A DNA stretch of 64,000 nt from Escherichia phage ECp13, in the sequence record PP274704.1; one strand, written 5' to 3'. Below are positions 1 through 64,000 of this stretch, one piece after another (positions within the stretch are counted from its first letter, which is position 1; the number at the start of each line of letters is the position of its first letter). The notes under the pieces were generated by a model, which had not been told where the DNA came from, did not search any database, and worked only from the letters and a program-made list of their open reading frames with translations. The translations under genes and the position numbers were made by a program.

Positions 1-1
1 T

Positions 2-1621
2 GATATTGATTATTCCCCTGCTCTTCCATTTACTAATTGCTGTTTAGTAGATTTAAAAGGAATGCTTGAGAACGGATTTAAGCTCGGTAATGCGCAGATT
101 GAAACTCCTAAATCAATCGGCGTTGCTACTGCAATTATGGCACAAATTACTGCGCAGGTTGCTTCTCATCAATATGGCGGAACGACTTTTGCGAATGTAG
201 ATAAAGTACTTTCTCCTTATGTTAAACGCACCTATGCAAAACATATTGAGGATGCAGAAAAATGGCAAATCGCTGATGCGTTGAATTACGCCCAGTCTAA
301 AACAGAAAAAGACGTATACGATGCATTCCAAGCTTATGAATATGAAGTAAATACTCTCTTTAGTTCAAACGGACAAACACCTTTTGTAACAATTACGTTT
401 GGTACGGGAACTGACTGGACTGAACGAATGATTCAGAAAGCAATTCTGAAAAATCGTATTAAAGGCCTTGGTCGCGATGGGATAACTCCTATTTTCCCTA
501 AGCTTGTTATGTTCGTTGAAGAGGGCGTCAATCTTTATAAAGATGATCCGAACTATGATATTAAGCAGCTTGCTCTAGAGTGTGCAAGCAAAAGAATGTA
601 TCCTGATATTATTTCAGCTAAGAATAATAAAGCTATCACCGGTTCATCTGTTCCTGTTTCTCCAATGGGTTGCCGCAGTTTCTTGAGTGTATGGAAAGAT
701 TCGACTGGTAATGAAATTCTTGATGGACGTAATAATCTTGGCGTTGTAACACTGAATCTTCCTCGCATTGCACTAGATTCTTATATTGGAACACAGTTCA
801 ATGAACAGAAATTTGCCGAATTGTTCAATGAACGAATGGATTTGTGTTTTGAAGCTTTGATGTGTAGAATTAGTTCCTTAAAAGGAGTTAAAGCGACTGT
901 TGCTCCTATTCTTTACCAAGAAGGTGCATTCGGGGTTCGTCTTAAACCTGATGATGACATAATTGAGTTATTTAAAAACGGTAGAAGTTCAGTGTCTTTA
1001 GGATACATTGGTATTCACGAATTGAATATTCTTGTCGGTCGTGATATTGGACAGGAAATTTTAACTAAAATGAATGCTCGTCTTAAGCAGTGGACTGAAA
1101 GAACCGGTTTTGCTTTTAGCTTGTATTCTACTCCTGCTGAAAACCTTTGCTATCGCTTCTGTAAACTTGATACTGAAAAATATGGAAGTGTAAAAGATGT
1201 TACTGATAAAGGCTGGTACACTAATAGTTTCCATGTTTCAGTAGAAGAAAATATTACTCCATTTGAAAAGATTTCCCGCGAAGCTCCATATCATTTCATT
1301 GCGACAGGTGGTCACATTTCTTATGTTGAACTTCCTGATATGAAAAATAACCTAAAAGGTCTTGAGGCTGTATGGGATTATGCTGCACAGCATTTAGATT
1401 ATTTTGGCGTTAATATGCCAGTAGATAAGTGTTTTACATGCGGAAGTACACATGAAATGACTCCTACTGAAAACGGATTTGTTTGTTCTATTTGTGGAGA
1501 AACTGATCCTAAAAAGATGAACACAATAAGAAGAACTTGTGGTTATTTGGGAAATCCGAATGAACGCGGATTTAATCTCGGCAAAAATAAAGAAATCATG
1601 CATAGGGTTAAACACCAATGA
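2..1621 (+). CDS. nrdD: Anaerobic ribonucleoside-triphosphate reductase NrdD, C-terminal ~540 codons (5' end lies outside window)
   Basis: Frame is open from window edge; C-terminal Zn-ribbon CFTCGS...CSICGE and glycyl-radical motif RTCGYLG; followed by nrdG as in T4. Confidence 0.9.
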   Translation, partial: DIDYSPALPFTNCCLVDLKGMLENGFKLGNAQIETPKSIGVATAIMAQITAQVASHQYGGTTFANVDKVLSPYVKRTYAKHIEDAEKWQIADALNYAQSKTEKDVYDAFQAYEYEVNTLFSSNGQTPFVTITFGTGTDWTERMIQKAILKNRIKGLGRDGITPIFPKLVMFVEEGVNLYKDDPNYDIKQLALECASKRMYPDIISAKNNKAITGSSVPVSPMGCRSFLSVWKDSTGNEILDGRNNLGVVTLNLPRIALDSYIGTQFNEQKFAELFNERMDLCFEALMCRISSLKGVKATVAPILYQEGAFGVRLKPDDDIIELFKNGRSSVSLGYIGIHELNILVGRDIGQEILTKMNARLKQWTERTGFAFSLYSTPAENLCYRFCKLDTEKYGSVKDVTDKGWYTNSFHVSVEENITPFEKISREAPYHFIATGGHISYVELPDMKNNLKGLEAVWDYAAQHLDYFGVNMPVDKCFTCGSTHEMTPTENGFVCSICGETDPKKMNTIRRTCGYLGNPNERGFNLGKNKEIMHRVKHQ

Positions 1622-2088
1622 ATTATGATAGATTTTATCCTTGCGATTTTGTGAATGGCCCTGGATGCAGGGTCGTTCTTTTCGTTACGGGGTGTTTGCA
1701 TAAATGCGAAGGGTGTTATAATAAATCAACATGGAATGCTAGAAATGGCGTTCCATTCACTGGTGAAACACTAGAACAATTAATTGAATGTTTGAATAAT
1801 GATTATATAGAAGGATTAACTATAACTGGAGGAGACCCTCTCTATCCTGATAACCGAGATGCTGTTCATTGCATTGTTCAAACAGTAAAAAATCTTTATC
1901 CAAATAAAAGCATTTGGTTGTGGACAGGATATAAGTTTGAAGATATTAAACAACTAGAAATGCTTAAATATGTTGATGTTATTATTGATGGGAAGTATGA
2001 GAAAAATCTTCCGACCAAAAAGCTGTGGCGAGGATCAGATAATCAGCGACTTTGGTCAAATACCGATGGGGTGTGGAAACATGATTAA
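1618..2088 (+). CDS. nrdG: Anaerobic RNR activating enzyme NrdG (radical SAM)
   Basis: 156 aa; CLHKCEGC (CxxxCxxC) cluster motif; ATGA overlap with nrdD stop. Confidence 0.9.
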   Translation: MNYDRFYPCDFVNGPGCRVVLFVTGCLHKCEGCYNKSTWNARNGVPFTGETLEQLIECLNNDYIEGLTITGGDPLYPDNRDAVHCIVQTVKNLYPNKSIWLWTGYKFEDIKQLEMLKYVDVIIDGKYEKNLPTKKLWRGSDNQRLWSNTDGVWKHD

Positions 2089-2203
2089 ATTGAATTATAT
2101 TATGGACACTATAAATGATATGATTTTTCATTTTGGTCCAGAATTTTATTCGCAATATAGTTTAGTGCTTATCAATGCTTGGTTAATCAATTAAGGGTAA
2201 AAT

Positions 2204-2416
2204 ATGTATAAATTTCGCAAAGGTTTAGCTGATTTTCTTACAACTGTAACATTCTTTCTGTTTATGGCAGTTGGAGCTATTTTCCTTATTCCTTTTATTG
2301 CTATATTTTTCGTGATTAGTTTGATTTCTCCAGAAAAAGGACTGTCTTCTAGCGAGTTCAATGAGCGTCTGGATAAAATTACTAATAAGCTGAATTCTGC
2401 TCTTAGTAAGGAATAG
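2204..2416 (+). CDS. Hypothetical small membrane protein (70 aa)
   Basis: ATG with upstream AAGGG; hydrophobic core FFLFMAVGAIFLIPFIAIFFVI. Confidence 0.5.
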   Translation: MYKFRKGLADFLTTVTFFLFMAVGAIFLIPFIAIFFVISLISPEKGLSSSEFNERLDKITNKLNSALSKE

Positions 2417-2418
2417 TT

Positions 2419-2727
2419 GTGAAACAGAACAAGATTGAAGTCTATGGAATTCCAGATGAAGTAGGTCGTTGTCCTGGATGTCAATCAGTTACAAAACTTC
2501 TAAAGGAGCTCAATGCTCCTTTTACTTTCTATAAAGTTCTTACAAATAATGGTAAGATTGAGTATGATCGTCCACTGATTGTATCTCTTGCTAAACGCGC
2601 TGGATTCACATCTCTTAACATTCGTTATCCAGTCATTTTCATCAATGATTCTAGACAAAAGAATATTAAACACTTCAAAGAAACTCTCATTTCACTTGGA
2701 TATGATAGAGATATCATAGAAGATTAA
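2419..2727 (+). CDS. nrdH: Glutaredoxin-like protein NrdH (GTG start)
   Basis: 102 aa with CPGC redox motif; position next to nrdG. Confidence 0.7.
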   Translation: MKQNKIEVYGIPDEVGRCPGCQSVTKLLKELNAPFTFYKVLTNNGKIEYDRPLIVSLAKRAGFTSLNIRYPVIFINDSRQKNIKHFKETLISLGYDRDIIED

Positions 2728-2729
2728 GA

Positions 2730-2752
2730 CGGGCCCTCTGGGCCTTTCTTTC
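2730..2752 (+). terminator. Hairpin GGCCC-tct-GGGCC followed by T-rich tract
   Basis: Inverted repeat immediately after nrdH stop. Confidence 0.45.
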
Positions 2753-2780
2753 TCACATTCTGTATATTACCATTCTAAGC

Positions 2781-2819
2781 TATCGTTCCCTTCTTATCGT
2801 TCCCTTCTTATCGTTCCCT
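2781..2819. repeat. Tandem direct repeat, 14-nt unit TATCGTTCCCTTCT x ~2.8
   Basis: Read directly: tatcgttcccttct tatcgttcccttct tatcgttccct. Confidence 0.9.
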
Positions 2820-2832
2820 AAAATAATTTTCA

Positions 2833-2872
2833 CAAAGTTGTTTACAACAAGTTCAAACTGTGGTATTATTAA
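2833..2872 (+). promoter_or_regulatory. T4-type early promoter (GTTTAC -35, 18 nt, TATTAT -10)
   Basis: aaagttGTTTACaacaagttcaaactgtggTATTAT. Confidence 0.55.
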
Positions 2873-2899
2873 CATATGAATTGCCTTTGAGGATTTGAT

Positions 2900-3076
2900 A
2901 TGGTTGATAAAGAGATTAAAAGAGATCAGTATTATCGTGTTAACGGACATATTGTTATTGTTACAGCAGTAGATGATCTAGATGTTCATTATACTGTACT
3001 TAAATGGAATAAACAGATGATTTGCGATCGTGCTGTATTTAGTTCAGTTGCTAAGGAAATTAAACTCCATGGGTAA
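2900..3076 (+). CDS. Hypothetical protein (58 aa)
   Basis: ATG-initiated ORF downstream of early promoter, below ORF-track size cut-off. Confidence 0.3.
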   Translation: MVDKEIKRDQYYRVNGHIVIVTAVDDLDVHYTVLKWNKQMICDRAVFSSVAKEIKLHG

Positions 3077-3362
3077 AACGTATCGTCGTAAAGATTTAAA
3101 AGTACGTGATTATGACTATTTCGGAAAGCGTAAAGCTCCTGATGGTGTAAGTCATAAAGATATGGTTGAAAACATTTTTCGCTCTGATAAATGGCGTAGA
3201 ATGAAAGGCATTGATTCAGAAGTTAAAGATGAGCTAAATCGCCAATTACGTGGTGAAGTAAGAAAGTTGAAAAAATCAGTTTACATTGATGATGATTTTG
3301 ATTATAATACTTCTCAACGAGTTGCTAAGCGCAAATCAAACGAGTGCTATCGTTACAGCTGA
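3069..3362 (+). CDS. Hypothetical basic protein (97 aa from first ATG)
   Basis: ORF track 3030..3362; first in-frame ATG at 3069. Confidence 0.5.
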   Translation: MGKTYRRKDLKVRDYDYFGKRKAPDGVSHKDMVENIFRSDKWRRMKGIDSEVKDELNRQLRGEVRKLKKSVYIDDDFDYNTSQRVAKRKSNECYRYS

Positions 3363-3369
3363 GGAAAAT

Positions 3370-3501
3370 ATGAATATCAAACGCATGCTTTTTAAACAAG
3401 GATTATACACTTTAAATGTTGCTCCAAAAGGCGATACGACCAAGTGGTCAGTAAATGATTGGATTAAATTTATTGATGAAAATGGTAACTGGAAAATTTA
3501 A
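3370..3501 (+). CDS. Hypothetical protein (43 aa)
   Basis: ATG preceded by GAGGAAAA Shine-Dalgarno; in frame with ORF 3286..3501. Confidence 0.4.
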   Translation: MNIKRMLFKQGLYTLNVAPKGDTTKWSVNDWIKFIDENGNWKI

Positions 3502-3702
3502 ATGAATCCTGAATCTAAATTATCGCAACGAATTGCTGAAGCTCGTCGTCAGTTCTTTGAAAATATGATAGCCCAAGGTATTGATGACGAAGTTTTTCTA
3601 AATTGGTTTTGGAATCACAAATATTCAAGTTGCTCAGGAGCAATATTAATATCAGCTGCAATGATGTACGAAGGCTGGAAGGGTGCCAAACAGTTTAGCT
3701 AA
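3502..3702 (+). CDS. Hypothetical protein (66 aa)
   Basis: ORF track; tight packing with flanking genes; terminator follows. Confidence 0.5.
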   Translation: MNPESKLSQRIAEARRQFFENMIAQGIDDEVFLNWFWNHKYSSCSGAILISAAMMYEGWKGAKQFS

Positions 3703-3720
3703 GGGCTTCGGCCCTTTTTG
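3701..3720 (+). terminator. Intrinsic terminator, GGGC-UUCG-GCCC hairpin plus T-run
   Basis: aagggcttcggccctttttg. Confidence 0.65.
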
Positions 3721-3754
3721 GATAATAAAATTTTAATGAAATTGAGGATAATGT

Positions 3755-4081
3755 ATGACTATTCAAATTAAAAACGCCATCAATTCTTACGCATATGATA
3801 AAGTAGTTTCTTTGCTAGAAAAAGGCAATATTGTAACTCCTCAAATTTTGGATAAATGGGAAAAAGAGCTTCATCAGACGATGAAACAGAATGATCAGAA
3901 AATTGGTCGCAATACTGTCCGTGAATTGTTGGTTCAATATATCTTGTCAGAATTTGATGTTAAAGCTTTTGGCGTAGAATCTAAAGCTTATCAAAAGCAT
4001 GAAATTTCTGATAAAACTATTCGTCGTATGAAAAATCAACGCAAGAAAAAATTTGCTGATCTGAAAATTGCTAAGGTATGA
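3755..4081 (+). CDS. Hypothetical protein (108 aa)
   Basis: ORF with GAGGA SD; unassigned small ORF block between nrdH and gene 55. Confidence 0.55.
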   Translation: MTIQIKNAINSYAYDKVVSLLEKGNIVTPQILDKWEKELHQTMKQNDQKIGRNTVRELLVQYILSEFDVKAFGVESKAYQKHEISDKTIRRMKNQRKKKFADLKIAKV

Positions 4082-4299
4082 ATATGAACGAAGCTCTTAT
4101 TAACGATTTACGTCTTGCCGGATATGAAGTAAATACAAATGGCATTGGTTTAACTCAAATTGAAGGAAATGGATTCATCCTTGAGTATGAATTTAGCCAA
4201 TGGTGGTTATATGCTAATTATGGCGAATTGATTGAATACGTTGACCAGTTTGATTCACTAGATGCAGCTCTTGAAGCGGCTAAGTTGATGAATGTATGA
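4078..4299 (+). CDS. Hypothetical protein (73 aa)
   Basis: ORF track; ATGA-type overlap with upstream ORF. Confidence 0.5.
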   Translation: MNMNEALINDLRLAGYEVNTNGIGLTQIEGNGFILEYEFSQWWLYANYGELIEYVDQFDSLDAALEAAKLMNV

Positions 4300-4565
4300 A
4301 ATTTATTAATATTTCTATTACTATTGAAAATTATGGCATTTTCTATGTTGATCAATATATGAAAATTTCATTTTTCCCAAATAAGACTGGGGTTGGATAT
4401 TGGGAAAGCCATGTTTCTGAATTAAATGAAAGTGAATATGTTAGCACGCATGAAAAGTTTTTAGACTTTTTATATCACGCTGATTTAACTAGTCATTATA
4501 TAGATATTCATGAATTTAAAAAGATGATGGAGAAAGTGTTCCAAGCATACTGCTTACTTAGATAA
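4296..4565 (+). CDS. Hypothetical protein (89 aa)
   Basis: ORF track; overlapping start/stop with upstream ORF. Confidence 0.5.
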   Translation: MKFINISITIENYGIFYVDQYMKISFFPNKTGVGYWESHVSELNESEYVSTHEKFLDFLYHADLTSHYIDIHEFKKMMEKVFQAYCLLR

Positions 4566-4643
4566 TTGATATCCTCTATGCTTTAAGATAGATCTTCAAA
4601 TATTATGATATAATAGATCTATGAATTGAGCTAAGAGGTGAAA

Positions 4644-5201
4644 ATGTCAGAAACTAAGCCTAAATATAATTACGTAAACAATAAAGAGCTTTTACAAGCT
4701 ATTATTGATTGGAAAACAGAATTAGCAAATAATAAAGACCCAAATAAAGTAGTTCGTCAGAATGATACTATCGGATTAGCCATTATGCTTATTGCAGAAG
4801 GCTTATCTAAACGTTTCAACTTTTCAGGATACACCCAATCCTGGAAACAAGAAATGATTGCAGATGGTATAGAAGCTTCTATTAAGGGGCTTCATAATTT
4901 TGATGAAACGAAATATAAAAACCCACATGCATATATAACTCAAGCTTGTTTTAATGCATTCGTCCAACGTATTAAAAAAGAACGTAAGGAAGTTGCAAAG
5001 AAATACAGTTACTTCGTTCACAATGTCTATGACAGTCGTGACGACGATATGGTTGCGTTAGTGGATGAAACTTTTATTCAAGACATCTACGATAAAATGA
5101 CGCATTACGAAGAATCAACCTATAGAACACCGGGGGCTGAAAAGAAAAGTGTTGTAGACGATTCTCCTAGTTTGGATTTTTTATATGAGGCTAACGATTA
5201 A
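4644..5201 (+). CDS. 55: Late-transcription sigma factor gp55
   Basis: 185 aa from ATG 4644 ([23 protein letters not shown]...), matches remembered T4 gp55 N-terminus and length. Confidence 0.9.
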
Positions 5202-5403
5202 CCTCTCCGGATTCTTGGAAGAAATACCTGAAGTTGAAGCTATTCCCTATTTACTTAAAATGTATCTCAGGGAAGTTTTAGCTCTTGACATTGATATTGA
5301 TCCAGAAAATCCGTATGATACCGCTTTTAAATCTAATGGTGTAGAATTAAACTATCGGTATCATTTAACAGATGATGATTTTTATTTTATATTAGAGAAA
5401 TAA
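5185..5403 (+). CDS. Hypothetical protein (72 aa)
   Basis: ORF track; overlaps 3' end of gene 55. Confidence 0.45.
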
Positions 5404-5404
5404 T

Positions 5405-5722
5405 ATGACTGATAAACCCGAAATTAATGATGAAGTGGAAAAGCTTATTTCTTCTATTGAAGAAAAGAACCGTCTTGAAGCAGAAAGAAAAGCAAATAAG
5501 TTATTGTCTAAAAACAAACGCGAACTGAACCGTCTTTATAAGCACGCTCAGATTGCAGCTGAAAACAATAATTTTGCTCAATACGAATATGCTATCAAGA
5601 AAAGTCGGGATATTCTAAAACAGCCATATAACGATGAACTCATTAGTATTCTTTGGAAGACTACTAGATCGCAGATTGAGGATATGATTGATGCTTACAC
5701 ACGTAAAATTCAAGCGTCTTAA
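5405..5722 (+). CDS. Hypothetical protein (105 aa), predicted coiled coil
   Basis: ORF track. Confidence 0.55.
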   Translation: MTDKPEINDEVEKLISSIEEKNRLEAERKANKLLSKNKRELNRLYKHAQIAAENNNFAQYEYAIKKSRDILKQPYNDELISILWKTTRSQIEDMIDAYTRKIQAS

Positions 5723-5894
5723 AATTAATGCAGGATTTACTGAATCTTTGAATGGTCATCTTTGCGTGAAAATTTCTGAAAAAGAATACCATGATAGTTC
5801 AATTAAAGAAGTTAATCCTCCTATTGTAAGAGCAGACCCTAATATGAAAGTGTGGGTTGATTCCTATCAAGTCAAAAAATGGTGGCAACTGTGA
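5691..5894 (+). CDS. Hypothetical protein (67 aa from ATG)
   Basis: ORF track 5688 start is TTG; ATG at 5691. Confidence 0.4.
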   Translation: MLTHVKFKRLKINAGFTESLNGHLCVKISEKEYHDSSIKEVNPPIVRADPNMKVWVDSYQVKKWWQL

Positions 5895-5897
5895 AAG

Positions 5898-6071
5898 ATG
5901 AACACCCAGACTTCTGAAATAGATTATAATAAAATTCGTTCCTCTAAAGTAGAAATGATGAGACGCTTTAAAGAGTCTCATGATAAAGCTAAAGCAGAAG
6001 GAACTATAACATATAAGCGTATAAAATTTAGAAGCTCTAATGAGCCTCTGTATGGTGTATTATGCGGATAG
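5898..6071 (+). CDS. Hypothetical protein (57 aa)
   Basis: ATG ORF ending at hairpin GGAGC-UUCG-GCUCC; below ORF-track cut-off. Confidence 0.35.
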   Translation: MNTQTSEIDYNKIRSSKVEMMRRFKESHDKAKAEGTITYKRIKFRSSNEPLYGVLCG

Positions 6072-6090
6072 GAGCTTCGGCTCCTATATT
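6069..6090 (+). terminator. Hairpin GGAGC-UUCG-GCUCC
   Basis: ggagcttcggctcc followed by tatatt. Confidence 0.45.
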
Positions 6091-6114
6091 GCTTTATAAA
6101 TTTTTGGTAAAATA
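6086..6114 (+). promoter_or_regulatory. Middle promoter: MotA box TGCTTTA, 11 nt, -10 TAAAAT
   Basis: tatTGCTTTAtaaatttttggTAAAATaaacc upstream of agt. Confidence 0.5.
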
Positions 6115-6137
6115 AACCAAAACAATGAGGATATTAA

Positions 6138-7340
6138 ATGAAAGTATGCATTTTTATGGCTCGAGGTCTTGAAGGTTGCGGCGTAACTAAATTTTCTCTC
6201 GAGCAGCGTGATTGGTTTATTAAAAATGGTCATGAAGTAACTTTGGTTTATGCTAAAGATAAATCATTTACCCGTAATTGCGCGCATGATTATAAATCAT
6301 TTTCAATTCCGGTTTTATTGGCAAAAGAATACGATAAAACACTTAAGCTGGTAAATGATTGTGATATTCTAATTATCAATTCAGTTCCTGCTACTTCAGT
6401 CGAAGAAGACACTATTAATAACTATAAAAAAATTATTGATAACATTAAACCTTCAGTTCGTGTTGTAGTTTATCAACATGACCATTCTTCTCTTTCTTTG
6501 CGCCGAAATTTGGGATTAGAAGAAACTGTTCGTCGAGCTGATGTTATTTTTAGTCATTCTGATAATGGCGATTTTAATAAAGTTTTGATGAAAGAATGGT
6601 ATCCAGAAACAGTTTCTCTGTTTGATGATATTGAAGAAGCACCGACTGTATACAACTTTCAGCCTCCTATGGATATTGCGAAGGTTCGATCAACCTACTG
6701 GAAAGATGTTTCTGAAATTAATATGAATGTCAACCGTTGGATCGGTCGTACGACTACATGGAAAGGTTTTTATCAGATGTTTGATTTTCACGAAAAACAT
6801 CTTAAACCTGCGGGATTAAGTACTATTATGGAAGGTCTGGAACGTTCTCCTGCGTTCATTCCTATTAAAGAAAAAGGAATTCCATACGAATATTATCGTC
6901 TTCATCAAGTAGACCAAATTAAAATTGCTCCTAATTTGCCGACGCAAATTCTCGACCGTTATGTAAATAGCGAAATGCTTGAACGCATGAGTAAATCCGG
7001 ATTTGGTTATCAGCTGAGTAAGTTGGATAAAAAATATCTACAACGTTCTTTAGAATATACTCATCTCGAGCTTGGTGCGTGTGGAACAATTCCAGTATTT
7101 TGGAAATCTACTGGCGAAAATTTAAAATTCCGTGTTGATAATACTCCGTTAATTTCTCATGATAGCGGTATCGTTTGGTTTGATGAAAATGACATGGAAT
7201 CAACATTTGAGCGTATTAAAGAACTGTCATCTGACCGAAATCTTTATGACCGTGAACGCGAAAAAGCTTATGAATTTTTGTATCAGCATCAAGATTCAAG
7301 CTTCTGCTTTAAAGAACAGTTTGACATTATTACAAAATAA
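6138..7340 (+). CDS. agt: DNA alpha-glucosyltransferase
   Basis: 400 aa; N-terminus MKVCIFMARGLEGCGVTKFSLEQ matches remembered T4 alpha-gt; between 55 and 47. Confidence 0.85.
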   Translation: MKVCIFMARGLEGCGVTKFSLEQRDWFIKNGHEVTLVYAKDKSFTRNCAHDYKSFSIPVLLAKEYDKTLKLVNDCDILIINSVPATSVEEDTINNYKKIIDNIKPSVRVVVYQHDHSSLSLRRNLGLEETVRRADVIFSHSDNGDFNKVLMKEWYPETVSLFDDIEEAPTVYNFQPPMDIAKVRSTYWKDVSEINMNVNRWIGRTTTWKGFYQMFDFHEKHLKPAGLSTIMEGLERSPAFIPIKEKGIPYEYYRLHQVDQIKIAPNLPTQILDRYVNSEMLERMSKSGFGYQLSKLDKKYLQRSLEYTHLELGACGTIPVFWKSTGENLKFRVDNTPLISHDSGIVWFDENDMESTFERIKELSSDRNLYDREREKAYEFLYQHQDSSFCFKEQFDIITK

Positions 7341-7358
7341 AGGGCTTCGGCCCTTTAG
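7340..7358 (+). terminator. Intrinsic terminator GGGC-UUCG-GCCC plus T-run
   Basis: agggcttcggcccttt directly after agt stop. Confidence 0.6.
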
Positions 7359-7379
7359 CTTTATACGGAGTTTGATATA

Positions 7380-7520
7380 ATGATATTTCTTGGATATGTG
7401 ATACTTTTTCTCGCGTTTTATCTATTCACTAGAGCATGTTGGATTGGGTTCTTTAGCACTCCAGATGGATTTATTTCAATAATTTTATTTTGCATTTCAA
7501 TGACGGTTCTTGATATATGA
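7380..7520 (+). CDS. Hypothetical hydrophobic peptide (46 aa)
   Basis: ATG ORF filling the agt-47 gap; stop overlaps gene 47 ATG. Confidence 0.35.
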   Translation: MIFLGYVILFLAFYLFTRACWIGFFSTPDGFISIILFCISMTVLDI

Positions 7521-8536
7521 AAATTTTAAATTTAGGTGATTGGCATTTAGGTGTTAAAGCCGACGACGAGTGGGTTCAATCCATTCAGTTGGATGGAATT
7601 AAACAAGCAATAGAATATTCTAAGAAAAACGGAATTACTACATGGATTCAATACGGCGATATTTTTGATGTGCGAAAAGCAATCACGCATAAAACTATGG
7701 AGTTCGCTCGTGAAATAGTTCAAATGCTTGATGATGCTGGTATTATCCTACATACTGTTGTAGGAAACCATGATATGCACTTTAAAAATACTTTAACTCC
7801 AAATGCTTCTACTGAGCTTTTGGCTAAATATCCTAATGTTAAAGTATATGATAAGCCTACTACAGTAGATTTTGACGGATGTTTGATTGATTTAATTCCT
7901 TGGATGTGTGAAGAAAATACTGGTGAAATTCTTGAACACATCAAAACTTCATCTGCTTCTTTTTGTGTTGGTCACTGGGAGCTGAATGGATTTTATTTTT
8001 ATAAAGGAATGAAATCTCACGGTCTTGAACCTGATTTCCTTAAGACTTATAAAGAAGTGTGGTCTGGTCACTTCCATACTATCTCTGAGGCTGCTAACGT
8101 CAGATATATTGGGACACCATGGACACTAACTGCGGGTGACGAGAATGACCCTCGCGGGTTCTGGATGTTTGATACAGAAACAGAACGAATGGAATTTATT
8201 CCAAACAACACTACCTGGCATCGTCGAATTCAATATCCATTTAAGGGAAAAATTGACTATAAAGATTTTACAAATCTATCAGTGCGTGTTATAGTAACTG
8301 AAGTAGACAAAAATCTAACGAAGTTCGAATCTGAACTAGAAAAAGTTGTGCATTCATTACGAGTTGTGTCAAAGATTGATAACTCTGTTGAGTCAGATGA
8401 TAGTGAAGAAGTTGAAGTTCAATCTCTTCAGACGTTAATGGAAGAATACATTAATGCAATTCCAGACATCACTGATTCTGATCGCGAAGCACTTATTCAA
8501 TATGCAAACCAGTTATATGTAGAGGCAACACAATGA
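7517..8536 (+). CDS. 47: Recombination endonuclease subunit gp47 (Mre11-like)
   Basis: 339 aa; phosphoesterase motifs GDWHLG and VVGNHDMH. Confidence 0.9.
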   Translation: MKILNLGDWHLGVKADDEWVQSIQLDGIKQAIEYSKKNGITTWIQYGDIFDVRKAITHKTMEFAREIVQMLDDAGIILHTVVGNHDMHFKNTLTPNASTELLAKYPNVKVYDKPTTVDFDGCLIDLIPWMCEENTGEILEHIKTSSASFCVGHWELNGFYFYKGMKSHGLEPDFLKTYKEVWSGHFHTISEAANVRYIGTPWTLTAGDENDPRGFWMFDTETERMEFIPNNTTWHRRIQYPFKGKIDYKDFTNLSVRVIVTEVDKNLTKFESELEKVVHSLRVVSKIDNSVESDDSEEVEVQSLQTLMEEYINAIPDITDSDREALIQYANQLYVEATQ

Positions 8537-8796
8537 CTTTTGATGAATTTAAAAATGTTATGATGAGTCAGCATTTTGAATGCGAAGTAAAAGATGATAT
8601 TGGGCATAAAGAAATTATTGAATATTGGTTTGAACCGCTAGAGGTTGAAGATAATTGTATTAAAAAGGTTACGGTCTGCACTGACTGGGCTGTATCTTTT
8701 AACTTCAACATTTTAGATAATGACACACCTAAATCATTACAAGATATGGCTGTATCTTGTATTAAGGATGCATATTGTGAAGTTTTCGACATTTGA
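8533..8796 (+). CDS. Hypothetical protein (87 aa)
   Basis: ORF track; ATGA overlap with gene 47 stop. Confidence 0.5.
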   Translation: MTFDEFKNVMMSQHFECEVKDDIGHKEIIEYWFEPLEVEDNCIKKVTVCTDWAVSFNFNILDNDTPKSLQDMAVSCIKDAYCEVFDI

Positions 8797-8983
8797 CATT
8801 AACGATGAATTCATAGCAAATATTGATTACACCGAAGAAGATTCTAGATATGTTGGAATAATTTATATCACATCAAAAGCAGCGCAAGGTGTTGTTTGCA
8901 TGGCTGAATTTGATGAATACTTTTTAGATTATGATGATATGATAGAATGGTCTAAAAGATACATTAAAAGGAATCTTTTGTGA
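8768..8983 (+). CDS. Hypothetical protein (71 aa from ATG 8768)
   Basis: ORF track 8720..8983; first ATG at 8768; stop overlaps gene 46 GTG start. Confidence 0.45.
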   Translation: MHIVKFSTFDINDEFIANIDYTEEDSRYVGIIYITSKAAQGVVCMAEFDEYFLDYDDMIEWSKRYIKRNLL

Positions 8984-10662
8984 AGAATTTTAAACTAAAC
9001 CGAGTTAGGTATCAAAATATAATGTCAGTAGGTGGAAATCCTATTGACATTCAACTAGATAAGGTTCAAAAAACTCTTATTACTGGACGAAATGGCGGTG
9101 GTAAGTCTACTATGTTAGAAGCCATCACATTTGGGCTTTTTGGCAAGCCATTCCGTGATGTAAAGAAAGGCCAATTAATAAACAGCACAAATAAGAAAGA
9201 ACTTTTAGTTGAACTGTGGATGGAATATGATGAGAAAAAGTACTATATCAAAAGAGGACAAAAACCAAATGTTTTCGAAATCACCGTTAACGGTACACGT
9301 CTTAATGAATCTGCCAGCAGTAAAGATTTCCAAGCAGAATTTGAACAGCTTATCGGAATGTCATATGCCAGTTTCAAGCAGATTGTTGTCCTTGGTACAG
9401 CAGGGTATACCCCTTTCATGGGTTTGTCGACCCCTGCACGAAGAAAGCTTGTGGAAGACCTGCTCGAGGTAGGAACATTAGCTGAAATGGATAAGCTTAA
9501 TAAAGCACTAATACGTGAATTAAATTCACAAAACCAAGTGCTTGATGTTAAAAAAGATAGTATTATCCAACAAATTAAAATATATAATGATAACGTTGAA
9601 CGCCAGAAAAAATTAACTGGTGATAACCTTACTCGTCTACAGAATATGTATGATGATTTGGCAAAAGAAGCCAGAACGTTAAAATCGGAAATAGAAGAAG
9701 CTAATGAAAGATTAGTTAATATTGTTTTGGATGAAGACCCGACTGATGCATTTAATAAAATCGGTCAAGAAGCATTTTTAATTAAATCAAAAATTGACTC
9801 GTATAATAAAGTCATTAATATGTATCACGAAGGTGGATTATGTCCAACCTGTTTGTCACAATTAAGTTCCGGTGATAAAGTTGTTTCTAAAATTAAAGAT
9901 AAAGTTTCTGAATGCACGCATTCGTTTGAACAGCTTTCAACACATCGTGATAATTTAAAAGTTCTCGTTGATGAATACCGAGATAATATTAAAACCCAAC
10001 AGACGTTGGCAAATGATATTCGCAATAAAAAGCAATCTCTAATCACGACTGTAGATAAAGCTAAAAAAGTTAAAGCAGCTATAGAAAAAGCATCATCTGA
10101 GTTTATTGACCATGCTGATGAAATAGCACTGCTTCAAGAAGAACTTGATAAAATTGTTAAGACAAAAACTAATTTAGTAATGGAAAAATACCACAGAGGA
10201 ATTTTGACTGATATGCTCAAAGATTCTGGTATTAAAGGTGCTATTATTAAAAAGTACATTCCATTATTTAATAAGCAGATTAACCATTATCTTAAAATAA
10301 TGGAAGCGGATTATGTGTTTACATTAGATGAAGAATTTAATGAGACAATTAAATCCCGCGGTCGTGAAGATTTTAGTTATGCTTCATTTAGTCAAGGCGA
10401 AAAAGCACGAATTGATATTGCTCTTTTATTTACTTGGCGTGATATTGCTGAAAAAGTTTCAGGTGTTAAAATAAACACATTAATTCTTGACGAAGTTTTT
10501 GATTCAGCAACTGATGTTGAAGGTGTAAAAGCTATTTCAACTATTTTAGATAGTTTAAAAAATACTAATGTTTTTGTTATTTCGCATAGAGACCATGATC
10601 CACAAGCATACGGTCAGCATCTTCAAATGAAGAAAGTTGGTCGATTTACTGTAATGGTTTAA
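8980..10662 (+). CDS. 46: Recombination ATPase gp46 (Rad50/SbcC-like), GTG start
   Basis: 560 aa; Walker A GRNGGGKST; zinc-hook CPTC within long coiled coil. Confidence 0.9.
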   Translation: MKNFKLNRVRYQNIMSVGGNPIDIQLDKVQKTLITGRNGGGKSTMLEAITFGLFGKPFRDVKKGQLINSTNKKELLVELWMEYDEKKYYIKRGQKPNVFEITVNGTRLNESASSKDFQAEFEQLIGMSYASFKQIVVLGTAGYTPFMGLSTPARRKLVEDLLEVGTLAEMDKLNKALIRELNSQNQVLDVKKDSIIQQIKIYNDNVERQKKLTGDNLTRLQNMYDDLAKEARTLKSEIEEANERLVNIVLDEDPTDAFNKIGQEAFLIKSKIDSYNKVINMYHEGGLCPTCLSQLSSGDKVVSKIKDKVSECTHSFEQLSTHRDNLKVLVDEYRDNIKTQQTLANDIRNKKQSLITTVDKAKKVKAAIEKASSEFIDHADEIALLQEELDKIVKTKTNLVMEKYHRGILTDMLKDSGIKGAIIKKYIPLFNKQINHYLKIMEADYVFTLDEEFNETIKSRGREDFSYASFSQGEKARIDIALLFTWRDIAEKVSGVKINTLILDEVFDSATDVEGVKAISTILDSLKNTNVFVISHRDHDPQAYGQHLQMKKVGRFTVMV

Positions 10663-10669
10663 TTTATAA

Positions 10670-10700
10670 GAGATTATGCTTTAATTTATTAGAGTATAAT
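10670..10700 (+). promoter_or_regulatory. Middle promoter: MotA box TGCTTTA, 11 nt, TATAAT
   Basis: attaTGCTTTAatttattagagTATAAT. Confidence 0.5.
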
Positions 10701-10717
10701 CTCTATGGAGGAAAAAC

Positions 10718-10906
10718 ATGGAATATTCAACTGGACAGCATCTATTAACTATTCCTGAAATAAAACGATATATTCTGAGAAATAATTTTTCTAATGAAGA
10801 GCATATAGTTACTGAATCTATGCTTAAGAATGCATTTAAAGCAGAATATACGAAAATAATGTCCAACAGAAATGAAGCTTGGACTGTTACTGATTATTAT
10901 GACTAA
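10718..10906 (+). CDS. Hypothetical protein (62 aa)
   Basis: ORF with GGAGGAAAAAC SD. Confidence 0.5.
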   Translation: MEYSTGQHLLTIPEIKRYILRNNFSNEEHIVTESMLKNAFKAEYTKIMSNRNEAWTVTDYYD

Positions 10907-10915
10907 AGGTGTATT

Positions 10916-11305
10916 ATGACTAAAATTACTGTGAATTATACTGTTGATGTAAAAGATATTCAGCCAAAACACGTGCGTTCTGAATCAAATCCACAAAACC
11001 AAAATAAAATTCGTCGAGCATGGGTTTTGTCTCTTTCTGATAACGCGATGGAAGTTATTCAGAGCAAAATTAAATCTGCACCTGCTCGTCATGCGTATTA
11101 TGAAGCTATCGATCGTGAAGTAAGCAATAAATGGATTGAACTAATGCGCAAACATACGGCAGAATCTCTAAATGCTGGTGCTAAATTTATTATGACTTCA
11201 TGTGGTGAACGCCTTGAAGACGATTATTGTGGTAATGCAGATGAACGTCTAATTGTTGCTGCTCAAATTGTTGCAGAAACAATTGCTGCCGATTTTAATC
11301 GTTAA
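10916..11305 (+). CDS. rpbA: RNA polymerase-binding protein RpbA (probable)
   Basis: 129 aa ORF between 46 and 45, same length and position as T4 rpbA. Confidence 0.6.
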
Positions 11306-11330
11306 TTGCTTTATTAAATTAGTTATAAAA
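11304..11330 (+). promoter_or_regulatory. Probable middle promoter upstream of gene 45 (MotA-box-like TGCTTTA plus TATAAA)
   Basis: aatTGCTTTAttaaattagtTATAAA. Confidence 0.4.
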
Positions 11331-11360
11331 TTAAATCTCATTTGAATTGAAGGAAATTAC

Positions 11361-12047
11361 ATGAAACTGTCTAAAGATACTACTGCTCTGCTTAAAAATT
11401 TCGCTACTATTAACTCTGGTATTATGCTTAAATCTGGTCAATTTATTATGACTCGCGCAGTTAATGGTACAACTTATGCGGAAGCAAATATTTCTGACAC
11501 TATTGATTTTGATGTAGCGATTTACGATTTGAACGGTTTTCTCGGTATTCTGTCTCTAGTTAATGATGATGCAGAAATTTCCCAGTCAGAAGATGGTAAT
11601 ATTAAAATTGCTGATGCCCGTTCAACAATTTTTTGGCCAGCAGCCGATCCGAGTACAGTAGTTGCTCCTAATAAACCAATTCCATTCCCGGTAGCATCTG
11701 TTGTTACCGAAATTAAAGCTGAAGACCTTCAACAGCTGTTGCGTGTATCTCGCGGTCTGCAGATTGATACAATTGCTATCACAGTAAAAGAAGGTAAAAT
11801 CGTAATTAACGGTTTTAATAAAGTAGAAGATTCTGCTTTGACTCGTGTTAAATATTCTTTGACTCTTGGTGATTATGATGGTGAAAATACATTTAATTTC
11901 ATTATCAATATGGCAAATATGAAAATGCAACCAGGAAATTATAAACTTCTGCTCTGGGCAAAAGGTAAACAGGGTGCTGCTAAATTTGAAGGTGAACACG
12001 CGAATTATGTAGTAGCTCTTGAAGCTGATTCTACCCACGACTTTTAA
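11361..12047 (+). CDS. 45: Sliding clamp gp45
   Basis: 228 aa; position and length as T4 gp45. Confidence 0.85.
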   Translation: MKLSKDTTALLKNFATINSGIMLKSGQFIMTRAVNGTTYAEANISDTIDFDVAIYDLNGFLGILSLVNDDAEISQSEDGNIKIADARSTIFWPAADPSTVVAPNKPIPFPVASVVTEIKAEDLQQLLRVSRGLQIDTIAITVKEGKIVINGFNKVEDSALTRVKYSLTLGDYDGENTFNFIINMANMKMQPGNYKLLLWAKGKQGAAKFEGEHANYVVALEADSTHDF

Positions 12048-12048
12048 T

Positions 12049-12068
12049 AAAGGGCTTCGGCCCTTAAA
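12049..12068 (+). terminator. Hairpin GGGC-UUCG-GCCC after gene 45
   Basis: aaagggcttcggccctt. Confidence 0.5.
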
Positions 12069-12096
12069 TTTACACTAAAACTTGAATGAGGAAATT

Positions 12097-13056
12097 ATGA
12101 TTACTGTAAATGAAAAAGAACACATTCTTGAACAGAAATATCGTCCATCTACTATCGATGAATGTATTCTTCCCGCCTTTGATAAAGAAACCTTTAAATC
12201 TATTACAAGTAAAGGTAAAATTCCACATATTATTCTTCATTCTCCTTCTCCAGGAACAGGTAAAACAACTGTAGCAAAAGCATTGTGTCATGATGTAAAT
12301 GCTGATATGATGTTTGTGAATGGATCAGATTGTAAAATTGATTTCGTTCGTGGTCCTTTGACTAATTTTGCTAGTGCAGCTTCATTTGATGGTCGTCAAA
12401 AAGTAATCGTTATTGATGAATTTGACCGTTCAGGGTTAGCAGAGTCTCAGCGACATCTTCGTTCCTTTATGGAAGCTTATAGTTCAAACTGTAGTATTAT
12501 TATTACTGCTAACAATATTGATGGTATTATTAAACCGCTTCAGTCACGCTGCCGAGTTATTACATTCGGTCAACCGACCGATGAAGATAAAATTGAAATG
12601 ATGAAGCAGATGATTCGTCGATTGACTGAAATCTGCAAGCATGAAGGAATTGCTATAGCTGATATGAAAGTTGTAGCAGCTTTGGTTAAAAAGAATTTTC
12701 CTGATTTTCGTAAAACTATTGGTGAGCTCGATAGTTATTCATCTAAAGGTGTTTTGGATGCTGGTATTTTATCACTGGTTACTAACGATCGTGGTGCTAT
12801 TGATGATGTTCTTGAGTCTCTCAAAAATAAAGATGTTAAACAGCTCAGAGCTTTAGCACCAAAATATGCAGCTGATTATTCGTGGTTCGTAGGTAAACTT
12901 GCCGAAGAAATCTATACACGTGTAACTCCGCAAAGTATTATTCGTATGTATGAAATTGTTGGTGAAAATAACCAGTATCATGGAATTGCGGCTAATACGG
13001 AATTACATTTAGCATATCTTTTCATTCAATTAGCATGCGAAATGCAGTGGAAGTGA
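12097..13056 (+). CDS. 44: Clamp loader large subunit gp44 (AAA+)
   Basis: 319 aa from ATG 12097 (MITVNEKEH...); Walker A GTGKTT; SRC motif QSRCRV; ORF track start 12082 is TTG. Confidence 0.9.
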
Positions 13057-13057
13057 T

Positions 13058-13621
13058 ATGAGCTTATTTGAAGATGATATTCAATTAAACGAGCATCAAG
13101 TTGCTTGGTATTCAAAAGATTGGACAGCTGTCCAATCTGCTGCTGATTCTTTTAAGGAAAAAGCTGAAAATGAATTTTTTGAAATAATTGGAGCTATTAA
13201 TAATAAAACTAAATGCTCTATTGCTCAAAAAGATTATTCAAAATACATGGTTGAGAATGCATTATCACAATTTCCTGAATGCATGCCAGCTGTATATGCT
13301 ATGAATTTAATTGGATCAGGTTTAAGCGATGAAGCCCATTTTAATTATCTGATGGCTGCTGTTCCTCGTGGTAAAAGATATAGTAAATGGGCAAAACTGG
13401 TTGAAGATTCTACCGAAGTATTGATTATTAAGTTACTTGCTAAGCGGTATCAAGTTAATACAAATGATGCAATTAACTATAAATCAATTCTTACTAAAAA
13501 TGGAAAACTACCTTTAGTATTAAAAGAACTAAAAGGTTTAGTCACGGATGATTTTTTGAAAGAAGTGACTAAGAACGTAAAAGAACAGAAACAACTCAAA
13601 AAACTAGCATTGGAATGGTAA
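13058..13621 (+). CDS. 62: Clamp loader small subunit gp62
   Basis: 187 aa immediately after gp44. Confidence 0.85.
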
Positions 13622-13622
13622 A

Positions 13623-13991
13623 ATGATTGAAATTACTCTTAAAAAACCTGAAGATTTTCTGAAAGTAAAAGAAACTTTGACTCGTATGGGAATTGCTAAT
13701 AATAAAGATAAAGTTCTGTATCAGTCCTGCCACATTCTTCAGAAAAAAGGACTATACTATATCGTCCATTTTAAAGAAATGCTTCGTATGGATGGTCGCC
13801 AGGTTGAAATGACAGAAGAAGATGAAGTTCGCCGTGATTCGATTGCGTGGCTGTTAGAAGATTGGGGGCTGATTGAAATCGTTCCTGGTCAAAGAACTTT
13901 TATGAAAGATTTAACTAATAACTTCCGAGTTATTTCTTTTAAACAAAAACACGAATGGAAACTCGTTCCTAAATATACGATTGGTAATTAA
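13623..13991 (+). CDS. regA: Translational repressor RegA
   Basis: 122 aa between 62 and 43. Confidence 0.85.
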   Translation: MIEITLKKPEDFLKVKETLTRMGIANNKDKVLYQSCHILQKKGLYYIVHFKEMLRMDGRQVEMTEEDEVRRDSIAWLLEDWGLIEIVPGQRTFMKDLTNNFRVISFKQKHEWKLVPKYTIGN

Positions 13992-13993
13992 GC

Positions 13994-14016
13994 AAGGGGC
14001 TTCGGCCCCTTATTTG
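13994..14016 (+). terminator. Hairpin GGGGC-UUCG-GCCCC plus U-rich tail
   Basis: aaggggcttcggccccttattt. Confidence 0.6.
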
Positions 14017-14029
14017 GAGTATAATATAT

Positions 14030-14069
14030 CAAGAGCCTAATAACTCGGGCTATAAACTAAGGAATATCT
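14030..14069 (+). promoter_or_regulatory. Possible gene 43 translational operator (hairpin plus SD region)
   Basis: AGCC-taataactcg-GGCT hairpin 20 nt upstream of AAGGAA SD; gp43 autoregulation is known in T4. Confidence 0.4.
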
Positions 14070-16766
14070 ATGAAAGAATTTTATATCTCTATCGAAACAG
14101 TCGGAAATAACATTGTTGAGCGTTATATTGATGAAAATGGAAAGGAACGTACTCGTGAAGTAGAATATCTTCCGACTATGTTTAGGCATTGTAAGGAAGA
14201 GTCAAAATACAAAGACATTTATGGTAAAAATTGTGCTCCTCAAAAATTTCCATCAATGAAAGATGCACGAGACTGGATGAAGCGAATGGAAGACATCGGT
14301 CTCGAAGCTCTTGGTATGAACGATTTTAAACTCGCTTATATCAGTGATACATATGGTTCAGAAATTGTTTATGACCGAAAATTTGTTCGTGTAGCTAACT
14401 GTGACATTGAGGTTACTGGCGATAAATTTCCTGACCCAATGAAAGCAGAATATGAAATTGATGCTATCACTCATTACGATTCAATTGACGACCGTTTTTA
14501 CGTCTTTGATTTGTTGAATTCAATGTACGGTTCAGTATCAAAATGGGATGCAAAGTTAGCTGCTAAGCTTGACTGTGAAGGTGGTGATGAAGTTCCTCAA
14601 GAAATTCTTGACCGAGTAATTTATATGCCATTCGATAATGAGCGTGATATGCTCATGGAATATATTAATCTCTGGGAACAGAAACGACCTGCTATTTTTA
14701 CCGGTTGGAATATTGAGGGATTTGACGTTCCGTATATTATGAATCGCGTTAAAATGGTTCTCGGTGAACGCAGTATGAAACGCTTCTCTCCAATCGGTCG
14801 AGTAAAATCTAAACTAATTCAAAATATGTACGGTAGCAAAGAAATTTATTCTATTGATGGCGTATCTATTCTTGATTATTTAGATTTGTACAAGAAATTC
14901 GCATTTACTAATTTGCCATCGTTCTCTTTGGAATCAGTTGCTCAACATGAAACCAAAAAAGGTAAATTGCCGTACGATGGTCCTATTAATAAACTTCGTG
15001 AAACTAATCATCAACGATACATTAGTTATAACATCATTGACGTAGAATCAGTTCAAGCAATTGATAAAATTCGTGGGTTTATCGATCTAGTTTTAAGTAT
15101 GTCTTATTACGCTAAAATGCCTTTTTCTGGTGTAATGAGTCCTATTAAAACTTGGGATGCTATTATTTTTAACTCACTGAAAGGTGAACATAAGGTTATT
15201 CCTCAACAAGGTTCGCACGTTAAACAGAGTTTTCCAGGTGCATTTGTGTTTGAACCTAAACCGATTGCTCGTCGATACATTATGAGTTTTGACTTGACGT
15301 CTCTGTATCCTAGCATTATTCGTCAGGTTAACATTAGTCCTGAGACTATTCGCGGGCAGTTTAAAGTTCATCCAATTCATGAATATATCGCAGGAACAGC
15401 TCCTAAGCCAAGTGATGAATATTCTTGCTCTCCGAATGGATGGATGTATGATAAGCACCAAGAAGGTATCATTCCAAAGGAAATCGCTAAAGTATTTTTC
15501 CAGCGTAAAGATTGGAAAAAGAAAATGTTCGCGGAAGAAATGAATGCCGAAGCTATTAAAAAGATTATTATGAAAGGTGCAGGGTCTTGCTCAACTAAAC
15601 CAGAAGTTGAACGATATGTTAAGTTCAGTGATGATTTCTTAAACGAATTATCGAATTACACCGAATCTGTTCTTAATAGTCTGATCGAAGAATGTGAAAA
15701 AGCAGCTACACTTGCTAACACAAATCAGCTGAACCGTAAAATTCTTATTAACAGTCTTTATGGTGCTCTTGGTAATATTCATTTCCGTTACTATGATTTG
15801 CGAAATGCTACTGCTATCACAATTTTCGGTCAAGTCGGTATTCAGTGGATTGCTCGCAAAATTAATGAATATCTGAATAAAGTATGTGGAACTAATGGTG
15901 AAGATTTCATCGCAGCAGGTGATACTGATTCGGTATATGTTTGTGTAGATAAAGTTATTGAAAAAGTAGGTCTTGATCGCTTTAAAGAACAAAATGATTT
16001 AGTTGAATTCATGAATCAGTTTGGTAAGAAAAAGATGGAACCTATGATTGATGTTGCATATCGTGAGTTATGTGATTATATGAATAACCGCGAGCATCTG
16101 ATGCATATGGACCGTGAAGCTATTTCTTGCCCTCCGCTTGGTTCAAAGGGTGTTGGTGGATTTTGGAAAGCGAAAAAACGTTATGCTCTGAACGTTTATG
16201 ATATGGAAGATAAGCGATTTGCCGAACCGCATCTAAAAATCATGGGTATGGAAACTCAGCAGAGCTCAACACCAAAAGCAGTACAAGAAGCTCTCGAAGA
16301 AAGTATTCGTCGTATTCTTCAGGAAGGCGAAGAGTCTGTCCAAGAATACTACAAGAACTTTGAGAAAGAATATCGTCAACTTGACTATAAAGTTATTGCT
16401 GAAGTAAAAACTGCGAACGATATAGCGAAATATGATGATAAAGGTTGGCCAGGATTTAAATGCCCGTTCCATATTCGTGGCGTACTAACTTATCGTCGAG
16501 CTGTTAGCGGTTTAGGTGTAGCTCCAATTTTGGATGGAAATAAGGTAATGGTTCTTCCATTACGTGAAGGAAATCCATTTGGTGATAAGTGCATTGCTTG
16601 GCCATCAGGCACAGAACTTCCAAAAGAAATTCGTTCTGACGTACTGTCTTGGATTGACTACTCAACTTTGTTCCAAAAATCGTTTGTTAAACCGCTTGCG
16701 GGTATGTGTGAATCGGCAGGTATGGACTATGAGGAAAAAGCTTCGTTAGACTTCCTGTTTGGCTGA
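14070..16766 (+). CDS. 43: DNA polymerase gp43 (family B)
   Basis: 898 aa; motifs DLTSLYPS and AAGDTDSVY; 3'-5' exo domain. Confidence 0.95.
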   Translation: MKEFYISIETVGNNIVERYIDENGKERTREVEYLPTMFRHCKEESKYKDIYGKNCAPQKFPSMKDARDWMKRMEDIGLEALGMNDFKLAYISDTYGSEIVYDRKFVRVANCDIEVTGDKFPDPMKAEYEIDAITHYDSIDDRFYVFDLLNSMYGSVSKWDAKLAAKLDCEGGDEVPQEILDRVIYMPFDNERDMLMEYINLWEQKRPAIFTGWNIEGFDVPYIMNRVKMVLGERSMKRFSPIGRVKSKLIQNMYGSKEIYSIDGVSILDYLDLYKKFAFTNLPSFSLESVAQHETKKGKLPYDGPINKLRETNHQRYISYNIIDVESVQAIDKIRGFIDLVLSMSYYAKMPFSGVMSPIKTWDAIIFNSLKGEHKVIPQQGSHVKQSFPGAFVFEPKPIARRYIMSFDLTSLYPSIIRQVNISPETIRGQFKVHPIHEYIAGTAPKPSDEYSCSPNGWMYDKHQEGIIPKEIAKVFFQRKDWKKKMFAEEMNAEAIKKIIMKGAGSCSTKPEVERYVKFSDDFLNELSNYTESVLNSLIEECEKAATLANTNQLNRKILINSLYGALGNIHFRYYDLRNATAITIFGQVGIQWIARKINEYLNKVCGTNGEDFIAAGDTDSVYVCVDKVIEKVGLDRFKEQNDLVEFMNQFGKKKMEPMIDVAYRELCDYMNNREHLMHMDREAISCPPLGSKGVGGFWKAKKRYALNVYDMEDKRFAEPHLKIMGMETQQSSTPKAVQEALEESIRRILQEGEESVQEYYKNFEKEYRQLDYKVIAEVKTANDIAKYDDKGWPGFKCPFHIRGVLTYRRAVSGLGVAPILDGNKVMVLPLREGNPFGDKCIAWPSGTELPKEIRSDVLSWIDYSTLFQKSFVKPLAGMCESAGMDYEEKASLDFLFG

Positions 16767-16777
16767 TAGAAAAAATC

Positions 16778-16802
16778 TAGGGACCTCCGGGTCCCTTTTT
16801 CA
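16778..16802 (+). terminator. Intrinsic terminator GGGACC-UCCG-GGUCCC plus T5
   Basis: tagggacctccgggtcccttttt. Confidence 0.65.
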
Positions 16803-16869
16803 TACAAGTAATATAAATCTATACTTAGGAAAAATAGATGATTCTAGGTCCTGTAAATTCATTAAAAAT

Positions 16870-16915
16870 TTTTTCACAAAACTGTTTACAAGACTGTTCC
16901 TCTGTGGTACTATTA
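16870..16915 (+). promoter_or_regulatory. Early promoter (GTTTAC, 18 nt, TACTAT); near-identical copy at 43590-43632
   Basis: aaactGTTTACaagactgttcctctgtggTACTATtac. Confidence 0.55.
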
Positions 16916-16947
16916 CTCTATCAACCAATACAAATTTGGAGAATGAA

Positions 16948-17328
16948 ATGAAAATTGCTATTTTGGTTATTGCATTGGGTCTTACTGGTTGTGTAGCTCA
17001 AGGACCAGTAGTAAATCAGTCTGATGCAGGAAAAATTGTAAACTGTTCAAGCAAATTTTATAATCCTAACGTCAAGTGTTATAAAGAAGCTCCAAAACAG
17101 ACAGTAGAACAAATGCAGGCGAATTTTGACGAAGCTATTCGTCCAGATGAATCTGCTCAAGCATATCGTAATTCAGATGTAATTACACGCGAAGAAAAAA
17201 TTGAAAACTACTGCGCCGAACTTTGGGCTAATTGGGCTAATAATTACCAATGGCGAACTGGTAAAAATGCTCCAATGGAGTATGTAGTGAATTCTTATAA
17301 TTCATGTGTAAAAAATTTGACTAAGTGA
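16948..17328 (+). CDS. Putative lipoprotein (126 aa)
   Basis: Signal peptide with lipobox LTGC; ORF track N-terminal extension 16759.. runs through the promoter and is rejected. Confidence 0.6.
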   Translation: MKIAILVIALGLTGCVAQGPVVNQSDAGKIVNCSSKFYNPNVKCYKEAPKQTVEQMQANFDEAIRPDESAQAYRNSDVITREEKIENYCAELWANWANNYQWRTGKNAPMEYVVNSYNSCVKNLTK

Positions 17329-17335
17329 GGAAAAG

Positions 17336-17587
17336 ATGGAAACTTTAGTAGCAGGTTCAATTTTTATGGTTTTAGTTTCATGCGTGTTGGCTATTATTAT
17401 ATACATGCTTCCATGGTTCATCGCCTTGATGCGCGGGTCAAAATCGACAGTAGGAATCTTTTTCACATCTTTACTGTTTAACTGGTCAATTATTGGTTGG
17501 TTTATTACATTTATTTGGTCAATTGCGGGTGAAACTAAAAAATCTGTGCAGCAAAATCAAGTAATTATCATCAGAGAGAAGGAATGA
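17336..17587 (+). CDS. imm: Superinfection immunity protein Imm
   Basis: 83 aa two-helix membrane protein between 43 and 42. Confidence 0.8.
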   Translation: METLVAGSIFMVLVSCVLAIIIYMLPWFIALMRGSKSTVGIFFTSLLFNWSIIGWFITFIWSIAGETKKSVQQNQVIIIREKE

Positions 17588-17733
17588 AAAGCAAAATTTT
17601 AACAGTATTGCTTTTAATCTTGATGATTATAATAAGTATATACTATAGCGTAACGGTTCCTTGTATGATTCCAACGCTTATTATAGGGTGGAGTTTATTA
17701 CTGTTACAAGTTAAATATGAATGTATCAATTGA
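17584..17733 (+). CDS. Hypothetical hydrophobic peptide (49 aa)
   Basis: ATGA overlap with imm stop; fills gap before gene 42. Confidence 0.35.
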   Translation: MKSKILTVLLLILMIIISIYYSVTVPCMIPTLIIGWSLLLLQVKYECIN

Positions 17734-17740
17734 GGTTTAA

Positions 17741-18481
17741 ATGATTAATGACTCTTTGACAGTTGAAGAAACTCGTCTTCATTTGGGAATTGCGTTAAAG
17801 GAAAAAGATTTCGTAATTGATAAAACTGGCGTTAAAACTATTGAAATTATTGGCGCATCATTTGTAGCAGATGAACCGTTTATTTTTGGCGCTCTTAATG
17901 ATGAATACATTCAGCGTGAACTTGAATGGTATAAATCTAAAAGTTTGTTTGTTAAAGATATTCCGGGTGAAACACCGAAGATTTGGCAACAGGTAGCATC
18001 TTCTAAAGGCGAAATTAACTCGAATTATGGTTGGGCCATCTGGTCAGAAGATAACTATGCCCAGTATGATATGTGTTTAGCTGAACTTGGTCAAAATCCT
18101 GATTCTCGACGTGGTATCATGATTTATACTCGTCCATCCATGCAGTTTGACTACAATAAAGATGGTATGTCAGATTTCATGTGTACGAATACAGTACAGT
18201 ACCTGATTCGTGATAAGAAAGTCAATGCAGTAGTAAGCATGCGTTCAAATGACGTGGTCTTCGGATTCCGTAATGATTATGCATGGCAAAAATACGTACT
18301 AGATAAATTAGTATCTGATTTGAATGCAGGTGATTCAACTCGTCAGTATAAAGCAGGTTCCATTATATGGAATGTCGGGAGCCTTCATGTGTATTCCCGT
18401 CATTTTTATTTGGTTGACCATTGGTGGAAAACTGGCGAAACTCATATTGCGAAAAAAGATTATAACGGTGAGTGGAAATGA
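17741..18481 (+). CDS. 42: dCMP hydroxymethylase gp42
   Basis: 246 aa; thymidylate-synthase-like; position next to imm. Confidence 0.85.
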   Translation: MINDSLTVEETRLHLGIALKEKDFVIDKTGVKTIEIIGASFVADEPFIFGALNDEYIQRELEWYKSKSLFVKDIPGETPKIWQQVASSKGEINSNYGWAIWSEDNYAQYDMCLAELGQNPDSRRGIMIYTRPSMQFDYNKDGMSDFMCTNTVQYLIRDKKVNAVVSMRSNDVVFGFRNDYAWQKYVLDKLVSDLNAGDSTRQYKAGSIIWNVGSLHVYSRHFYLVDHWWKTGETHIAKKDYNGEWK

Positions 18482-19320
18482 TTCAATTCGTAATTCCAAG
18501 CTATCAACGCGTAGGGGCAGTTTCTGCCCTTGATATGTTTCCGACTGATTATGAACCTCATATTGTAGTACGTGAACACGAAGAAAAAGCTTATTATGAC
18601 GCTTACGGGTCTAGAGCTAAAATTATAACTATTCCTGATGATGTTAATGGAATTGCTGGTACTCGTAAAGCAATTACTGATATGTATGCAGGTCAACGAA
18701 TTTGGATGATTGATGATGATACTACTATTCGTATGAGTTCAATGCGAAAGAAAGATGATCGTCGCTGCGTAGATAAAATTAATCAGTTAACTCGTGAACA
18801 GTTCTATGAATTGATTCAATACGTTGAAGATGCCATGGATTGCGGGTATTATCACGGTCATGCTCGTCTACCTATTTTTAAAATTACTTCATCTTGGGGT
18901 AATTATCGTGAAAATTCATATGGATTCACGAATACTTGGTATGACCTCGGGAAACTTACAACAGAACAAATTGGGTATGGAAAAATTGATTTATGCGAAG
19001 ATATGTATGCATTTCTCAATTTAATTAATCAAGGTTATCCGCATTTGGCCTTGTTCAAATATCTGGTTGTGTCTGGAAAAGCACAGGCTCCTGGCGGATG
19101 TAGTTCAATTCGTAGTAATTCAAAACATAATAGAGCTCTTGAGCAAATCAATAGAGAGTTTCCAGAGCAAGCTCGTTGGAAAACATCGAATATCGAAAAG
19201 AGAAAATCGTTGGGTGAAGAAGACGAGCCATTAAAAGTTCTTCGCATGTGTGTTTCGCGCAAAGAAAAATCAGAAGCATTTCATAAGTTTAATGCTATTC
19301 ATCCAATAGCAGTTGATTAA
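18478..19320 (+). CDS. Putative DNA glycosyltransferase at the bgt locus (possibly T2/T6-type beta-glucosyl-HMC-alpha-glucosyltransferase)
   Basis: 280 aa from ATG 18478 (ATGA overlap with gene 42); DxD-like WMIDDDTTI; unlike the 351 aa T4 beta-gt as I recall it. Confidence 0.45.
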   Translation: MIQFVIPSYQRVGAVSALDMFPTDYEPHIVVREHEEKAYYDAYGSRAKIITIPDDVNGIAGTRKAITDMYAGQRIWMIDDDTTIRMSSMRKKDDRRCVDKINQLTREQFYELIQYVEDAMDCGYYHGHARLPIFKITSSWGNYRENSYGFTNTWYDLGKLTTEQIGYGKIDLCEDMYAFLNLINQGYPHLALFKYLVVSGKAQAPGGCSSIRSNSKHNRALEQINREFPEQARWKTSNIEKRKSLGEEDEPLKVLRMCVSRKEKSEAFHKFNAIHPIAVD

Positions 19321-19397
19321 TGCCTAAATTTATTGTGTTATAATTACTCTATCTTTAACCAGTGAGGAAAATATAATGTTGCCTATGGAAAAAATGA

Positions 19398-20579
19398 ATG
19401 TCTATTGCAGATTTAAAATCCCGTTTGATTAAAGCTTCCACTTCTAAAATGACTGCTGAACTGACTACATCTAAATTCTTTAATGAAAAGGATGTAATCC
19501 GTACAAAAATTCCAATGCTTAATATCGCTATTTCTGGTGCGATTGATGGTGGTATGCAGTCTGGTTTAACCATTTTTGCAGGTCCTTCTAAACACTTTAA
19601 ATCAAATATGTCTTTGACTATGGTTGCGGCGTATTTGAACAAATATCCTGACGCGGTATGTCTATTCTATGATAGCGAATTTGGTATTACTCCAGCTTAT
19701 TTGCGATCCATGGGAGTTGACCCGGAACGAGTAATTCATACACCAATCCAGTCAGTTGAACAGCTGAAAATTGATATGGTGAATCAGCTTGAAGCTATTG
19801 AGCGTGGTGAAAAAGTTATTGTATTCATCGACTCAATTGGTAATATGGCTTCTAAGAAAGAAACGGAAGATGCCTTGAATGAAAAATCTGTGGCAGATAT
19901 GACTCGTGCTAAATCACTGAAGTCATTATTCCGTATTGTTACTCCTTATTTTAGTATTAAAAACATTCCATGCGTTGCGGTTAACCATACAATTGAAACA
20001 ATTGAAATGTTTAGTAAAACCGTGATGACAGGTGGTACAGGCGTAATGTATTCGGCTGATACCGTATTCATTATCGGTAAGCGCCAGATTAAAGATGGTT
20101 CTGATCTTCAGGGGTATCAATTTGTTCTAAATGTAGAAAAATCTCGTACCGTTAAAGAAAAAAGTAAATTCTTTATTGATGTTAAATTTGACGGTGGTAT
20201 CGATCCTTATTCTGGATTGTTAGATATGGCTCTTGAATTAGGATTTGTGGTAAAACCTAAAAATGGCTGGTATGCTCGTGAATTTCTTGACGAAGAAACC
20301 GGCGAGATGATTCGCGAAGAAAAATCTTGGCGTGCAAAAGATACCAACTGCACTACATTCTGGGGTCCTTTATTTAAGCATCAGCCATTCCGAGACGCTA
20401 TTAAACGTGCTTATCAGTTAGGTGCTATTGATAGTAATGAAATTGTTGAAGCTGAAGTTGATGAATTGATTAACTCAAAGGTTGAAAAATTTAAATCTCC
20501 AGAAAGTAAAAGTAAATCAGCAGCTGATTTAGAAACTGACCTAGATCAGTTAAGTGATATGGAAGAATTTAATGAATAA
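19398..20579 (+). CDS. uvsX: Recombinase UvsX (RecA-like)
   Basis: 393 aa; Walker A GPSKHFKS; close match to remembered T4 UvsX. Confidence 0.9.
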   Translation: MSIADLKSRLIKASTSKMTAELTTSKFFNEKDVIRTKIPMLNIAISGAIDGGMQSGLTIFAGPSKHFKSNMSLTMVAAYLNKYPDAVCLFYDSEFGITPAYLRSMGVDPERVIHTPIQSVEQLKIDMVNQLEAIERGEKVIVFIDSIGNMASKKETEDALNEKSVADMTRAKSLKSLFRIVTPYFSIKNIPCVAVNHTIETIEMFSKTVMTGGTGVMYSADTVFIIGKRQIKDGSDLQGYQFVLNVEKSRTVKEKSKFFIDVKFDGGIDPYSGLLDMALELGFVVKPKNGWYAREFLDEETGEMIREEKSWRAKDTNCTTFWGPLFKHQPFRDAIKRAYQLGAIDSNEIVEAEVDELINSKVEKFKSPESKSKSAADLETDLDQLSDMEEFNE

Positions 20580-20916
20580 AGATGATTTAGATTTAGATCT
20601 AGAAATTATCGATGAATCCCCCTCTTCGGAGGGGGAAGAAGAAAGAAAAGAACGTCTTTTTAATGAATCTCTTAAGATAATTAAATCTGCCATGGAAAAT
20701 GTTATCCAGGAGATTGTTATTAAACTAGAAGACGGTTCTACACACATTGTGTATGTGACAAAATTAGATTGGGTTGATGGAAAAGTCGTAATGGACTTTG
20801 CTGTTCTTGACCAAGAAAGAAAAGCTGAGTTAGCTCCTCATGTAGAAAAATGTATTACAATGCAACTACAAGATGCATTTAATAAAAGGTCAAAGAAAAA
20901 ATTTAAATTCTTTTAA
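20572..20916 (+). CDS. 40: gp40-like head assembly protein (assigned by position)
   Basis: 114 aa from ATG 20572 overlapping uvsX stop; between uvsX and 41. Confidence 0.5.
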   Translation: MNKDDLDLDLEIIDESPSSEGEEERKERLFNESLKIIKSAMENVIQEIVIKLEDGSTHIVYVTKLDWVDGKVVMDFAVLDQERKAELAPHVEKCITMQLQDAFNKRSKKKFKFF

Positions 20917-20925
20917 GGAGTAAGT

Positions 20926-22353
20926 GTGGTAGAAATTATTCTTTCTCATCTCATATTTGATCAAGCTTATTTTTCAAAAGTTTGGCCATATATGGATTCA
21001 GAATATTTTGAAAGTGGTCCAGCTAAAAATACATTCAAATTAATTAAATCTCATGTTAATGAGTACCATAGCGTTCCATCTATTAATGCGTTAAATGTTG
21101 CATTAGAAAATAGTTCATTTACTGAAACAGAATATTCTGGTGTAAAAACACTTATTTCGAAACTAGCCGATTCTCCAGAAGACCACAGCTGGTTAGTAAA
21201 AGAAACAGAAAAATATGTTCAGCAAAGGGCGATGTTTAATGCTACGTCTAAAATAATTGAAATTCAAACCAATGCTGAGCTTCCTCCGGAAAAACGAAAT
21301 AAGAAAATGCCGGATGTTGGTGCTATTCCTGACATTATGCGCCAAGCATTATCAATTTCATTTGATAGCTACGTTGGTCATGATTGGATGGATGACTACG
21401 AAGCACGTTGGCTATCTTATATGAATAAAGCTCGTAAGGTTCCATTTAAACTCAAAATTCTAAATAAAATTACTAAAGGCGGAGCTGAAACTGGAACACT
21501 AAACGTTTTAATGGCTGGTGTTAACGTTGGTAAGTCATTAGGTCTGTGTTCATTGGCAGCAGATTATTTACAGCTCGGTCATAATGTTCTTTACATTTCA
21601 ATGGAAATGGCAGAAGAAGTCTGTGCTAAGCGTATTGACGCTAATATGCTTGATGTTTCTCTTGATGACATTGATGACGGGCATATTTCTTACGCTGAGT
21701 ATAAAGGAAAAATGGAAAAATGGCGTGAGAAATCTACTCTCGGCCGTTTAATCGTTAAGCAATATCCTACTGGTGGAGCAGACGCTAACACATTTCGATC
21801 GCTTTTAAACGAATTGAAGCTCAAGAAGAATTTTGTTCCAACAATCATTATTGTTGACTATCTGGGTATTTGTAAATCTTGCCGCATTAGAGTTTATTCA
21901 GAAAATAGTTACACAACTGTTAAAGCTATCGCAGAGGAATTGCGTGCTCTGGCTGTTGAAACTGAAACTGTTCTTTGGACTGCAGCACAGGTTGGTAAAC
22001 AAGCTTGGGATTCTTCTGATGTTAACATGAGCGATATCGCAGAATCTGCCGGTCTTCCAGCAACAGCCGATTTTATGCTTGCGGTCATTGAAACCGAGGA
22101 GTTAGCAGCTGCTGAACAACAACTCATTAAGCAAATCAAATCACGATATGGTGATAAGAATAAATGGAATAAGTTTTTGATGGGTGTTCAAAAAGGAAAT
22201 CAGAAATGGGTAGAAATTGAACAAGATTCTACTCCAACTGAAGTGAACGAAGTAGCAGGTTCACAGCAGATTCAGGCTGAACAGAATCGCTATCAAAGAA
22301 ACGAATCTGCTCGAGCTCAGTTAGATGCTTTGGCAAATGAATTAAAATTTTAG
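20926..22353 (+). CDS. 41: Replicative helicase gp41 (DnaB-like), GTG start
   Basis: 475 aa; Walker A GVNVGKS; N-terminus VEIILSHLIFDQAYF. Confidence 0.9.
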   Translation: MVEIILSHLIFDQAYFSKVWPYMDSEYFESGPAKNTFKLIKSHVNEYHSVPSINALNVALENSSFTETEYSGVKTLISKLADSPEDHSWLVKETEKYVQQRAMFNATSKIIEIQTNAELPPEKRNKKMPDVGAIPDIMRQALSISFDSYVGHDWMDDYEARWLSYMNKARKVPFKLKILNKITKGGAETGTLNVLMAGVNVGKSLGLCSLAADYLQLGHNVLYISMEMAEEVCAKRIDANMLDVSLDDIDDGHISYAEYKGKMEKWREKSTLGRLIVKQYPTGGADANTFRSLLNELKLKKNFVPTIIIVDYLGICKSCRIRVYSENSYTTVKAIAEELRALAVETETVLWTAAQVGKQAWDSSDVNMSDIAESAGLPATADFMLAVIETEELAAAEQQLIKQIKSRYGDKNKWNKFLMGVQKGNQKWVEIEQDSTPTEVNEVAGSQQIQAEQNRYQRNESARAQLDALANELKF

Positions 22354-22383
22354 TTTACAAGCTGACAAGACTATGGTATAGTA
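22345..22383 (+). promoter_or_regulatory. Early promoter (GTTTAC, 18 nt, TATAGT)
   Basis: tagtttacaagctgacaagactatggtatagt upstream of dmd. Confidence 0.5.
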
Positions 22384-22411
22384 GTCTTGTTGGTTAAATG
22401 AGGAGATTGTT

Positions 22412-22594
22412 ATGGAATTGGTAAAGGTAGTTTTTATGGGGTGGTTTAAGAACGAAAGCATATTTGCTAAAGAAATCACAATGATGAAAGATGACGTTCA
22501 ATGGGCTACTACTCAATATGCTGAAGTTAATAAAGCGCTAGTTAAAGCTTTCATTGATGACAAGAAAGTATGTGAAGTGGATTGCCGAGGATAA
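22412..22594 (+). CDS. dmd: Dmd antitoxin (inhibitor of host RnlA/LsoA RNases)
   Basis: 60 aa; sequence agrees with remembered T4 Dmd; first gene after 41. Confidence 0.7.
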   Translation: MELVKVVFMGWFKNESIFAKEITMMKDDVQWATTQYAEVNKALVKAFIDDKKVCEVDCRG

Positions 22595-22595
22595 T

Positions 22596-22853
22596 ATGCA
22601 TATTGTTTTATTTAAACCTACTCCGTATAATGTCAGGAAAAATACTCAATTCAAAGCACTTATTGCAGATACGTGGGAATTAGTATTAGATATTCCAGCA
22701 GAAGAAAGTCCTCCATTTGGTCGAGTGGAATTTATTAAGTTTGCTGTGCGCCCTACGAAGCGACAGATTCGTCAATGCAAAAGATACTTTCGTAAAATCG
22801 TCAAGTTAGAGAAACAGTTTGTAACATGTGATTATACAGAAGTTTTAAAATAA
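22596..22853 (+). CDS. Hypothetical protein (85 aa from ATG)
   Basis: ORF track 22554..22853; first ATG after dmd stop at 22596. Confidence 0.5.
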   Translation: MHIVLFKPTPYNVRKNTQFKALIADTWELVLDIPAEESPPFGRVEFIKFAVRPTKRQIRQCKRYFRKIVKLEKQFVTCDYTEVLK

Positions 22854-22911
22854 TTGTTTACTTTTATTGGAAATTGAGATACTATAAACATAAACTACTG
22901 AGGAGATTATC

Positions 22912-23205
22912 ATGAAAAAATTTATCTTTGCTGCAATTTTTGCTTTATCTTCTTGCGCTGCTCAGCCTGCTATGGCGGGTTATGACAAAGATTTGTGTGA
23001 ATGGTCTATGACTGCAGATCAGACTGAAGTTGAAACTCAAATTGAAGCGGATATTATGAATATCGTTGAGCGTGATCATCCTGAAATGAAAGCTGAAGTG
23101 CAAAAACAACTTAAGTCTGGTGGTGTAATGCAGTATAATTACGTTCTGTATTGCGATAAAAACTTTAATAATAAAAATATCATCGCTGAAGTGGTAGGTG
23201 AGTAA
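22912..23205 (+). CDS. sp: Periplasmic protein Spackle (probable)
   Basis: 97 aa with N-terminal signal peptide; position between 41 and 61. Confidence 0.6.
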   Translation: MKKFIFAAIFALSSCAAQPAMAGYDKDLCEWSMTADQTEVETQIEADIMNIVERDHPEMKAEVQKQLKSGGVMQYNYVLYCDKNFNNKNIIAEVVGE

Positions 23206-23217
23206 TTAGAGGTTAGT

Positions 23218-23574
23218 ATGTACAGTTCTGAATTTTCATATTTAAAAATGGAAAAAATTTCATACGATTTCATAGATGAAAAGATTTATTACAGCTTCCA
23301 TGAACCGCGTTTTAATAGTGAGGTTGGGTTTATTGTAGTAAAAGACAATTTCATTTTAAAGATATATTCGGCATTAAAGGATTTTCATTACGAAAATATT
23401 AACCTAAAATTTGATAAAGAAAACGTTCGTAATTGTGCAGTAACAATTACAGGAAATAAAGGTACATGTGTTATGCTATCTGATGAAATTAATGATTTGT
23501 TAAATGATGTAGAAAAGGTTGCTATTCCATCTATTGATGACCAAATTTTTAATGCTTTTATGAATAGAGGTTAA
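23218..23574 (+). CDS. Hypothetical protein (118 aa)
   Basis: ORF track. Confidence 0.55.
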   Translation: MYSSEFSYLKMEKISYDFIDEKIYYSFHEPRFNSEVGFIVVKDNFILKIYSALKDFHYENINLKFDKENVRNCAVTITGNKGTCVMLSDEINDLLNDVEKVAIPSIDDQIFNAFMNRG

Positions 23575-23575
23575 T

Positions 23576-23740
23576 ATGAAAACATATAAAGAATTTATTA
23601 AAGAAGATATGGTAGCTGGAGATTCAGGTGGTAATCCTGAAAATATCTCCACTGGAACAACGTCAGGTGCTGTAGTAAATAAAGGTCCTGAACAGATTCC
23701 TAAAAAGAAAAAAGAGGAATCTAAAGAAAAAGAAGAGTAA
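23576..23740 (+). CDS. Hypothetical protein (54 aa), lysine/glutamate-rich tail
   Basis: ATG ORF exactly filling the gap before gene 61. Confidence 0.4.
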   Translation: MKTYKEFIKEDMVAGDSGGNPENISTGTTSGAVVNKGPEQIPKKKKEESKEKEE

Positions 23741-23742
23741 AA

Positions 23743-24771
23743 ATGTCATCAATACCTTGGATTGATAATGAGTTTGCATACCGTGCATTAGCTCATTTAC
23801 CTAAATTCACACAAGTAAATAATAGTTCAACTTTTAAATTGCGGTTTAGATGCCCTGTTTGTGGAGATTCAAAAACCGACCAAAATAAAGCCCGTGGATG
23901 GTATTATGGTGATAATAATGAAGGAAATATTCATTGTTATAACTGCAACTATCATGCACCAATCGGAATATATTTAAAGGAGTTTGAACCTGATTTATAT
24001 CGTGAGTATATCTTTGAAATAAGAAAAGAAAAAGGTAAAAGTCGTCCAGTAGAAAAACCTAAAGAACTTCCTAAACAACCTGAGAAGAAAATAATTAAAT
24101 CTCTTCCGTCATGCATTAGATTAGATAAACTGGCGGAAGACCATCCAATTATAAAATATGTAAAAGCTCGTTGTATTCCAAAGAATAAATGGAAATATCT
24201 TTGGTTTACAACCGAATGGCCTAAATTAGTTAATAGTATAGCGCCAGGAACATATAAAAAGGAAATACCTGAGCCTCGTCTTGTTATTCCAATTTATAAT
24301 GCTAACGGAAAAGCTGAGTCTTTTCAAGGACGTGCATTAAAGAAAGATGCTCCTCAAAAATATATCACCATCAAAGCTTATCCTGAGGCAACAAAAATTT
24401 ATGGAGTTGAACGGGTTAAAGATGGTGATGTATATGTTCTAGAAGGACCTATAGATTCACTTTTTATTGAAAATGGTATAGCTATTACGGGCGGTCAATT
24501 AGACCTAGAAATTGTTCCATTTAAAGATAGACGTGTATGGGTTTTAGATAATGAACCTCGTCATCCTGACACTATTAAACGAATGACTAAATTGGTCGAT
24601 GCAGGAGAAAGGGTTATGTTTTGGGACAAATCTCCCTGGAAATCAAAAGATGTTAATGATATGATTAGAAAGGAAGGTGCAACCCCTAAACAAATTATGG
24701 AATATATGAAAAATAATATTGCCCAAGGGTTGATGGCTAAAATGCGGCTATCTAAATATGCTAAGATTTAA
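23743..24771 (+). CDS. 61: DNA primase gp61
   Basis: 342 aa; Zn ribbon CPVCGDS...CYNC; TOPRIM domain. Confidence 0.9.
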   Translation: MSSIPWIDNEFAYRALAHLPKFTQVNNSSTFKLRFRCPVCGDSKTDQNKARGWYYGDNNEGNIHCYNCNYHAPIGIYLKEFEPDLYREYIFEIRKEKGKSRPVEKPKELPKQPEKKIIKSLPSCIRLDKLAEDHPIIKYVKARCIPKNKWKYLWFTTEWPKLVNSIAPGTYKKEIPEPRLVIPIYNANGKAESFQGRALKKDAPQKYITIKAYPEATKIYGVERVKDGDVYVLEGPIDSLFIENGIAITGGQLDLEIVPFKDRRVWVLDNEPRHPDTIKRMTKLVDAGERVMFWDKSPWKSKDVNDMIRKEGATPKQIMEYMKNNIAQGLMAKMRLSKYAKI

Positions 24772-24968
24772 ATTAACCCAACTAAAGCAAATGCTAAATC
24801 TACGAATGTATCAAGAGTAATTACTGGAATATTAACGCCATGAGCAATAGCAATTGGCGATAAAACAAAATTCCAGAGTAAAATTCCTACCATAGCAGAA
24901 ATAGTAAAAGCTATACGTTTTTTATTACCTTTTATGGCATTAACAAGTGCCATTAATTTTTGTACCAT
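24768..24968 (-). CDS. Hypothetical two-helix membrane protein (66 aa) on the opposite strand
   Basis: Minus-strand ATG preceded by AAGGAGG; convergent with gene 61. Confidence 0.5.
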   Translation of the reverse strand: MVQKLMALVNAIKGNKKRIAFTISAMVGILLWNFVLSPIAIAHGVNIPVITLDTFVDLAFALVGLI

Positions 24969-24977
24969 ATGTCCTCC

Positions 24978-25006
24978 TTATTGCTTTATATATTTATTGT
25001 ATAATT
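24978..25006 (+). promoter_or_regulatory. Middle promoter: MotA box TGCTTTA, 11 nt, TATAAT
   Basis: ttaTTGCTTTAtatatttattgTATAAT upstream of gene 56. Confidence 0.5.
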
Positions 25007-25039
25007 AATCTACTAACCCATGAATTGAAAGGAAAAATA

Positions 25040-25557
25040 ATGGCTTACTTTAATGAATGTAGTCAACTGATTGAAGGCGCTGATAAAGCTCAAAATGAAT
25101 ACTGGGATATTCTCGGCGATGAAAAAGACCCGCTGCAGGTTATGCTTGATATGCAGAAATCTCTGCAGGTTCGTTTAGCTAAAGATAAACCTGAATATAA
25201 CCGTCATCCTGATGATTTGGCTACTGCAGGTGAAGTTGTTGATTGGCTGCGTAATCAGAAAGATTATATTGATGATGAATTCCGCGAACTTCTGACTTCT
25301 CTTGGTGGTATGAGCAATGGCGAAAAAGATGCATCTGCTGTATGGAAGCTTGGAAGTCGCAACACGGTGAACGTCGTGAAACTCTGATTACTGACTTATC
25401 TCCACAAGACCAGTTGGAAATTAAATTCGAAATGATTGATATTCTTCATTTCGTTCTGAACATGTTCCAAGGTCTCGGTCTTACGGCTGAAGAAATCTTT
25501 AAACTTTATTATCTGAAAAATGCTGAAAACTTCGCTCGTCAAGACCGAGGTTATTAA
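25040..25557 (+). pseudogene. 56: dCTPase/dUTPase gp56, interrupted by apparent 1-nt deletion near 25346-25350
   Basis: Frame A ends ...ASAVWK then runs to a stop at 25387; frame B resumes (E)AWKSQ...ARQDRGY; the two pieces sum to ~172 aa, the intact length. Confidence 0.6.
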
Positions 25558-25591
25558 TATAAACGACGGCTTAAAAGCTGTGAGAATTTAT

Positions 25592-25599
25592 TATAAATA
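25592..25599 (+). promoter_or_regulatory. Late promoter TATAAATA
   Basis: ttaTTATAAATAgtc about 30 nt upstream of soc. Confidence 0.55.
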
Positions 25600-25629
25600 G
25601 TCATGTAATTTAAATAAAAGGAGAATTAC

Positions 25630-25875
25630 ATGGCTAGTACTCGCGGTTATGTTAATATTAAAACATTTGAGCAGAAATTAGATGGAAATAAGAAAATTGA
25701 AGGAAAGGAAATTTCTGTAGCTTTCCCTCTTTATTCTGACGTTCACAAAATTTCTGGTGCTCATTACCAGACATTCCCTTCAGAAAAAGCAGCATATACT
25801 ACTGTATACGAAGAAAATCAACGTGATGCATGGATTGCTGCAAACGAAGATCTGTGGAAAGTAACTGGTGGTTAA
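25630..25875 (+). CDS. soc: Small outer capsid protein Soc
   Basis: 81 aa; MASTRGYVNIKTFEQKLDGNKKIEGKEISVAFPLY matches remembered T4 Soc. Confidence 0.85.
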   Translation: MASTRGYVNIKTFEQKLDGNKKIEGKEISVAFPLYSDVHKISGAHYQTFPSEKAAYTTVYEENQRDAWIAANEDLWKVTGG

Positions 25876-25882
25876 TAAATTC

Positions 25883-25910
25883 AAGGACTCCTTCGGGAGT
25901 CCTTTTTTCA
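25883..25910 (+). terminator. Intrinsic terminator GGACUCC-UUCG-GGAGUCC plus T6
   Basis: aaggactccttcgggagtcctttttt. Confidence 0.7.
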
Positions 25911-25974
25911 TTTTACCGGTTTACTTTCCAAAACAAGTATGGTATAATAAAATTATCTTATAGAGGAGAGCACT

Positions 25975-26187
25975 ATGTTAAATCGTTGGATTAAACCAAA
26001 TGAAGACCTCCAGAAGGTTCTTGATAAAGCTATCTCTGATAAATGGGGTATGAAAAGCTGGGATTGTGATATCGTCACGCATTCATTCATGATGCATGCA
26101 GATGGTTCAGTCGAGTTCAATGCTGAAATGCGATACACTGACTGGGGTGGATTTCAAAGAGTCGAATTTCAAAGAGGCTTTTTGTAA
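25975..26187 (+). CDS. Hypothetical protein (70 aa)
   Basis: ORF track; GAGGAGAG SD. Confidence 0.5.
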   Translation: MLNRWIKPNEDLQKVLDKAISDKWGMKSWDCDIVTHSFMMHADGSVEFNAEMRYTDWGGFQRVEFQRGFL

Positions 26188-26307
26188 TGTTTATCTTTAA
26201 TTGGTTTAAAAGTTTCTTTACGGATTTTTTTCTCTACAACTCCCGGAGAAGGTGTAGTTCCTATTTCAAATGACTACCTTCCTTTAACTGTAGTTGAATA
26301 TGTTTAT

Positions 26308-26526
26308 ATGGGAGATGGAACAGTAGAAGCGGTTACTATGACTTATGAAGAAGCCCAGGAATATTATAAAAATCCTTGGCGCTGGTCAACACCTACATCA
26401 TCTAATGCGCAGAATACACAGTCTAGTTCTGATTCATATGACACTAATGTTCCTGTTCATGTATGGACGGGCGATTCATGTGGAAGTTCTTGTGATTCTA
26501 GTTGTTCATCTACATCTTGTGATTGA
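26308..26526 (+). CDS. Hypothetical protein (72 aa), Ser/Cys-rich C-terminus
   Basis: ORF track; tail [18 protein letters not shown]. Confidence 0.45.
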
Positions 26527-26534
26527 GGAAAATT

Positions 26535-27020
26535 ATGGAAGCGATTTTGTTTGAAATGTATATTAGCAGTAATAGTTTGTCGTTTGCTAAAGACGTTCCA
26601 ATTACCGTAGCAGTAATGATTGATAAGGGTTATTGTGACCCAATGTATCTTGTAGAAAATTTCGTTTCAATGCCAGTTCCAGAAGATGCTGAAATAAAAC
26701 TTAAAAAGATTGGTATTATTGAAACTGTACCAAATATTCCATTTAGAGCAATTGAAGCATTTACTAAATCAGAATACATTAATGTTAGCGCAGAACAATA
26801 TAATGATAATCCTTTATCTTTCTATTCGTATGATTCAGTATATAGTTGGAAAATAGATAAAGGAAATAAATTTATAATTGCGAGTGAAGATGCTTTATCA
26901 TACTTTATTTCTTCTGTATGGAATAGTTTACATCCAAATTTGCTAAAAATTCATGAATTTGATGATGCTCCTACTGTTATTTTAGGTAAAACAAATGAAA
27001 GTTCTGAAGAAGATGCTTGA
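26535..27020 (+). CDS. Hypothetical protein (161 aa), possibly Mrh by length and position
   Basis: ATG 26535 with GAGGAAAA SD; ORF track start 26523 is TTG. Confidence 0.45.
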
Positions 27021-27198
27021 ATGGTTCAATAGACCAAACTCAATGTATATTGACGATGGTTGGGTTGAACAAGCAAATAAAGAAATGCAGAACGAATCGG
27101 AAGAATGGATGAAATCAATGATTAGTGCTGAGAAAGAAAAGAAATTAGAACGCTCAGCACTTAAATTAATGAGAGACATCTATGGGGATAAATCGTGA
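26995..27198 (+). CDS. Hypothetical protein (67 aa)
   Basis: ORF track. Confidence 0.45.
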
Positions 27199-27206
27199 AC
27201 AAAGAT

Positions 27207-27359
27207 ATGACATTAGAAGAGGCTAAAGCTAAAGCAAACGAAGCACTGGATTTGCTTCTTAAAATCGGTAGTAAAATGATGGAAGAAAATGAGAAATATA
27301 TCCAGGAAAACAAAATTCCTGACGGCCCATTAGTAGGCAAGAGGAAATCACATGATTGA
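27207..27359 (+). CDS. Hypothetical protein (50 aa)
   Basis: ATG ORF bridging the gap between flanking ORFs; below track cut-off. Confidence 0.3.
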
Positions 27360-27822
27360 AGTAGCAAAACGATATTCAATAGAATTTATGTCTAAAGAAG
27401 GTAAATCAGTAAATACACTTAATAAAAATTGCTCATTAATTATTCCTTTAGCAGAAAATCCGGATCGTTTAATTAAAGATATAAAAGAAAGAAAATATCC
27501 AGAAAATGTTATTCTAGTTATAAAGCATACTGAAGATATTTTGCATAATACAGATTCACCGTTTTCTTCTTCTGAAGCTTTAACTATTAAAGGCTATAAA
27601 AGAGCTCATGAATATAGTCTTTTTGACCTGTTTGAAGACGATAAAGTTAAATTAGCTAGTCAACCTTCTAAAAGTAAAACATTCATTATTGAAGATATTA
27701 AAGATATAAATGCATTTATTAAGATGGTCTGGGCTCATTTTGATGTTGGACTACGCTGGAGAATGTCCGAAGAAGAAAGAAAGATTATTGAAGCTAATCG
27801 TCATTTTGGTTTTTATCGCTAG
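27352..27822 (+). CDS. Hypothetical protein (156 aa)
   Basis: ORF with GAGGAAA SD; no motif recognised. Confidence 0.55.
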
Positions 27823-27830
27823 GAATTAAT

Positions 27831-28013
27831 ATGGATTTATTTGAGATGTTAGAAGATAATCATTCTACGAATATCCAGAATGATTCTAGTGATTATAAGA
27901 AAGAGTACCGTATAGTATTACAGAATTATGGAATTGAAGCCCCAGATGCTCTTCTAGAAGAACTAGCTTCATACCATCTTGACCCTCCGCCCTGGGCTCC
28001 CTGGGCAAAATAA
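27831..28013 (+). CDS. Hypothetical acidic protein (60 aa)
   Basis: ORF track. Confidence 0.45.
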   Translation: MDLFEMLEDNHSTNIQNDSSDYKKEYRIVLQNYGIEAPDALLEELASYHLDPPPWAPWAK

Positions 28014-28056
28014 TTCAAAAAGTTGTTTACTTTCCTTCCTAACAATGATATGATAG
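28014..28056 (+). promoter_or_regulatory. Early promoter (GTTTAC, 18 nt, TATGAT)
   Basis: aaagttGTTTACtttccttcctaacaatgaTATGAT. Confidence 0.5.
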
Positions 28057-28080
28057 CTTCTGAAGTATATGGAGGCTATC

Positions 28081-28704
28081 ATGATTATTAATCTCGCAGA
28101 TGTTGAACAGTTATCTATAAAAGCTGAAAGTGTCGATTTTCAATATGATATGTATAAAAAGGTCTGTGAAAAATTTACTGACTTTGAACAGTCAATTCTT
28201 TGGCAATGTATGGAAGCCAAAAAGAATGAAGCTCTTCATCGGCAGTTGAATAAAATCGTTAAAAAGCATTTAACTAAATCGCCTTATCAGCTATATCGTG
28301 GTATATCAAAATCGACAAAAGAACTCATTAAAGATTTACAAGTTGGAGAAGTGTTTTCAACGAACAGAGTAGATTCATTTACTACTAGTTTGCATACAGC
28401 ATGTGGTTTTTCTTATGTTGAATATTCCACTGAAATAATATTTCGCTTAAAAACTGATAAAGCTTTTAATTATTCTGACCATATCAGCGATATTATACTT
28501 TCTTCTCCTAATACTGAGTTTAAGTATACATATGAAGATACTGATGGATTAGATTCAGAACGTACTGATAACTTAACGATGATTGTACGTGAACAAGAAT
28601 GGATGATTCCAATTGGAAAGTATAAAATAACTTCTATTTCAAAAGAAAAATTACACGATTCATTTGGAACATTTAAAGTGTATGATATTGAGGTAGTTGA
28701 ATGA
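28081..28704 (+). CDS. modB: ADP-ribosyltransferase ModB
   Basis: 207 aa from ATG 28081 (GGAGG SD); R-S-E triad LYRG / STN / EQEWMIP. Confidence 0.75.
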   Translation: MIINLADVEQLSIKAESVDFQYDMYKKVCEKFTDFEQSILWQCMEAKKNEALHRQLNKIVKKHLTKSPYQLYRGISKSTKELIKDLQVGEVFSTNRVDSFTTSLHTACGFSYVEYSTEIIFRLKTDKAFNYSDHISDIILSSPNTEFKYTYEDTDGLDSERTDNLTMIVREQEWMIPIGKYKITSISKEKLHDSFGTFKVYDIEVVE

Positions 28705-29303
28705 AATATTCAGCAATGCAATTAAAAGATTTTAAAATCAAATCAATGGATGCATCGGTGCGTGCTTCTATTCGCGAAGAATTACTTTCTGAAGGATTTA
28801 ATTTATCCGAAATTGAACTTTTAATTCATTGTATTACTAATAAGCCAGACGATCATTCTTGGTTAAATGAAATAATCAAATCTCGTTTGGAACCAAACGA
28901 TAAACCTCTTTGGAGAGGTGTTCCAGTTGAGACTAAGCAGGTGTTAAATCAAGGAATTGATATTATTACATTTGATAAAGTAGTATCAGCTTCATATGAT
29001 AAAAATATAGCTCTACATTTTGCTTCTGGATTAGAATACAATACACAAGTTATTTTTGAATTCAAAGCTCCTATGGTATTTAATTTCCAGGAGTATGCTA
29101 TAAAAGCTCTACGTTGTAAAGAATATAGTCCGAGTTTTAAGTTTCCAGATAGCCATCGCTATCGTAATATGGAATTAGTTTCAGATGAACAAGAAGTAAT
29201 GATACCTGCTGGAAGTGTATTTAGAATTGCGGATAGATACGAGTATAAAAAGTATTCAACATACACTATCTATACTCTTGATTTTGAAGGATTTAATCTA
29301 TAA
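28701..29303 (+). CDS. modA: ADP-ribosyltransferase ModA
   Basis: 200 aa; paralog of ModB; LWRG / SAS / EQEVMIP; ATGA overlap. Confidence 0.75.
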   Translation: MKYSAMQLKDFKIKSMDASVRASIREELLSEGFNLSEIELLIHCITNKPDDHSWLNEIIKSRLEPNDKPLWRGVPVETKQVLNQGIDIITFDKVVSASYDKNIALHFASGLEYNTQVIFEFKAPMVFNFQEYAIKALRCKEYSPSFKFPDSHRYRNMELVSDEQEVMIPAGSVFRIADRYEYKKYSTYTIYTLDFEGFNL

Positions 29304-29349
29304 TGGAAGGACTTAGATTCATTATACCACGAAAGTTTTAAAGCATTTT

Positions 29350-29392
29350 TCATAAAGTTGTTTACAAACTGAAGTAAAAATGTTATAGTATA
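29350..29392 (+). promoter_or_regulatory. Early promoter (GTTTAC plus TATAGT)
   Basis: cataaagttGTTTACaaactgaagtaaaaatgtTATAGT. Confidence 0.5.
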
Positions 29393-29419
29393 AGTAGTTA
29401 ACCCGTCCGTGAGAAAAAT

Positions 29420-30166
29420 ATGAAACTGTCTAAAAATCAAATTCGTAAAATTACACGTCGTCTAGAGCATACCCAGGCATCTGCTAAAAGACGTTCTAAA
29501 GATTTTAACTTAGACTTCAATTACATTAAGAACATTTTAGATCAGAAAGTTTGCGCTTACTCAGGAGAACCTTTTGATAATCGTATTGAAGGAGAGAAAT
29601 TATCATTAGAACGTTTTGATAATAACGTTGGATACATTAAAGGGAATGTTATTGCAGTAAAGAAAAAGTACAATACATTTCGTTCTGATTATACTTTAGA
29701 AGAGTTGATTGAAAAGCGTGATTTATTTGCTTTGCGAATTGGTCGTTCATCTGCGAAAAAGGTTCATAAACTAAATTTAGATGAAAAGAAATGGGCTAAA
29801 ATCAAAAAGACTTATAATCAAATTAAAGCTATACAGAAAAAACGTGAAAACCGAATTGAACACATTTCTCAGCTTTCTAAATCAAAACAAACCTCTGACA
29901 TTAAGCTAACGATTGTAGCACTCAAAGCTCGTATTGATGGTTCTCGTATAGCAGAAGGAACTGAAGTTGTTAAATTGAACGTTCTTCTTAAAGGCTCTGA
30001 TTGGAAAACTGTGAAAAAGTTGTCAGAAGCAGAAATGCAATATGATATGTGTGATAAAATTATTCAAGGTGTAGAGCGGTATCAAAACTTGTCTTTTATT
30101 GATAAACTTAAACTGAAAAGAGGATACCCGCTAAATTGTTCAATTTTTAAACTTATCCGAGGATAA
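29420..30166 (+). CDS. srd: Srd-like protein (assigned by position)
   Basis: 248 aa basic protein between modA and dda.1. Confidence 0.5.
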   Translation: MKLSKNQIRKITRRLEHTQASAKRRSKDFNLDFNYIKNILDQKVCAYSGEPFDNRIEGEKLSLERFDNNVGYIKGNVIAVKKKYNTFRSDYTLEELIEKRDLFALRIGRSSAKKVHKLNLDEKKWAKIKKTYNQIKAIQKKRENRIEHISQLSKSKQTSDIKLTIVALKARIDGSRIAEGTEVVKLNVLLKGSDWKTVKKLSEAEMQYDMCDKIIQGVERYQNLSFIDKLKLKRGYPLNCSIFKLIRG

Positions 30167-30167
30167 T

Positions 30168-30479
30168 ATGTTTTATGTATATGCGATAGTGTATAGAGAC
30201 AAAGATGGATTTGCAGTGCCTGTTCCTCTTGATGAACATCGTCCTGCTGTATTTTTTGAAAGGGAGATTGCTGATAAAGTTTTTACAACTCTTAAAGAGC
30301 AGTATCTACTAGCTTTAGGTATGGGAATTCCTAGATTAGTTGAGACTCCACGCAAGTTTTGGTTTAATAAAATAGAAGTTAAACATGTTAAGCCTGATGT
30401 AGACACACAAAGATTATATCGGCGAATTTTAGATACTGGGCGTATTGTTAGTATACCAATTGCAGGGAATTTACGATGA
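30168..30479 (+). CDS. Hypothetical protein (103 aa), dda.1 position
   Basis: ORF track; coupled to dda. Confidence 0.55.
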   Translation: MFYVYAIVYRDKDGFAVPVPLDEHRPAVFFEREIADKVFTTLKEQYLLALGMGIPRLVETPRKFWFNKIEVKHVKPDVDTQRLYRRILDTGRIVSIPIAGNLR

Positions 30480-31795
30480 CATTTGATGATTTGACAGAAG
30501 GCCAGAAAAATGCCTTTAACATCGTTATGAGGGCTATTAAAGAAAAGAAACATCATGTAACTATTAATGGACCTGCTGGTACTGGTAAGACTACTCTTAC
30601 TAAGTTCATCATTGAAGCCTTAATATCTACGGGCGAAACTGGCATTATTTTAGCAGCTCCTACTCATGCAGCTAAAAAGATTCTTTCAAAACTGTCAGGG
30701 AAAGAAGCGAGTACTATTCACAGTATTCTCAAAATTAACCCGGTAACATATGAAGAAAACGTTCTTTTTGAACAAAAAGAAGTACCGGATTTAGCTAAAT
30801 GTAGAGTATTAATCTGCGACGAAGTGTCAATGTATGATAGAAAGCTATTTAAAATTCTGCTTTCAACTATCCCGCCGTGGTGTACTATAATTGGAATAGG
30901 CGATAATAAGCAAATTAGACCTGTTGACCCAGGAGAAAACACCGCTTATATCAGTCCGTTCTTTACACATAAAGATTTTTATCAGTGTGAACTCACTGAA
31001 GTTAAACGCAGTAATGCTCCTATTATTGATGTAGCTACTGATGTTCGCAACGGTAAGTGGATTTATGATAAAGTTGTTGACGGGCATGGAGTACGTGGAT
31101 TTACTGGTGATACCGCTTTACGTGATTTTATGGTAAATTATTTTTCAATCGTAAAATCACTAGACGATTTGTTTGAAAATCGCGTAATGGCATTTACGAA
31201 TAAATCTGTTGATAAGTTAAATAGCATTATTCGCAAAAAGATTTTTGAAACTGATAAAGATTTTATCGTTGGTGAAATTATTGTAATGCAGGAACCATTA
31301 ATTAAAACATATAAAATTGATGGAAAGCCTGTGTCAGAAATTATTTTTAATAACGGACAATTAGTTCGTATTATAGAAGCAGAGTATACATCAACATTTG
31401 TTAAAGCTCGTGGTGTTTCTGGAGAATATCTAATTCGTCATTGGGATTTAACGGTAGAAACTTACGGCGATGATGAATATTATCGTGAAAAGATTAAAAT
31501 AATTTCATCTGATGAAGAGCTGTATAAGTTTAACTTATTTTTAGGTAAAACGGCAGAAACGTATAAAAATTGGAATAAAGGTGGAAAAGCTCCGTGGAGT
31601 GATTTTTGGGATGCTAAATCACAGTTTAGTAAAGTGAAAGCACTTCCTGCATCAACATTCCATAAAGCTCAGGGCATGTCTGTAGACCGTGCTTTCATCT
31701 ATACACCTTGTATTCATTATGCAGATGCTGAATTGGCTCAGCAGCTTCTTTATGTTGGTGTCACTCGTGGTCGTTATGATGTGTTTTATGTGTGA
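30476..31795 (+). CDS. dda: DNA helicase Dda (SF1B)
   Basis: 439 aa; Walker A GPAGTGKTT; close match to remembered T4 Dda. Confidence 0.9.
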   Translation: MTFDDLTEGQKNAFNIVMRAIKEKKHHVTINGPAGTGKTTLTKFIIEALISTGETGIILAAPTHAAKKILSKLSGKEASTIHSILKINPVTYEENVLFEQKEVPDLAKCRVLICDEVSMYDRKLFKILLSTIPPWCTIIGIGDNKQIRPVDPGENTAYISPFFTHKDFYQCELTEVKRSNAPIIDVATDVRNGKWIYDKVVDGHGVRGFTGDTALRDFMVNYFSIVKSLDDLFENRVMAFTNKSVDKLNSIIRKKIFETDKDFIVGEIIVMQEPLIKTYKIDGKPVSEIIFNNGQLVRIIEAEYTSTFVKARGVSGEYLIRHWDLTVETYGDDEYYREKIKIISSDEELYKFNLFLGKTAETYKNWNKGGKAPWSDFWDAKSQFSKVKALPASTFHKAQGMSVDRAFIYTPCIHYADAELAQQLLYVGVTRGRYDVFYV

Positions 31796-31801
31796 GGATA
31801 T

Positions 31802-32062
31802 ATGATTAACATCAATTCAAAATATTTAAATCGTCTAATAGATGGTATAAAGAAGCACACTGATAAGCAAGATAACCTCAGTGTTATGGTAACAGGAGCT
31901 GAGCTCCTTTATAAGCTTAATCTTATAAGTGATACTATACTAGCAATTAAACGAATTGAAAAACAATCATATCACAGTAATACAGACACGGTAATTACGC
32001 TAGATGAAAGTGTCTGTAAGCTGTTGATTAAATTTGAGGAAGCTATTCGTGGAAATAACTAA
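31802..32062 (+). CDS. Hypothetical protein (86 aa), member 1 of a tandem paralog trio
   Basis: ORF track; C-terminal region resembles the next two ORFs. Confidence 0.5.
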   Translation: MININSKYLNRLIDGIKKHTDKQDNLSVMVTGAELLYKLNLISDTILAIKRIEKQSYHSNTDTVITLDESVCKLLIKFEEAIRGNN

Positions 32063-32294
32063 AGACCAGTTTTATCTGCTTCAAGATAAAGTGAGCGAAA
32101 TTTATGAAATAGCTTATAGTAAAAATCGTACAAATGTAAAAATTGAATCAGGCAAGTTAATGCTTCAATTGGAAGAAATTGAACGAGATTTGATTGCGTT
32201 AGAATTCTTTTGCGGTGAAGTGAAAACTGTTACAATCAGTGATTATGTTTTAGGTGAAATTAGCCATCTTTATAAGGCGGTTATTAATGATTGA
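32034..32294 (+). CDS. Hypothetical protein, paralog 2 (start uncertain: TTG 32034 or GTG 32049)
   Basis: ORF track; ...LQLEEIERDLIALEFF...VTISDYVLGEISHLYKAV. Confidence 0.4.
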   Translation: MRKLFVEITKDQFYLLQDKVSEIYEIAYSKNRTNVKIESGKLMLQLEEIERDLIALEFFCGEVKTVTISDYVLGEISHLYKAVIND

Positions 32295-32529
32295 ATTAAG
32301 TTTGCATCAGTTTAAGTCTCTTATGGCAAATGTTAAAGCTGTCATTCAAGAAAATTCAGGACCTGATAATGTTACTATTCGCGAAAAAGCTTTAAAGATA
32401 GTATACAGTCTTGAAGAGATACAAAAAGATATTGAATCTATGGCAAAATTTATTGATGAGCCCATTAATAAAGTTTATATCCAAGATTATACTGTAGGTC
32501 AAATTCGCGATTTAGCGAGGAAAATTTAA
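32287..32529 (+). CDS. Hypothetical protein, paralog 3 (80 aa from ATG 32287; ORF track starts 32254)
   Basis: ...SLEEIQKDIESMAKF...VYIQDYTVGQIRDLARKI. Confidence 0.4.
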   Translation: MIELSLHQFKSLMANVKAVIQENSGPDNVTIREKALKIVYSLEEIQKDIESMAKFIDEPINKVYIQDYTVGQIRDLARKI

Positions 32530-33212
32530 TGTTTGATTTTATTATAGATTTTGAAACAATGGGAAGCGGTGAAAAGGCAGCTGTTATTGATTTGGCTGTT
32601 ATTGCCTTTGACCCTAATCCAGAAGTAGTTGAAACATTTGATGAATTAGTTTCACGCGGCATTAAAATCAAGTTTGATTTAAAAAGCCAAAAAGGACATC
32701 GTCTTTTTACTAAAAGCACTATCGAATGGTGGAAAAATCAATCTCCTGAAGCTCGAAAAAATATTGCACCATCAGATGAAGATGTAAGCACTATCGATGG
32801 TATTGCAAAATTTAATGATTACATCAATGCGCATAATATCGATCCTTGGAAATCTCAAGGCTGGTGCCGTGGAATGTCGTTTGATTTTCCAATTTTAGTT
32901 GATCTCATTCGTGATATTCAGCGTCTTAACGGCGTTTCCGAGAATGAGCTTGATACGTTTAAGTTAGAACCTTGTAAATTCTGGAATCAACGCGATATTC
33001 GCACCAGAATTGAAGCACTTCTGCTTGTTCGTGATATGACCACATGTCCTCTTCCAAAGGGAACTTTAGACGGGTTCGTTGCGCATGATTCTATTCATGA
33101 CTGTGCGAAAGACATCCTGATGATGAAGTATGCTTTGCGATATGCTATGGGTCTTGAAGATGCTCCGTCAGAGGAAGAGTGCGATCCTCTATCTCTTCCA
33201 ACAAAACGATAA
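32529..33212 (+). CDS. dexA: Exonuclease A DexA (DEDD family)
   Basis: 227 aa; N-terminal DFETMG motif. Confidence 0.85.
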   Translation: MFDFIIDFETMGSGEKAAVIDLAVIAFDPNPEVVETFDELVSRGIKIKFDLKSQKGHRLFTKSTIEWWKNQSPEARKNIAPSDEDVSTIDGIAKFNDYINAHNIDPWKSQGWCRGMSFDFPILVDLIRDIQRLNGVSENELDTFKLEPCKFWNQRDIRTRIEALLLVRDMTTCPLPKGTLDGFVAHDSIHDCAKDILMMKYALRYAMGLEDAPSEEECDPLSLPTKR

Positions 33213-33252
33213 AAAGTTGTTTACTTCCTCGGTTAGTTGTGGTATTATAACA
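33210..33252 (+). promoter_or_regulatory. Early promoter (GTTTAC plus TATTAT)
   Basis: aaaagttGTTTACttcctcggttagttgtggTATTATaac. Confidence 0.5.
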
Positions 33253-33275
33253 CCATAGCTACTGAGGATAATAAA

Positions 33276-33785
33276 ATGAAAATTTATCGTGTTGAATCAT
33301 CGTTTAGTATTCTTGATTATGAAGATGCTATAACAATACGTCGAAATCTTTGTGTTCAAATAACGCCGTACAGGAGTATAATAGATTCATGGAGCGAAGA
33401 GTGGCTATTACGTGTAGGTTATAGTAGACCTAATTTTATGCATCATAGCGATAATAATAAAAGAATTCCTCTTCCGCGCGAAGACAAATTATTAGTTAAA
33501 AATGCTAATATAGCAATTAATACTAAATTTGAGAAAGAGGAATATGTAGGCGTAGATCACTATATTCCAGGATGGTTTATAGCTCTTTATCATTTTGCTT
33601 TCGCTAGTGAATATGATATGATGAGATGGTTCACACGAGAAGAGCGTGAAGAATTATCTTCTAAAGGATTTTATCTCGCTGTATACGAAGTTCCTGAAGA
33701 TGAAGTTATCATTGGCGGACACCAAGTAATGTTCCGTAAATCCCATGCTGAACTTGTAGATTTTATTGAAATGAGACAATTATGA
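33276..33785 (+). CDS. Hypothetical protein (169 aa)
   Basis: ATG 33276 with GAGGATAA SD; track start 33237 is TTG inside the promoter -10. Confidence 0.55.
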   Translation: MKIYRVESSFSILDYEDAITIRRNLCVQITPYRSIIDSWSEEWLLRVGYSRPNFMHHSDNNKRIPLPREDKLLVKNANIAINTKFEKEEYVGVDHYIPGWFIALYHFAFASEYDMMRWFTREEREELSSKGFYLAVYEVPEDEVIIGGHQVMFRKSHAELVDFIEMRQL

Positions 33786-34324
33786 AATTTAATTATAATC
33801 CTGAATACACCCCAAATCCTATAGATAAAATATTTGATATGGATACAGCAAGCATGTACGGCACTCTTGTTAAACCATTAGAAATTAAGGAAACCTTTAT
33901 GACTGCTCGGATCATCGAAATTGGCAAAACCTACAAACTGGTTGAAACTGAAATTAAAACTACTGAACTAAGTTTGGGTTATAAAGCATTGACCAGTGTT
34001 TTGGGTGAAGGCGAGTTTGTGGTTAAAAGTTTTTCAAAAAGTAATTGGCATGATAAGAATAAAGCTTACGTGATTCGAGCACAACGCTTAGATAATGATG
34101 AAGTAATTAAAACTATAGTCTTTGAAGTAGAGCTTATCCTCTTCCAAGAATGCGATCCTACTGACCTTCTAACTCGTGCTGTAGCTATCAAGACTCCATT
34201 TGTTTCGGTCTATGGTTGGGTAACAGACCAGTGGATTGAAGATGGTGTTGAACTTCTGAACGTGGTTCATGCAGGCGATTTTAGCGTAGTACCTCGTAGT
34301 GCAGTGGTAGCTATTTTGAATTAA
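33782..34324 (+). CDS. Hypothetical protein (180 aa), paralog of 34401..34898
   Basis: C-termini align: VTDQWIEDGVELLNVVHAGDFSVVP vs ITDQWVEDGVKLYNAVFLGTYKVIP. Confidence 0.55.
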   Translation: MKFNYNPEYTPNPIDKIFDMDTASMYGTLVKPLEIKETFMTARIIEIGKTYKLVETEIKTTELSLGYKALTSVLGEGEFVVKSFSKSNWHDKNKAYVIRAQRLDNDEVIKTIVFEVELILFQECDPTDLLTRAVAIKTPFVSVYGWVTDQWIEDGVELLNVVHAGDFSVVPRSAVVAILN

Positions 34325-34358
34325 TAGTTTACAAACTCTTGGGACCAGAGTATAATGG
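34320..34358 (+). promoter_or_regulatory. Early promoter (GTTTAC, 18 nt, TATAAT)
   Basis: tagtttacaaactcttgggaccagagtataat. Confidence 0.55.
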
Positions 34359-34400
34359 TCCCGTGGAGTATAAAATCTTTTTAACAAGTGAGAGATAACT

Positions 34401-34898
34401 ATGATTATTAATATTGGTGAAATTGCTCGTGTATCTGATAAATCCCGTTCTAAAGCAGCAGGAAAATTGGTTGAAATTGTAAGCATTCAGCTTAAACACG
34501 GTGTTAAAGATGAAGATTCTGAAGTAAAAGTGCGTATCATTCCTAAAGATGGAAAATCTAAACCTCAGTTTGGCTATGTTCGTGCGAAATTTATTGAGTC
34601 TGCGTTTTTGAAAGCTGTTCCTGCTAAAGGAATTGAAACGATTGATACTTCGCATGTAGGCGTAGACTTTAAGTGGAAACTCGGTCAAGCTATTAAGTTC
34701 GTTGCTCCTTATGAATTCGAATTTACTGAAGATGAGGAAGGGGTTGTTCAAAAACACCGTACTCGCGCTATGTGTGCATACATTACCGATCAGTGGGTAG
34801 AAGATGGCGTTAAGTTGTACAACGCGGTATTTTTAGGAACATACAAAGTCATTCCAGAAAGTTGGATTAAACACTATAGCAAAGCCCGCTGTGCATAA
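34401..34898 (+). CDS. Hypothetical protein (165 aa), paralog of 33782..34324
   Basis: ORF with GAGAGATAA SD. Confidence 0.55.
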   Translation: MIINIGEIARVSDKSRSKAAGKLVEIVSIQLKHGVKDEDSEVKVRIIPKDGKSKPQFGYVRAKFIESAFLKAVPAKGIETIDTSHVGVDFKWKLGQAIKFVAPYEFEFTEDEEGVVQKHRTRAMCAYITDQWVEDGVKLYNAVFLGTYKVIPESWIKHYSKARCA

Positions 34899-34927
34899 AG
34901 TTTAAAATTTTTTCATAAAACTATATA

Positions 34928-34972
34928 CATCAGTAGTTGATTATGGTACTATATCAATATCAACTACTGATA
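34928..34972 (+). promoter_or_regulatory. Promoter-embedded stem-loop: 11-bp inverted repeat flanking a -10-like TATGGTACTATAT
   Basis: tcagtagttga (34930-40) pairs with tcaactactga (34960-70). Confidence 0.4.
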
Positions 34973-34995
34973 CAGAAAACAACTTGGAGAATAAA

Positions 34996-35265
34996 ATGGA
35001 AAACTTAATTATCATCGAACAATCTTTCAACGATTATGGTATGGCTTACGGTTATCGTGCGATAATGGAAGATTCTCGTGGATGTGTTATCGATATTGCT
35101 GAATGTAAAGATTTACTGCAGCTTTTGAAGATTGTTCGTAAAAATTGGGATTGTGAAAACATTAAAGTTCGTGTTGTAACGGAAGAAGAAACTGTTTTTC
35201 ATGATGTAAAATTCGCCAAAGGTGCTGCCACTCTTCTGAAACGCATCGCTCCAATGTTCAATTAA
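34996..35265 (+). CDS. Hypothetical protein (89 aa)
   Basis: ATG with GGAGAATAAA SD; track start 34984 is TTG. Confidence 0.5.
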   Translation: MENLIIIEQSFNDYGMAYGYRAIMEDSRGCVIDIAECKDLLQLLKIVRKNWDCENIKVRVVTEEETVFHDVKFAKGAATLLKRIAPMFN

Positions 35266-35278
35266 TGAGGAAATTGTA

Positions 35279-35494
35279 ATGAAACGTAAAAATGTTCAGA
35301 ATTGCACTAATGACGAATTTGAAGATGTATTATTCGATCCAGATTTGGTAGTAGTTCAAAAGGAACACACCGTTAAGTTTACTCACTTGACTTCGGTTTA
35401 TGTGTATGAAAAGGTTGGTGATAAACAACCCATTTACGGTGTATTCCGTGAAATTACTGAAAATGGCACAACTTACTGGAAGGAAATTTATTAA
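35279..35494 (+). CDS. Hypothetical protein (71 aa)
   Basis: ORF track; GAGGAAA SD. Confidence 0.5.
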
Positions 35495-35913
35495 TGGCTA
35501 TTAGATTTGAAGTTAATAAATGGTATCAATTTAAAAATAAACAAGCTCAAGAAAATTTTATTAAAGACCATACTGATAACGGAATCTATGCACGCCGTTT
35601 AGGTATGCATCCTTTTAAAATTTTAGATGTTGACCATCTTGGTCGTCCTACTAAAATTGTGACATCTACTGGCACAGTTGGATATGCAAAACATGGTGAT
35701 ATCCTTGATGAAAACTTTATCTGGCTCTCTACCAACGAAGCTGGGTTCTTTGATGAAGTGGAAAATCCATATCAGGCAGCTGAAGAGCAAGAGCAGGAAG
35801 AGCAAGAACAAATAGAAGATTTCACAGAATTTCCTATCATGAAAGTTACTATTGAAAATAATGAACAGGCATGGTCCTTGTATCAGATGTTGAAAGCACA
35901 CTTTAAGGAATAA
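35494..35913 (+). CDS. Hypothetical protein (139 aa) with acidic EQ-repeat
   Basis: ORF track; internal [15 protein letters not shown]. Confidence 0.55.
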
Positions 35914-35915
35914 TT

Positions 35916-36092
35916 ATGCCAATGTATGATTATAAATGCCAATCCGAAGATTGCGGGCATGAATATGAAAAAATTAAAAAGATTTCTGAACGAGAAAATG
36001 ATGTTTGTCCTAAATGTCATCGTCTGTCTACTCGTCGGCCTTCTGCTCCTAAGCATGTGAATGGTGGATTTTACGACTTACTTAAAGGGTGA
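35916..36092 (+). CDS. Small zinc-ribbon protein (58 aa), FmdB-like CxxC...CxxC
   Basis: MPMYDYKCQSEDCGHEYE...DVCPKCH; ATG follows previous stop. Confidence 0.45.
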   Translation: MPMYDYKCQSEDCGHEYEKIKKISERENDVCPKCHRLSTRRPSAPKHVNGGFYDLLKG

Positions 36093-36094
36093 TT

Positions 36095-36466
36095 ATGTTT
36101 AAAATCGGTAAGAAATATCGTGTTCGTGAAGGTGAAGAAAAGAAATATCTGCTTTCTTCTATTTATAGGAATGGTTCTATTAATGCCGTAATATCTACAA
36201 GCGAATTTATCGTTGAAGATATGAAAGGTAATAATGTTACAATGATTAGTACAGCATCTGGAAATGACGGAAAAATTCTTCACAGTTTTCAGAGTAATGT
36301 TCTAATATATGATGAAGAATTTGACTTCTTCGAAGAAGTTCCTGAAGATTTTAGTTTTGAATGCACTATCACTATGAAATCTGGCGACCCTCTTTCTTTT
36401 ACGGTTAAAGATGAAAGAAGCCGCTTGAGAATTATTAGTCTCCTTCAAGCCATTAAATTTGAGTGA
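36095..36466 (+). CDS. Hypothetical protein (123 aa)
   Basis: ORF track (GTG 36089 / ATG 36095). Confidence 0.5.
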   Translation: MFKIGKKYRVREGEEKKYLLSSIYRNGSINAVISTSEFIVEDMKGNNVTMISTASGNDGKILHSFQSNVLIYDEEFDFFEEVPEDFSFECTITMKSGDPLSFTVKDERSRLRIISLLQAIKFE

Positions 36467-36470
36467 AATT

Positions 36471-36731
36471 ATGAAATATGTTAATCGTTCTATCGCGGCA
36501 TTAGTATTAGCAGTGTCTTTAGCAGGATGTACTGATGCTGATAATGCAACCAAAGTTTTGTCTTCAAGTGGGTTTACTAATATTGAAATCACTGGATACA
36601 ATTGGTTCGGTTGCTCTGAAAATGATTTCCAACATACTGGATTTCGTGCTATTGGACCTACCGGGCAGAAAGTAGAAGGAACCGTATGTTCTGGTCTATT
36701 CTTCAAGGATTCGACTATCCGTTTTAAATAA
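36471..36731 (+). CDS. Putative lipoprotein (86 aa)
   Basis: Signal peptide with lipobox LAGC; ATG 36471. Confidence 0.5.
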   Translation: MKYVNRSIAALVLAVSLAGCTDADNATKVLSSSGFTNIEITGYNWFGCSENDFQHTGFRAIGPTGQKVEGTVCSGLFFKDSTIRFK

Positions 36732-36750
36732 AAGGCCTTCGGGCCTTTAG
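36731..36750 (+). terminator. Hairpin AGGCC-UUCG-GGCCU plus U-rich tail
   Basis: aaaggccttcgggccttt. Confidence 0.55.
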
Positions 36751-36800
36751 CTTTATGATTACCGGAGTATAATATTCCCGAAACCAAACGAGGATAAGTG

Positions 36801-38618
36801 ATGATTAAGAATGAAATTAAAATTCTGAGCGATATTGAACATATCAAAAAGCGTAGCGGCATGTACATTGGCTCTTCCGCTAATGAAATGCATGAGCGCT
36901 TTCTGTTTGGTAAATGGGAAAGTGTTCAGTATGTACCTGGTCTTGTTAAGCTTATTGATGAAATTATCGATAACTCAGTAGATGAAGGTATTCGTACTAA
37001 GTTTAAATTCGCGAATAAAATTAATGTTACTATCAAAAACAATCAAGTAACAGTTGAAGATAACGGTCGTGGTATTCCACAAGCGATGGTTAAAACACCT
37101 ACTGGTGAAGAAATTCCCGGTCCTGTTGCCGCCTGGACTATTCCAAAAGCAGGTGGTAACTTCGGTGATGATAAAGAACGTGTCACTGGCGGTATGAACG
37201 GTGTTGGTTCTAGTTTAACTAACATTTTTTCTGTGATGTTTGTCGGTGAAACTGGCGACGGTCAAAATAATATTGTAGTTCGTTGTTCAAATGGCATGGA
37301 AAATAAATCATGGGAAGATATTCCCGGAAAATGGAAAGGAACTCGTGTTACTTTCATTCCTGATTTTATGTCATTTGAAACTAATGAGCTGTCTCAAGTT
37401 TATCTTGACATTACACTGGATCGTCTCCAGACACTTGCAGTAGTTTATCCTGATATTCAATTTACCTTTAATGGTAAAAAGGTTCAGGGTAATTTTAAGA
37501 AATATGCACGCCAATATGATGAGCATGCTATTGTTCAAGAACAAGAAAATTGTTCTATTGCGGTTGGTCGTTCACCAGATGGTTTTCGTCAATTAACATA
37601 CGTCAATAACATTCATACTAAGAATGGTGGCCATCACATTGACTGCGTTATGGATGATATTTGTGAAGACCTTATTCCACAAATCAAACGTAAGTTCAAA
37701 ATTGATGTAACTAAAGCACGTGTTAAAGAATGTTTGACTATCGTTATGTTTGTTCGTGATATGAAAAACATGCGATTTGATTCTCAGACTAAAGAGCGTT
37801 TGACTTCTCCATTTGGTGAAATTCGTAGTCATATTCAGCTTGATGCTAAAAAGATTTCACGTGCTATTTTAAATAATGAAGCAATTTTAATGCCAATTAT
37901 TGAAGCTGCCTTGGCTCGTAAATTGGCAGCAGAAAAAGCAGCAGAAACTAAAGCAGCTAAAAAGGCTTCTAAAGCTAAGGTTCATAAACATATTAAAGCG
38001 AATCTTTGTGGTAAAGACGCTGACACTACTCTTTTCTTGACTGAGGGTGATTCTGCTATCGGATATCTTATTGATGTTCGTGATAAAGAACTTCATGGTG
38101 GTTATCCATTGCGTGGTAAAGTTCTCAACAGTTGGGGTATGTCATATGCTGATATGCTTAAAAACAAAGAACTGTTTGATATTTGTGCAATTACTGGATT
38201 AGTTCTTGGTGAAAAAGCTGAAAACTTGAATTATCATAATATTGCTATTATGACCGATGCTGACCATGATGGTCTAGGAAGCATTTATCCTTCTCTGCTC
38301 GGATTTTTTAGTAATTGGCCAGAACTGTTTGAACAAGGAAGAATTCGCTTCGTCAAAACTCCTGTAATCATCGCTCAGGTCGGTAAAAAACAAGAATGGT
38401 TTTATACAGTCGCTGAATATGAGAGTGCCAAAGATGCTCTACCTAAACATAGCATCCGTTATATTAAGGGACTTGGCTCTTTGGAAAAATCTGAATATCG
38501 TGAGATGATTCAAAACCCAGTATATGATGTTGTTAAACTTCCTGAGAACTGGAAAGAGCTTTTTGAAATGCTCATGGGAGATAATGCTGACCTTCGTAAA
38601 GAATGGATGAGCCAATAG
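36801..38618 (+). CDS. 39: Topoisomerase II large subunit gp39, uninterrupted full-length form (includes the part T4 encodes as gene 60)
   Basis: 605 aa; GHKL ATPase N-domain; TOPRIM LTEGDSAIGY; PLRGK. Confidence 0.9.
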   Translation: MIKNEIKILSDIEHIKKRSGMYIGSSANEMHERFLFGKWESVQYVPGLVKLIDEIIDNSVDEGIRTKFKFANKINVTIKNNQVTVEDNGRGIPQAMVKTPTGEEIPGPVAAWTIPKAGGNFGDDKERVTGGMNGVGSSLTNIFSVMFVGETGDGQNNIVVRCSNGMENKSWEDIPGKWKGTRVTFIPDFMSFETNELSQVYLDITLDRLQTLAVVYPDIQFTFNGKKVQGNFKKYARQYDEHAIVQEQENCSIAVGRSPDGFRQLTYVNNIHTKNGGHHIDCVMDDICEDLIPQIKRKFKIDVTKARVKECLTIVMFVRDMKNMRFDSQTKERLTSPFGEIRSHIQLDAKKISRAILNNEAILMPIIEAALARKLAAEKAAETKAAKKASKAKVHKHIKANLCGKDADTTLFLTEGDSAIGYLIDVRDKELHGGYPLRGKVLNSWGMSYADMLKNKELFDICAITGLVLGEKAENLNYHNIAIMTDADHDGLGSIYPSLLGFFSNWPELFEQGRIRFVKTPVIIAQVGKKQEWFYTVAEYESAKDALPKHSIRYIKGLGSLEKSEYREMIQNPVYDVVKLPENWKELFEMLMGDNADLRKEWMSQ

Positions 38619-38650
38619 TTTACTTTACCACAAGGATGTGGTATAATTAA
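38610..38650 (+). promoter_or_regulatory. Early promoter (GTTTAC, 18 nt, TATAAT)
   Basis: tagtttactttaccacaaggatgtggtataat. Confidence 0.55.
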
Positions 38651-38672
38651 TTGGGCAAATGAGGATATTGAA

Positions 38673-38876
38673 ATGAAATCATATAGAGTAAATTTAGAAC
38701 TTTTTGATAAAGCAGTTCATCGAGAATATAGAATCATTCAACGCTTTTTCGATATGGGAGAAGCTGAAGAGTTTAAAAACCGCTTTAAGGATATTAGAGA
38801 TAAAATTCAATCCGACACCGCAACTAAAGATGAACTACTAGAAGTTGCTGAAGTTATTAAACGCAATATGAATTAA
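38673..38876 (+). CDS. Hypothetical protein (67 aa), rIIA.1 position
   Basis: ORF track; GAGGATATTG SD. Confidence 0.5.
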
Positions 38877-38886
38877 TGAGGAAATT

Positions 38887-41063
38887 ATGATTATCACCAC
38901 TGAAAAAGAAACAATTCTTGGTAATGGTTCTAAATCAAAAGCATTTAGCATCACAGCATCTCCTAAAGTATTCAAAATTCTGTCATCTGATTTGTATACA
39001 AACAAGATTCGCGCAGTAGTCCGTGAATTGATTACCAACATGATTGATGCCCATGCTCTCAATGGAAATCCTGAAAAATTTATCATTCAAGTTCCAGGAC
39101 GATTAGATCCGCGATTTGTTTGTCGAGATTTTGGTCCAGGTATGAGCGATTTTGATATTCAAGGTGATGATAATTCTCCTGGGTTGTATAATTCATACTT
39201 TAGTTCATCTAAGGCTGAATCTAACGATTTCATTGGTGGATTTGGTTTAGGTTCTAAATCTCCGTTTAGTTATACTGATACATTTAGTATTACTTCATAT
39301 CATAAAGGCGAAATTCGTGGTTATGTAGCTTACATGGATGGCGATGGTCCACAAATTAAACCTACATTTGTAAAAGAAATGGGTCCAGATGATAAAACTG
39401 GTATTGAAATCGTAGTTCCAGTTGAAGAAAAAGACTTTAGAAACTTTGCTTATGAAGTTTCTTATATCATGCGACCATTCAAAGATTTAGCTATCATTAA
39501 TGGTCTTGACCGCGAAATTGATTATTTTCCGGATTTTGATGACTATTACGGCGTAAATCCAGAAAGATACTGGCCAGATCGTGGTGGATTGTATGCTATC
39601 TATGGCGGTATTGTTTATCCTATCGATGGTGTTATTAGAGACCGTAACTGGTTAAGCATCCGTAATGAAGTGAATTACATTAAGTTTCCAATGGGTTCAC
39701 TTGATATTGCTCCATCACGCGAAGCTCTTTCACTAGATGATCGTACTCGTAAAAATATTATTGAGCGTGTTAAAGAGCTTAGTGAGAAGGCATTCAATGA
39801 AGATGTAAAACGATTTAAAGAATCTACATCTCCTCGTCATACATACCGTGAATTGATGAAGATGGGATATTCTGCTCGAGATTATATGATTAGTAATTCA
39901 GTCAAATTTACGACTAAAAATCTGTCATATAAGAAGATGCAAAGCATGTTTGAACCAGATAGTAAGCTATGCAATGCAGGAGTTGTGTATGAAGTAAATC
40001 TTGACCCTCGACTGAAACGCATTAAGCAAAGTCATGAAACTTCAGCCGTTGCATCAAGTTATCGTCTGTTCGGTATTAATACAACAAAAATTAATATCGT
40101 TATTGATAATATTAAAAATCGCGTTAATATTGTCCGTGGATTAGCGCATGCGTTAGATGATAAAGAATTTAATAACACTTTAAATATTCATCACAACGAG
40201 CGTCTTCTGTTTATTAATCCGGAAGTAGAATCGCAGATTGATTTACTCCCTGATATTATGGCAATGTTTGAAAGTGATGAAGTTAACTTCATCACTTGTC
40301 AGAAATTGAAGCTTTAGTTAAAAGTTATATTCCGAAGGCAGTTAAAAGTAAAGCTCCTCGTCCTAAAGCTGCTACTGCGTTTAAGTTTGAAATTAAAGAC
40401 GGGCGCTGGGAAAAAGAGGAACTGTTTACACTTACGTCAGAAGCAGATGAAATTACTGGTTATGTAGCATACATGCATCGTTCTGATATTTTCTCTATGG
40501 ATGGTACTACATCGCTCTGTAATCCGTCTACGAGTATTTTGACTCGTATGGCTAATCTTATTGGCATTAATGAATTTTATGTTATTCGTCCACTTTTGCA
40601 GAAAAAGGTAAAAGAACTTGGTCAGTGCCAATGTATTTTTGAAACTCTACGTGATTTATATGTAGATGCTTTTGATGATGTAGATTATGATAAGTATGTA
40701 GGTTATTCAAGTTCAGCTAAACGATATATTGATAAAATTATCAAGTATCCTGAGTTAGATTTTATGATGAAGTACTTCAGTGTAGATGAAGTTTCCGAAG
40801 AATATACACGACTCGCTAATATGGTTAGTTCATTACAGGGTGTATATTTCAACTGTGGAAAAGATACCATCGGTCATGACATCTGGACAGTAACTAATCT
40901 TTTTGATGTATTATCAAACAATGCTTCAAAAAACAGTGATAAAATGGTTACTGAGTTTACTAAGAAATTCCGTATTGTTTCCGACTTCATCGGTTATCGC
41001 AACTCTTTAAGTGATGATGAAGTTTCCCAAATCGCTAAAACTATGAAGGCCCTTGCGGCCTAA
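38887..41063 (+). pseudogene. rIIA: rIIA, split by apparent 1-nt deletion between 40284 and 40296
   Basis: ORF 38887..40317 (476 aa) plus ORF 40296..41063 (255 aa) together match remembered 725 aa rIIA; frame changes at ...FESDEV / [10 protein letters not shown]. Confidence 0.7.
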
Positions 41064-41074
41064 TAAGGAAAATT

Positions 41075-42013
41075 ATGTACAATATTAAATGCCTGACCAA
41101 AAACGAACAATCTGAAATTGTCAAACTGTATTCAAGTGGTAATTACACCCAACAGGAATTGGCTGATTGGCAAGGTGTATCGGTGGACACAATCCGTCGT
41201 GTTTTGAAAAATGCTGAAGAAGCTGAGCGCTCTAAAGTTACTATTAGTGGTGATATTACAGTTAAAGTTAATAGCGATGCAGTTATTGCTCCAGTTGCTA
41301 AATCTGACATTATTTGGAATGCATCTAAAAAATTCATTTCAATTACTGTTGACGGTGTAACTTATAACGCAACTCCTAATACTCATTCAAACTTCCAGGA
41401 AATTCTTAATCTGCTTGTTGCAGATAAATTGGAAGAAGCGGCACAAAAAATTAATGTTCGACGCGCTGTTGAAAAATATATTTCCGGTGATGTTCGAATT
41501 GAAGGTGGAAGCTTGTTCTATCAAAATATTGAATTGCGATCTGGTTTAGTTGATCGTATTCTCGATTCGATGGAAAAAGGCGAAAACTTTGAATTTTATT
41601 TTCCGTTCTTGGAAAATCTGTTGGAAAACCCGAGCCAAAAAGCGGTATCTCGACTCTTTGATTTCTTGGTAGCAAACGATATTGAAATCACAGAAGATGG
41701 TTACTTCTATGCTTGGAAAGTAGTTCGCAGTAATTACTTTGATTGTCATTCAAATACTTTTGATAACAGTCCTGGTAAAGTAGTTAAAATGCCACGTACT
41801 CGTGTGAATGACGATGATACACAAACTTGTTCTCGTGGTCTGCATGTGTGTTCTAAATCTTATATTCGTCACTTTGGCAGTTCAACCAGCCGAGTTGTAA
41901 AAGTTAAAGTACATCCTCGCGATGTAGTATCAATTCCGATTGATTACAATGATGCTAAAATGCGTACCTGCCAATACGAAGTAGTTGAAGACGTTACTGA
42001 ACAATTTAAATAA
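41075..42013 (+). CDS. rIIB: rIIB
   Basis: 312 aa; MYNIKCLTKNEQSEIVKLYSSGNYTQQELADWQGVS matches remembered T4 rIIB. Confidence 0.8.
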   Translation: MYNIKCLTKNEQSEIVKLYSSGNYTQQELADWQGVSVDTIRRVLKNAEEAERSKVTISGDITVKVNSDAVIAPVAKSDIIWNASKKFISITVDGVTYNATPNTHSNFQEILNLLVADKLEEAAQKINVRRAVEKYISGDVRIEGGSLFYQNIELRSGLVDRILDSMEKGENFEFYFPFLENLLENPSQKAVSRLFDFLVANDIEITEDGYFYAWKVVRSNYFDCHSNTFDNSPGKVVKMPRTRVNDDDTQTCSRGLHVCSKSYIRHFGSSTSRVVKVKVHPRDVVSIPIDYNDAKMRTCQYEVVEDVTEQFK

Positions 42014-42030
42014 GGGCTTCGGCCCTTAAC
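42011..42030 (+). terminator. Hairpin GGGC-UUCG-GCCC
   Basis: taagggcttcggccctt overlapping rIIB stop. Confidence 0.45.
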
Positions 42031-42041
42031 TAAGGAAAATT

Positions 42042-42236
42042 ATGTTAGGTTATCAAGCACGAGTAAAAGAAGAATACGATCAATTAATGCTCAAAATTAA
42101 TGCACTGAGCAAATTTTTAGAAAGCACAAAGTTTCTAACGATTAATGAAGTTGAGCAAGAACTGCTGCTTTCGCAGCTCATCTCAATGAAATCTTACGCA
42201 GATTGTTTAGAAAAAAGAATTGCACAATTCAAATAA
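42042..42236 (+). CDS. Hypothetical protein (64 aa)
   Basis: ORF track; AAGGAAAA SD. Confidence 0.45.
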   Translation: MLGYQARVKEEYDQLMLKINALSKFLESTKFLTINEVEQELLLSQLISMKSYADCLEKRIAQFK

Positions 42237-42239
42237 AAT

Positions 42240-42262
42240 AAGGGGCTTCGGCCCTTTTGTTT
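42240..42262 (+). terminator. Intrinsic terminator GGGC-UUCG-GCCC plus T4
   Basis: aaggggcttcggcccttttg. Confidence 0.6.
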
Positions 42263-42274
42263 TAAGGAAAAATT

Positions 42275-42604
42275 ATGATTTATTGTATGAATATCGGTGA
42301 TTCCGACATAAAAGAGATTAAACTGCACGGAAATCATCATGCTAATATTGTGTACTGCAATAAATTTGAGTTTGGTCACGAAAAACTTGGGTTTCTTTAC
42401 TGCAATGATATTATAGTCATGGATAAAAAGGAACTCGATGAACTTGACCATGAGTCTTTAGATGAAAATGACCGAATTTATTACGGCACTCTTAAAGTAT
42501 ATAACGCTTATCTCAGCGGTAAAAAGGAAAGTCTAAATGCAGAAAACGAATCCGGGTTTACAGAGACTATTTCAGATTCCGACATTTACCCTATCGAACA
42601 GTGA
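42275..42604 (+). CDS. Hypothetical protein (109 aa); 3' end overlaps denB by 68 nt
   Basis: ORF track; AAGGAAAAA SD. Confidence 0.45.
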   Translation: MIYCMNIGDSDIKEIKLHGNHHANIVYCNKFEFGHEKLGFLYCNDIIVMDKKELDELDHESLDENDRIYYGTLKVYNAYLSGKKESLNAENESGFTETISDSDIYPIEQ

Positions 42605-43094
42605 CTTGACTAGTGAAATGAAGGTCAAAATTGCTGATACAGCAAGATACTCTTTAAAACAAAATCCAAATCAGGATAAAGCAGAAGTTATTGAAAGATG
42701 TCGTATCGCGGTGTACGCAGAATTTTTTGTAGCAGATTGGCTAAGTGGGTATGTTAACAAAGGCCAAGAAGATGTTAATGACCCGTATACATATGCATGG
42801 GATGTATTGGCGCATCCAAGATACTGCGGGCTTCGTGTAGAAGTTAAGACACATCAAACTGACTCACGTTGGATTTCTGTAACAACAGGATGCAGCGGAG
42901 AGTATCCATATGGTTCTGGAATAAATCTAGGGCCCATTCTGAATCATCAGGTCGCTGACTGTATAATTATATTCAACACTAAAGAAATTCATCCAGGTGT
43001 CATCCAGTACACTCCGAAGTTCATTGGTGATAGAGAAGACCTTCGTAAGGTTGTAAGAAAAAGCAACTACAACGGATGGTATCTTTCCATTTAA
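42537..43094 (+). CDS. denB: Endonuclease IV DenB (probable, by length and position)
   Basis: 185 aa ATG ORF with AGGAAA SD between rIIB and ndd. Confidence 0.55.
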   Translation: MQKTNPGLQRLFQIPTFTLSNSDLTSEMKVKIADTARYSLKQNPNQDKAEVIERCRIAVYAEFFVADWLSGYVNKGQEDVNDPYTYAWDVLAHPRYCGLRVEVKTHQTDSRWISVTTGCSGEYPYGSGINLGPILNHQVADCIIIFNTKEIHPGVIQYTPKFIGDREDLRKVVRKSNYNGWYLSI

Positions 43095-43145
43095 AAAATT
43101 TTCACAAAACGGTTTACATACCACAAGGACTGTGGTACTATACAA
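43095..43145 (+). promoter_or_regulatory. Early promoter cassette (GTTTAC, 18 nt, TACTAT) with conserved upstream AAAATTTTCACAAAACG
   Basis: Same cassette family at 46885-46935 and 63565-63612. Confidence 0.55.
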
Positions 43146-43175
43146 CTATCAACTGATACGGATTTGGAGAATAAA

Positions 43176-43382
43176 ATGTTTACTACAGCTGAATTAAAAC
43201 GAGCAAAAGCTAAGAAAGGGCAAGGAAAATATAAAGCTGAATTAGTTAAAGAACTTCAGTTTGCTGAGGCTGAATTGAATTCAATGATTATTCAAAATGC
43301 TCCAGAAACTGAAATTGCTCTTAAACGTATTGCGAATAAGTGTCTTCGTGATGCAATCGTCGATCTTTTAGCAGATTATTGA
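43176..43382 (+). CDS. Hypothetical protein (68 aa)
   Basis: ATG with GGAGAATAAA SD; track start 43164 is TTG. Confidence 0.5.
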   Translation: MFTTAELKRAKAKKGQGKYKAELVKELQFAEAELNSMIIQNAPETEIALKRIANKCLRDAIVDLLADY

Positions 43383-43589
43383 GTAAAATGAAAATCATTG
43401 AGATTGAACTATGAGTTCATTGTGGTGGTGTTTTGTTTGGTTAATTAGTATTCCATTAATTTGTTTAACATTTACTTTTGTAATGAGGTTATTATGAAAA
43501 TTTTGAATTCTGTGCTTATTGCTTGTGCGTGGTGGGTTGCGCAAGTTTCGGCAGTGGTGATTGGTATTCACATTTATTACGAATATTTT

Positions 43590-43632
43590 TAAAAAAGTTG
43601 TTTACAAGACTGTTCCTCTGTGGTATTATTAC
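43590..43632 (+). promoter_or_regulatory. Early promoter, near-identical copy of the 16870-16915 cassette
   Basis: aaagttGTTTACaagactgttcctctgtggTATTATtac. Confidence 0.55.
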
Positions 43633-43657
43633 CCTATCAACTACGGAGGAACAGAAA

Positions 43658-43771
43658 ATGAAAAAGATTGTTAAAGCTATATGGAATGTAGTTATAATAC
43701 TAGTAGTTTTGAGTATATTCCCAATCGTTTTAATGATTGATGTATTAAACGCTTACTTTGGATTTATGTGA
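43658..43771 (+). CDS. Hypothetical membrane peptide (37 aa)
   Basis: ATG with GGAGGAACAG SD; single predicted TM helix. Confidence 0.4.
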   Translation: MKKIVKAIWNVVIILVVLSIFPIVLMIDVLNAYFGFM

Positions 43772-43778
43772 GGAAAAT

Positions 43779-43976
43779 ATGAAGCGTAAACGCAGTGCTT
43801 TTACATTTATTGAATGGTTTTTCGATAATATTTTTCCAGCTTTATTCATTTTCATGCTGATTTTTGCCTTAGGTTCAGTTGTAGTTGGAATTTATTTGAT
43901 GGCAGTTGTCGGAATGGACATTCATCAAAATGGCTTAAAATCTGTTGTTGAAACAATTTGGAATGGTGTAAAATAA
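43779..43976 (+). CDS. Hypothetical membrane protein (65 aa)
   Basis: ATG with GAGGAAAA SD; in frame with ORF track 43758..43976. Confidence 0.45.
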   Translation: MKRKRSAFTFIEWFFDNIFPALFIFMLIFALGSVVVGIYLMAVVGMDIHQNGLKSVVETIWNGVK

Positions 43977-44091
43977 TGAATTTACTAAGCATTTGGTTTT
44001 ATATTTTCATGTTTTACGTTGGTGCAAATTTTCCGTATTGGATGGGATGGTCAACAACTGCATTTGGATTTTATACTCCCTGAGGTGAATT

Positions 44092-44307
44092 ATGAAAATT
44101 TTTAAAGATGTAAAAGTTGGTGAAATTTTTTGCTTGGATAGTGGTGATCAGTTAATTCGTATTTCACCTCTTAAGAGCACTAGCGAGAAAATGACAGTTA
44201 ATGCTACTTTAGCAAATAACAGTAATGAACGTTTCTGTATTGAAAACGATACTGAAACTTATACTGTAGAAGAGTTCTGGGAATTGAGCGTCGACTGCGA
44301 CGATTAA
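44092..44307 (+). CDS. Hypothetical protein (71 aa)
   Basis: ORF track; GAGGTGAA SD. Confidence 0.5.
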   Translation: MKIFKDVKVGEIFCLDSGDQLIRISPLKSTSEKMTVNATLANNSNERFCIENDTETYTVEEFWELSVDCDD

Positions 44308-44366
44308 TTTATCGGCCGTGTGTATTCATGCGGCCTTGGAGTAGAAAATAATTAGAGGAAATTAAT

Positions 44367-44822
44367 ATGAAATACATGACTGTTACTGATTTGAATAATG
44401 CAGGTGCTACTGTTATTGGTACAATCAAGGGCGGTGAATGGGTTTTTGGAACTCCACATAAAGACATTTTATCTACACCTGGATTTTACTTTTTAGTGAG
44501 TAAATTTGGTGGTCCATTTGATAGTCCGTGTGTATCTGCACGATTTTATGTAGGTAATCAGCGTTCTAAGCAAGGATTCAGTGCAGTTCTAAGTCATATT
44601 CGTCAGCGTCGGTCTCAGCTTGCGCGTACTATTGCAAATAATAATGTTCCATATACAGTATTTTATCTTCCTGCTTCTAAGATGAAACCTTTGACGACAG
44701 GATTTGGAAAAGGTCAGTTAGCTTTAGCGTTTACTCGTAATCATCATTCTGAGTATCAAACACTTGAAGAAATGAATCGTATGTTGGCTGATAACTTTAA
44801 ATTTGTTTTACAGGCATACTAA
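44367..44822 (+). CDS. ndd: Nucleoid disruption protein Ndd
   Basis: 151 aa; position and length as T4 ndd. Confidence 0.75.
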
Positions 44823-44995
44823 TGAAAGCTCTATTTGTAATGGGTTACCTATTAGTTTTAGCCTTATTCACAGTGACCGGAATCTTTATGGCTTTAGGTC
44901 TACCTCTTAATGATAATGCGGCTGTCGTGATGTGTGTAGGTGGCGGATTTATCTGTTTTGAACGTTTATGCAAAATGTGTGGTGTGTATGAGTAA
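44822..44995 (+). CDS. Hypothetical membrane protein (57 aa)
   Basis: ATG overlapping ndd stop; hydrophobic. Confidence 0.4.
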
Positions 44996-45068
44996 TTTCC
45001 ATAACGAACATGTGATGCAGTTCTATCGTAACAATCTTAAAACCAAAGGCGTCTTCGGACGCCAGTGA
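44988..45068 (+). CDS. stp: Stp peptide (26 aa), activator of host PrrC anticodon nuclease
   Basis: [26 protein letters not shown], 26 codons, next to ac and 52. Confidence 0.75.
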
Positions 45069-45075
45069 GGAAAAT

Positions 45076-45234
45076 ATGAATATCGCAAAATTATTAGGAG
45101 TTATTTCATTTATTTGTTGGATAGTAGCATGTGTTTTAACTATCTGTATCGATGCTAGCAGTGTGTTTTCACAAGCTTTAGCCCAGGGTATGTGTGCATA
45201 TTTAACATTTGTGTTGTTATCTACTAATGATTAA
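45076..45234 (+). CDS. ac: Ac (acridine sensitivity) membrane protein, probable
   Basis: 52 aa hydrophobic ORF with GAGGAAAA SD between stp and 52. Confidence 0.6.
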   Translation: MNIAKLLGVISFICWIVACVLTICIDASSVFSQALAQGMCAYLTFVLLSTND

Positions 45235-45367
45235 GAAAATCTTGGGCTATTCATTAGCCCTTGCTACTTTATTGGTAGCACTATATTATGGAGTAATGTT
45301 CGGATTAATTCAAGTCGTGCTTTTCATTTCTGATGTTATTATGGCACTACATTCACTAGTATGGTAA
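45227..45367 (+). CDS. Hypothetical membrane peptide (46 aa), 52.1 position
   Basis: ATG overlapping ac stop; ends 4 nt before gene 52. Confidence 0.4.
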   Translation: MIKKILGYSLALATLLVALYYGVMFGLIQVVLFISDVIMALHSLVW

Positions 45368-45371
45368 ATTT

Positions 45372-46700
45372 ATGCAACTGAATAATCGCGATTTAAAAAG
45401 TATCATTGATAATGAAGCATTGGCTTATGCTATGTACACGGTTGAAAATCGTGCTATCCCAAATATGATTGATGGATTTAAGCCAGTTCAACGATTTGTT
45501 ATTGCTCGAGCTCTTGATTTGGCACGAGGAAATAAAGATAAGTTTCACAAACTCGCTTCTATTGCAGGTGGTGTAGCAGACCTTGGATATCATCATGGTG
45601 AAAACTCTGCACAAGATGCTGGGGCTTTGATGGCTAATACTTGGAATAATAACTTTCCTTTGTTAGACGGTCAAGGAAACTTTGGTTCTCGTACCGTTCA
45701 AAAAGCAGCGGCAAGTCGTTATATTTTTGCTCGTGTAAGTAAAAATTTCTATAACGTATATAAAGATACTGAATATGCTCCGGTACATCAAGATAAAGAA
45801 CACATTCCGCCTGCTTTCTATTTGCCTATTATTCCTACTGTTCTTCTTAATGGTGTTTCCGGTATTGCAACTGGTTATGCAACTTACATTCTTCCTCATA
45901 GTGTTTCTTCTGTCAAGAAAGCTGTATTGCAAGCTCTTCAAGGAAAGAAAGTAACTAAACCGAAGGTAGAATTCCCAGAATTTCGCGGTGAAGTCGTTGA
46001 AATTGACGGTCAATATGAAATTCGTGGAACATACAAGTTTACTTCACGAACTCAAATGCATATCACTGAGATTCCATATAAGTATGATCGTGAAACTTAC
46101 GTGAGTAAAATCTTAGACCCGCTTGAAGATAAAGGTTTCATTACGTGGGATGATGCTTGCGGTGAGCATGGTTTTGGCTTTAAAGTTAAATTCCGTAAAG
46201 AATACTCTTTGAGTGATAACGAAGAAGAACGTCATGCAAAAATTATGAAAGACTTCGGGTTGATTGAGCGTCGTTCCCAGAATATTACCGTTATTAATGA
46301 GAAAGGAAAACTACAAGTTTACGATAACGTAGTTGATTTAATCAAAGACTTCGTTGAAGTTCGTAAAACTTATGTCCAAAAACGAATTGATAACAAAATC
46401 AAAGAAACTGAATCAGCATTTCGTTTAGCCTTTGCCAAGGCACATTTCATTAAGAAAGTAATTTCAGGTGAAATTGTTGTACAGGGTAAAACTCGCAAAG
46501 AACTGACCGAAGAACTTTCTAAAATTGATATGTATTCTTCTTATGTTGATAAACTAGTTGGAATGAATATTTTTCATATGACTTCCGACGAAGCAAAGAA
46601 ACTTGCTGAAGAAGCTAAAGCTAAAAAAGAAGAAAACGAATATTGGAAAACTACTGATGTAGTTACAGAATACACCAAAGATTTAGAGGAAATCAAATGA
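45372..46700 (+). CDS. 52: Topoisomerase II medium subunit gp52 (GyrA/ParC-like)
   Basis: 442 aa; MQLNNRDLKSIIDNEALAYAMYTVENRAIPNMIDGFKPVQRF matches remembered T4 gp52. Confidence 0.9.
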   Translation: MQLNNRDLKSIIDNEALAYAMYTVENRAIPNMIDGFKPVQRFVIARALDLARGNKDKFHKLASIAGGVADLGYHHGENSAQDAGALMANTWNNNFPLLDGQGNFGSRTVQKAAASRYIFARVSKNFYNVYKDTEYAPVHQDKEHIPPAFYLPIIPTVLLNGVSGIATGYATYILPHSVSSVKKAVLQALQGKKVTKPKVEFPEFRGEVVEIDGQYEIRGTYKFTSRTQMHITEIPYKYDRETYVSKILDPLEDKGFITWDDACGEHGFGFKVKFRKEYSLSDNEEERHAKIMKDFGLIERRSQNITVINEKGKLQVYDNVVDLIKDFVEVRKTYVQKRIDNKIKETESAFRLAFAKAHFIKKVISGEIVVQGKTRKELTEELSKIDMYSSYVDKLVGMNIFHMTSDEAKKLAEEAKAKKEENEYWKTTDVVTEYTKDLEEIK

Positions 46701-46846
46701 GTCCATTCATAGGTATTACAAGCGCTGCATTAGTATCTGGTAGCATTTTACTGGCGGGTTTAGGTGTTGTTCCTGCCGTAGCAGGAGGTCTTCTTGCGTT
46801 CGGAATTCAACGTGTTATCATGACAGTTATCACAGTCATGCAGTAA
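46697..46846 (+). CDS. Hypothetical membrane peptide (49 aa)
   Basis: ATGA overlap with gene 52 stop; terminator follows. Confidence 0.35.
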   Translation: MSPFIGITSAALVSGSILLAGLGVVPAVAGGLLAFGIQRVIMTVITVMQ

Positions 46847-46849
46847 TTT

Positions 46850-46880
46850 TAGGGAGAGCCAAGGCTCTCCCTTTTTTATT
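46850..46880 (+). terminator. Intrinsic terminator GGGAGAGCC-AA-GGCTCTCCC plus T6
   Basis: agggagagccaaggctctccctttttt. Confidence 0.7.
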
Positions 46881-46884
46881 TCAA

Positions 46885-46935
46885 AAATTTTTTCACAAAA
46901 CGGTTTACAACCAAAGCATACTGTGGTATTATACA
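46885..46935 (+). promoter_or_regulatory. Early promoter cassette (GTTTAC, 18 nt, TATTAT)
   Basis: ttttttcacaaaacgGTTTACaaccaaagcatactgtggTATTAT. Confidence 0.55.
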
Positions 46936-46973
46936 ACTATCAACTACTGATACAGAATTACGGAGATTAGAAA

Positions 46974-47609
46974 ATGTCTAAAGTAACTTACATCATCAAA
47001 GCTTCTAACGATGTTCTGAATGAAAAAACTGCTGCGATTTTAATTACCATTGCTAAGAAAGATTTCATTACAGCTGCAGAAGTTCGTGAGGTGCATCCAG
47101 ATTTAGGTAACGCAGTAGTTAATAGTAATATTGGGGTATTGATTAAAAAAGGCCTGGTGGAGAAATCTGGTGATGGATTAATCATTACAGGTGAAGCTCA
47201 GGATATTATTTCAAATGCAGCAACTTTATATGCGCAGGAAAATGCTCCTGAACTGCTGAAAAAACGAGCAACTCGTAAAGCTCGTGAGATTACTTCCGAT
47301 ATGGAAGAAGATAAAGACTTCATGTTAAAACTTTTAGATGAAAATGGATTTGTTCTTAAAAAGGTTGAAACTTACCGCAGTAACTATCTTGCTATTTTAG
47401 AAAAACGCACTCACGGAATTCGTAATTTTGAAATTAATAACAATGGAAATATGCGAATTTTTGGATACAAAATGATGGAACACCATATTCAGAAATTTAC
47501 TGATATCGGAATGTCATGTAAAATCGCTAAAAACGGCAATGTGTATCTTGACATTAAACGCTCAGCAGACAACATTGAAGCAGTAATCACCGTAGCATCC
47601 GAACTGTGA
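46974..47609 (+). CDS. motA: Middle-transcription activator MotA
   Basis: 211 aa; position next to gene 52. Confidence 0.8.
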   Translation: MSKVTYIIKASNDVLNEKTAAILITIAKKDFITAAEVREVHPDLGNAVVNSNIGVLIKKGLVEKSGDGLIITGEAQDIISNAATLYAQENAPELLKKRATRKAREITSDMEEDKDFMLKLLDENGFVLKKVETYRSNYLAILEKRTHGIRNFEINNNGNMRIFGYKMMEHHIQKFTDIGMSCKIAKNGNVYLDIKRSADNIEAVITVASEL

Positions 47610-47619
47610 GGAATAAATA

Positions 47620-47949
47620 ATGAACAAGTTAGAAATTGTTAATGAACTTCGTCGTTGTGCAGAACCCACTCAAGAGGGGTGGGACATCTGGTACCATGGA
47701 GCTTATCTTGGAAGTATCGTAAAGATTAAGACTGGTAAATACATGATTATTCGTGAAAGTAAAGATGCTCCAGTAGGTATTCGCAATAATTTTATGGCAG
47801 CGATAAGTTCCTTTACAGATTCAGCTTATGAAATTTATCTCGCCGATTGTAAAGAATTCCAGGAATCTCAACCGGTTATTCGCTCAATTGGTGTTAACAA
47901 AGCACAGCAGAAAACTTTGTGGCAGCGTATTAAAGGATGGTTTAAATGA
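47620..47949 (+). CDS. Hypothetical protein (109 aa)
   Basis: ORF track. Confidence 0.5.
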
Positions 47950-48407
47950 ACCCATTTATTAATCGTTTAAAAATGCTGAATGTGCCTTTATCTCGTGAAA
48001 CTCCAGAAAGTCTTGTTGAAAAATTTAAAGCGCATGGTTATAAATGCACAGAAGAAGATATTCTTACAGAAGTTCCTGAAATCTGTTGGCAGACTGCGTA
48101 TTGGGACGAAAACCAAAAATATCAACGACGAATTGTTTGCGCAGCCAACCGTTTTAAATTAAAAGATGGACGAACTCTTGTTATTCCGGGTGCTCGTCAT
48201 TATTCTAAAGATATGGCAGAAGTTTTAGATGTAGTTAAACCTCAATTAGTTACTCAACAAGTTTGTGATGATGACCAAGGGTTTATTGATCAGTATAGTA
48301 ATTATTGGACACGTGAAGAAGCAATGATTATTGCAACTTACGCCGGACAAGTACGTATTGAACGCGGTGGTAGTGAAAAAGAACTTTACTCTGAGGACCT
48401 TTACTAA
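47946..48407 (+). CDS. Hypothetical protein (153 aa)
   Basis: ORF track; ATGA overlap. Confidence 0.55.
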
Positions 48408-48703
48408 TGAATATTAAAAAGTTTCAAATTGATGGAATTAAGAATCAAATCCAGGCGTTGGAATATGCCAATAAAATGATGTCAACTAATTGGGGAATTT
48501 ATGCCAATGAACCGGCATTTCAATTCTGTAATATGGAATTCACGAAAAAGCTCGTAGGAAAAGATTATGTATGTCCATTTAGTTCTCCAGTAAATGGAAT
48601 GTTAAAACCTGCTTTACGCGATCTTTATATTGCGATGAACGAAGAAATGATAAAAGAACTAAAACGTCAACTGAAGGTGATTCAATTTGGCCAGGGAAAT
48701 TAA
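48407..48703 (+). CDS. Hypothetical protein (98 aa)
   Basis: ORF track. Confidence 0.5.
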   Translation: MNIKKFQIDGIKNQIQALEYANKMMSTNWGIYANEPAFQFCNMEFTKKLVGKDYVCPFSSPVNGMLKPALRDLYIAMNEEMIKELKRQLKVIQFGQGN

Positions 48704-48905
48704 TTCAAAATCCGATTATTTTAATTCTCTCAATGATAAAGATAAAAATTTAATACGGCATTTTATTGTTGAGATGGGATATACTGACACACGTGATTTA
48801 AGAGAACATATATTTGAATGTGGTGTAGCTAAAAAGTTTTCATTCACATGCAAATGTTTGAGAGAGGTAATTCAGCACTATGAACAATTTAGTCGCAAAA
48901 CATAA
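48687..48905 (+). CDS. Hypothetical protein (72 aa), TTG start only
   Basis: ORF track; no ATG near 5' end. Confidence 0.3.
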   Translation: MAREINSKSDYFNSLNDKDKNLIRHFIVEMGYTDTRDLREHIFECGVAKKFSFTCKCLREVIQHYEQFSRKT

Positions 48906-48988
48906 TTTTAATAAAGCTTCTGTCCATAAGGATAAGAAGAAAGCGTTTAAAGAATCTAATCGCAAACAGAAACATAAGGGGAAGGTCT

Positions 48989-49267
48989 ATGATTATTGAT
49001 TCTCAGTCTGTGGTTCAATACACAATCAAAATTGATATTCTAGAAAAGCTATATAAGTTTTTACCAAATTTATACCACTCAATTGTTAATGAATTAGTTG
49101 AAGAACTGCATCTTGAGAATAATGATTTCTTGGTTGGAACTTATAAAGACCTCTCAAAAGCAGGATATTTTTACGTAATTCCAGCTCCAGGAAAAAGTAT
49201 TGATGATGTATTAAAAACTATAATGATTTATGTCCATGATTATGAAATTGAAGATTATTTCGAATGA
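48989..49267 (+). CDS. arn: Arn (anti-restriction nuclease, McrBC inhibitor), probable
   Basis: 92 aa ORF with AAGGGGAAGG SD, two genes upstream of asiA. Confidence 0.5.
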   Translation: MIIDSQSVVQYTIKIDILEKLYKFLPNLYHSIVNELVEELHLENNDFLVGTYKDLSKAGYFYVIPAPGKSIDDVLKTIMIYVHDYEIEDYFE

Positions 49268-49416
49268 GTCATAATCTTGAAAAGGTAATCGAGCATAATG
49301 TAGCTCAGGAACGTAAGTCGTTCAAGGAATTCGTAGAAAAAATTTTTGAAGAAAATACTACAGACCAGTTTACAAATCAAGCGTCTGATGATATTATAAC
49401 AAAGTCAACTAATTGA
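49264..49416 (+). CDS. Hypothetical protein (50 aa)
   Basis: ATGA overlap with arn stop. Confidence 0.3.
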   Translation: MSHNLEKVIEHNVAQERKSFKEFVEKIFEENTTDQFTNQASDDIITKSTN

Positions 49417-49428
49417 GTGGTATAGTTA

Positions 49429-49701
49429 ATGAATAAAAATATTGATACAGTTCGTGAAATTATTACTGTTGCGTCTATTTTGATTAAATTTTCCAGAGAA
49501 GATATTGTTGAGAATCGCGCTAATTTTATTGCATTTCTGAATGAGATTGGAGTAACGCATGAAGGTAGAAAGTTAAATCAGAATTCATTCCGTAAAATTG
49601 TTTCTGAATTAACTCAAGAAGATAAGAAAACCCTCATCGACGAATTCAACGAGGGTTTTGAGGGTGTATATCGATATCTAGAGATGTATACAAACAAATA
49701 A
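49429..49701 (+). CDS. asiA: Anti-sigma70 factor AsiA
   Basis: 90 aa; MNKNIDTVREIITVASILIKFSREDIVENRANFIAFLNEIGVTHEG matches remembered T4 AsiA. Confidence 0.85.
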   Translation: MNKNIDTVREIITVASILIKFSREDIVENRANFIAFLNEIGVTHEGRKLNQNSFRKIVSELTQEDKKTLIDEFNEGFEGVYRYLEMYTNK

Positions 49702-50358
49702 TTATTTAGCCCTTCCTAATATTCTGGCCGCCTGAGCACATATTGATTCAAGGCGGTCATTACTTATATGATCATTTCTATACCAGTACATGGTTATTGT
49801 TCCAGCATAGATATTATCCAAATTGAAATATGGACAACTGTACATGTAATTTATTTCGGGAGTAGGCTTTTTAGTCGGTAAAAAAGCAAATTTTGAGTTG
49901 GAATAATAATGACGTCCATTTAAATGAACTGCATATTCATCCATAGTTTTATCAACAGGATATCCTCCAAGTGATTTTTCACTTATTGTTGAAGGTAATT
50001 TTCCTTCATATGCTATAATATCAACAAAATAGTTTAAGTTTTTAGGGCGGAAAGAATACACCGCACTAAAGTCTGCCTCAGATGATATATGAACTATCTG
50101 GAGTTGTTCCAGGGCGACAGATTCAAAGCGTGCATTTCTTTCCTTTTCAATAATTTCACTGTATGTTTCATACTTTGATTGCTTATAGTACTCAAAGAAA
50201 CTATCTCCCCTATACCAAACAATCGCCATTATAAACAAAAGAATTACGACAGCTACCCGGGAAGCAAGAACTTTCCCGGTAGCGTTATCTTTGAACAAGC
50301 GATCTAGAACACCAAACAGAACATCAGAGGGCGAAAATGATATTCTAGGTGCTGCCAT
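49702..50358 (-). CDS. t: Holin T
   Basis: 218 aa; MAAPRISFSPSD...; one N-terminal TM helix plus large periplasmic domain. Confidence 0.9.
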   Translation of the reverse strand: MAAPRISFSPSDVLFGVLDRLFKDNATGKVLASRVAVVILLFIMAIVWYRGDSFFEYYKQSKYETYSEIIEKERNARFESVALEQLQIVHISSEADFSAVYSFRPKNLNYFVDIIAYEGKLPSTISEKSLGGYPVDKTMDEYAVHLNGRHYYSNSKFAFLPTKKPTPEINYMYSCPYFNLDNIYAGTITMYWYRNDHISNDRLESICAQAARILGRAK

Positions 50359-50388
50359 AGACCCTCCTTTTAAGGATATTTATTCAAA

Positions 50389-54511
<4,123 letters not shown>

Positions 54512-54519
54512 AAGTCCTC

Positions 54520-55176
54520 TTAATAATAGCCGAAATCTTGAACAGAATCCTTAATAACAATTTGATCAAATCGTGGAACATGCGAAGGTTGAGATGCAGG
54601 ATTCTGTGAAAAAAGGTTTGGCGCGGTTAAGTTACCTGTCATAGTATCTCCAGAGCGTAATACCCTAGAGTTTGCGTTTGCTGTAACAATATTTATTGCT
54701 CCATCGACATAATCTTTCCGCGTGAGGTCATAATTATTTACTGGAGATAATGAAGTTGCGCGTATTTGTGATGCTTCAATTACGCCCTTTGAGCTAATAT
54801 CTCCATTTCGTGTGTTAATTACTACAGTTCTACCTGCTGTTCCTTGTGATGATTTAAAACCAATACCATACCACGAAACAATATCCATATTTGTAGTATC
54901 ATACGTGGCATTATCACCAGGACCAGCAAAAATACCATTGTCACCTGACCCTGCACCGGGAACAGTCATTCCTTTATTAAAAATTACTTTATTTAAATAC
55001 GTGCCACCATTAGCTTTAGAAACGAAATCATTATCAGCAGCTTGTGGTTTATTATATTCTGAATATATTTTAAATGATTTATAGAGTACATCGTCACCGG
55101 CTGGATTCAATGGAAAATTTCCTTGATGCCAAATGACAGAGCCTCCAGTTGTTGAACCTACTTTTAAATCAGCCAT
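54520..55176 (-). CDS. 36: Long tail fiber subunit gp36
   Basis: 218 aa; immediately upstream of gp37. Confidence 0.8.
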   Translation of the reverse strand: MADLKVGSTTGGSVIWHQGNFPLNPAGDDVLYKSFKIYSEYNKPQAADNDFVSKANGGTYLNKVIFNKGMTVPGAGSGDNGIFAGPGDNATYDTTNMDIVSWYGIGFKSSQGTAGRTVVINTRNGDISSKGVIEASQIRATSLSPVNNYDLTRKDYVDGAINIVTANANSRVLRSGDTMTGNLTAPNLFSQNPASQPSHVPRFDQIVIKDSVQDFGYY

Positions 55177-55199
55177 TGTATGCCCCTTTATTTTAATAG

Positions 55200-55207
55200 T
55201 ATTTATA
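55200..55207 (-). promoter_or_regulatory. Late promoter TATAAATA (minus strand) for gene 36
   Basis: plus strand TATTTATA, 24 nt upstream of gp36 ATG. Confidence 0.5.
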
Positions 55208-55210
55208 AAG

Positions 55211-55234
55211 AAAAAGGGAACCCGAAGGCTCCCT
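55211..55234 (-). terminator. Hairpin with UUCG loop and T-run downstream of gene 35 (minus strand)
   Basis: plus strand gggaacccgaaggctccc with flanking A-run. Confidence 0.5.
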
Positions 55235-55238
55235 CAAT

Positions 55239-56354
55239 TTAAACTTCTCTAAATTCTTGTCCAAACACTTTACCAGTTTTAGACGATGCTTGTGTAGGAA
55301 GTACCATTATATCCGGAGGTGAAGCAGATTCACAGACATAATTAACTCGAATACCATTGACGCCAAATTCAGCAGGTTTTGAAATTCCGCCATTTCTTGA
55401 TACTTCAGAAAAGCTTAAATTTTTCATGCCACCTTGACCTGCTTGCGCAGTTCTTTGTGCATATATCGTAAATCCTACTGCATTTTCTGGAATAACTACA
55501 TAATCTTCCTTTAATTCCCATGACCCAGCTTGTCCAGTAAACTCGGCATGTGTTGAAGAAATATATCCATTCGATTCATCATAAAAACGGATAGATATAT
55601 TTGTAGTTCCAAGCGCAAGTAAATCTGCATCAGCATATAACTGCGCTTTAAGATAAAGAACATCGCCAGGAATTAAATTATAATCAGAGAGTTTACTTAT
55701 TGCGGATGAAGTTGGTAAACGTGCAATTTCGTTATTAGTTCCACCGACTGCTGACATAAATTGCTCCACGCTTTCATATGTTCTTTTAGGAAATCCCGTA
55801 GCTCCAACGTCTTCTAAACTGTCAAATACAACATCTAAAATAGTTTGATAGTCATCTGTGCTTTTTCTATTACTTAGTTTAACATGTTCTAATGCAATAG
55901 CTCCTTTGGAAGAAGTATAAAAGGCAGCATATGATACGTCAAATCTTGACAATAAAGAATCAGATGGAAAAGCAGACGTTCCTGCTGCTCTTAACCAAGA
56001 TACTACTTCAGGAGGAAAATTAACCTTTCCGCTAGTTAATATAGCAACAAGTCTGTTATTCGCCAAAGAATTCATGAAACTAACAAAAGCAGCTGATGTA
56101 GTATCATTTGAAGTCGAAAAAGCATATGACTTACTATCAACTAATGCTCCAGTGGAAGGGTCAAAAACTCTTAAATGAAGACCTGCGCTAAATGTTTGGC
56201 TTCCAACAAGATTATCCTGAAATTTAACATATGGACCTGCTGTAGAAAGCGGGCAAGAACCCGCTATACTTATTTTATATCTTACTGAATTGCTTTCCGA
56301 TAAAAATGGCGTTTGGACATATCCTTGTCCAAACTCTGCCATAAATTTTTCCAT
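55239..56354 (-). CDS. 35: Long tail fiber hinge protein gp35
   Basis: 371 aa; between 34 and 36. Confidence 0.8.
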   Translation of the reverse strand: MEKFMAEFGQGYVQTPFLSESNSVRYKISIAGSCPLSTAGPYVKFQDNLVGSQTFSAGLHLRVFDPSTGALVDSKSYAFSTSNDTTSAAFVSFMNSLANNRLVAILTSGKVNFPPEVVSWLRAAGTSAFPSDSLLSRFDVSYAAFYTSSKGAIALEHVKLSNRKSTDDYQTILDVVFDSLEDVGATGFPKRTYESVEQFMSAVGGTNNEIARLPTSSAISKLSDYNLIPGDVLYLKAQLYADADLLALGTTNISIRFYDESNGYISSTHAEFTGQAGSWELKEDYVVIPENAVGFTIYAQRTAQAGQGGMKNLSFSEVSRNGGISKPAEFGVNGIRVNYVCESASPPDIMVLPTQASSKTGKVFGQEFREV

Positions 56355-56362
56355 AATACCTC

Positions 56363-59300
56363 TTATTCAACCCATTCAAATTTAACCGTTTTATTCACTG
56401 GGTCAGGAATAATGCGAACATTACCAATTCGTAAGAAATCACGAATAGTAAGATTCCCCATTATAGCATTATCAGATGGTAAAGCACCGATATCAGATGG
56501 CTGAGGAGGGTTACCTCCATCAAATACCTGAACAAAACTTGACCAAGAGTTTTTGGTTTTCTGCCATGTACGCGTCCAGCGAGTGGTACGTGCTTCTGGA
56601 GTCGTTGGATAAGTAATCCAATCTTGGTAAAGTGAATCGAGTGTGTTACCAAACTGAGTCAATGTACCAGGAGATTTAACCTCTTCGCCACGTTCTAAGT
56701 ATGGAAGCCCAGTCACTTCATTAGTTTTTTCAACCATTTCAAAATAACCCGGGAACTGGTTATAAGTGGCTGAATCATTAATATCGATTGACCAGAATCC
56801 TACAGTATCAGATGTTGGCGCACGGGTATATAAGTCAGATGTTTTAACACCTTGAGAACGAATTCTCGAGTTAACAGTCAAACCACCTGAATTTATAGTA
56901 GCACCTTTGGCAATGATTAAGCTTTCACCAATCGTTACTTGACCAGATGCATTATTAATAGTTAATGGACGTAATCCATTAAATCCACCAGTCTGATCGC
57001 CCGATGCAGTAAGCATAAAATTCGTTACTGACCCGTCATTGCGAACAATAAAACCATAATTTCCGTTAATAGCACGGAAAGCATTTGCGCTTCGAGAAAT
57101 AATTTCACCACTTGCAGTGACTGAATTACCAAATGTTGCTACACCATTTGCATTCAATGTTCCTAAAGCATTCACATTTATTGGCATTACAGTACCATTA
57201 ATGCTAAATGCTATATTACCATCTTTATCGCGTTGAGAATAAAAGTGATAAGATGTTTCATCACTAACTTCAAATACGGTAGAACGTGTTGTGTTTGATT
57301 CCCCACTAAATTGATTCCCCCACACGCTGACTGTCATCGTTTGAGCCGGGTTCGTTCCAGTTTGAGGTCCTTTCTCAAAAATCAGACGAGTTGCTGTTCC
57401 ATCAGTATTAGAAATAGTTAGTGTACTATTTGCCGAAACTGATCCACCAAACGTAGCAGTACTAGATGATACAAGAGGGGCACTCAGATTCGTTTGTTGT
57501 GTTAAGGTTAGTGAACCATTAACCGTCTGCGCAATATCCCTACGAATGAACTGGGATGAATCTAGACCATCCAATAAATTACTATCTGCAGCTTTTGCTT
57601 TTAACGGCAAATAATTTGCTAATACACGGTTTAATTCATATGGCGATACTGCATAGCTATTTTTTTCGTATAATTCTAATGACTGTGTTGAACCAACGGT
57701 ATCATTACCAACGAATGTAATTGAACCAGATGAAGTTTTAACAAAACCTCTTACCAGAGTAGTTGCTGCCCAAGTAGGTTCACTCTGTACAATCCATTTT
57801 AAATTTTTTGGAGATACAGCAGTATTTGCTGACGTTCCAGCTACAGTTTCAACCTGAGTTGCAACTTTAATAACGCCTTCTTGCGCTTCAGTAGATTTAG
57901 TACCTAAAAGCTTTTTAGGAGTTATTAGAACATTATCTAATGTTCCTGCAGCAGCTTCAACTTGTGTAGCCACACGAAGTGTACCACGCTGTGTCTCATT
58001 TGCTTCAAGAATATTAAGGGTATAATGGTCCCAGAGAGTTCCTGATTCAACTAATCCAGATAGAGCAACAACAGAAGTACGATCAGTACTATTAAATCTA
58101 GTTTTAATTTTTAATGGTGTAGAGATACGAGTATCGTCGACGCCTGCGTCGAATTCAACTTGTGTAGCAATTTCAGCTATACCACTTAAACTTTCAGTTG
58201 CTTTACGGTCATTTAAAGTTTTAGGAGTGACTGCACGAGTATAATCAGTTCCAGTATTAACTTCACTTTGCGTAGCAATTTCAATTAAACCAATTCTTCC
58301 ATCAGTTGATGTCTTTTTATGTAACGTTTCTGGCGTTACAACCGCATTTGCCCATCCTTCTTGACTCTGTCCAGCAATTACTTCACTTTCAACTGCTAAA
58401 ATTACTGCGCCTTGCTGTGTTGGAGTAGCTTTATACTGATCCAGTGCTTTAGGCGAAACAACTAAATTATTAGTGTTTTTATTGTAAACATTTGTACCAT
58501 TTAATTCACGACTAGAAGCTGGAGTAGCTCCTGCAGTAGATACAAAGGTTACAATACCAGATAATGATTCAGAACCTTGTCGAGCTTGAAGCTTTTTAGG
58601 AGTGATGATTGTAGTATCATCAGTACCTGCGTTAGTTTCTTGCTGTGTAGCAATTTCAGCAACACCTCTACGAGTTTCTGTAGCAGTTCTTTCATTCAGC
58701 TTTTTAGGAGTGATGATAATATCGTCAGCAAAAGAGAACGTAGTATCCTGATTCACTTGAGCGGTAGTTGCTATTCTTGCGATACCTCTACGAGTTTCTG
58801 TAGCAGTACGGTTAGCTAATGTTTCTGGAGTAATTGCTAATTCTTTTTGTGGAGAATTTTCTAAATCGACGTTAGCTTGAGCTTGTGTAGCTAAAGCAAT
58901 TACACCTAATCTTGCTCTAGTAGAATTATTTAAAGAATCGACTCTTTCAACCGTTGGAACGTTTTGCTGTACAACCCAGTATTTTCCGTCAGAATCTTCG
59001 ATATAAGCAAGTTGTAAAACTGGAACATAATTAGTTTCACCGTTAAAAACTAATTCTTGAACAGTCACCCATTCAGCCTCAGGCGGATATTCTGAACGTT
59101 TTGGGAATTGCAGCAATTGAACTGAAGAAGCAATTTTATCTTCACCGGCAGCTTTGATTTTAACTGTTTGGCCTTTTCTCATGTAATTCATGGAAATTTT
59201 AACAGTATCACCAATTGAAATATCGGTCGGAAGCTGAAGCTCAATCGTTTGAGTTGTTCCGTTATTCGCACCAAATACCATAACTTCTTCATTTGGACGA

Positions 59301-60235
59301 ATATTAGAATTAGTTGTTATAACGCGTAAACGTGCTTTACTATCCCCGTCAAATAATCTCCATAATTTCTCATTATCATCATACATCAAGAAACCATCAA
59401 TAGATGTACGGCCTTCAATGGAATGAGTTCCATCTTCTTGTACTGATGTAGTTTCATCATATGTAGTAACAATTGTATGATAAAGAGGATTTAATTTATC
59501 TAAATCAACGAAATTAATAATATCGCCATGATTAGCAAATCTCGGAAGTTTAATATTTATCGGTGCAGCAGAAGTAAATCTGCGCACGATAAAATCGTTT
59601 GACTGCGCCTGGTAGAGACTTGCTGGCGTCACAACTACCGCTTCTCTGCTATAATCAGCCACATACATTTGCCACAGACGATTACTAAAAATTAAAACTA
59701 TCTGTGATTTTGGATGTGTCATTAGTACTGATCGTACTTGTTCGCCTCTAAAGTTTACAATACTTTGCACTGGAGCTACAATTAAAACTTGGTTAACTCC
59801 GGGTTTTCCACCAATATCTTGAAGAACGATAGTATCTCCATCAATTGGAGAAGTTGGCAAAGTAAATGTGATATCATTTCCTGCTGCAGTATTAACTGAA
59901 ATTGATTCACCTGACTTTAATTGATAAGGTCCTGACGAAACAGTTGTCCAGTTTGCATCAGTACGTAATGCTCTCCAGCGCACGCTATTAAAAGCTCCTG
60001 CCGGTTTTGGAATATCATTTATAGCAGCCCAAAAGCGGTTATCATAAATGATTACAAAATCTTTTAAATATCCACGAGTTGGATCGTATTGTTGAACTGT
60101 GTTTTCTTGAATTAGGTAATCAACGTTAACACCGTCAGTTCCTACGGCACGATCAGCTAAAGCTACGTTGATTATTTTATCGCCACCTGCGTCCAGACCA
60201 TCTTCTGCTCTGAACTTTCTTTTAATCTCGGCCAT
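56363..60235 (-). CDS. 34: Long tail fiber proximal subunit gp34
   Basis: 1290 aa; repetitive beta-rich sequence. Confidence 0.85.
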   Translation of the reverse strand: MAEIKRKFRAEDGLDAGGDKIINVALADRAVGTDGVNVDYLIQENTVQQYDPTRGYLKDFVIIYDNRFWAAINDIPKPAGAFNSVRWRALRTDANWTTVSSGPYQLKSGESISVNTAAGNDITFTLPTSPIDGDTIVLQDIGGKPGVNQVLIVAPVQSIVNFRGEQVRSVLMTHPKSQIVLIFSNRLWQMYVADYSREAVVVTPASLYQAQSNDFIVRRFTSAAPINIKLPRFANHGDIINFVDLDKLNPLYHTIVTTYDETTSVQEDGTHSIEGRTSIDGFLMYDDNEKLWRLFDGDSKARLRVITTNSNIRPNEEVMVFGANNGTTQTIELQLPTDISIGDTVKISMNYMRKGQTVKIKAAGEDKIASSVQLLQFPKRSEYPPEAEWVTVQELVFNGETNYVPVLQLAYIEDSDGKYWVVQQNVPTVERVDSLNNSTRARLGVIALATQAQANVDLENSPQKELAITPETLANRTATETRRGIARIATTAQVNQDTTFSFADDIIITPKKLNERTATETRRGVAEIATQQETNAGTDDTTIITPKKLQARQGSESLSGIVTFVSTAGATPASSRELNGTNVYNKNTNNLVVSPKALDQYKATPTQQGAVILAVESEVIAGQSQEGWANAVVTPETLHKKTSTDGRIGLIEIATQSEVNTGTDYTRAVTPKTLNDRKATESLSGIAEIATQVEFDAGVDDTRISTPLKIKTRFNSTDRTSVVALSGLVESGTLWDHYTLNILEANETQRGTLRVATQVEAAAGTLDNVLITPKKLLGTKSTEAQEGVIKVATQVETVAGTSANTAVSPKNLKWIVQSEPTWAATTLVRGFVKTSSGSITFVGNDTVGSTQSLELYEKNSYAVSPYELNRVLANYLPLKAKAADSNLLDGLDSSQFIRRDIAQTVNGSLTLTQQTNLSAPLVSSSTATFGGSVSANSTLTISNTDGTATRLIFEKGPQTGTNPAQTMTVSVWGNQFSGESNTTRSTVFEVSDETSYHFYSQRDKDGNIAFSINGTVMPINVNALGTLNANGVATFGNSVTASGEIISRSANAFRAINGNYGFIVRNDGSVTNFMLTASGDQTGGFNGLRPLTINNASGQVTIGESLIIAKGATINSGGLTVNSRIRSQGVKTSDLYTRAPTSDTVGFWSIDINDSATYNQFPGYFEMVEKTNEVTGLPYLERGEEVKSPGTLTQFGNTLDSLYQDWITYPTTPEARTTRWTRTWQKTKNSWSSFVQVFDGGNPPQPSDIGALPSDNAIMGNLTIRDFLRIGNVRIIPDPVNKTVKFEWVE

Positions 60236-60269
60236 TCTCCCGGGCTCCTATTGTGTTTTCAATAATAAG

Positions 60270-60277
60270 TATTTATA
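60270..60277 (-). promoter_or_regulatory. Late promoter TATAAATA (minus strand) for gene 34
   Basis: plus strand TATTTATA; AGGAG SD before gp34 ATG. Confidence 0.55.
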
Positions 60278-60312
60278 CTTGTTTACTTTAAGATTTGGAT
60301 AGTATATAATAG
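60275..60312 (+). promoter_or_regulatory. Early promoter (GTTTAC, 18 nt, TATAAT) for rnh
   Basis: gtttactttaagatttggatagtatataat; divergent from gene 34 late promoter. Confidence 0.5.
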
Positions 60313-60339
60313 AAATCTCACTAATTGAACGAGGTTCAT

Positions 60340-61257
60340 ATGGATTTAGAAATGATGCTGGATGAAGATTACAAAGAAGGAATCTGCTTAATTGACTTTA
60401 GTCAGATTGCGCTTTCAACTGCTTTGGTAAACTTTCCAGATAAAGAAAAAATTAATTTATCAATGGTTCGTCATTTGATATTGAACTCAATTAAGTTTAA
60501 TGTCAAAAAAGCAAAAACTCTTGGATACACTAAAATTGTACTGTGTATTGATAACGCGAAATCTGGATACTGGCGTCGTGATTTTGCTTATTATTATAAG
60601 AAAAACCGTGGAAAAGCACGAGAAGAATCTACTTGGGATTGGGAAGGTTATTTTGAATCCAGTCATAAAGTTATAGATGAACTGAAAGCTTATATGCCAT
60701 ACATCGTTATGGATATTGATAAGTATGAAGCAGATGACCATATTGCTGTTCTTGTTAAAAAGTTCTCTTTAGAAGGACATAAGATTTTAATCATTTCGTC
60801 GGATGGTGACTTTACTCAACTTCACAAATACCCAAATGTTAAGCAATGGTCACCAATGCACAAGAAATGGGTTAAAATTAAAAGCGGTTCTGCTGAAATT
60901 GACTGTATGACTAAAATCCTTAAAGGTGACAAAAAGGATAACGTTGCTTCAGTTAAAGTACGATCTGACTTTTGGTTTACCAGAGTTGAAGGTGAACGAA
61001 CTCCTTCAATGAAAACATCTATTGTCGAAGCTATTGCTAATGACCGCGAGCAAGCTAAGGTGCTTCTTACCGAATCTGAATATAATCGTTATAAAGAAAA
61101 TTTAGTTCTAATTGATTTTGATTATATTCCTGATAATATTGCTTCAAACATTGTGAATTACTATAATTCATATAAATTACCACCACGTGGCAAAATTTAT
61201 TCATATTTTGTAAAAGCGGGTCTTTCTAAATTAACTAATAGCATTAATGAATTTTGA
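60340..61257 (+). CDS. rnh: RNase H (5'-3' exonuclease, FEN-1 family)
   Basis: 305 aa from ATG 60340; track start 60325 is TTG. Confidence 0.85.
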   Translation: MDLEMMLDEDYKEGICLIDFSQIALSTALVNFPDKEKINLSMVRHLILNSIKFNVKKAKTLGYTKIVLCIDNAKSGYWRRDFAYYYKKNRGKAREESTWDWEGYFESSHKVIDELKAYMPYIVMDIDKYEADDHIAVLVKKFSLEGHKILIISSDGDFTQLHKYPNVKQWSPMHKKWVKIKSGSAEIDCMTKILKGDKKDNVASVKVRSDFWFTRVEGERTPSMKTSIVEAIANDREQAKVLLTESEYNRYKENLVLIDFDYIPDNIASNIVNYYNSYKLPPRGKIYSYFVKAGLSKLTNSINEF

Positions 61258-61265
61258 GGTGAATA

Positions 61266-61535
61266 ATGGCTAAAAAAGAAATGGTTGAATTTGATGAAGC
61301 TATCCATGGCGAAGATTTGGCTAAATTTATTAAAGAAGCATCTGATCATAAACTGAAAATTTCTGGTTATAATGAATTGATTAAAGATATTCGAATTCGT
61401 GCCAAAGATGAACTTGGTGTTGATGGTAAGATGTTTAATCGTCTGTTAGCTTTGTATCATAAAGATAACCGTGATGTGTTTGAAGCTGAAACTGAAGAGG
61501 TAGTTGAACTTTATGACACAGTTTTCTCTAAATGA
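61266..61535 (+). CDS. dsbA: Double-stranded DNA binding protein DsbA
   Basis: 89 aa; between rnh and 33. Confidence 0.75.
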   Translation: MAKKEMVEFDEAIHGEDLAKFIKEASDHKLKISGYNELIKDIRIRAKDELGVDGKMFNRLLALYHKDNRDVFEAETEEVVELYDTVFSK

Positions 61536-61851
61536 TATTCGTCCGGTCGATGAGACCGGTCTTTCAGAAAAAGAACTTTCAATTAAGAAAGAAAAGGATG
61601 AAATTGCAAAGCTTCTTGACCGCCAAGAAAATGGATTTATTATTGAAAAAATGGTAGAAGAGTTTGGAATGAGTTATCTTGAAGCTACAACAGCATTCTT
61701 AGAAGAAAATTCTATTCCTGAAACTCAATTTGCTAAATTTATTCCTTCGGGTATAATTGAAAAAATTCAGTCAGAAGCTATTGACGAAAATCTTTTACGT
61801 CCTTCTGTTGTTCGTTGTGAAAAAACTAATACATTAGATTTTCTACTATGA
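61513..61851 (+). CDS. 33: Late transcription co-activator gp33
   Basis: 112 aa from ATG 61513; track start 61504 is TTG. Confidence 0.8.
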   Translation: MTQFSLNDIRPVDETGLSEKELSIKKEKDEIAKLLDRQENGFIIEKMVEEFGMSYLEATTAFLEENSIPETQFAKFIPSGIIEKIQSEAIDENLLRPSVVRCEKTNTLDFLL

Positions 61852-62501
61852 TTAAACTCCGCATGCCTGCTGGTGGTGAAAGATACATTGATGGTAAATC
61901 AGTTTATAAATTATACTTAATGATAAAACAACATATGAATGGAAAGTATGATGTAATTAAGTATAATTGGTGCATGCGGGTGTCTGATGCCGCTTATCAA
62001 AAGCGAAGGGATAAGTATTTTTTCCAGAAGTTATCAGAAAAATATAAATTAAAGGAACTTGCTTTAATCTTTATAAGCAATCTGGTTGCTAACCAAGATG
62101 CTTGGATTGGTGACATCTCTGACGCTGATGCACTTGTGTTTTATCGTGAATATATCGGACGCTTAAAGCAAATTAAATTTAAGTTTGAAGAAGATATTCG
62201 CAACATTTATTATTTTAGTAAAAAAGTTGAAGTTTCTGCTTTTAAAGAAATCTTTGAGTATAATCCAAAAGTTCAATCAAGTTATATTTTTAAACTACTT
62301 CAATCGAATATAATTTCGTTTGAGACGTTTATCTTGCTTGATTCGTTTTTAAATATAATCGATAAACATGATGAACAGACTGATAATTTAGTCTGGAATA
62401 ATTATTCTATAAAGTTAAAGGCTTATAGAAAAATTTTAAATATTGATTCACAGAAAGCTAAAAGTGTTTTCATTGAAACCGTGAAATCTTGCAAGTATTA
62501 A
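61848..62501 (+). CDS. 59: Helicase loader gp59
   Basis: 217 aa; ATGA overlap with gene 33. Confidence 0.85.
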   Translation: MIKLRMPAGGERYIDGKSVYKLYLMIKQHMNGKYDVIKYNWCMRVSDAAYQKRRDKYFFQKLSEKYKLKELALIFISNLVANQDAWIGDISDADALVFYREYIGRLKQIKFKFEEDIRNIYYFSKKVEVSAFKEIFEYNPKVQSSYIFKLLQSNIISFETFILLDSFLNIIDKHDEQTDNLVWNNYSIKLKAYRKILNIDSQKAKSVFIETVKSCKY

Positions 62502-62509
62502 TTGCTTAT

Positions 62510-62517
62510 TATAAATA
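62510..62517 (+). promoter_or_regulatory. Late promoter TATAAATA upstream of gene 32
   Basis: attgcttatTATAAATAgat. Confidence 0.45.
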
Positions 62518-62534
62518 GATTATAATTATCTCAC

Positions 62535-62600
62535 TGACCAGCTATGAGGTCATACATCGTCATAGCACCAACTGTTAATTAAATTAAAAAGGAAATAAAA
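62535..62600 (+). promoter_or_regulatory. Gene 32 autoregulatory operator: H-type pseudoknot plus A/U-rich gp32 binding tract
   Basis: TGACC(62535-39) pairs GGTCA(62548-52); GCTATGA(62541-47) pairs TCATAGC(62560-66); then ttaattaaattaaaaaggaaataaaaATG. Confidence 0.65.
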
Positions 62601-63509
62601 ATGTTTAAACGTAAATCTACTGCTGAACTCGCTGCACAAATGGCTAAACTGGCTGGAAATAAAGGTGGTTTTTCTTCTGAAGATAAAGGCGAGTGGAAAC
62701 TGAAACTCGACAATGCGGGTAACGGTCAAGCAGTAATTCGTTTTCTTCCGTCTAAAAATGATGAACAAGCACCATTCGCAATTCTTGTAAATCACGGTTT
62801 CAAGAAAAATGGTAAATGGTATATTGAAAACTGCTCATCTACCCACGGTGATTACGATTCCTGTCCAGTATGTCAGTACATCAGTAAAAATGATTTGTAC
62901 AATACTGACAATAAAGAGTACGGTCTTGTTAAACGTAAAACTTCTTACTGGGCTAACATTCTTGTAGTAAAAGACCCAGCTGCTCCAGAAAATGAAGGTA
63001 AAGTATTTAAATACCGTTTCGGTAAGAAAATCTGGGATAAAATCAATGCAATGATTGCAGTTGATGTTGAAATGGGTGAAACTCCGGTTGATGTAACTTG
63101 TCCGTGGGAAGGTGCTAACTTTGTACTGAAAGTTAAACAAGTTTCTGGTTTTAGTAACTACGACGAATCTAAATTCCTGAATCAATCTGCGATTCCAAAC
63201 ATTGATGATGAATCTTTCCAGAAAGAACTGTTCGAACAAATGGTTGACCTTTCTGAAATGACTTCTAAAGATAAATTCAAATCGTTTGAAGAACTGAGCA
63301 CTAAGTTCAGTCAAGTTATGGGAACTGCTGCTATGGGTGGTGCCGCAGCGACTGCCGCTAAGAAAGCTGATAAAGTTGCTGATGATTTGGATGCATTCAA
63401 TGTTGATGACTTCAATACAAAAACTGAAGATGATTTTATGAGCTCAAGCTCTGGCAGTTCATCTAGTGCTGATGACACGGACCTGGATGACCTTTTGAAT
63501 GACCTTTAA
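62601..63509 (+). CDS. 32: Single-stranded DNA binding protein gp32
   Basis: 302 aa; Zn site HGF...[14 protein letters not shown]; acidic Ser/Asp-rich C-terminus. Confidence 0.95.
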
Positions 63510-63529
63510 TAGATTATATTACTAATTAA

Positions 63530-63558
63530 TTGGGGACCCTAGAGGTCCCCTTTTTTAT
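63530..63558 (+). terminator. Intrinsic terminator GGGGACC-loop-GGTCCCC plus T6
   Basis: ggggaccctagaggtcccctttttt. Confidence 0.7.
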
Positions 63559-63564
63559 TTCAAA

Positions 63565-63612
63565 AATTTTTTCACAAAACGGTTTACATACTATAAGAAC
63601 TGTGGTACTATA
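63565..63612 (+). promoter_or_regulatory. Early promoter cassette (GTTTAC, 18 nt, TACTAT)
   Basis: ttttttcacaaaacgGTTTACatactataagaactgtggTACTAT. Confidence 0.55.
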
Positions 63613-63654
63613 CAACTATCGGCAATACTGCTGATGATTAAAGAGGAAAATAAT

Positions 63655-63882
63655 ATGGCTAAAGTTGATATTGACATCGTTGATTTTGAATATATTGAAG
63701 AAGTTATTCGTAATCGTTATCCTGAACTTAGTATCACAAGCGTACAAGATTCTAAGTTTTGGAGTATTCAAATCGTTATTGAAGGTCCTCTTGAAGACCT
63801 CACTCGTTTTATGGCTAATGAATATTGTGATGGTATGGATTCTGAAGACGCAGAATTTTACATGGGACTGATTGAACAATAA
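63655..63882 (+). CDS. Hypothetical acidic protein (75 aa), frd.3 position
   Basis: ATG 63655 with AAAGAGGAAAA SD; track start 63634. Confidence 0.5.
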
Positions 63883-63925
63883 TTATCAAGGGCTTTATAG
63901 CCCCTATTAAAATGAGGAAAACGTA

Positions 63926-64000
63926 ATGTATAATGGCAAAAAGTATGAGCTTGTTCCAAGACTTATTGATACATTTATTAGTTATCGCCCACGTTCTAAT
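63926..64000 (+). CDS. Hypothetical protein, 5' fragment (runs off window end)
   Basis: ATG with GAGGAAAA SD; 25 codons visible. Confidence 0.3.
   Translation, partial: MYNGKKYELVPRLIDTFISYRPRSN

Follow-up and report, generated by a model that had tools for sequence, protein, structure and literature searches.

A 14-nt tandem repeat upstream of early promoter P2 in a T4-like phage: a strain-specific and probably neutral one-unit expansion

Introduction

The Streisinger slippage model, which was first proposed from work on bacteriophage T4, accounts for short duplications and deletions between direct repeats. In T4-type phages, composite terminator/early-promoter motifs are known as PeSL (promoter-early stem-loop) cassettes (PMC2839356, PMC4122927). 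Typical T4 early promoters have UP elements, which lie at −40 to −60 and contact the alpha-CTD, and T4 also has largely unmapped Rho-dependent sites between the early and delayed-early genes (PMC2988021). The mapped T4 replication origins are oriA near soc, oriC near rI.-1, and oriE near repEA, with others near uvsY and gene 34; oriE is the only one with iterons, whose conservation among related phages has been reported (PMC3016281).

A sequence-only reading of the 64-kb stretch of phage DNA analysed here (the window) had pointed to a 14-nt tandem repeat in the intergenic region downstream of nrdH. In this study, I examined the anatomy of this repeat, its copy number in related genomes, and its likeness to the systems above.

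Results

The nrdH-55.6 junction of a T4-like genome

As judged from its sequence, the window phage is a Tequatrovirus (T4-like). Its first 20 kb share 98.4% identity with Shigella phage Sfk20 and 97.8–98.2% with many other Tequatrovirus genomes, the phage collection searched contained no identical record, and the gene order is that of T4 read on the minus strand. The following genes were assigned from open reading frames.

62–1621: NrdD, C-terminal part
1618–2088: NrdG
2204–2416: 55.8-like membrane protein
2419–2727, plus strand: nrdH (glutaredoxin-like), the upstream neighbour of the array, with Pfam Glutaredoxin and PHROG thioredoxin-domain matches
2900–3076, plus strand: gene 55.6 homologue, the counterpart of T4 55.6, with a phrog_2283 match
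4638–5201: late sigma factor gp55

The encoded NrdH is 99% identical to T4 ORF 55.7/NrdH, and a GAGGA ribosome-binding site (2889–2893) lies ahead of the 55.6 homologue. The order from nrdH to 55.6 is identical in T4, UGKSEcP1, Lutter, EC121, and OES_C-2. The words "comC alpha 55.6" in a reference title were taken to be an allele name of comC-alpha (goF) and not to denote gene 55.6. Further upstream, the mobC homing-endonuclease gene, which is located between nrdD and nrdG in T4, is apparently missing from the window phage, since the nrdG start at 1618 overlaps the nrdD stop at 1621. Judging from the coordinates alone, the I-TevII group I intron in nrdD is probably missing too, since the NrdD frame is continuous over 62–1621.

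Anatomy of the 14-nt array

The array occupies positions 2781–2819 and is composed as follows.

2781–2794, plus strand: repeat unit 1 (TATCGTTCCCTTCT), the net extra unit compared with all relatives
2795–2808, plus strand: repeat unit 2, common to relatives
2809–2819, plus strand: partial repeat unit 3 (TATCGTTCCCT), common to relatives

Since the copies are identical, it is arbitrary which unit is counted as the new one. At position 5 of the partial unit, the window has G while most relatives have A. Tandem Repeats Finder reported a period of 14, 2.8 copies, 100% matches, and a score of 78, which is the top tandem-repeat score in the window. A second repeat search placed copies at 2781–2794, 2795–2808, and 2809–2822, the third at 79% because the match is limited to its first 11 nucleotides. 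Both programs thus bear out the initial count of about 2.8 tandem copies. The perfect period-14 match run covers 25 positions and is the longest in the window (the runner-up has 16), and the longest period-14 run in 200 first-order Markov simulations was 15. This confirms that the array is real and far beyond chance.

Other tandem repeats were seen in the window. A perfect 9-nt repeat (CCACCGCCG, 2.7 copies) at 50696–50719 is probably coding on one strand; it lies inside a region of about 50200–52800 that is home to most of the top C-over-G windows of the plus strand. Tandem Repeats Finder also listed two-copy repeats at 51227–51267 (period 21, 90% matches) and 57132–57178 (period 24, 78% matches).

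Terminator, spacer, and early promoter

The elements flanking the array are the following.

2731–2755, plus strand: intrinsic terminator of the nrdD-nrdG-55.8-nrdH unit, found by terminator scan (hairpin 2731–2745 and a T-rich run)
2756–2780, plus strand: indel-tolerant spacer of 25 nt between the terminator and the array
2818–2839, plus strand: UP-element-like A/T tract (CTAAAATAATTTTCACAAAGTT), −58 to −37, adjoining the array
2841–2869, plus strand: core early promoter (−35 TTTACA at 2841–2846, 17-nt spacer, −10 TATTAT at 2864–2869)

The GC-rich hairpin (GGGCCCTCTGGGCC) comes right after the nrdH stop at 2727, and its T-rich tail extends to 2755. According to the scan, it is the sole terminator-like site in the nrdH-55.6 intergenic region, and the same terminator is annotated in phage Lutter. 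The promoter hexamers match sigma-70 at 10 of 12 positions, with a TG at 2861–2862 ahead of the −10 element, and fit the T4/PST early-promoter consensus TTTACW-N17-TAYWAT. The promoter aligns base for base with the "early promoter P2" annotated in the T4 record Y00122; by this alignment, it is the homologue of T4 P2, the promoter of gene 55.6. The sequence-only placement of the repeat between the nrdH terminator and an early promoter was therefore correct.

The transcription start is presumed to lie near A2876, a position deduced from the promoter, and the array occupies −95 to −57 relative to this presumed +1, immediately ahead of the UP-like tract. The tract CTAAAATAATTTTCACAAAGTT has one mismatch to the UP consensus NNAAAWWTWTTTTNNNAAANNN. 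The array itself was tried as an UP element and rejected on its position, its composition (14 C and 3 G in 39 nt), and the presence of the UP-like tract at 2818–2839.

Five early promoters elsewhere on the plus strand (16885, 43113, 43601, 46904, and 63583) share a long near-identical cassette that extends well past the −35/−10 hexamers: an A/T run, TTTTCACAAAAC[G/T]G, TTTACA, and further on TGTGGTAYTAT. The P2 promoter beside the array has the same TTTTCACAAAGTTGTTTACA core as those cassettes.

Copy number in related genomes

Is the copy number of the repeat variable among relatives? A 301-nt query around the array matched 504 phage records, all of T4-type. The best identity was only 95.3%, because each top match is about 14 nt shorter. 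Copy number was read from the alignment span in about 130 of the 504 records, including the top 60 and 60 evenly spaced ones, and came to 1.8 throughout. In these two sets of 60, the spans fit 1.8 copies when small separate indels are allowed for, among them, in the evenly spaced set, a separate 6-nt indel at the 55.6 start. The two largest span outliers, EC121 and OES_C-2, have deletions in the spacer but retain all 1.8 copies. A consistent picture came from a 65-nt query centred on the array, to which the best 40 records all align as two overlapping pieces over 50–51 nt.

Direct alignment of seven genomes (T4, UGKSEcP1, Lutter, EC121, OES_C-2, and PhiZZ6 among them) also showed 1.8 copies, as did six of six IMG/VR contigs and four of four metagenome contigs. 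The IMG/VR contigs are the six genuine T4-like loci kept from 116 loci that were hit by loose-anchor patterns, nearly all of them by chance. A multiple alignment of 17 sequences (the window and 16 relatives) was built for the comparisons below. A degenerate pattern for 2.8 or more copies was unmatched in IMG/VR, in the metagenome collection, and in 185,579 prokaryotic genomes, and a tight-anchor scan of genome contigs gave no match. Among the relatives whose copy number could be read, none has 0.8 copies and none has 2.8 or more. Within the collections searched, the 2.8-copy state is unique to the window genome.

The suggestion of a slippage-prone variable-number repeat thus stands in part: the window has exactly one 14-nt unit more than its relatives, but the comparison of related genomes revealed no variation among them. 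A hypermutable locus was considered and set aside, since at least two head-to-tail identical copies are present but frequent differences among relatives were not found. As the copy number is not variable in the population, the difference is better read as a rare single event.

A state found in one genome might also be an assembly or sequencing artefact, and its uniqueness is what such an error would look like. However, any read would be much longer than the 39-nt array, which is not of low complexity, so collapse or expansion errors are unlikely. Alternatively, the array might be a replication or packaging signal, as the earlier reading had proposed. T4 packages DNA by a headful mechanism and has no unique pac site. 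One T4 origin, oriE, is indeed marked by direct repeats; on the other hand, there are only 2.8 contiguous copies here, no initiator gene was identified beside the array, and the mapped T4 origins are located elsewhere (PMC3016281), which speaks against the proposal. It is most unlikely that the extra copy is explained by either an artefact or such a signal. An iteron-type origin in particular was rejected, because the array is not at a mapped origin and the repeats are confined to Tequatrovirus.

Origin of the extra unit

The difference between the window and its relatives is exactly one 14-nt unit, and the flanks are otherwise collinear. A difference of exactly one unit is what slippage or unequal exchange characteristically leaves behind. 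The two copies are not identical to each other in most relatives; T4 has TATCGTTCCTTTCT followed by TATCATTCCCT. I found a minority lineage with identical copies: at least 17 records equal the window over the array stretch minus one unit, and five of those 17 (PBM-1, ADUt, EPIMAM01, ECP2301, and Ec_MI-02) also rank with the closest genomes when 20 kb are compared. These homogeneous 1.8-copy relatives imply that the immediate ancestor of the window phage had a perfect 25-nt tract of period 14. Two identical copies are an ideal substrate for slippage.

The following course of events may be proposed. The ancestor of the genus would have had 1.8 copies, an old imperfect tandem duplication, and the two copies would have become identical in the minority lineage. 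During replication or recombination, a nascent strand may then have mispaired by one unit, either by Streisinger-type slippage or by unequal exchange between the 11-nt direct repeats, to give a third copy. Because the added unit is identical to the others, the 81 bp nearest the promoter stay the same, and the only change would be a terminator 14 bp further away. Most likely, to judge from the sequence comparison, the extra copy has no sequence-specific function and hardly affects expression, if at all. The reading that I consider likely is that an older imperfect duplication in a non-coding spacer has grown by one unit in this strain, a change that is probably neutral. In this account, slippage and neutrality are what I infer from the observed anatomy, the one-unit difference, and its uniqueness.

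Another short tandem polymorphism was seen 100 nt from the array, where the start of gene 55.6 (2900–2911) has a 6-nt in-frame tandem indel, ATGGTTG[TGGTTG]ATAAA. The window and some relatives have ATGGTTGATAAA, while T4 and many others have ATGGTTGTGGTTGATAAA or ATGGTTATGGTT. This second slippage-type polymorphism indicates that such events recur in the region.

Conservation of the array and its spacer

The 25-nt spacer at 2756–2780 tolerates indels: EC121 has a 13-nt deletion, apparently bounded by TAT direct repeats, OES_C-2 has a 7-nt deletion, and one IMG/VR contig has an additional nucleotide. The substitution density is 12% in the 1.8 shared copies of the repeat, compared with 8% in the nrdH coding sequence, 18% in the terminator, and 16% in the core promoter, in a comparison that is weak because it is based on 17 sequences, 10 of which were found with anchors forcing identity in parts of the spacer and the repeat edges. 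The repeat is polymorphic at three of 25 positions, as much as its neighbours. These values suggest that the constraint on the spacer and the repeat is weak. One point against neutrality is that all Tequatroviruses examined keep the 1.8-copy core, and that its distance from the promoter is constant despite the adjacent deletions. Its retention could reflect constraint rather than recent common ancestry.

Outside the genus, the repeat was not recognisable in Mosigvirus, Gaprivervirus, and Dhakavirus or in the one Klebsiella T4-type phage compared. Mosigvirus AV118 has the same layout of hairpin, spacer, UP tract, and GTTTACA with a different 3′ part of the spacer; its spacer aligns weakly over the array stretch and contains no 14-nt repeat. 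The intergenic regions of Gaprivervirus (74 nt) and Dhakavirus (66 nt) have no such spacer.

A C-rich spacer and the question of Rho

The array is part of a strongly biased segment. Positions 2744–2818 (75 nt) contain 24 C and 5 G and are 79% pyrimidine, which puts the segment at the 99.9th percentile of the window for C-over-G excess on the plus strand, and there are 20 YC dimers in 74 nt of the C-rich spacer. At the same position relative to the other 15 plus-strand matches to the early-promoter consensus, 14 have 9–15 C and 11–24 G, and the exception (site 60282) has 24 C and 12 G. The orthologous spacer of Mosigvirus AV118 (about 825–892) has 21 C and 4 G in 68 nt. This bias hints at a role that depends on composition.

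Such an unstructured C-rich spacer of about 75 nt behind the nrdH terminator might be a putative rut-like Rho-loading site. In that event, read-through transcripts would be stopped before P2, and an extra unit made by slippage would do no harm or even be of slight advantage, since the C-rich tract is longer with it. The base counts and YC dimers are in favour, the RNA is predicted to be unstructured apart from the terminator hairpin, and the stretch is intergenic and hence not covered by ribosomes. Furthermore, the bias is specific to this locus, as 14 of the 15 other consensus matches are without it, and is common to the orthologous Mosigvirus spacer. However, an intrinsic terminator is already present at the end of nrdH, and rut sites are poorly predictable from composition alone. 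In its 5′ half, the Mosigvirus spacer is homologous, though diverged, so that common descent may account for part of the shared bias, and the lack of a comparable spacer in Gaprivervirus and Dhakavirus also counts against Rho. Rho loading at this site is thus doubtful, and so is an effect of the extra unit through it.

A protein-binding array or an RNA element

A phage or host protein bound to the 14-mers might modulate P2 or the terminator beyond the effect of the UP element. The identical tandem copies lie where upstream activators act (−95 to −57), and the 1.8-copy core is kept in all Tequatroviruses sampled, even beside a deleted spacer. Nevertheless, outside the array the 64 kb contain no match to the 14-mer with two or fewer mismatches. 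At three or fewer mismatches there are eight matches, three of which are the array itself, compared with 5.7 expected; the search for the same motif elsewhere thus revealed no dispersed sites, and each relative genome has a single matching place. The motif has no inverted repeat, is not conserved in other T4-type genera with the same promoter architecture, and, with three of 25 positions polymorphic, evolves no slower than its neighbours. With a spacing of 14 bp, successive sites would be on different faces of the helix. T-even phages have glucosyl-hydroxymethylated cytosines, a modification that hampers the binding of most host proteins to C/G-rich DNA sites, and close relatives have an annotated alpha-glucosyltransferase gene in the matching region. 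The binding array that had been suggested at first is very unlikely on these grounds. By eye, the repeat units have two to three mismatches to an IHF-like consensus (WATCAANNNNTTR).

An RNA role of the repeat was also considered. The RNA fold of 2725–2915 showed no significant structure (z = −0.18). The terminator hairpin was the sole element kept in the centroid fold, in which the CU-rich repeat does not pair stably with the ribosome-binding site of 55.6, and Rfam gave no match at the repeat. An RNA role was rejected on the z value, the lack of such pairing, and the lack of an Rfam family. A sub-threshold Rfam match to the potC RNA at 3110–3157 on the minus strand (21.9 bits against a gathering threshold of 44, E = 0.15) falls within a coding region and is most likely a chance match.

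An antisense mini-ORF across the repeat

One small reading frame overlaps both P2 and the repeat.

2780–2875, minus strand: antisense mini-ORF of 31 amino acids (28 in most relatives), with its ATG at 2875

It matches phrog_13445 (28 residues, function not assigned) with E = 3.9e-21. In relatives the frame reads MLIIP...GNDKKGTIA, and the extra unit changes its end from GTIA* to GTIRRER*. If this were a real small protein, the repeat would encode its C-terminus and the extra unit would be a frameshifting C-terminal change. In addition to the PHROG match, AAGG is located 6 nt upstream of the ATG, and the three substitutions in the repeat are all synonymous at third positions, with two more of this kind in the promoter spacer. 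Overall, however, third positions make up only five of the 10 variable sites, a non-significant share, and there are radical changes at residues 6 (Q/R/W) and 17 (I/N). In Lutter, the frame is cut to 18 amino acids by a 1-nt deletion, and the C-terminus is altered in the window, EC121, and OES_C-2. Because indels truncate or alter the frame in these four of 17 sequences, it is likely a gene-caller artefact that was turned into a PHROG family, and the PHROG match records only that gene callers predicted the frame. Moreover, the frame runs antisense across a strong early promoter, no late-promoter motif (TATAAATA) was seen nearby on the minus strand, and the curated T4 reference has no such gene. 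A genuine protein is extremely unlikely, and the mini-ORF is likely spurious. The initial remark that the array is too short for a coding repeat holds, given a unit of 14 nt and an antisense frame that is not preserved.

Discussion

The pyrimidine-rich spacer with the 14-mer array as its core may, taken as a whole, be a functional composition-dependent element. This is unlikely, although conceivable, and Rho loading would be its leading candidate role, backing up the terminator and shielding P2, with a binding array less likely. If either were true, the element could be tuned through units gained by slippage. Under the favoured reading of a neutral expansion, the finding matters little beyond showing neatly how a T4-like genome may gain a repeat unit by slippage in nature, and the array could be used as a strain marker for the isolate. 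It would be of wider interest only if the C-rich spacer proved to be a mapped Rho-dependent site, as T4 sites of this kind are largely unmapped (PMC2988021).

How does the locus compare with the known systems? Like PeSL cassettes (PMC2839356, PMC4122927), it combines a stem-loop terminator with a downstream early promoter matching TTTACW-N17-TAYWAT. Unlike them, it has a pyrimidine-rich spacer of about 85 nt, with the repeat inside it, between the stem-loop and the −35 element. PeSL cassettes go with gene shuffling, while none is seen here among the aligned Tequatroviruses, in which the order from nrdH to 55.6 is constant; the nrdH/55.6 junction is not mentioned in the two PeSL papers. Like upstream activator sites and UP elements, the array adjoins the −35/UP region of a very strong sigma-70 promoter, but UP elements are A/T-rich and lie at −40 to −60, whereas the array is C-rich and lies at −95 to −57.

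The array resembles oriE in having short direct repeats in non-coding DNA beside an early promoter. It differs in that oriE is near repEA and has spaced, conserved iterons, while the array is located elsewhere and its 2.8 contiguous copies are not conserved in other genera. As in rut sites, the spacer RNA is C-rich, G-poor, unstructured, and untranslated over about 75 nt (the norm for rut sites is about 70–80 nt); in contrast, the segment here is directly behind an intrinsic terminator, and Rho dependence is suggested by its composition alone. With no mechanistic difference apparent, and with the event deduced here by comparison, the locus agrees with Streisinger slippage in showing an exact one-unit gain in a pre-existing perfect tandem array with collinear flanks.

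Follow-up and report, generated by a model that had tools for sequence, protein, structure and literature searches.

An open reading frame (ORF) located at 18478..19320 (+) in the window, the 64,000 nt stretch of Escherichia phage ECp13 DNA that was analysed, very probably encodes the secondary DNA glucosyltransferase of T2/T6 type, called ba-gt or ggt (glucosyl-DNA beta-glucosyltransferase). The original prediction had placed a 280 aa ORF with the motif WMIDDDTTI between gene 42 and uvsX. This ORF is real: its product (MIQFVIPSYQ...AIHPIAVD) is read from an ATG in the ORF listing of the window, and the motif corresponds to residues 76–84 (nt 18703..18729). The protein is 100% identical to that of phage ime09 (AEK12306.1). 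Alignment with the T2/T6 beta-glucosyl-HMC-alpha-glucosyltransferase, a check proposed together with the prediction, was gapless over the 280 aa and gave 98.6% identity to the T2 protein (four differences: R11H, K92R, I101V and P251S) and 97.9% to the T6 protein of record MH550421 (five amino acid differences, plus one stop codon in that record). These four to five substitutions, the only differences from the T2/T6 enzyme, are conservative and none is of functional note. At the DNA level, the mean column identity with the T2 and T6 genes was 98%. We take EC 2.4.1.28 to be the number of this enzyme.

Family, locus and distribution of ba-gt

A profile search, also suggested at the outset, gave a match to Pfam PF20691 (TAGT, TET-associated glycosyltransferase) of 38.8 bits, for a gathering cutoff of 27.5 (E 1.2e-9). 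The match spans the whole profile, residues 3–207 of the protein being aligned on profile positions 2–205 of 205. PHROG 842 (phrog_842), which bears the name of the enzyme, matched at E 5.6e-89, whereas neither ba-gt nor alpha-gt is covered by an NCBIfam model. Unlike the TET-associated members of PF20691, ECp13 ba-gt has no TET/JBP dioxygenase partner; its partners are a dCMP hydroxymethylase of thymidylate synthase type and a primary transferase of GT-B type.

The gene order imm - 42 - ba-gt - uvsX - 40 - 41 is common to the ECp13 window, T2 and T6, whereas the same slot is filled in T4 by b-gt and segA. The downstream flank is defined by uvsX (19398..20579, +), a 393 aa ORF in the same synteny as in ime09, T2 and T6. 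Length, locus, DDD motif and the partner alpha-gt are thus the same in ECp13 as in T2 and T6. A megablast comparison with 50,697 phage records found ba-gt in 479 of them, nearly all at 90% nucleotide identity or more. The carriers are mostly Tequatrovirus phages of Escherichia, Shigella and Yersinia, and many of the genes are annotated as beta-glucosyl-HMC-alpha-glucosyltransferase. Therefore, ba-gt is the usual occupant of the gene 42–uvsX slot in T4-like coliphages, and the b-gt of T4 is the exception.

The frame of ba-gt is already open from a GTG at 18472 (ORF 18472..19320, +). The GTG was not retained as the start, and the ATG at 18478 was preferred, because all close homologs start with MIQFVIPSY; this choice agrees with the T2 annotation and with the conserved N-terminus. 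The TGA of gene 42 and the ATG of ba-gt overlap as ATGA, exactly as in T2. A scan for promoters and terminators near ba-gt returned counts no higher than those of shuffled controls, and we propose no promoter of its own for the gene. Most simply, ba-gt would be co-transcribed or translationally coupled with gene 42.

The ORF is not a T4-type beta-glucosyltransferase

That the product does not resemble T4 beta-gt, as the first reading of the sequence had it, was borne out: homology was rejected on a best BLASTP E value of 3.4 and the lack of any match to PF09198. Nor was beta-gt found elsewhere, tblastn with T4 b-gt yielding nothing at E<0.1 in the 64,000 nt window or in the complete ime09 genome. 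The two enzymes share the genomic slot downstream of gene 42 and, according to the published account, both use UDP-glucose and create a beta linkage on phage DNA. They differ in fold class (predicted GT-A for ba-gt, GT-B for T4 b-gt, PF09198) and in acceptor, which is the 6-OH of alpha-glucosyl-hmC for ba-gt and the hydroxymethyl group of hmC for T4 b-gt.

Predicted fold and candidate catalytic residues

Fold prediction, the remaining computational check that had been proposed, gave a model of moderate confidence with a GT-A, Rossmann-like fold and the conserved DxD motif; pLDDT was below 50 at residues 126–151 and 192–211. The model superposes on GT-A glycosyltransferases, mostly of GT2 type. 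Sequence identity to such enzymes (TarP 6h1j, TarS, chondroitin polymerase K4CP, BcsA) is 9–15%. In contrast to these four, ba-gt has no membrane or polymerising domains, and it acts on a sugar carried by duplex DNA. No solved relative turned up when the PDB was searched by sequence; the matches lay at E>0.7 and were spurious, arising from His-tags.

M77 and D79–D81 do not vary among nine homologs that share as little as 32% identity. The DxD-type motif D79-D80-D81 (18712..18720, +) follows strand E74–78 in the model, which is the usual GT-A position, and by analogy with GT-A enzymology it is the probable binding site for the metal and for the diphosphate of UDP-glucose. A second acidic pair, E174-D175, lies in the sequence CEDMY (18997..19002, +). 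D175 is invariant among the nine homologs and, by analogy with the “ED” motif of GT2 enzymes, would be a candidate catalytic base.

Partner genes and proposed pathway

The alpha-gt that the original prediction had placed at 6138..7340 (+) was confirmed. This DNA alpha-glucosyltransferase, which makes the ba-gt acceptor alpha-glucosyl-hmC, is 400 aa long (phrog_2888, E 1e-221) and is 98.8% identical to its T2 counterpart, 90.8% to that of T6 and 90.5% to that of T4. Gene 42 (17741..18481, +), encoding the dCMP hydroxymethylase that supplies hm-dCMP, is 246 aa long, 95.1% identical to T4 gp42, and matches the thymidylate synthase family. Both genes are intact in the window. Thus ba-gt co-occurs with the gene for its acceptor and with that for hmC, and with gene 56, which is present and apparently frameshifted. 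Since alpha-gt is present and beta-gt was found neither in the window nor in ime09, the glucosylation gene set is of T2/T6 type, a primary alpha-glucosyltransferase plus a secondary beta-alpha-glucosyltransferase. The orthology of ba-gt likewise supports the T2/T6-style modification initially proposed.

In the pathway we propose, gp42 would make hm-dCMP and gp56 would remove dCTP, so that phage DNA would be built with hmC. The alpha-gt product would then add alpha-glucose to hmC in duplex DNA, and ba-gt, as an inverting enzyme, would use UDP-glucose to place a second glucose on the 6-OH of the alpha-glucose. The expected product is beta-1,6-glucosyl-alpha-glucosyl-hmC (gentiobiosyl-hmC). This scheme draws on the present analysis for the orthology, synteny, family and fold class of ba-gt and for the finding of alpha-gt but no beta-gt, and on the literature for the product of ba-gt and its effect on host defences.

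Apparent frameshifts and other features of the window

Gene 56 (25040..25557, +), coding for the dCTPase/dUTPase that keeps dCTP from phage DNA, was recovered in two frames by tblastn. Loss of one C near 25348 splits it into ORFs 25040..25387 and 25342..25557. Alignments with ime09 and pSs-1 located the deletion: GGAAG-CTTGG in the window corresponds to GGAAGCCTTGG in phage pSs-1, the rest being identical over 91 compared bases. None of 362 matching phage records has the deletion. Because T4 cannot make cytosine-free DNA without gp56, the most likely cause is a sequencing error. A genuine frameshift would compromise the hmC pathway that lies upstream of ba-gt.

Two further single-nucleotide differences from ime09 were seen. 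In rIIA (38896..41060, +), one base is missing near 40287 (AAC-TTC, versus AACATTC in ime09), residues 4–467 being read in frame 1 and residues 468–725 in frame 3; this is probably a sequencing or assembly error, or an r-type mutation. The other lies near 32283, in a 122 aa ORF, and may be an error of ime09.

The gap between imm and gene 42 is filled by a very hydrophobic 49 aa ORF (MKSKILTVLLLILMIIISIYYSV...) at 17584..17733 (+), with an ATG that overlaps the stop codon of imm. T4, T2 and T6 all keep this frame open and encode a conserved peptide, and it is annotated in none of those records; in ime09, a 1 nt insertion lies near the 3' end of the ORF. Overall, the window (1..64000) is colinear with ime09 at 94–98% identity; on ime09 the match starts at about 42.6 kb, descends through rIIA, crosses the ends of the record and reaches back to about 142.8 kb. 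The similarity is interrupted at about 50.4–54.3 kb of the window, in the region of the distal tail fibre genes 37/38, which suggests that the receptor-binding module differs from that of ime09.

Inspection of the T6 records revealed lesions in ba-gt itself. In MH550421 (7138..7980, −, of the examined stretch), codon 10 is TAG and the annotated CDS starts only at M20 (261 aa). In NC_054907/AP018814 (926..1765, +, of the examined stretch), Q10 is kept and the DDD motif has lost one Asp codon (WMIDDTTI, 279 aa). The lesions may be stock-specific mutations or sequencing errors, and they are odd in that T6 is the phage that defines high gentiobiosylation.

Discussion

The activity of ba-gt has been established in T6 by deletion genetics (PMC11078745, PMC13160076), and in natural relatives by LC-MS (PMC13390438). 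The enzyme makes 5% gentiobiosyl-hmC in T2 and 72% in T6 (PMC6024577, PMC11078745, PMC13160076). All ten natural Tequatrovirus phages with an alpha-GT and a TAGT syntenic to T4 beta-GT were shown by LC-MS to contain gentiobiosyl-hmC, with hmC:glucosyl:gentiobiosyl ratios of about 1:2:2 in three of the ten and about 1:0:2, that is about two-thirds gentiobiosyl, in the other seven (PMC13390438). According to a survey preprint, the combination of two primary glycosyltransferases, in the style of T4, is rare, and a primary plus a secondary one is common. The gene, its product and its consequence for defence are therefore already documented, its annotation is routine in GenBank, and the ECp13 gene adds no new biology.

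The ECp13 allele is presumably active. Its mere presence does not fix the level of gentiobiosylation, because the T2 gene is almost identical and yet yields only about 5% gentiobiosyl-hmC; neither activity nor the ratio of mono- to di-glucosyl forms is predictable from sequence. The ba-gt genes of T2 and T6 are themselves nearly identical, yet the ratios in the two phages differ widely. It is accordingly quite conceivable, if not the outcome we expect, that ba-gt is as described here and ECp13 nevertheless behaves like T2, with a few % gentiobiosyl-hmC, mostly alpha-monoglucosyl-hmC, and a sensitivity to defences close to that of an alpha-glucosyl-hmC phage. The alpha-gt is of T2 type (98.8% identity, versus 90.8% with T6), ba-gt is slightly nearer to that of T2 (four differences) than to that of T6 (five and a stop), and T2 itself, while carrying ba-gt, has 70% alpha-glucosyl and 5% gentiobiosyl-hmC (PMC13160076, PMC11078745). 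However, the natural Tequatrovirus phages with alpha-gt and TAGT had substantial gentiobiosyl-hmC by LC-MS (PMC13390438), and the closeness of ECp13 to T2 may be irrelevant to this level. Such an outcome concerns the phenotype and not the identity of the gene, and it overlaps with the assignment as T2/T6-type ba-gt.

It is very unlikely that the ECp13 ba-gt allele together with a T2-type alpha-gt results in an unusual ratio of mono- to di-glucosyl forms, or that a genuine gene 56 frameshift makes ECp13 a natural T-even phage with partial cytosine. If true, an unusual ratio could help explain the gap between T2 (5%) and T6 (72%), which is long known and unexplained.

A different specificity of ba-gt, as a primary transferase on hmC, with a sugar other than glucose, or accepting beta-glucosyl-hmC as well, is highly improbable. 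PF20691 was defined as TET-associated and not as glucose-specific, and in other phages its homologs also occur with beta-GT or with no recognisable primary glycosyltransferase, which suggests acceptor diversity (bioRxiv 10.64898/2025.12.06.692756). In contrast, the ECp13 protein is 97.9–98.6% identical to the genetically characterised T2/T6 enzymes, and it is accompanied by alpha-gt, with no beta-gt detected in the window or in ime09. Equally hard to credit is an inactive or unexpressed ba-gt: the lesions in two T6 GenBank records imply that the gene tolerates damage in laboratory stocks, and the window has other apparent frameshifts, but the ORF is full length, encodes the same protein as ime09, keeps every residue invariant among the homologs, and appears to be coupled in translation to gene 42, which is essential.

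The T2/T6-type assignment bears on which host defences can attack the phage, as had been anticipated from the sequence. This consequence is already published for Brig1 and BapA on the basis of T6 genetics (PMC11078745, PMC13160076). T6 deprived of ba-gt is left with alpha-glucosyl-hmC only, and the mutant is more sensitive to Brig1; wild-type T6 DNA resists this glycosylase in vitro (PMC11078745). BapA is unable to take glucose off T6 DNA (PMC13160076). Brig1 excises alpha-glucosyl-hmC and does not degrade the gentiobiosyl-rich T6 DNA in vitro, the glucose of gentiobiosyl-hmC is not stripped by BapA, and all glucosylated forms are cut by GmrSD-type enzymes. Since the type of sugar on hmC determines which host defences are able to attack a T-even phage, knowing whether a genome carries alpha-gt with ba-gt, or alpha-gt with beta-gt, is useful for the prediction of host range and for the choice of therapeutic phages.

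Follow-up and report, generated by a model that had tools for sequence, protein, structure and literature searches.

A T4-type dmd antitoxin gene, already annotated in GenBank, directly downstream of gene 41 in Escherichia phage ECp13

We examined a stretch of 64,000 nucleotides from Escherichia phage ECp13 (PP274704.1; called the window below). Going by its sequence, the open reading frame at 22412..22594 on the plus strand is a real and intact T4-type dmd gene (formerly 61.5) of a T4-like phage of the genus Tequatrovirus. In the ORF listing of the window it has an ATG start and 60 codons followed by TAA, and its translation is MELVKVVFMGWFKNESIFAKEITMMKDDVQWATTQYAEVNKALVKAFIDDKKVCEVDCRG. This dmd is already known as an ordinary T4-type copy annotated in GenBank: an exact-sequence look-up returned an identical protein, WWE96865.1 'antitoxin Dmd [Escherichia phage ECp13]', and since that protein has been deposited there is nothing new in the gene itself. 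Because it is 97% identical to its T4 counterpart and has matching expression signals and genomic context, the ECp13 copy would very probably act as T4 dmd does, by direct inhibition of RnlA/LsoA after host shut-off. Dmd is a textbook phage-encoded antitoxin, and a near-identical copy adds little beyond correct annotation.

Matches to a PDB chain, a Pfam family and a PHROG family show that the ORF is not a product of chance. A search of PDB chains paired the ECp13 protein with 5hy3_B, 'Antitoxin Dmd' of T4 from a co-crystal with LsoA, at 58 of 60 identical residues over residues 1-60 without gaps (E 3.3e-36); a second match was to a more distant Dmd, 5i8j (E 1.3e-16). The Pfam model PF17587 (Dmd, 'Discriminator of mRNA degradation') aligned to residues 1-60 along all of its 60 positions with 152.2 bits (E 4.7e-45), where the gathering cut-off is 27 bits, and PHROG 2102 ('Dmd discriminator of mRNA degradation') matched with an E value of 1.5e-37. 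Searching in the other direction with T4 Dmd (AF158101, 20371..20553), tblastn hit this ORF and nothing else in the window (96.7% identity). The first-pass annotation had read this ORF as T4 Dmd and named alignment with the T4 protein as the check; the value of 96.7% extends over the full length and is not the low identity that was to count against the reading, which therefore stands.

Homologues of Dmd are encoded in 800 phage records, almost all of them from Escherichia, Shigella, Yersinia or Salmonella T4-like phages, and the annotated ones are mostly named Dmd, antitoxin or discriminator of mRNA degradation. The best Dmd match in the phage collection was 96.7% identical, and none of the records there encodes the exact ECp13 protein. 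Two minus-strand ORFs, 22342..22479 (45 aa) and 22394..22516 (40 aa), overlap the conserved dmd on the opposite strand and were taken as chance. An AlphaFold2 model of Dmd, built on a shallow alignment of 28 close homologues, came out as a single 58-residue helix (pLDDT 88, pTM 0.47), which we discarded as an artefact of that alignment. When the model was compared with the PDB by Foldseek, no chain was matched, the 97%-identical 5hy3_B included, and the model is unreliable. We infer a Dmd-like fold for the ECp13 protein from its 97% sequence identity.

The gene is placed as it is in T4. Gene 41, encoding the helicase (20926..22353, plus strand; 475 aa, 99.6% identical to T4 gp41 by tblastn), ends at 22353, so that dmd follows after a 58-nt spacer, in which 57 of the 58 nucleotides are identical to T4; its position directly after gene 41 had been called correctly from the start. 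A consensus scan (10/12 matches, with an extended -10 TG) predicts a sigma-70-type early promoter, TTTACA-17 nt-TATAGT, at 22354..22382 on the plus strand. In T4, an early promoter upstream of dmd drives a two-gene unit of dmd and 61.4 (PMC9391042). A Shine-Dalgarno sequence, GAGGAG (22400..22405, plus strand), lies 6 nt before the dmd ATG and is the same in T4, as is the order of the genes: uvsX-40-41-dmd-61.4-sp-61.2 slot-61.1-61. The identity, intactness, expression signals and context of dmd are established here.

Just 3' of the gene 41 stop is an inverted repeat (22361..22394, plus strand) with a 14-bp stem and a 6-nt loop, which overlaps the spacer and the -10 element of the predicted promoter and is conserved in T4. 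As RNA, the 76-nt stretch around it folds with -20.2 kcal/mol (z -4.1), and none of 200 shuffled sequences was as stable. This hairpin would form solely in read-through transcripts from gene 41, and might act on gene 41 transcripts as a terminator, a processing site or a 3' stabiliser.

The role of Dmd in T4 is to neutralise RnlA and LsoA (PMC5308261, PMC8266594, PMC9391042), as the first-pass annotation had stated. RnlA is a chromosomal toxin of K-12, and LsoA is carried on plasmid pOSAK1 of O157:H7 (PMC5308261, PMC8266594). In the account of the LsoA-Dmd structure that PMC8266594 gives, citing Wan et al., Dmd sits in a groove between the N-repeated/TBP2 and HEPN ('Dmd-binding') domains, close to a conserved Arg/Glu/Arg needed for toxicity. 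If ECp13 follows T4, its own sigma-70-type promoter would ensure early transcription of dmd together with the downstream tifA. [quoted passage not shown] The 60-aa Dmd would replace the lost antitoxin and block the toxin by binding directly in the NRD (TBP2)/HEPN groove, allowing late phage mRNAs to survive. Work on T4 is what leads us to expect early expression, toxin binding and a matching phenotype for the ECp13 gene.

Compared codon by codon, the dmd genes of ECp13 and T4 differ in five codons and no indel; three of the changes are synonymous (N14, A42 and L43) and two alter the protein, ATG to ATA giving M17I and ACT to GCT giving T19A. The residues W31 and N40 are both kept in ECp13 Dmd. 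Both are reportedly required for binding of LsoA and suppression of its toxicity, according to the 2016 work of Wan and colleagues. We tallied 74 distinct 60-aa T4-type Dmd alleles from a search of 5.8 billion protein clusters; N40 is invariant among them and W31 is altered in one. The more distant Dmd 5i8j keeps both M17 and T19, so that in the family as a whole these two positions do not vary freely.

The two substitutions raise the possibility that the ORF, while a true orthologue of dmd, is an M17I/T19A allele of shifted or narrowed toxin specificity, which might suit the RnlA/LsoA of Shigella or of non-K-12 E. coli and be weaker on K-12 RnlA or pOSAK1 LsoA. Positions 17 and 19 do stand out as highly polymorphic in a protein that otherwise hardly varies, ranking fourth (M/I/V/T) and joint sixth (T/A/I) in variability among the 74 alleles. 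The I17/A19 combination occurs in one deposited phage only among about 15 billion proteins, and the genomes nearest to the window are those of Shigella phages (sb3, pSs-1 and ESh16; 97.5-98.2%). However, the exchanges of Met for Ile and Thr for Ala are conservative, and each has been found separately in natural alleles: T19A alone in P0001, and M17I, together with I22T, in P0010. Sequencing noise may account for many of the singletons in the collection, and the dN/dS is unremarkable (two non-synonymous against three synonymous changes). We regard an altered specificity as very unlikely, though as the likeliest of the alternatives to a dmd that works as in T4. The broader idea, that the I17/A19 double substitution may mark a specificity-determining patch, with Dmd alleles tracking different RnlA/LsoA-family toxins across Escherichia/Shigella hosts, is a speculation to which we give little credence.

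Nor do we give any real weight to the idea that the ORF is inactive or unexpressed, a relic retained solely as leader sequence for tifA. It would fit the reliance of T4 tifA on a promoter upstream of dmd (PMC9391042), and several other genes in the window are broken. No part of the ORF is missing, however, and its ATG, stop codon, promoter and GAGGAG ribosome-binding site are all intact; its divergence from T4 is mostly synonymous, which points to purifying selection, and the gene is retained in hundreds of related phages. A relic is exceedingly improbable, and we favor an ECp13 dmd that works as T4 dmd does.

The broken genes bear on the quality of the sequence. Gene 56 (dCTPase/dUTPase; 25040..25557, plus strand) has a frameshift at about 25349, where the window lacks one of the two bases of a CC pair present in Shigella phage ESh16, and its product in the window is 115 aa instead of 172 aa. 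Gene 56 is essential in T4, and that it should be broken suggests that the deposited sequence contains errors; this frameshift is probably one of them. The rIIA gene (38887..41063, plus strand) lacks 1 nt near 40288 in comparison with T4 and is thereby split into 38887..40317 (476 aa) and an overlapping 40296..41063 (255 aa), either as a true rIIA mutant or through a sequence error. An apparent frameshift is also found near 26227 in mrh.1 (26187..26526, plus strand), whose first 15 residues lie in a different frame from the remaining 100; the longest intact mrh.1 ORF is 72 aa. The genome sequence may therefore contain errors, and the frameshifts in gene 56, rIIA and mrh.1 call for caution in conclusions at the level of alleles, the two Dmd substitutions included, although the differences in dmd are substitutions and not indels.

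Immediately downstream, gene 61.4 or tifA (22596..22853, plus strand; 85 aa, PHROG 2375) starts 1 base past the dmd stop. Its product is identical to T4 gp61.4 at 83 of 85 residues, the differences being A81T and I83V, and its gene has nine further, synonymous changes. The T4 gene was renamed tifA by Srikant, Guegler and Laub (eLife 2022, PMC9391042) because gp61.4 binds and inhibits the type III toxin ToxN, an RNase. In T4, over-expression of dmd fails to counter toxIN (PMC9391042). The two genes, dmd and tifA, make up a cassette directed against toxin-antitoxin systems. Neither a second copy of dmd nor a tandem dmd-tifA amplification of the kind seen in evolved T4 is present in the window, where tblastn gave a single match.

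Next after 61.4/tifA comes spackle (61.3), followed by the 61.2 slot. In T4, 61.2 encodes AdfA, an anti-DarT factor (PMC11257639). The slot in ECp13 (23218..23574, plus strand) is occupied by a 118-aa protein that replaces the T4 AdfA of 208 aa. This protein belongs to PHROG 4122, has counterparts of 93-100% identity in about 290 phages besides T2 and SH7, and resembles AdfA in the C-terminal ~100 residues only, at 35% identity. It had been proposed that small unassigned ORFs interleaved with the known genes are perhaps further host-takeover or anti-defence genes. The literature supports this for 61.4, which has become TifA, and for T4 61.2, now AdfA (PMC9391042, PMC11257639). Along with 61.3 (spackle), these two no longer count as unassigned, but the 61.2 slot of ECp13 differs from that of T4. 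The useful outcome of the analysis is a map of a local anti-toxin cluster, in which dmd, tifA and spackle are joined by a T2-type protein where T4 has AdfA.

We transferred the T4 annotation to the window by tblastn with T4 proteins. Gene order in the window follows the reverse complement of T4 through nrdG, gene 43, uvsX, 41, 61, modA/B, dda, 39 and rIIA, and the collinearity continues past the T4 map origin through rIIB, ndd, stp, motA, arn, asiA and the tail-fibre genes to gene 32. The first-pass annotation had seen a dense complement of host-takeover and anti-defence genes in the window. This holds, and the following of the genes it named were recovered by tblastn with the T4 proteins: stp (44988..45065, 100% identity), ndd (44367..44819, 95%), arn (48989..49264, 97%), asiA (49429..49698, 100%), modB (28081..28701, 95%), modA (28701..29300, 97%) and a-gt (6138..7337, 90.5%). 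The claim needs amending for the second glucosyltransferase, which is not T4 b-gt. No tblastn match to b-gt was found in the window, and the gene between genes 42 and uvsX is ba-gt, encoding a beta-glucosyl-HMC-alpha-glucosyltransferase (18472..19320, plus strand; 282 aa, PHROG 842, E 2e-89). The presence of ba-gt in place of b-gt would imply a gentiobiosyl DNA modification of the T2/T6 type.

Other modules also depart from T4. Genes 39 and 60 form one unsplit ORF of 606 aa (36798..38618, plus strand), without the mobA insertion and without the gene 60 bypass element. On the minus strand, gp38 (50389..51180; PHROG 2056) is an adhesin of the T2 type and gp37 (51200..54511) is 33% identical to that of T4. 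With its ba-gt, T2-type gp38, unsplit 39+60 and divergent gp37, the phage is T2/T6-like in these modules. The T4 homing endonuclease genes of the stretch covered (segA, segF, segG, mobA, mobB and mobC) are all absent from the window.

T4 Dam likewise gave no tblastn match anywhere in the window. The dam slot between genes 56 and 61 (24768..25040) is a gap of ~270 nt without dam, which carries a 66-aa ORF (24768..24968, minus strand; PHROG 2024), as in Shigella phage ESh16. Between 39.2 and 39.1 there is an extra ORF of 125 aa (36089..36466, plus strand) with no counterpart in T4. An ORF of 188 aa on the minus strand (36302..36868) has no PHROG match, overlaps both the conserved 39.1 and the 125-aa ORF, and is probably spurious.

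Finally, we compared the ECp13 protein with known systems. Its closest relative is T4 Dmd (gene 61.5; 5HY3 chain B), with which it shares a length of 60 aa, 58 of 60 residues and the slot between gene 41 and 61.4/tifA. The loci are also alike, in that the promoter and ribosome-binding regions are 1 base apart and a 1-nt gap separates dmd from the downstream gene in both. The two genes differ in the residues Met17 and Thr19 of T4, which are Ile17 and Ala19 in ECp13, and in three silent changes. The 64-aa Dmd of 5I8J, whose structure was solved alone, and the Dmds of <60% identity in 294 phage records share a Pfam and PHROG family with the ECp13 protein and can be aligned end to end with it. However, Dmds of the 5I8J type have about 45-58% identity to it and a 2-residue insertion after position 24, and ECp13 Dmd clearly falls in the T4-type subgroup and not in that of 5I8J.

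The host antitoxins RnlB and LsoB share with Dmd the role of direct inhibition of RnlA/LsoA (PMC5308261, PMC8266594). They are unrelated to it in sequence and size, RnlB having 123 aa against the 60 aa of Dmd, and RnlB, which touches the NRD domain as well and depends on RNase HI, reportedly works by a different mechanism (PMC5308261). Unlike RnlB and LsoB, Dmd is encoded by the phage without a linked toxin gene. T4 TifA is comparable to Dmd as an adjacent and co-transcribed small early protein that neutralises the RNase of a toxin-antitoxin system by direct binding, although it comes from another protein family (PHROG 2375) and acts on another target, ToxN.

Follow-up and report, generated by a model that had tools for sequence, protein, structure and literature searches.

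A conserved opposite-strand gene for a small two-helix membrane protein between genes 61 and 56 of T4-like phages, with a possible relationship to GTA-type holins

In the reference genome of bacteriophage T4 (NC_000866) the primase gene 61 is followed by a 309-bp gap, the dam gene and gene 56, in this order; the location of T4 dam between 61 and 56, which a preliminary description of the DNA studied here had given, was thus correct. The gap is unannotated in NC_000866 and holds an opposite-strand ORF of 66 codons, which is also without annotation in AF158101. In the T4T record (HM137666) this ORF is entered as "dam.1, hypothetical protein", several newer records of T4, RB55, RB59 and T2 annotate a hypothetical protein at the dam.1 position, and in Shigella phage vB_SsoM_113 (LR746311) the gene is named RB32ORF030w. 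T4 possesses a complete set of holin, antiholin, endolysin and spanin, the lysis genes of T4-like phages are scattered over the genome, and t-null mutants of T4 do not lyse. The described holin family with which the product of the 66-codon ORF is compared below, GTA_holin_3TM (PF11351), comprises the RcGTA-type holin and phage holins encoded beside endolysins.

The window analyzed in this study, a stretch of 64,000 nucleotides from Escherichia phage ECp13 (PP274704.1), derives from a Tequatrovirus, a genus of T4-like phages. A 601-nt query spanning the locus matched 560 phage records, with LR746311 as the best match (99.8%); over the whole window the identity to LR746311 is only about 94–98%, so that the window represents a different isolate. 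The order of genes on the + strand is 41, dmd, 61.4, sp, a 61.2-like ORF, 61.1 and 61, and downstream of 61 the minus-strand ORF, gene 56, soc.2, soc and mrh follow. The features of the 61-56 interval are as follows.

23743..24771, + strand: primase gene 61, convergent with the 66-codon ORF, with a 4-nt overlap.
24768..24968, − strand: coding sequence of the 66-residue membrane protein (dam.1 / RB32ORF030w, PHROG 2024), 66 codons plus TAA.
24934..24963, + strand: terminator-like hairpin, ATGGCATT-AACA-AGTGCCAT followed by TAATTTTTGT, ΔG −8.4 kcal/mol.
24973..24979, − strand: ribosome binding site AAGGAGG, 4 nt upstream of the ATG of the ORF.
24980..25005, + strand: predicted middle-type promoter of gene 56, read from the sequence by comparison with the MotA-box consensus.
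24991..24998, − strand: late-promoter-like element AATAAATA, a 7/8 match to TATAAATA, 30 nt upstream of the ATG of the ORF.
25040..25557, + strand: gene 56 (dCTPase), divergent from the 66-codon ORF.

The TAA stop of the ORF (24768–24770) overlaps the TAA stop of gene 61 inside the palindrome ATTTAAAT, and the start codons of the ORF and of gene 56 are separated by 71 nt. The window copy of gene 56 carries an apparent frameshift, a 1-nt deletion after position 25348. When positions 1–49268 of the window were compared with the collinear annotated genome LR746311, the ORF was the sole gene on the minus strand over some 49 kb of the early region, all the other matching LR746311 genes being located on the + strand; this is in agreement with its earlier description as the only early-region gene on the strand of the late genes. 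The minus-strand late block in LR746311 begins with the t holin gene.

The strong AAGGAGG and the two hydrophobic helices initially noticed in the 66-codon ORF were confirmed by inspection of the sequence, hydropathy analysis and AlphaFold2 modelling. The hydrophobic segments span residues 19–42 and 49–66, with a mean Kyte-Doolittle hydropathy of about 1.9 each; five Lys/Arg residues precede the first of them, and the only acidic residues of the protein are D53 and D57. The AlphaFold2 model, for which a 26-sequence alignment was used, showed helices at residues 2–12, 16–42 and 52–63 (mean pLDDT 73.7). The length of the ORF is by itself unremarkable, antisense ORFs of 50–90 amino acids being common in the AT-rich DNA of the window; it is the ribosome binding site, the conservation and the selection at the codon level that raise the ORF above chance.

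The protein was searched against phage proteins, as had been proposed in the preliminary description, and proved to be the product of a genuine conserved gene. Homologues were found by tblastn in 850 phage records. Tequatrovirus copies are 88% or more identical to the query, those of Mosigvirus and Gaprivervirus about 50%, and those of Kanagawavirus, Gelderlandvirus and the T4-like phages of Klebsiella and Raoultella about 30%. A full-length match was obtained to PHROG 2024, a family without assigned function (E 5.4e-31, residues 2–66 against profile positions 1–65 of 65). Family members are 57–82 amino acids long, and at identities as low as about 20% they still share the reading frame and the invariant residues. 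Five residues, W32, N33, P38, G44 and P48, show little or no variation in alignments A1–A3, and the resulting family core, W-N-x4-P-x5-G-x3-P, is present in the window protein. A GGAGG-type ribosome binding site precedes the ORF in every lineage examined.

Among the Tequatrovirus copies, pN/pS was 0.12–0.18 (about 0.15), and the 20 variable sites were distributed over codon positions 1, 2 and 3 as 7, 2 and 11; the ORF is under purifying selection. The loci examined came from Tequatrovirus, Mosigvirus, Gaprivervirus, Kanagawavirus, Gelderlandvirus, Klebsiella T4-like phages and two metagenomic T4-like contigs. In every one of them the ORF sits between 61 and 56 in the orientation opposite to both and convergent with 61; its place and orientation are constant across six or more T4-like genera. 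In Gaprivervirus two diverged tandem copies of the gene are present. The T4 copy is 94% identical to the window protein, and its stop codon overlaps that of 61 exactly as in the window. T4T dam.1 and RB32ORF030w are the same gene as the window ORF, with proteins 94–100% identical within Tequatrovirus and the same convergent position next to 61. In T4, T2 and their relatives the dam cassette separates dam.1 from gene 56, and in T2-like phages a DpnII-like ORF does so as well; by contrast, in the window the 66-codon ORF directly adjoins the gene 56 promoter.

When 1.84 billion cluster representatives were searched exhaustively with the family HMM, 19 of them were retrieved, all small proteins of the same family, and neither this search nor word-indexed protein searches provided a useful name for it. 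Stray automatic names do occur: one UniRef entry is called "Holin", and some records carry "putative head morphogenesis protein" or "DNA packaging ATPase". A Pfam scan of the window protein gave no match, and a search of viral predicted structures with the AlphaFold2 model returned only its own family with significance. In the literature nothing was found on the ORF, including work on T4 ribosome profiling and on antisense or late transcripts. In conclusion, the ORF is a genuine conserved gene for a small two-helix membrane protein, and hundreds of genomes already list its product as hypothetical.

The absence of a dam methylase gene from the window had also been noted, and it was confirmed: tblastn with T4 Dam gave no hit (best E 0.65), and the DPPY motif is absent from the window in every frame. 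T4 Dam was also used to search the whole 169 kb of the closest complete genome, LR746311, again with no hit (best E 1.0), and for that genome a dam gene at another location was therefore rejected. T4 Dam occupies in T4 the same 61-56 interval as the ORF, to which it is unrelated. A replacement of dam by the ORF was considered and rejected: the T4 order is 61, ORF, dam, 56, and because T4 carries both genes they are not alternatives. Alignment of T4 with the window delimited a T4-specific segment of about 920 bp, consisting of dam and its own upstream region, which separates the ribosome binding site of the ORF from the gene 56 MotA box. The contiguous, dam-less arrangement 61-ORF-56 was found in about 322 records, T4-type dam DNA in 184 records and the T4 ORF-dam junction in about 180, which makes the dam-less layout the commoner one. 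Thus, dam is an accessory cassette that T4 shares with roughly one third of its relatives, and it is missing from the window because this cassette is absent. Other inserts were found in the same interval: a 186-aa ORF in addition to dam in T2-like phages, a homing endonuclease in a Klebsiella phage and three small ORFs in a metagenomic relative, and this variety indicates that the interval behaves as an insertion hot spot.

The predicted promoter of gene 56 consists of ATTGCTTTA (24980–24988), an 11-nt spacer and the −10 sequence TATAAT (25000–25005); ATTGCTTTA we take to be a MotA box by comparison with the T4 consensus. The T4 homologue upstream of gene 56 reads ATTGCTTA...TATAAT, and oriA with its primer transcript is annotated at this place in T4. 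An overlap between the ORF and the MotA-box promoter of gene 56 had been described; it holds for the 5′ leader and the promoter of the ORF, and not for its coding sequence. On its other strand, the spacer of the gene 56 promoter contains the late-promoter-like element.

The T4 late promoter consensus used for comparison was TATAAATA, at positions −13 to −6. From the position of the matching element, transcription of the ORF would start near 24985, with a predicted leader of about 17 nt. The sequence NATAAATA is found 20–30 nt upstream of the ATG, followed by GGAGG, in nearly all lineages despite differing flanks, and it is kept between T4 and the window though the surrounding sequence is unrelated. 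In Kanagawavirus the element is an exact TATAAATA, and in most lineages A, G or C stands instead of the first T of the consensus; a published comparison of T4-like genomes describes weak conservation of the T at −13, where A or T is common (PMC1524935). The heptamer ATAAATA occurs 10 times in the window, counting both strands, against 37 ± 6 expected (3.7-fold depletion), and within the early region the minus strand has only two copies, one of them upstream of the ORF. The retention of NATAAATA together with a strong ribosome binding site in nearly every lineage suggests that the early region probably harbours a late gene in the form of this ORF. Its earlier reading as an early-region gene on the late-gene strand should be revised in this sense, the promoter being what marks it as probably late.

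The terminator-like hairpin of the + strand falls within codons 6–12 of the ORF; T4 has the identical hairpin, which is not clearly conserved in other genera. It likely serves as the stop for transcripts leaving gene 61. On the minus strand no terminator-like site was detected from 24800 down to 22300, and a late transcript of the ORF should therefore run antisense into gene 61.

A link of the family to holins was obtained from its distant members. These matched PF11351 with E 0.03–0.1 (13.6–15.3 bits), all in the same register and in the C-terminal part of the profile (positions about 66–117 of 123), and one of them matched phrog_3427, "holin", with E 5e-4. In addition, an intermediate family of 91–97 amino acids with an N-terminal extension was found on IMG/VR contigs (L103–L109). 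This family matched PHROG 2024 with E 4e-10 and PF11351 with a best E of 7e-4 (20.5 bits; range 16.5–20.5 bits), in register, over positions 39–114 of 123. The Pfam gathering cut-off for PF11351 is 24.8 bits, and all the PF11351 scores of both the 66-residue family and the intermediate family are below it. One of the intermediate-family contigs encodes a phage lysozyme and a membrane-anchored coiled-coil, spanin/XhlA-like protein within 2 kb.

For profile-profile comparison a bona fide PF11351 reference was built from a 136-aa holin (84.9 bits), encoded directly after an endolysin gene, and 68 of its IMG/VR relatives. By hhalign, a profile of T4-like sequences only matched the intermediate family with a probability of 97.1% (E 7e-11), and the intermediate family matched the PF11351 holins with 87.8% (E 3e-6). 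The direct comparison of the T4-like-only profile with the PF11351 holins was not significant (0.7%, E 0.08), and the wider family profile A3 gave 13.9% (E 0.002) with a score of 22.1. When the A3 comparison was repeated with shuffled columns, scores of 10.7 ± 2.3 were obtained, and none of 100 shuffles reached 22.1. Circular shifts are invalid as a control for hhalign, the local alignment surviving them. Two further proteins were considered as anchors. ICP1 TeaA has been assigned to PF11351 by remote homology (PMC7182436); no Pfam match was obtained for it by hmmscan, so it was not used. The "GTA-like holin" of Pseudanabaena phage Pan1 matched PF11351 weakly (E 0.04) and was kept as a supporting similarity only. 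Taken as a whole, these comparisons make homology between the 66-residue family and the membrane core of holins probable. A role in lysis in the T4-like phages is a separate matter, which we regard as conceivable and somewhat on the doubtful side.

The explanation we propose is that the ORF encodes an accessory, holin-like protein of the inner membrane, made late and representing a truncated relative of the GTA-type "3TM" holins; we consider the chances for and against it to be about even. The N-terminus of the protein is basic and amphipathic and would face the cytoplasm. The transmembrane helix that comes next contains a Pro kink besides the invariant Trp-Asn, and a short conserved loop, His/Gln-Gly-x-x-x-Pro, connects it to a second hydrophobic helix, which is short. 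Transcription of the gene would run counter to that of the surrounding early region and would start at a gp55-type late promoter of its own, which is intertwined with the MotA-dependent gene 56 promoter. The protein may then oligomerise in the inner membrane late in infection and modulate membrane permeability or the timing of lysis alongside the main T holin, while its transcript, having no obvious terminator, would continue antisense into gene 61. A more far-reaching version, in which the protein is a second, overlooked T4 holin-family member of the lysis and lysis-inhibition system and the transcript also silences the primase mRNA by antisense pairing, appears unlikely to us; such a protein might co-oligomerise with the T holin, prime it, or depolarise the membrane.

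The strongest competitor is that the ORF encodes a late small membrane protein with a role unrelated to lysis, for instance in membrane anchoring or assembly, in exclusion or anti-defence, or in modulating a membrane protein of the host; its resemblance to holins would then reflect only a shared helix-hairpin architecture or very old ancestry. This is a real possibility, though we would not expect it to be the correct one. It accords with a holin link that is sub-threshold and transitive, with the position of the ORF away from the lysis genes of T4-like genomes, with the full lysis set that T4 is generally known to have, and with the unrelated labels "putative head morphogenesis protein" and "DNA packaging ATPase" on some records. 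It fits less well with the in-register matches of several independent members to PF11351 and to a PHROG holin family, and with the proximity of the intermediate family to a lysozyme and a spanin-like gene; positive evidence for any other specific role was not found.

Alternatively, the RNA could be the main product, either as an antisense transcript across the 3′ part of gene 61 that shuts off the primase late, or through interference with the overlapping gene 56/oriA promoter, the ORF then being secondary. The late element inside the spacer of the gene 56 promoter, the overlap of the ORF with the gene 61 stop codon, and the antisense run into gene 61 expected from the lack of a minus-strand terminator-like site between 24800 and 22300 would all suit such a function. 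An RNA-only role, however, leaves unexplained the strong conserved ribosome binding site, a pN/pS of about 0.15 and the amino-acid motifs kept at 20–50% identity while the DNA diverges, and in T4 the ORF is still kept although its promoter is about 1 kb away from that of gene 56. We therefore regard the RNA as a rather improbable main product, with the reservation that RNA and protein roles are not mutually exclusive. That the ORF is spurious, kept only because it overlaps the terminator hairpin of gene 61 and the promoter of gene 56, is scarcely credible: the hairpin does lie inside its codons, the T4 RefSeq has no annotation there and antisense ORFs of like length are common in the window, but substitutions are mostly synonymous (11 of 20 at third and 2 of 20 at second codon positions; pN/pS 0.12–0.18), the frame is open in genera whose DNA no longer aligns, the length is constant with W, N, P, G and P invariant, and outside Tequatrovirus the ORF is conserved and the hairpin not clearly so.

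The finding is thus real yet ordinary, being a catalogued hypothetical gene, and the absence of dam needs no special explanation. What is added here is its omission from the T4 reference annotation, its probable late expression, and the interleaving of its promoter with the gene 56 (oriA) promoter in phages without dam; in addition, the product may be a truncated holin-family protein, all statements on function being what we infer. T4 is among the best-studied viruses, and its reference annotation omits dam.1, a gene conserved in position, orientation and sequence across the T4-like phages that infect Enterobacterales. If the product is a functional holin-family protein, it would be an unrecognised component of the textbook T4 system of lysis and lysis inhibition, and the locus would be a compact case of a late gene back-to-back with a middle promoter and a replication origin.

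Among the known holins, those of class II (two transmembrane helices, about 65–95 amino acids, e.g., the S pinholin of phage 21) presumably share with the ORF protein its size, its short loop and its probable late expression. Family scans detected no sequence similarity between them; class II holins have a charged C-terminal domain, whereas the ORF protein has its charges at the N-terminus and is encoded outside a lysis cassette, its neighbours being the primase and dCTPase genes. Since the lysis genes of T4-like phages are scattered, the distance of the ORF from the endolysin gene carries little weight. The failure of t-null mutants to lyse means that the 66-residue protein cannot be a self-sufficient holin.

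The PF11351 holins differ from the ORF protein in several respects. The latter is about half their size; the N-terminal hydrophobic helix, coiled linker and basic C-terminal tail are missing from it, and of the hydrophobic helices only the last two remain. No endolysin gene adjoins its own, and the phages that encode it already possess the T holin. The aligned core has the same layout in both: a basic stretch is followed by a transmembrane helix, which contains an aromatic-Asn/Gln-aromatic motif and a Pro, and then by a Pro-rich loop with an acidic residue after it; a short hydrophobic helix with Gly-Leu at its end completes the core.

The 66-codon membrane-protein gene lying on the minus strand between genes 61 (primase) and 56 (dCTPase) is conserved in T4 but carries no annotation in either T4 reference record (NC_000866 or AF158101), where a gap of 309 bp separates 61 from dam, the DNA adenine methyltransferase gene. 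The name dam.1 was given to this T4 gene in record T4T. The T4 copy and a hairpin associated with the gene in the window were located as follows:

L002 (T4 locus) 3239–3439, plus strand in L002, equivalent to NC_000866 17738–17938: T4 copy of dam.1
window 24934–24963, plus strand: terminator-like hairpin on the early strand, within the 5′ portion of the minus-strand coding sequence

The hairpin is identical in T4, and is not clearly conserved in other genera.

The contents of the interval between the minus-strand gene and gene 56 differ among the relatives compared (L002, L005, L011, L004 and L022), and the inserts seen were:

dam
a DpnII-like ORF together with dam
a homing endonuclease
an extra NTP-pyrophosphohydrolase fragment
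three small ORFs

The interval is a hot spot for insertions. In T2-like phages (L011 841–1401, minus strand, and the T2 records) an ORF of 186 amino acids is found between dam.1 and dam, showing a weak match to the catalytic region of the DpnII family of GATC-specific restriction endonucleases (Pfam E 0.0045, below the cut-off). This match hints that the T-even dam cassette is derived from a GATC restriction-modification module.

In the window, gene 56 (25040–25557) is split into two ORFs, one extending to 25387 and the other spanning 25342–25557, because of a 1-nt deletion after 25348 as compared with T4 and with Shigella phage vB_SsoM_113 (LR746311), the closest complete genome (AAGCCTTGG to AAGCTTGG). 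The deletion lies in the stretch 25340–25360 and yields a new HindIII site. Either it arose as an error in sequencing a CC run, or gene 56, which is essential in T4, is truly mutated here. Identity to LR746311 falls steeply or vanishes in the soc.2 region directly 3′ of gene 56 (25558–25867) and in the tail-fibre (38/37) region (about 50430–54998), which points to a mosaic relationship between the two genomes.

Counting both strands, the whole window has only 10 copies of the late-promoter core ATAAATA, versus 37 ± 6 in dinucleotide-preserving shuffles. This approximately 3.7-fold depletion is what would be expected if stray late promoters were selected against. An exact TATAAATA was observed at 36160–36167 (minus strand), within the plus-strand early ORF 36089–36466, and no convincing ORF or ribosome site was found downstream of it; possible readings are a late promoter in antisense orientation and a coincidental match.

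In Gaprivervirus UPEC01 (L006), two diverged membrane-protein paralogues are present in tandem (1995–2192 and 2201–2401), of which one is similar to the T4 type and its partner to the Klebsiella/Enterobacter type. The second copy lacks a separate promoter motif. Such a tandem layout is reminiscent of holin/antiholin or hetero-oligomer pairs.

Follow-up and report, generated by a model that had tools for sequence, protein, structure and literature searches.

A private one-base gap interrupts gene 56, the dCTPase/dUTPase gene, in the sequence record of Escherichia phage ECp13 and is probably an error in that record

We analyzed a stretch of 64,000 nucleotides of Escherichia phage ECp13 (PP274704.1), hereafter the window. 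Gene 56 lies there on the plus strand between gene 61 (primase; gp61 encoded at 23743-24771) and soc (25630-25875), and the order gene 61 - gene 56 - soc is also annotated in Sfk20, EC121, P922, pSs-1, and ime09. Between gene 61 and gene 56, the minus strand carries an antisense ORF for a hydrophobic protein of 66 aa (24768-24968) that shares 4 bases with the end of gene 61. This ORF is conserved in all relatives, where it is annotated as hypothetical (RB69ORF029w-like).

Gene 56 starts at the ATG at 25040, downstream of a Shine-Dalgarno region, AAAGGAA (25028..25034), whose predicted pairing with the 3' end of the 16S rRNA has an energy of -5.6 kcal/mol. Its native codons 1-103 (MAYFNEC…GEKDASAVWK; 25040..25348) correspond to positions 1-80 of the phrog_173 profile and show 100% identity with the first 103 residues of gp56 in the relatives. 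After codon 103 (AAG, 25346-25348), the frame continues through a tail of 12 out-of-frame codons (LGSRNTVNVVKL) and closes with a TGA at 25385-25387, the whole tail spanning 25349..25387. The -1 frame, which we call frame B, is open from 25342. Native gp56 resumes in this frame with the TGG at 25351 (W105) and ends with the TAA at 25555-25557, such that 25351..25557 holds native codons 105-172 (WKSQHGERRE…ARQDRGY) and the stop, a segment that matches PF08761 and the C-terminal part of phrog_173. Alignment with the relatives places the cause at 25349..25350, where one C of a CC doublet is absent. The deletion puts an internal ATG (25342..25344) in frame with the 3' part of the gene, resulting in a second ORF, 25342-25557, which reads MEA-WKSQHGERRETLITDLSPQDQLEIKF…ARQDRGY. 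Joined, the pieces amount to 103 + 1 + 68 = 172 aa. The initial annotation, made from the sequence alone, had described a dCTPase/dUTPase gene 56 with an apparent -1 frameshift, whose first frame runs through ASAVWK and 12 wrong-frame codons to a stop at 25387, whose second frame ends in ARQDRGY, and whose pieces sum to the intact length of about 172 aa. These coordinates are accurate to the base; the identity of the gene is borne out by its position and by the 100% identity of the repaired protein to that of relatives, which is indeed 172 aa long; and the alignment gives the frameshift as a deletion of one base that a -1 shift would repair. Both fragments have been deposited verbatim at NCBI from the 164,862-bp ECp13 contig, as WWE96872.1 (115 aa) and WWE96873.1 (71 aa). 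They are labelled 'hypothetical protein LHLCCAPJ_00198/00199', names with Prokka-style tags which indicate that the record was annotated automatically and not curated.

The split gene can be identified as gene 56 of a Tequatrovirus, encoding a dCTPase/dUTPase of the all-alpha NTP pyrophosphohydrolases. After repair, gp56 matches phrog_173 (NTP pyrophosphohydrolase) with E = 1.5e-46 over both halves of the profile, and PF08761 (dUTPase_2) with 29.2 bits for a cut-off of 22.9, whereas either fragment by itself matches only its own half of the profiles. Homologues of gp56 make up 234 protein clusters, virtually all of 171-175 aa and none of them split. Members of this family are encoded by a single uninterrupted ORF of 171-175 codons, in contrast to the pair of overlapping ORFs in the window, 25040-25387 and 25342-25557. 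In an alignment of 33 sequences reaching down to 68% identity, the motif V101-W102-K103-x-W105-K106 is invariant, and the missing base falls in its sole variable codon (104). All the invariant residues of the family (D79, E80, E83; V101, W102, K103; W105, K106; D124-E131, D134, H137) are encoded in the window, divided over the two fragments. The 5' fragment lacks all of them from W105 on, including the block D124-Q-L-E-I-K-F-E…D134…H137, and the lesion, taken at face value, would be inactivating. AlphaFold predicts six helices for intact gp56 (mean pLDDT 84), and the break falls in helix 98-114 of this model, directly past a low-confidence loop formed by residues 92-99. The best matches of this model in the PDB are the mammalian all-alpha dCTPases DCTPP1/RS21-C6. 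These matches are weak (E ~0.2, probability 0.87-0.89), yet functionally coherent with gp56.

We then compared the gene with its closest records, namely Shigella phage Sfk20 (99.2% identity), Escherichia phage EC121 (98.8%), and phage P922 (96.5%), over 601 bases. At the break, the AAGCCTTGG of these relatives is reduced to AAGCTTGG in the window, i.e., one C of the CC pair is lost after 25349. This is the single gap in the alignment of gene 56 (relatives GTATGGAAGCCTTGGAAG, window GTATGGAAGCTTGGAAG), and codon 104 of the relatives is CCT, for proline. The base is also present in pSs-1 and ime09, which leaves gene 56 at a net -1 relative to 4/4 of the reference genomes used below. Comparison with other gene 56 sequences, as proposed in the initial annotation, thus brought out one extra base in all five relatives. 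When the C is restored, the gene encodes a protein of 172 aa that matches gp56 of Sfk20, EC121, and P922 at 100% identity, and the same sequence was found on 207 contigs, including those of RB68, RB32, and ime09. The initial annotation had placed the missing base in a short repeat. A base is indeed missing, but it sits outside the repeat, in the spacer that separates two TGGAAG hexamers, each of which encodes a W-K pair of the invariant W-K-x-W-K motif. The gap creates a HindIII site (AAGCTT, 25346-25351), which is the only AAGCTT between 24374 and 27000. The rest of the gene appears free of decay: its only private substitution is synonymous, and 3' of the break (25351-25557), every difference from the relatives is synonymous in frame B, including 7/7 of the DNA differences from P922.

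The deletion does not occur in any of the 513 phage records that match, as determined with a query of 81 bases across the site, for which no record matched at 100% and the best seven of the 513 differed solely by the extra base. The ECp13 record itself is apparently not part of the collection searched, where the top identity over 25 kb is 97.7%. ESh34 and ECML-123-2, which have no annotation beneath the match, both have an intact gene 56. An exact 25-mer over the deletion had no match in IMG/VR, the JGI metagenomes, or the GTDB genomes. Since the intact 26-mer is likewise missing from IMG/VR, the negative result in that database carries little weight, and the informative search for other carriers is the one among phage records. 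Exact look-ups of both gene 56 fragments, of the rIIA fragment, and of a strain-specific protein of 156 aa (27352-27822) found no independent assembly or reads of the strain. Logan contigs do encode gp61, but one that is only ~98% identical to that of the window. A literature search found no publications on phage ECp13. In JE01 and FL08 (locus 640-1290), a free-standing homing endonuclease gene lies between the promoter region of gene 56 and gene 56 itself; the window has none. We considered this endonuclease as a precedent for the split gene and rejected it, because it lies upstream of an intact gene 56.

To put the gap in the context of the quality of the window, we used four reference genomes (Sfk20, pSs-1, ime09, and EC121). 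Private substitutions comprise 135 synonymous and 51 non-synonymous changes, a ratio indicative of normal purifying selection. There are five private net indels in the 64 kb, which break the frame of three genes (gene 56, mrh.1, and rIIA): -1 at 25349 in gene 56, +1 at 26225-26231 in mrh.1, an in-frame +9 at 34750, -1 at 40287 in rIIA, and an in-frame -3 at 45077. The remaining single-base differences from Sfk20 are intergenic and common to other relatives. In mrh.1 (26187-26526), the window has a run of seven T where Sfk20, EC121, P922, pSs-1, and ime09 have six. This extra T breaks the ORF of 112 aa, of which 26308-26526 is left open (residues 41-112), and the run is 880 bases away from the gap in gene 56. 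The T7 allele was also found in one low-quality IMG/VR contig (90% identity, 112 gaps). The changes in gene 56 (C2 to C1) and in mrh.1 (T6 to T7) both read as plain homopolymer-length changes. Such changes are typical of consensus errors in flow-based and nanopore sequencing, and also of spontaneous slippage.

Two further regions of the window differ from some of the relatives. The dexA.1 region (32034-32529), a single ORF of 164 aa in ime09, is divided in the window between the ORFs 32034-32294 and 32254-32529, which overlap. The same split is found in pSs-1, Sfk20, and EC121, which have two annotated genes here, and it is lineage-wide rather than private. Near motB, the segments 34392-34898 and 33770-34324 have many private non-synonymous differences from Sfk20, pSs-1, and EC121, along with the +9 at 34750, and this patch looks like a mosaic or recombinant segment rather than the product of point mutation.

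The lesion in rIIA is of another kind. The gene is split into ORF fragments at 38887-40317 and 40296-41063. Its sequence at the lesion is AAGTGATGAAGTTAAC-TTCAT C A C TT, compared with AAGTGATGAAGTTAAC A TTCAT T A T TT in the relatives. Within 8 bases, the window has lost one A and has C in place of T twice, and all three changes are private. Together they complete a perfect palindrome of 26 bp (40272-40297, AAGTGATGAAGTTAACTTCATCACTT) at a site where JLBYU24, SA21RB, ime09, and Sfk20 conserve an imperfect inverted repeat. None of 498 records has the lesion or any of its intermediates. rIIA is dispensable, and rII-type mutants are readily picked. Template-switch frameshifts at quasipalindromes were first described for rIIB of T4 (Ripley 1982, as reviewed in PMC7202029). 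Since three concerted changes making a perfect palindrome are the signature of such a template switch, the rIIA lesion is probably a real mutation of this type, and a random read error is very unlikely to account for it. For the deletion in gene 56, we found no inverted or direct copy of the junction-spanning 7-10-mers within 1.5 kb on each side, apart from the trivial 6-bp AAGCTT. We thus rejected a templated (quasipalindrome or template-switch) origin of this deletion, for which there is no nearby copy of the junction.

The dCTPase of T4 excludes dCTP from phage DNA, and viable dCTPase mutants have been described solely in combination with defects in EndoIV (denB) and Alc (PMC6071114); a scheme of the hydroxymethylcytosine pathway including the dCTPase is available in PMC11078745. 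In the window, denB (42537-43094, 185 aa) is intact, as is ndd. No disruption was flagged in gene 42, a-gt, or the gene of the beta-glucosyl-HMC-alpha-glucosyltransferase when the reference ORFs of the four reference genomes were compared with the ORFs of the window, while alc and denA lie outside of it. With denB intact and gene 42 and the glucosyltransferase genes undisrupted, the gene content does not support a cytosine-DNA lifestyle for ECp13. An adaptive loss of the hydroxymethylcytosine pathway, giving a cytosine-DNA variant like the laboratory T4 dC strains, would have the broken gene 56 alone in its favor, and we regard it as scarcely credible. The view of the initial annotation that gp56 is normally indispensable in such phages, and that a real lesion would be surprising, agrees with both the published mutants and the intact denB.

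A broken gene could still be expressed if the ribosome was able to cross the gap. In such a case of programmed recoding, either a -1 shift within the overlap of the 0 and -1 frames (25342-25387) or an 8-nt hop that leaves the first UGG-AAG and lands on the second would yield full-length, or nearly full-length, gp56. The second possibility stems from the duplication of UGGAAG 8 nt apart, which in principle provides matched take-off and landing codons for a tRNA. Yet the codons of the 0 frame at 25340-25387 (GTA TGG AAG CTT GGA AGT CGC AAC ACG GTG AAC GTC GTG AAA CTC TGA), read one by one, contain no slippery X XXY YYZ heptamer in the overlap. We found no stimulatory RNA structure in the 141 nt from 25320, whose minimum free energy of -27.8 kcal/mol is no better than that of shuffled sequences (mean -27.5 kcal/mol, z = -0.09), nor a long homopolymer for transcriptional slippage at the break. 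A bypass of the T4 gene 60 type has a stop after the take-off codon, here replaced by CUU, and a stem-loop, whereas no structure stands out here. All relatives have the hexamer repeat, in frame, where it simply codes for W-K-x-W-K, and the interruption that a programmed -1 frameshift would have to conserve is private among the 513 records. The ribosomal slippage raised as a possibility in the initial annotation thus finds no heptamer, RNA structure, or conservation at the site, and recoding is extremely improbable. Re-initiation would be another source of the C-terminal part. The internal ATG at 25342 has no Shine-Dalgarno sequence or ribosome-binding site: its pairing with the anti-Shine-Dalgarno (-0.9 kcal/mol) equals the median of the 1588 AUGs of the window, to be compared with -5.6 for the true start at 25040.

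Two readings of the gap carry more weight. The best supported one, and in our view the probable one, is a homopolymer-length error in the record, whose technical cause we infer from the sequence. One C of the CC doublet of codon 104 would have been lost by an undercall or a consensus error during sequencing or assembly, the ORF of gene 56 would consequently show up as fragments of 115 aa and 71 aa, and the live ECp13 would have an intact gene 56 of 172 codons and normal hydroxymethylcytosine DNA. This reading draws its support from the conjunction of a deletion that is private among 513 records, an essential gene in a genome with an intact denB, and a second private homopolymer indel 880 bases away, in mrh.1. 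Essentiality argues for an error because technical errors ignore it and real fixed mutations do not, and in a lysate that is being propagated, a frameshifted allele of a conditional-lethal gene cannot rise to be the consensus. Against it, the rest of the window looks clean, as its 64 kb contain only three private indels that break a frame; the rIIA frameshift is almost certainly real, so not all frameshifts in the record are technical; and a homopolymer of just two C is a weak candidate for an error that persists into the consensus. The initial annotation had also suspected a sequencing or assembly error, a suspicion that the private deletion, the intact denB, and the indel in mrh.1 make likely, and had taken a second single-base indel as a hint of it. 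An indel is indeed present in rIIA at 40287, but it belongs to a templated event of three changes instead of being a lone indel or an error.

The deletion could, on the other hand, be genuine: a spontaneous -1 slippage in the CC doublet would have left a null or strongly hypomorphic gene, in a stock that is defective, hitch-hiking, or living on trace activity. We find this rather unlikely, but it is kept alive by the clean substitution pattern of the window and by the apparently real mutation in rIIA, i.e., at least one private frameshift of the same genome which suggests that the stock accumulated real lesions. It is also compatible with the two fragments jointly keeping every conserved residue, with only the variable position 104 left out, and with the predicted position of the break directly past the loop 92-99. 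It is difficult to reconcile with the conditional-lethal nature of gene 56, with the additional need of dC-DNA phages for defects in denB and alc (PMC6071114) when denB is intact here, with a 5' fragment deprived of the invariant block from D124 to H137, with an internal ATG lacking a Shine-Dalgarno sequence, and with the fact that no other record or homologue is split. Should the deletion be real and ECp13 viable, gp56 might work as two fragments assembled non-covalently, or be made by a low level of -1 shifting or 8-nt hopping, a combination that we deem very unlikely. For the two-fragment case, we propose that the partners would be residues 1-103 with the 12-residue tail, and MEA followed by residues 105-172, the latter produced by re-initiation at the ATG at 25342 after termination at the UGA at 25385.

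Compared with known systems, the locus resembles T4 gene 56 (phrog_173; PF08761) in its position between gene 61 and soc and, after repair, in having the same 172 aa as RB68, RB32, ime09, Sfk20, and EC121. It differs from this family in the 1-nt deletion that breaks the ORF after codon 103, as no other member examined is interrupted. The amber mutants of T4 gene 56 (amE51 and others) and the T4 dC strains (56-, denB-, alc-) also have a gp56 truncated before the conserved C-terminal helices. However, these are conditional-lethal laboratory mutants that need suppressors or defects in denB and alc, whereas ECp13 has an intact denB and its record is that of a natural isolate. Genes in pieces are known in T4-related phages, as in the case of genes 39 and 60 of T4 and of nrdA of Aeh1, split by mobE. 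These splits arose from inserted DNA, have start signals of their own for each piece, and are stable in their lineage. The likeness with gene 56 of ECp13 lies in two adjacent ORFs that jointly cover one protein, but here the split is due to a deletion of 1 nt, the second piece has no ribosome-binding site, and the arrangement is private to one record. Finally, the frameshifts templated by quasipalindromes (T4 rIIB; Ripley 1982, reviewed in PMC7202029) have a counterpart in the rIIA lesion of ECp13, while the deletion in gene 56 is without such a template.

We describe here no new biological feature, but a gap of one base, private to this record, in a known gene. If a split or trace gp56 were truly at work, a trace of the enzyme, or its two fragments, would suffice to exclude cytosine from T-even DNA. 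A real deletion, which is unlikely, would mean that a T-even phage lives with a broken dCTPase while retaining denB, in conflict with the accepted logic of the hydroxymethylcytosine pathway. If the gap is an error, as we think probable, the ECp13 record mis-annotates an essential and well-known enzyme as two hypothetical proteins, whose fragments are already in the protein databases.

Follow-up and report, generated by a model that had tools for sequence, protein, structure and literature searches.

Three short genes upstream of modB in Escherichia phage ECp13 as orthologues of the T4 early genes modA.4, modA.3 and modA.2

Three consecutive open reading frames upstream of the ADP-ribosyltransferase gene modB in Escherichia phage ECp13 are, with a probability of about 98%, orthologues of the catalogued T4 early genes modA.4, modA.3 and modA.2. 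The window analysed here is a stretch of 64,000 nucleotides from sequence record PP274704.1, a segment of a Tequatrovirus (T4-like) genome lying in the direction of early transcription. Identity and synteny of the block were established from the DNA identity, from the T4 annotation, in which the same order and lengths are found, and from protein alignments. Positions 26500-28750 are 98.6% identical to Shigella phage KNP5 and are matched at 80-99% by more than 500 records of T4-like phages. All three proteins have the same lengths as their T4 counterparts and could be aligned with them from end to end without any indel (Table 1). According to the list of open reading frames and the annotations of T4 and KNP5, the gene order is primase 61, 56, soc, mrh.2, mrh.1, mrh, srh, the three reading frames, modB, modA, srd, dda.1 and dda; the slot between srh and modB within the 61-to-dda early region is the same as in T4 and KNP5.

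A sequence-only reading of the window had been unable to place the three frames in the T4 gene list. They can be placed there by 98, 92 and 98% identity, respectively, together with the same lengths, order and neighbours. That reading had also named what would speak against it, namely a T4 homologue in syntenic position whose function is known; homologues do sit at this position, but none of them has a known function. Orthologues of the three genes occur in about 590-990 phage records, and searches of the literature for modA.2, modA.3, modA.4 or their UniProt accessions turned up no phage paper that names them in its main text. The identity of the block is already known, and the find is real but ordinary.

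Table 1. Features of the modA.4-modA.3-modA.2 region in the ECp13 window
Feature	Coordinates	Strand	Basis and remarks
soc	25630-25875		ORF list and T4/KNP5 annotation
soc terminator	25883-25904		directly before the promoter-like site at 25920-25948
Early-promoter-like site, TTTACT-17-TATAAT with TG	25920..25948	+	consensus scan and sequence
mrh, modA.3 paralogue in the same transcription unit	26535..27020	+	PF24070 at 8.2e-42; T4 annotation
srh, directly upstream of modA.4	26995..27198	+	phrog_2441 at 6.4e-41; T4 annotation
modA.4 orthologue	27195..27359	+	54 aa; 98% versus T4 NP_049639 (P39426); phrog_2681 at 1.7e-37
modA.3 orthologue	27352..27822	+	156 aa; 92% versus T4 NP_049638 (P39425)
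modA.2 orthologue	27831..28013	+	60 aa; 98% versus T4 NP_049637 (P39424); phrog_1647 at 2.4e-31
Promoter-like site for modB/modA, TTTACT-17-TATGAT with TG	28026..28054	+	directly after the modA.2 stop
modB	28081-28704	+	ADP-ribosyltransferase; phrog_832 match
modA	28701-29303	+	ADP-ribosyltransferase; phrog_832 match

Gene boundaries, transcription and annotation

The block had been described as three consecutive frames of 50, 156 and 60 codons upstream of modB, all with good ribosome binding sites. The longer two stand as described: modA.3, whose first 8 nt are shared with the end of modA.4, starts with an ATG 6-7 nt downstream of GAGGA, and the ATG of modA.2 follows AGGA at a distance of 6 nt. 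The first frame had been delimited wrongly, as no Shine-Dalgarno sequence precedes its supposed start at ATG 27207. The true reading frame has 54 codons and begins 12 nt farther upstream with GTG 27195, which overlaps the stop codon of srh (GTGA) and has GGGG 7 nt upstream. Among nine Tequatrovirus copies of modA.4, the start codon is either ATG or GTG at the identical site. In T4, modA.4 is annotated with 165 bp, and the guide-RNA sequences designed against it place an ATG at this position (PMC11879866, supplement). The corrected start of modA.4 is a by-product of this analysis.

The direct upstream neighbour of the block, previously taken to be an mrh-like gene, is srh, and mrh itself lies one gene farther upstream. 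From mrh to modA.2, the five genes follow one another with overlaps or with gaps of 8 nt at most. The early-promoter-like site behind the soc terminator is, judged by its sequence, the probable start of the transcription unit from mrh.2 to modA.2, and a consensus scan found no strong promoter or terminator on the plus strand between this site and position 28013. The overlaps and short gaps, together with the promoter-like sites on either side, identify the three frames as the tail of the upstream early unit: modA.4, modA.3 and modA.2 are the last three cistrons of a packed unit comprising mrh.2, mrh.1, mrh, srh, modA.4, modA.3 and modA.2. They are not co-transcribed with modB and modA from the proximal promoter. 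The block had been said to sit immediately upstream of the modB/modA pair; 67 nt containing the promoter-like site separate modA.2 from modB, which starts at 28081 and not at 28069. Nearly all genera have a -35-like element, GTTTAC, behind the stop codon of ModA.2.

At the start of modB, a predicted hairpin (28044-28089; about 18 bp, -19.3 kcal/mol, z = -2.2) pairs the Shine-Dalgarno sequence and the AUG (28081) with a 5' arm that overlaps the -10 element of the proximal promoter (28049-28054). Transcripts reading through from modA.2 are predicted to have the modB start masked by the hairpin, and transcripts from the proximal promoter would be without the 5' arm. An Rfam scan of 24000-31000 detected no RNA element and returned one sub-threshold match elsewhere.

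Several differences from T4 or KNP5 were observed upstream of the block. Gene 56, encoding a dCTPase essential in T4, occupies 24947-25557, where a 1-nt deletion near 25348 relative to KNP5 (GGAAG-CTTGG versus GGAAACCTTGG) breaks it into two frames that overlap (24947-25387 and 25342-25557); the deletion is a true frameshift or else an error of sequencing or assembly. An extra T near 26225 (7 T versus 6 T in KNP5) truncates mrh.1 (26187-26526) to a 72-codon frame at 26308-26526, compared with about 112 codons in T4 and KNP5; this indel is possibly a homopolymer error or phase-type variation. The interval from primase 61 to soc (24771-25630) holds a 66-codon minus-strand frame (24768-24968) and gene 56, as in KNP5, and is without dam and the homing endonuclease gene segF, both of which are present there in T4.

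Within Tequatrovirus, the mean pairwise dN/dS is 0.09 for modA.4, 0.32 for modA.3 and 0.13 for modA.2, which is comparable to the values for their neighbours modB (0.10) and mrh (0.36). In T4, all three RNAs are classed as early, and all three proteins have been detected by mass spectrometry, ModA.3 and ModA.4 being assigned to the 'middle' and ModA.2 to the 'late' protein class (Wolfram-Schauerte et al., 2022; PMC9697503, supplementary tables). The three genes are dispensable in laboratory hosts. All three were scored 'Not Fit', that is, without a fitness cost, upon knock-down by CRISPRi-ART, in a table that labels ModA.2 and ModA.4 'Unknown' and ModA.3 'Ambiguous' (PMC11879866, supplement), and delta12, a deletion (map 16,280 to 3,778) with which T4 remains viable, takes out all of them (PMC6070864). 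The finding itself is of little weight, as three catalogued T4 reading frames that laboratory hosts do not require have been met again.

In many GenBank and RefSeq records, orthologues of modA.2, modA.3 and modA.4 carry the label 'molybdenum ABC transporter (periplasmic molybdenum-binding protein ModA)', which stems from the gene name shared with bacterial modA/modB and has spread into the names of UniRef clusters. We rejected a molybdate transporter for these proteins of 54, 156 and 60 aa, for which neither Pfam nor NCBIfam gave such a match at E up to 0.1. Flagging this widely propagated misannotation is a further by-product.

The Mrh family and its pairing with ModA.2

The earlier statement that no motif could be recognised does not hold for the middle frame, as ModA.3 clearly belongs to the Mrh family. 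It matches Pfam PF24070 (T4 MRH-like) at 4.3e-38 over positions 1-143 of the 144-position model, scoring 130.8 bits where the cut-off is 24.4, and phrog_1234 at 1.7e-51. The full-length match to PF24070 and the membership in phrog_1234 make ModA.3 a paralogue of Mrh, to which it is about 20-26% identical. In an alignment of 11 sequences, including representatives down to 16-34% identity, Pro50, Ser69-Pro70-Phe71, Tyr82 and Trp127 (ModA.3 numbering) are conserved throughout the family, invariant or nearly so. These residues look structural rather than catalytic.

The AF2 model of ModA.3, built from the 11-sequence alignment, shows an alpha+beta fold at moderate quality (pLDDT 77.7). Of the sensitive profile and structure-based searches that had been suggested, the former placed the middle frame in the Mrh family, and comparison of the predicted fold with the PDB yielded no solved structure alike. 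PDB sequence searches with each of the three proteins and with the Mrh-family profile gave nothing credible. The Mrh family is narrow, since an exhaustive HMMER search of 1.84 billion representatives with the ModA.3 and Mrh profile found only 14 proteins. A rough neighbour-joining tree divides it into a ModA.3-like and a Mrh-like clade; both occur together in Tequatrovirus only, and elsewhere a single copy, belonging to either clade, adjoins ModA.2.

ModA.2 and ModA.4 match only phage families of unknown function (PHROGs). In ModA.2 of ECp13, the N-terminal MDLFEM is followed by an acidic linker, then by a short segment of helix and the C-terminal DPPPWAPWAK. The protein has both motifs of its family, D[LI]F[DEN][ML][FL] at the N-terminus and PPW[AS]PW followed by 1-3 residues at the C-terminus, which are kept even in the most divergent relatives. 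The relatives collected in the precomputed Pfam entry PF26838 are all standalone proteins (70 of 70) of 41-73 aa from T4-like phages. The IMG/VR loci described below were fetched by the pattern DPPPW[AS]PW, which makes the invariance of the motif in those loci partly a matter of construction; PPW[AS]PW is also kept in independent tblastn and profile matches. All four proline codons are in use in the motif, and serine switches between TCN and AGT. This synonymous variation indicates selection on the peptide and not on the nucleic acid, and a role of the GC-rich end of modA.2 as a nucleic-acid element was rejected as the codons vary freely.

The N-terminal half of ModA.4 is helical, and its C-terminus is basic (GKRKSHD). 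The presence/absence survey across T4-like phages that had been proposed was carried out by tblastn and found ModA.2 in 993 phage records and Mod-type ADP-ribosyltransferases (ARTs) in 1013, with nearly identical genus breakdowns. Relatives of ModA.4 were found in 587 records and in several, not all, genera of Tevenvirinae; in several genera they immediately precede the Mrh-family gene, and in others they are undetectable. In Mosigvirus, a ModA.4-like frame lies downstream of ModA.2 (L007, 2650-2841; L038, 4150-4341). Another locus, L037 (3608-4183), has a ModA.4-like frame directly before ModA.2 and no detectable Mrh-family gene.

We compared annotated genomes of Jiaoda-, Teguna-, Gapriver-, Kagamiyama- and Mosigvirus (n=5) and IMG/VR loci (n=36). 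The common order is the Mrh-family gene, ModA.2, one or more ART genes, srd, dda.1 and dda. The Mrh-family gene is located directly upstream of ModA.2 in 41 of the 42 ModA.2-bearing loci, the exception being L037. The junction between the two genes is a 1-nt overlap (TAATG or TGATG) in 24 cases and ATGA in 3; in 3 further cases a probable TTG start overlaps the stop codon (TTGA). Tequatrovirus has an 8-nt gap holding a Shine-Dalgarno sequence, the remaining junctions, as in Mosigvirus, measure about 2 nt, and L036 shows a 58-nt overlap, possibly reflecting another start or a frameshift.

These gene arrangements show that, almost always, the Mrh-family gene and modA.2 are a conserved, translationally coupled pair beside the Mod ARTs of enterobacterial Tevenvirinae, located just before the promoter of the ART genes. 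Tight coupling of genes is common throughout the T4 early units and is by itself no proof of interaction. We know of no published mechanism for Mrh itself, a question that has stood since 1990. The pair offers a concrete and testable starting point for it and is the one point of this analysis worth passing to an experimentalist.

Possible functions of the three proteins

None of the three resembles an enzyme. Comparison with enzyme families and folds in Pfam, PHROGs, the PDB, NCBIfam and PADLOC gave no match, the NCBIfam and PADLOC searches returning noise only, and nothing points to catalysis. We tentatively favour a non-enzymatic protein-binding module of ModA.3 plus ModA.2, a reading to which we assign somewhat less than an even chance. 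ModA.3 and ModA.2 would be synthesised at a constant ratio and act as a single complex, as suggested by the Mrh-family gene that outside Tequatrovirus is present singly and is almost always joined stop-to-start to ModA.2. The Mrh-type subunit would form the body, possibly oligomeric like recombinant Mrh, and ModA.2 would supply the docking peptides in the form of its two terminal short linear motifs. ModA.4, with 54 residues comprising a helix and a basic tail, might join them facultatively as a third protein.

During early takeover, this complex would bind and modulate some component of transcription or of the heat-shock system, with an effect that might matter only in particular conditions or hosts. 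This choice of target is doubtful and is drawn by analogy from the paralogue: Mrh, linked to T4 late gene expression and sigma-32 of the host, is the only functional anchor by which the module could be placed on a transcription/heat-shock axis. Mrh has an effect on late transcription of T4 both upon heat shock and in rpoH mutants (PMC6070864), and the recombinant protein forms a very large (megadalton) assembly (PMC8076793). Against the proposed module, the phenotype of Mrh belongs to a paralogue with only the low identity given above, ModA.2 of L037 occurs without a Mrh-family gene, and the ModA.4-like gene of Mosigvirus follows ModA.2. The suggestion that the three genes are candidates for host-interaction factors fits their early transcription, their dispensability and their near one-to-one co-occurrence with the Mod ARTs, and candidates they remain.

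A more specific version of the module is a long shot. The Mrh-family protein and ModA.2 would form an obligate module, in which the N-terminal DLF[DE]MF of ModA.2 would occupy the pocket of the phage sliding clamp gp45 used by the polymerase, gp55 and gp33, and PPWxPW would hold a partner or host protein. If true, the Mrh family would gain a direct handle on clamp-dependent late transcription, and the inhibition of late genes by Mrh in sigma-32-deficient hosts would be explained mechanistically. With a position matrix trained on polymerase tails alone, 16,185 positions were scored in the proteins of the window; the loop SLFDLFE of ModA.3 took rank 4, the known gp55 tail rank 12 and the N-terminus of ModA.2 only rank 80, and some internal stretches of Dda and gp41 equal the score of the ModA.3 loop. 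No covariation of the ModA.2 motif with the polymerase tail of the same genome was found. As a putative mimic of clamp-binding tails, ModA.2 is a weak lead.

Three segments of similar sequence were observed in the window, the resemblance being perhaps fortuitous in Dda and gp62. Residues 89-95 of ModA.3 (27616-27636), in a low-confidence loop, read SLFDLFE here and GLFDMFE in T4, and this segment is found in Tequatrovirus ModA.3 only. Residues 228-234 of Dda (31157-31177) form the internal SLDDLFE, which ranked 2nd in the clamp-tail matrix. The N-terminus of gp62 (13058-13090), MSLFEDD, is similar to MSMFDE of Mosigvirus ModA.2.

Being early, small and dispensable in K-12/B laboratory hosts, and confined to one phage group with a patchy distribution of ModA.4, the three proteins might alternatively be counter-defence (anti-immunity) proteins or decoys, relevant only in hosts with a particular defence system. 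We regard this as unlikely. The pair is fixed at one syntenic position in many genera and does not lie in a variable accessory island; PADLOC, Pfam, NCBIfam and the PDB gave no similarity pointing to defence, and no paper linking the three genes to defence was found in the literature searched.

It is quite unlikely, in our estimation, that the three proteins are accessory partners of ModB/ModA, acting as a specificity factor, timing brake or antidote for ADP-ribosylation. Such a role would be in line with the position of the Mrh-family/ModA.2 pair, which in every locus examined is followed directly by one or two Mod-type ART genes, with the matching genus breakdowns of ModA.2 and Mod-type ARTs, and with the report that modA impairs the growth of E. 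coli when expressed alone (PMC6070864). However, the ART genes are served by a promoter of their own, which in nearly all genera comes straight after the stop codon of ModA.2, and the start of modB would be masked by the hairpin whenever transcription reads through; together these argue for separate expression of the two units. The co-occurrence may reflect only shared descent within enterobacterial Tevenvirinae. The Mod/Alt ADP-ribosyltransferase family phrog_832 is matched by modB and modA and by none of the three frames. Furthermore, recombinant ModA and ModB are active without the products of modA.2-modA.4, which counts against a partnership.

D-PPP-W is a strong EF-P-dependent stalling context. 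ModA.2 could thus be imagined as a cis-acting ribosome-arrest peptide, in which D-PPP-W slows ribosomes 8 codons before the stop and tunes the fate of the mRNA or downstream expression. The invariance of PPW[AS]PW under selection on the peptide, with freely varying codons, would agree with this, as would the 'early RNA, late protein' behaviour of T4 ModA.2, unlike that of ModA.3 and ModA.4. Nevertheless, we consider arrest highly improbable. The N-terminal motif and the central helix, needless for arrest, are also conserved, and the ModA.2 protein accumulates in infected cells. The stop codon lies 67 nt before modB with a promoter between, and the modB hairpin begins more than 30 nt past the stop, beyond the reach of a ribosome stalled upstream. 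A function of ModA.2 as a leader peptide of modB was down-weighted on this geometry.

The notion that the frames are chance reading frames or decaying remnants, which their shortness and the missing or wrong function-based annotation in most records might suggest, is already refuted by purifying selection, conservation across genera and detection of the T4 proteins.

Comparison with known systems

The closest known counterparts are modA.2, modA.3 and modA.4 of T4, which have the same lengths, order and neighbours and differ from the ECp13 copies by point substitutions only; the start codon of modA.4 is GTG in the window and ATG in T4. The bacterial molybdate transporter ModA/ModB has the gene names alone in common with the phage genes, without similarity in sequence, size or domains. 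In its arrangement, the predicted modB hairpin is similar to cases among other T4 genes in which translation is known to be controlled in a promoter-dependent manner.

The clamp-binding tails of gp43, gp55 and gp33 in the T4 family are short acidic-hydrophobic terminal peptides, as are the N-termini of ModA.2 (DLFDMF, NIFDMF, DLFEML), which resemble the polymerase tails of this phage group. The gp43 tails read SLDFLFG in the window, SLFDMFDF in the Mosigvirus type and SLEDMFDF or SLDNMFDF in others. The motif is C-terminal in the gp43 and gp55 tails, whereas it is N-terminal in ModA.2.

T4 Mrh shares with ModA.3 the conserved Pro, SPF, Tyr and Trp positions as well as the early transcription unit. 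ModA.3 is without the insertions of Mrh and without its acidic C-terminal tail, and inhibition of late genes in rpoH hosts and the megadalton assembly are features known for T4 Mrh only and not for ModA.3.
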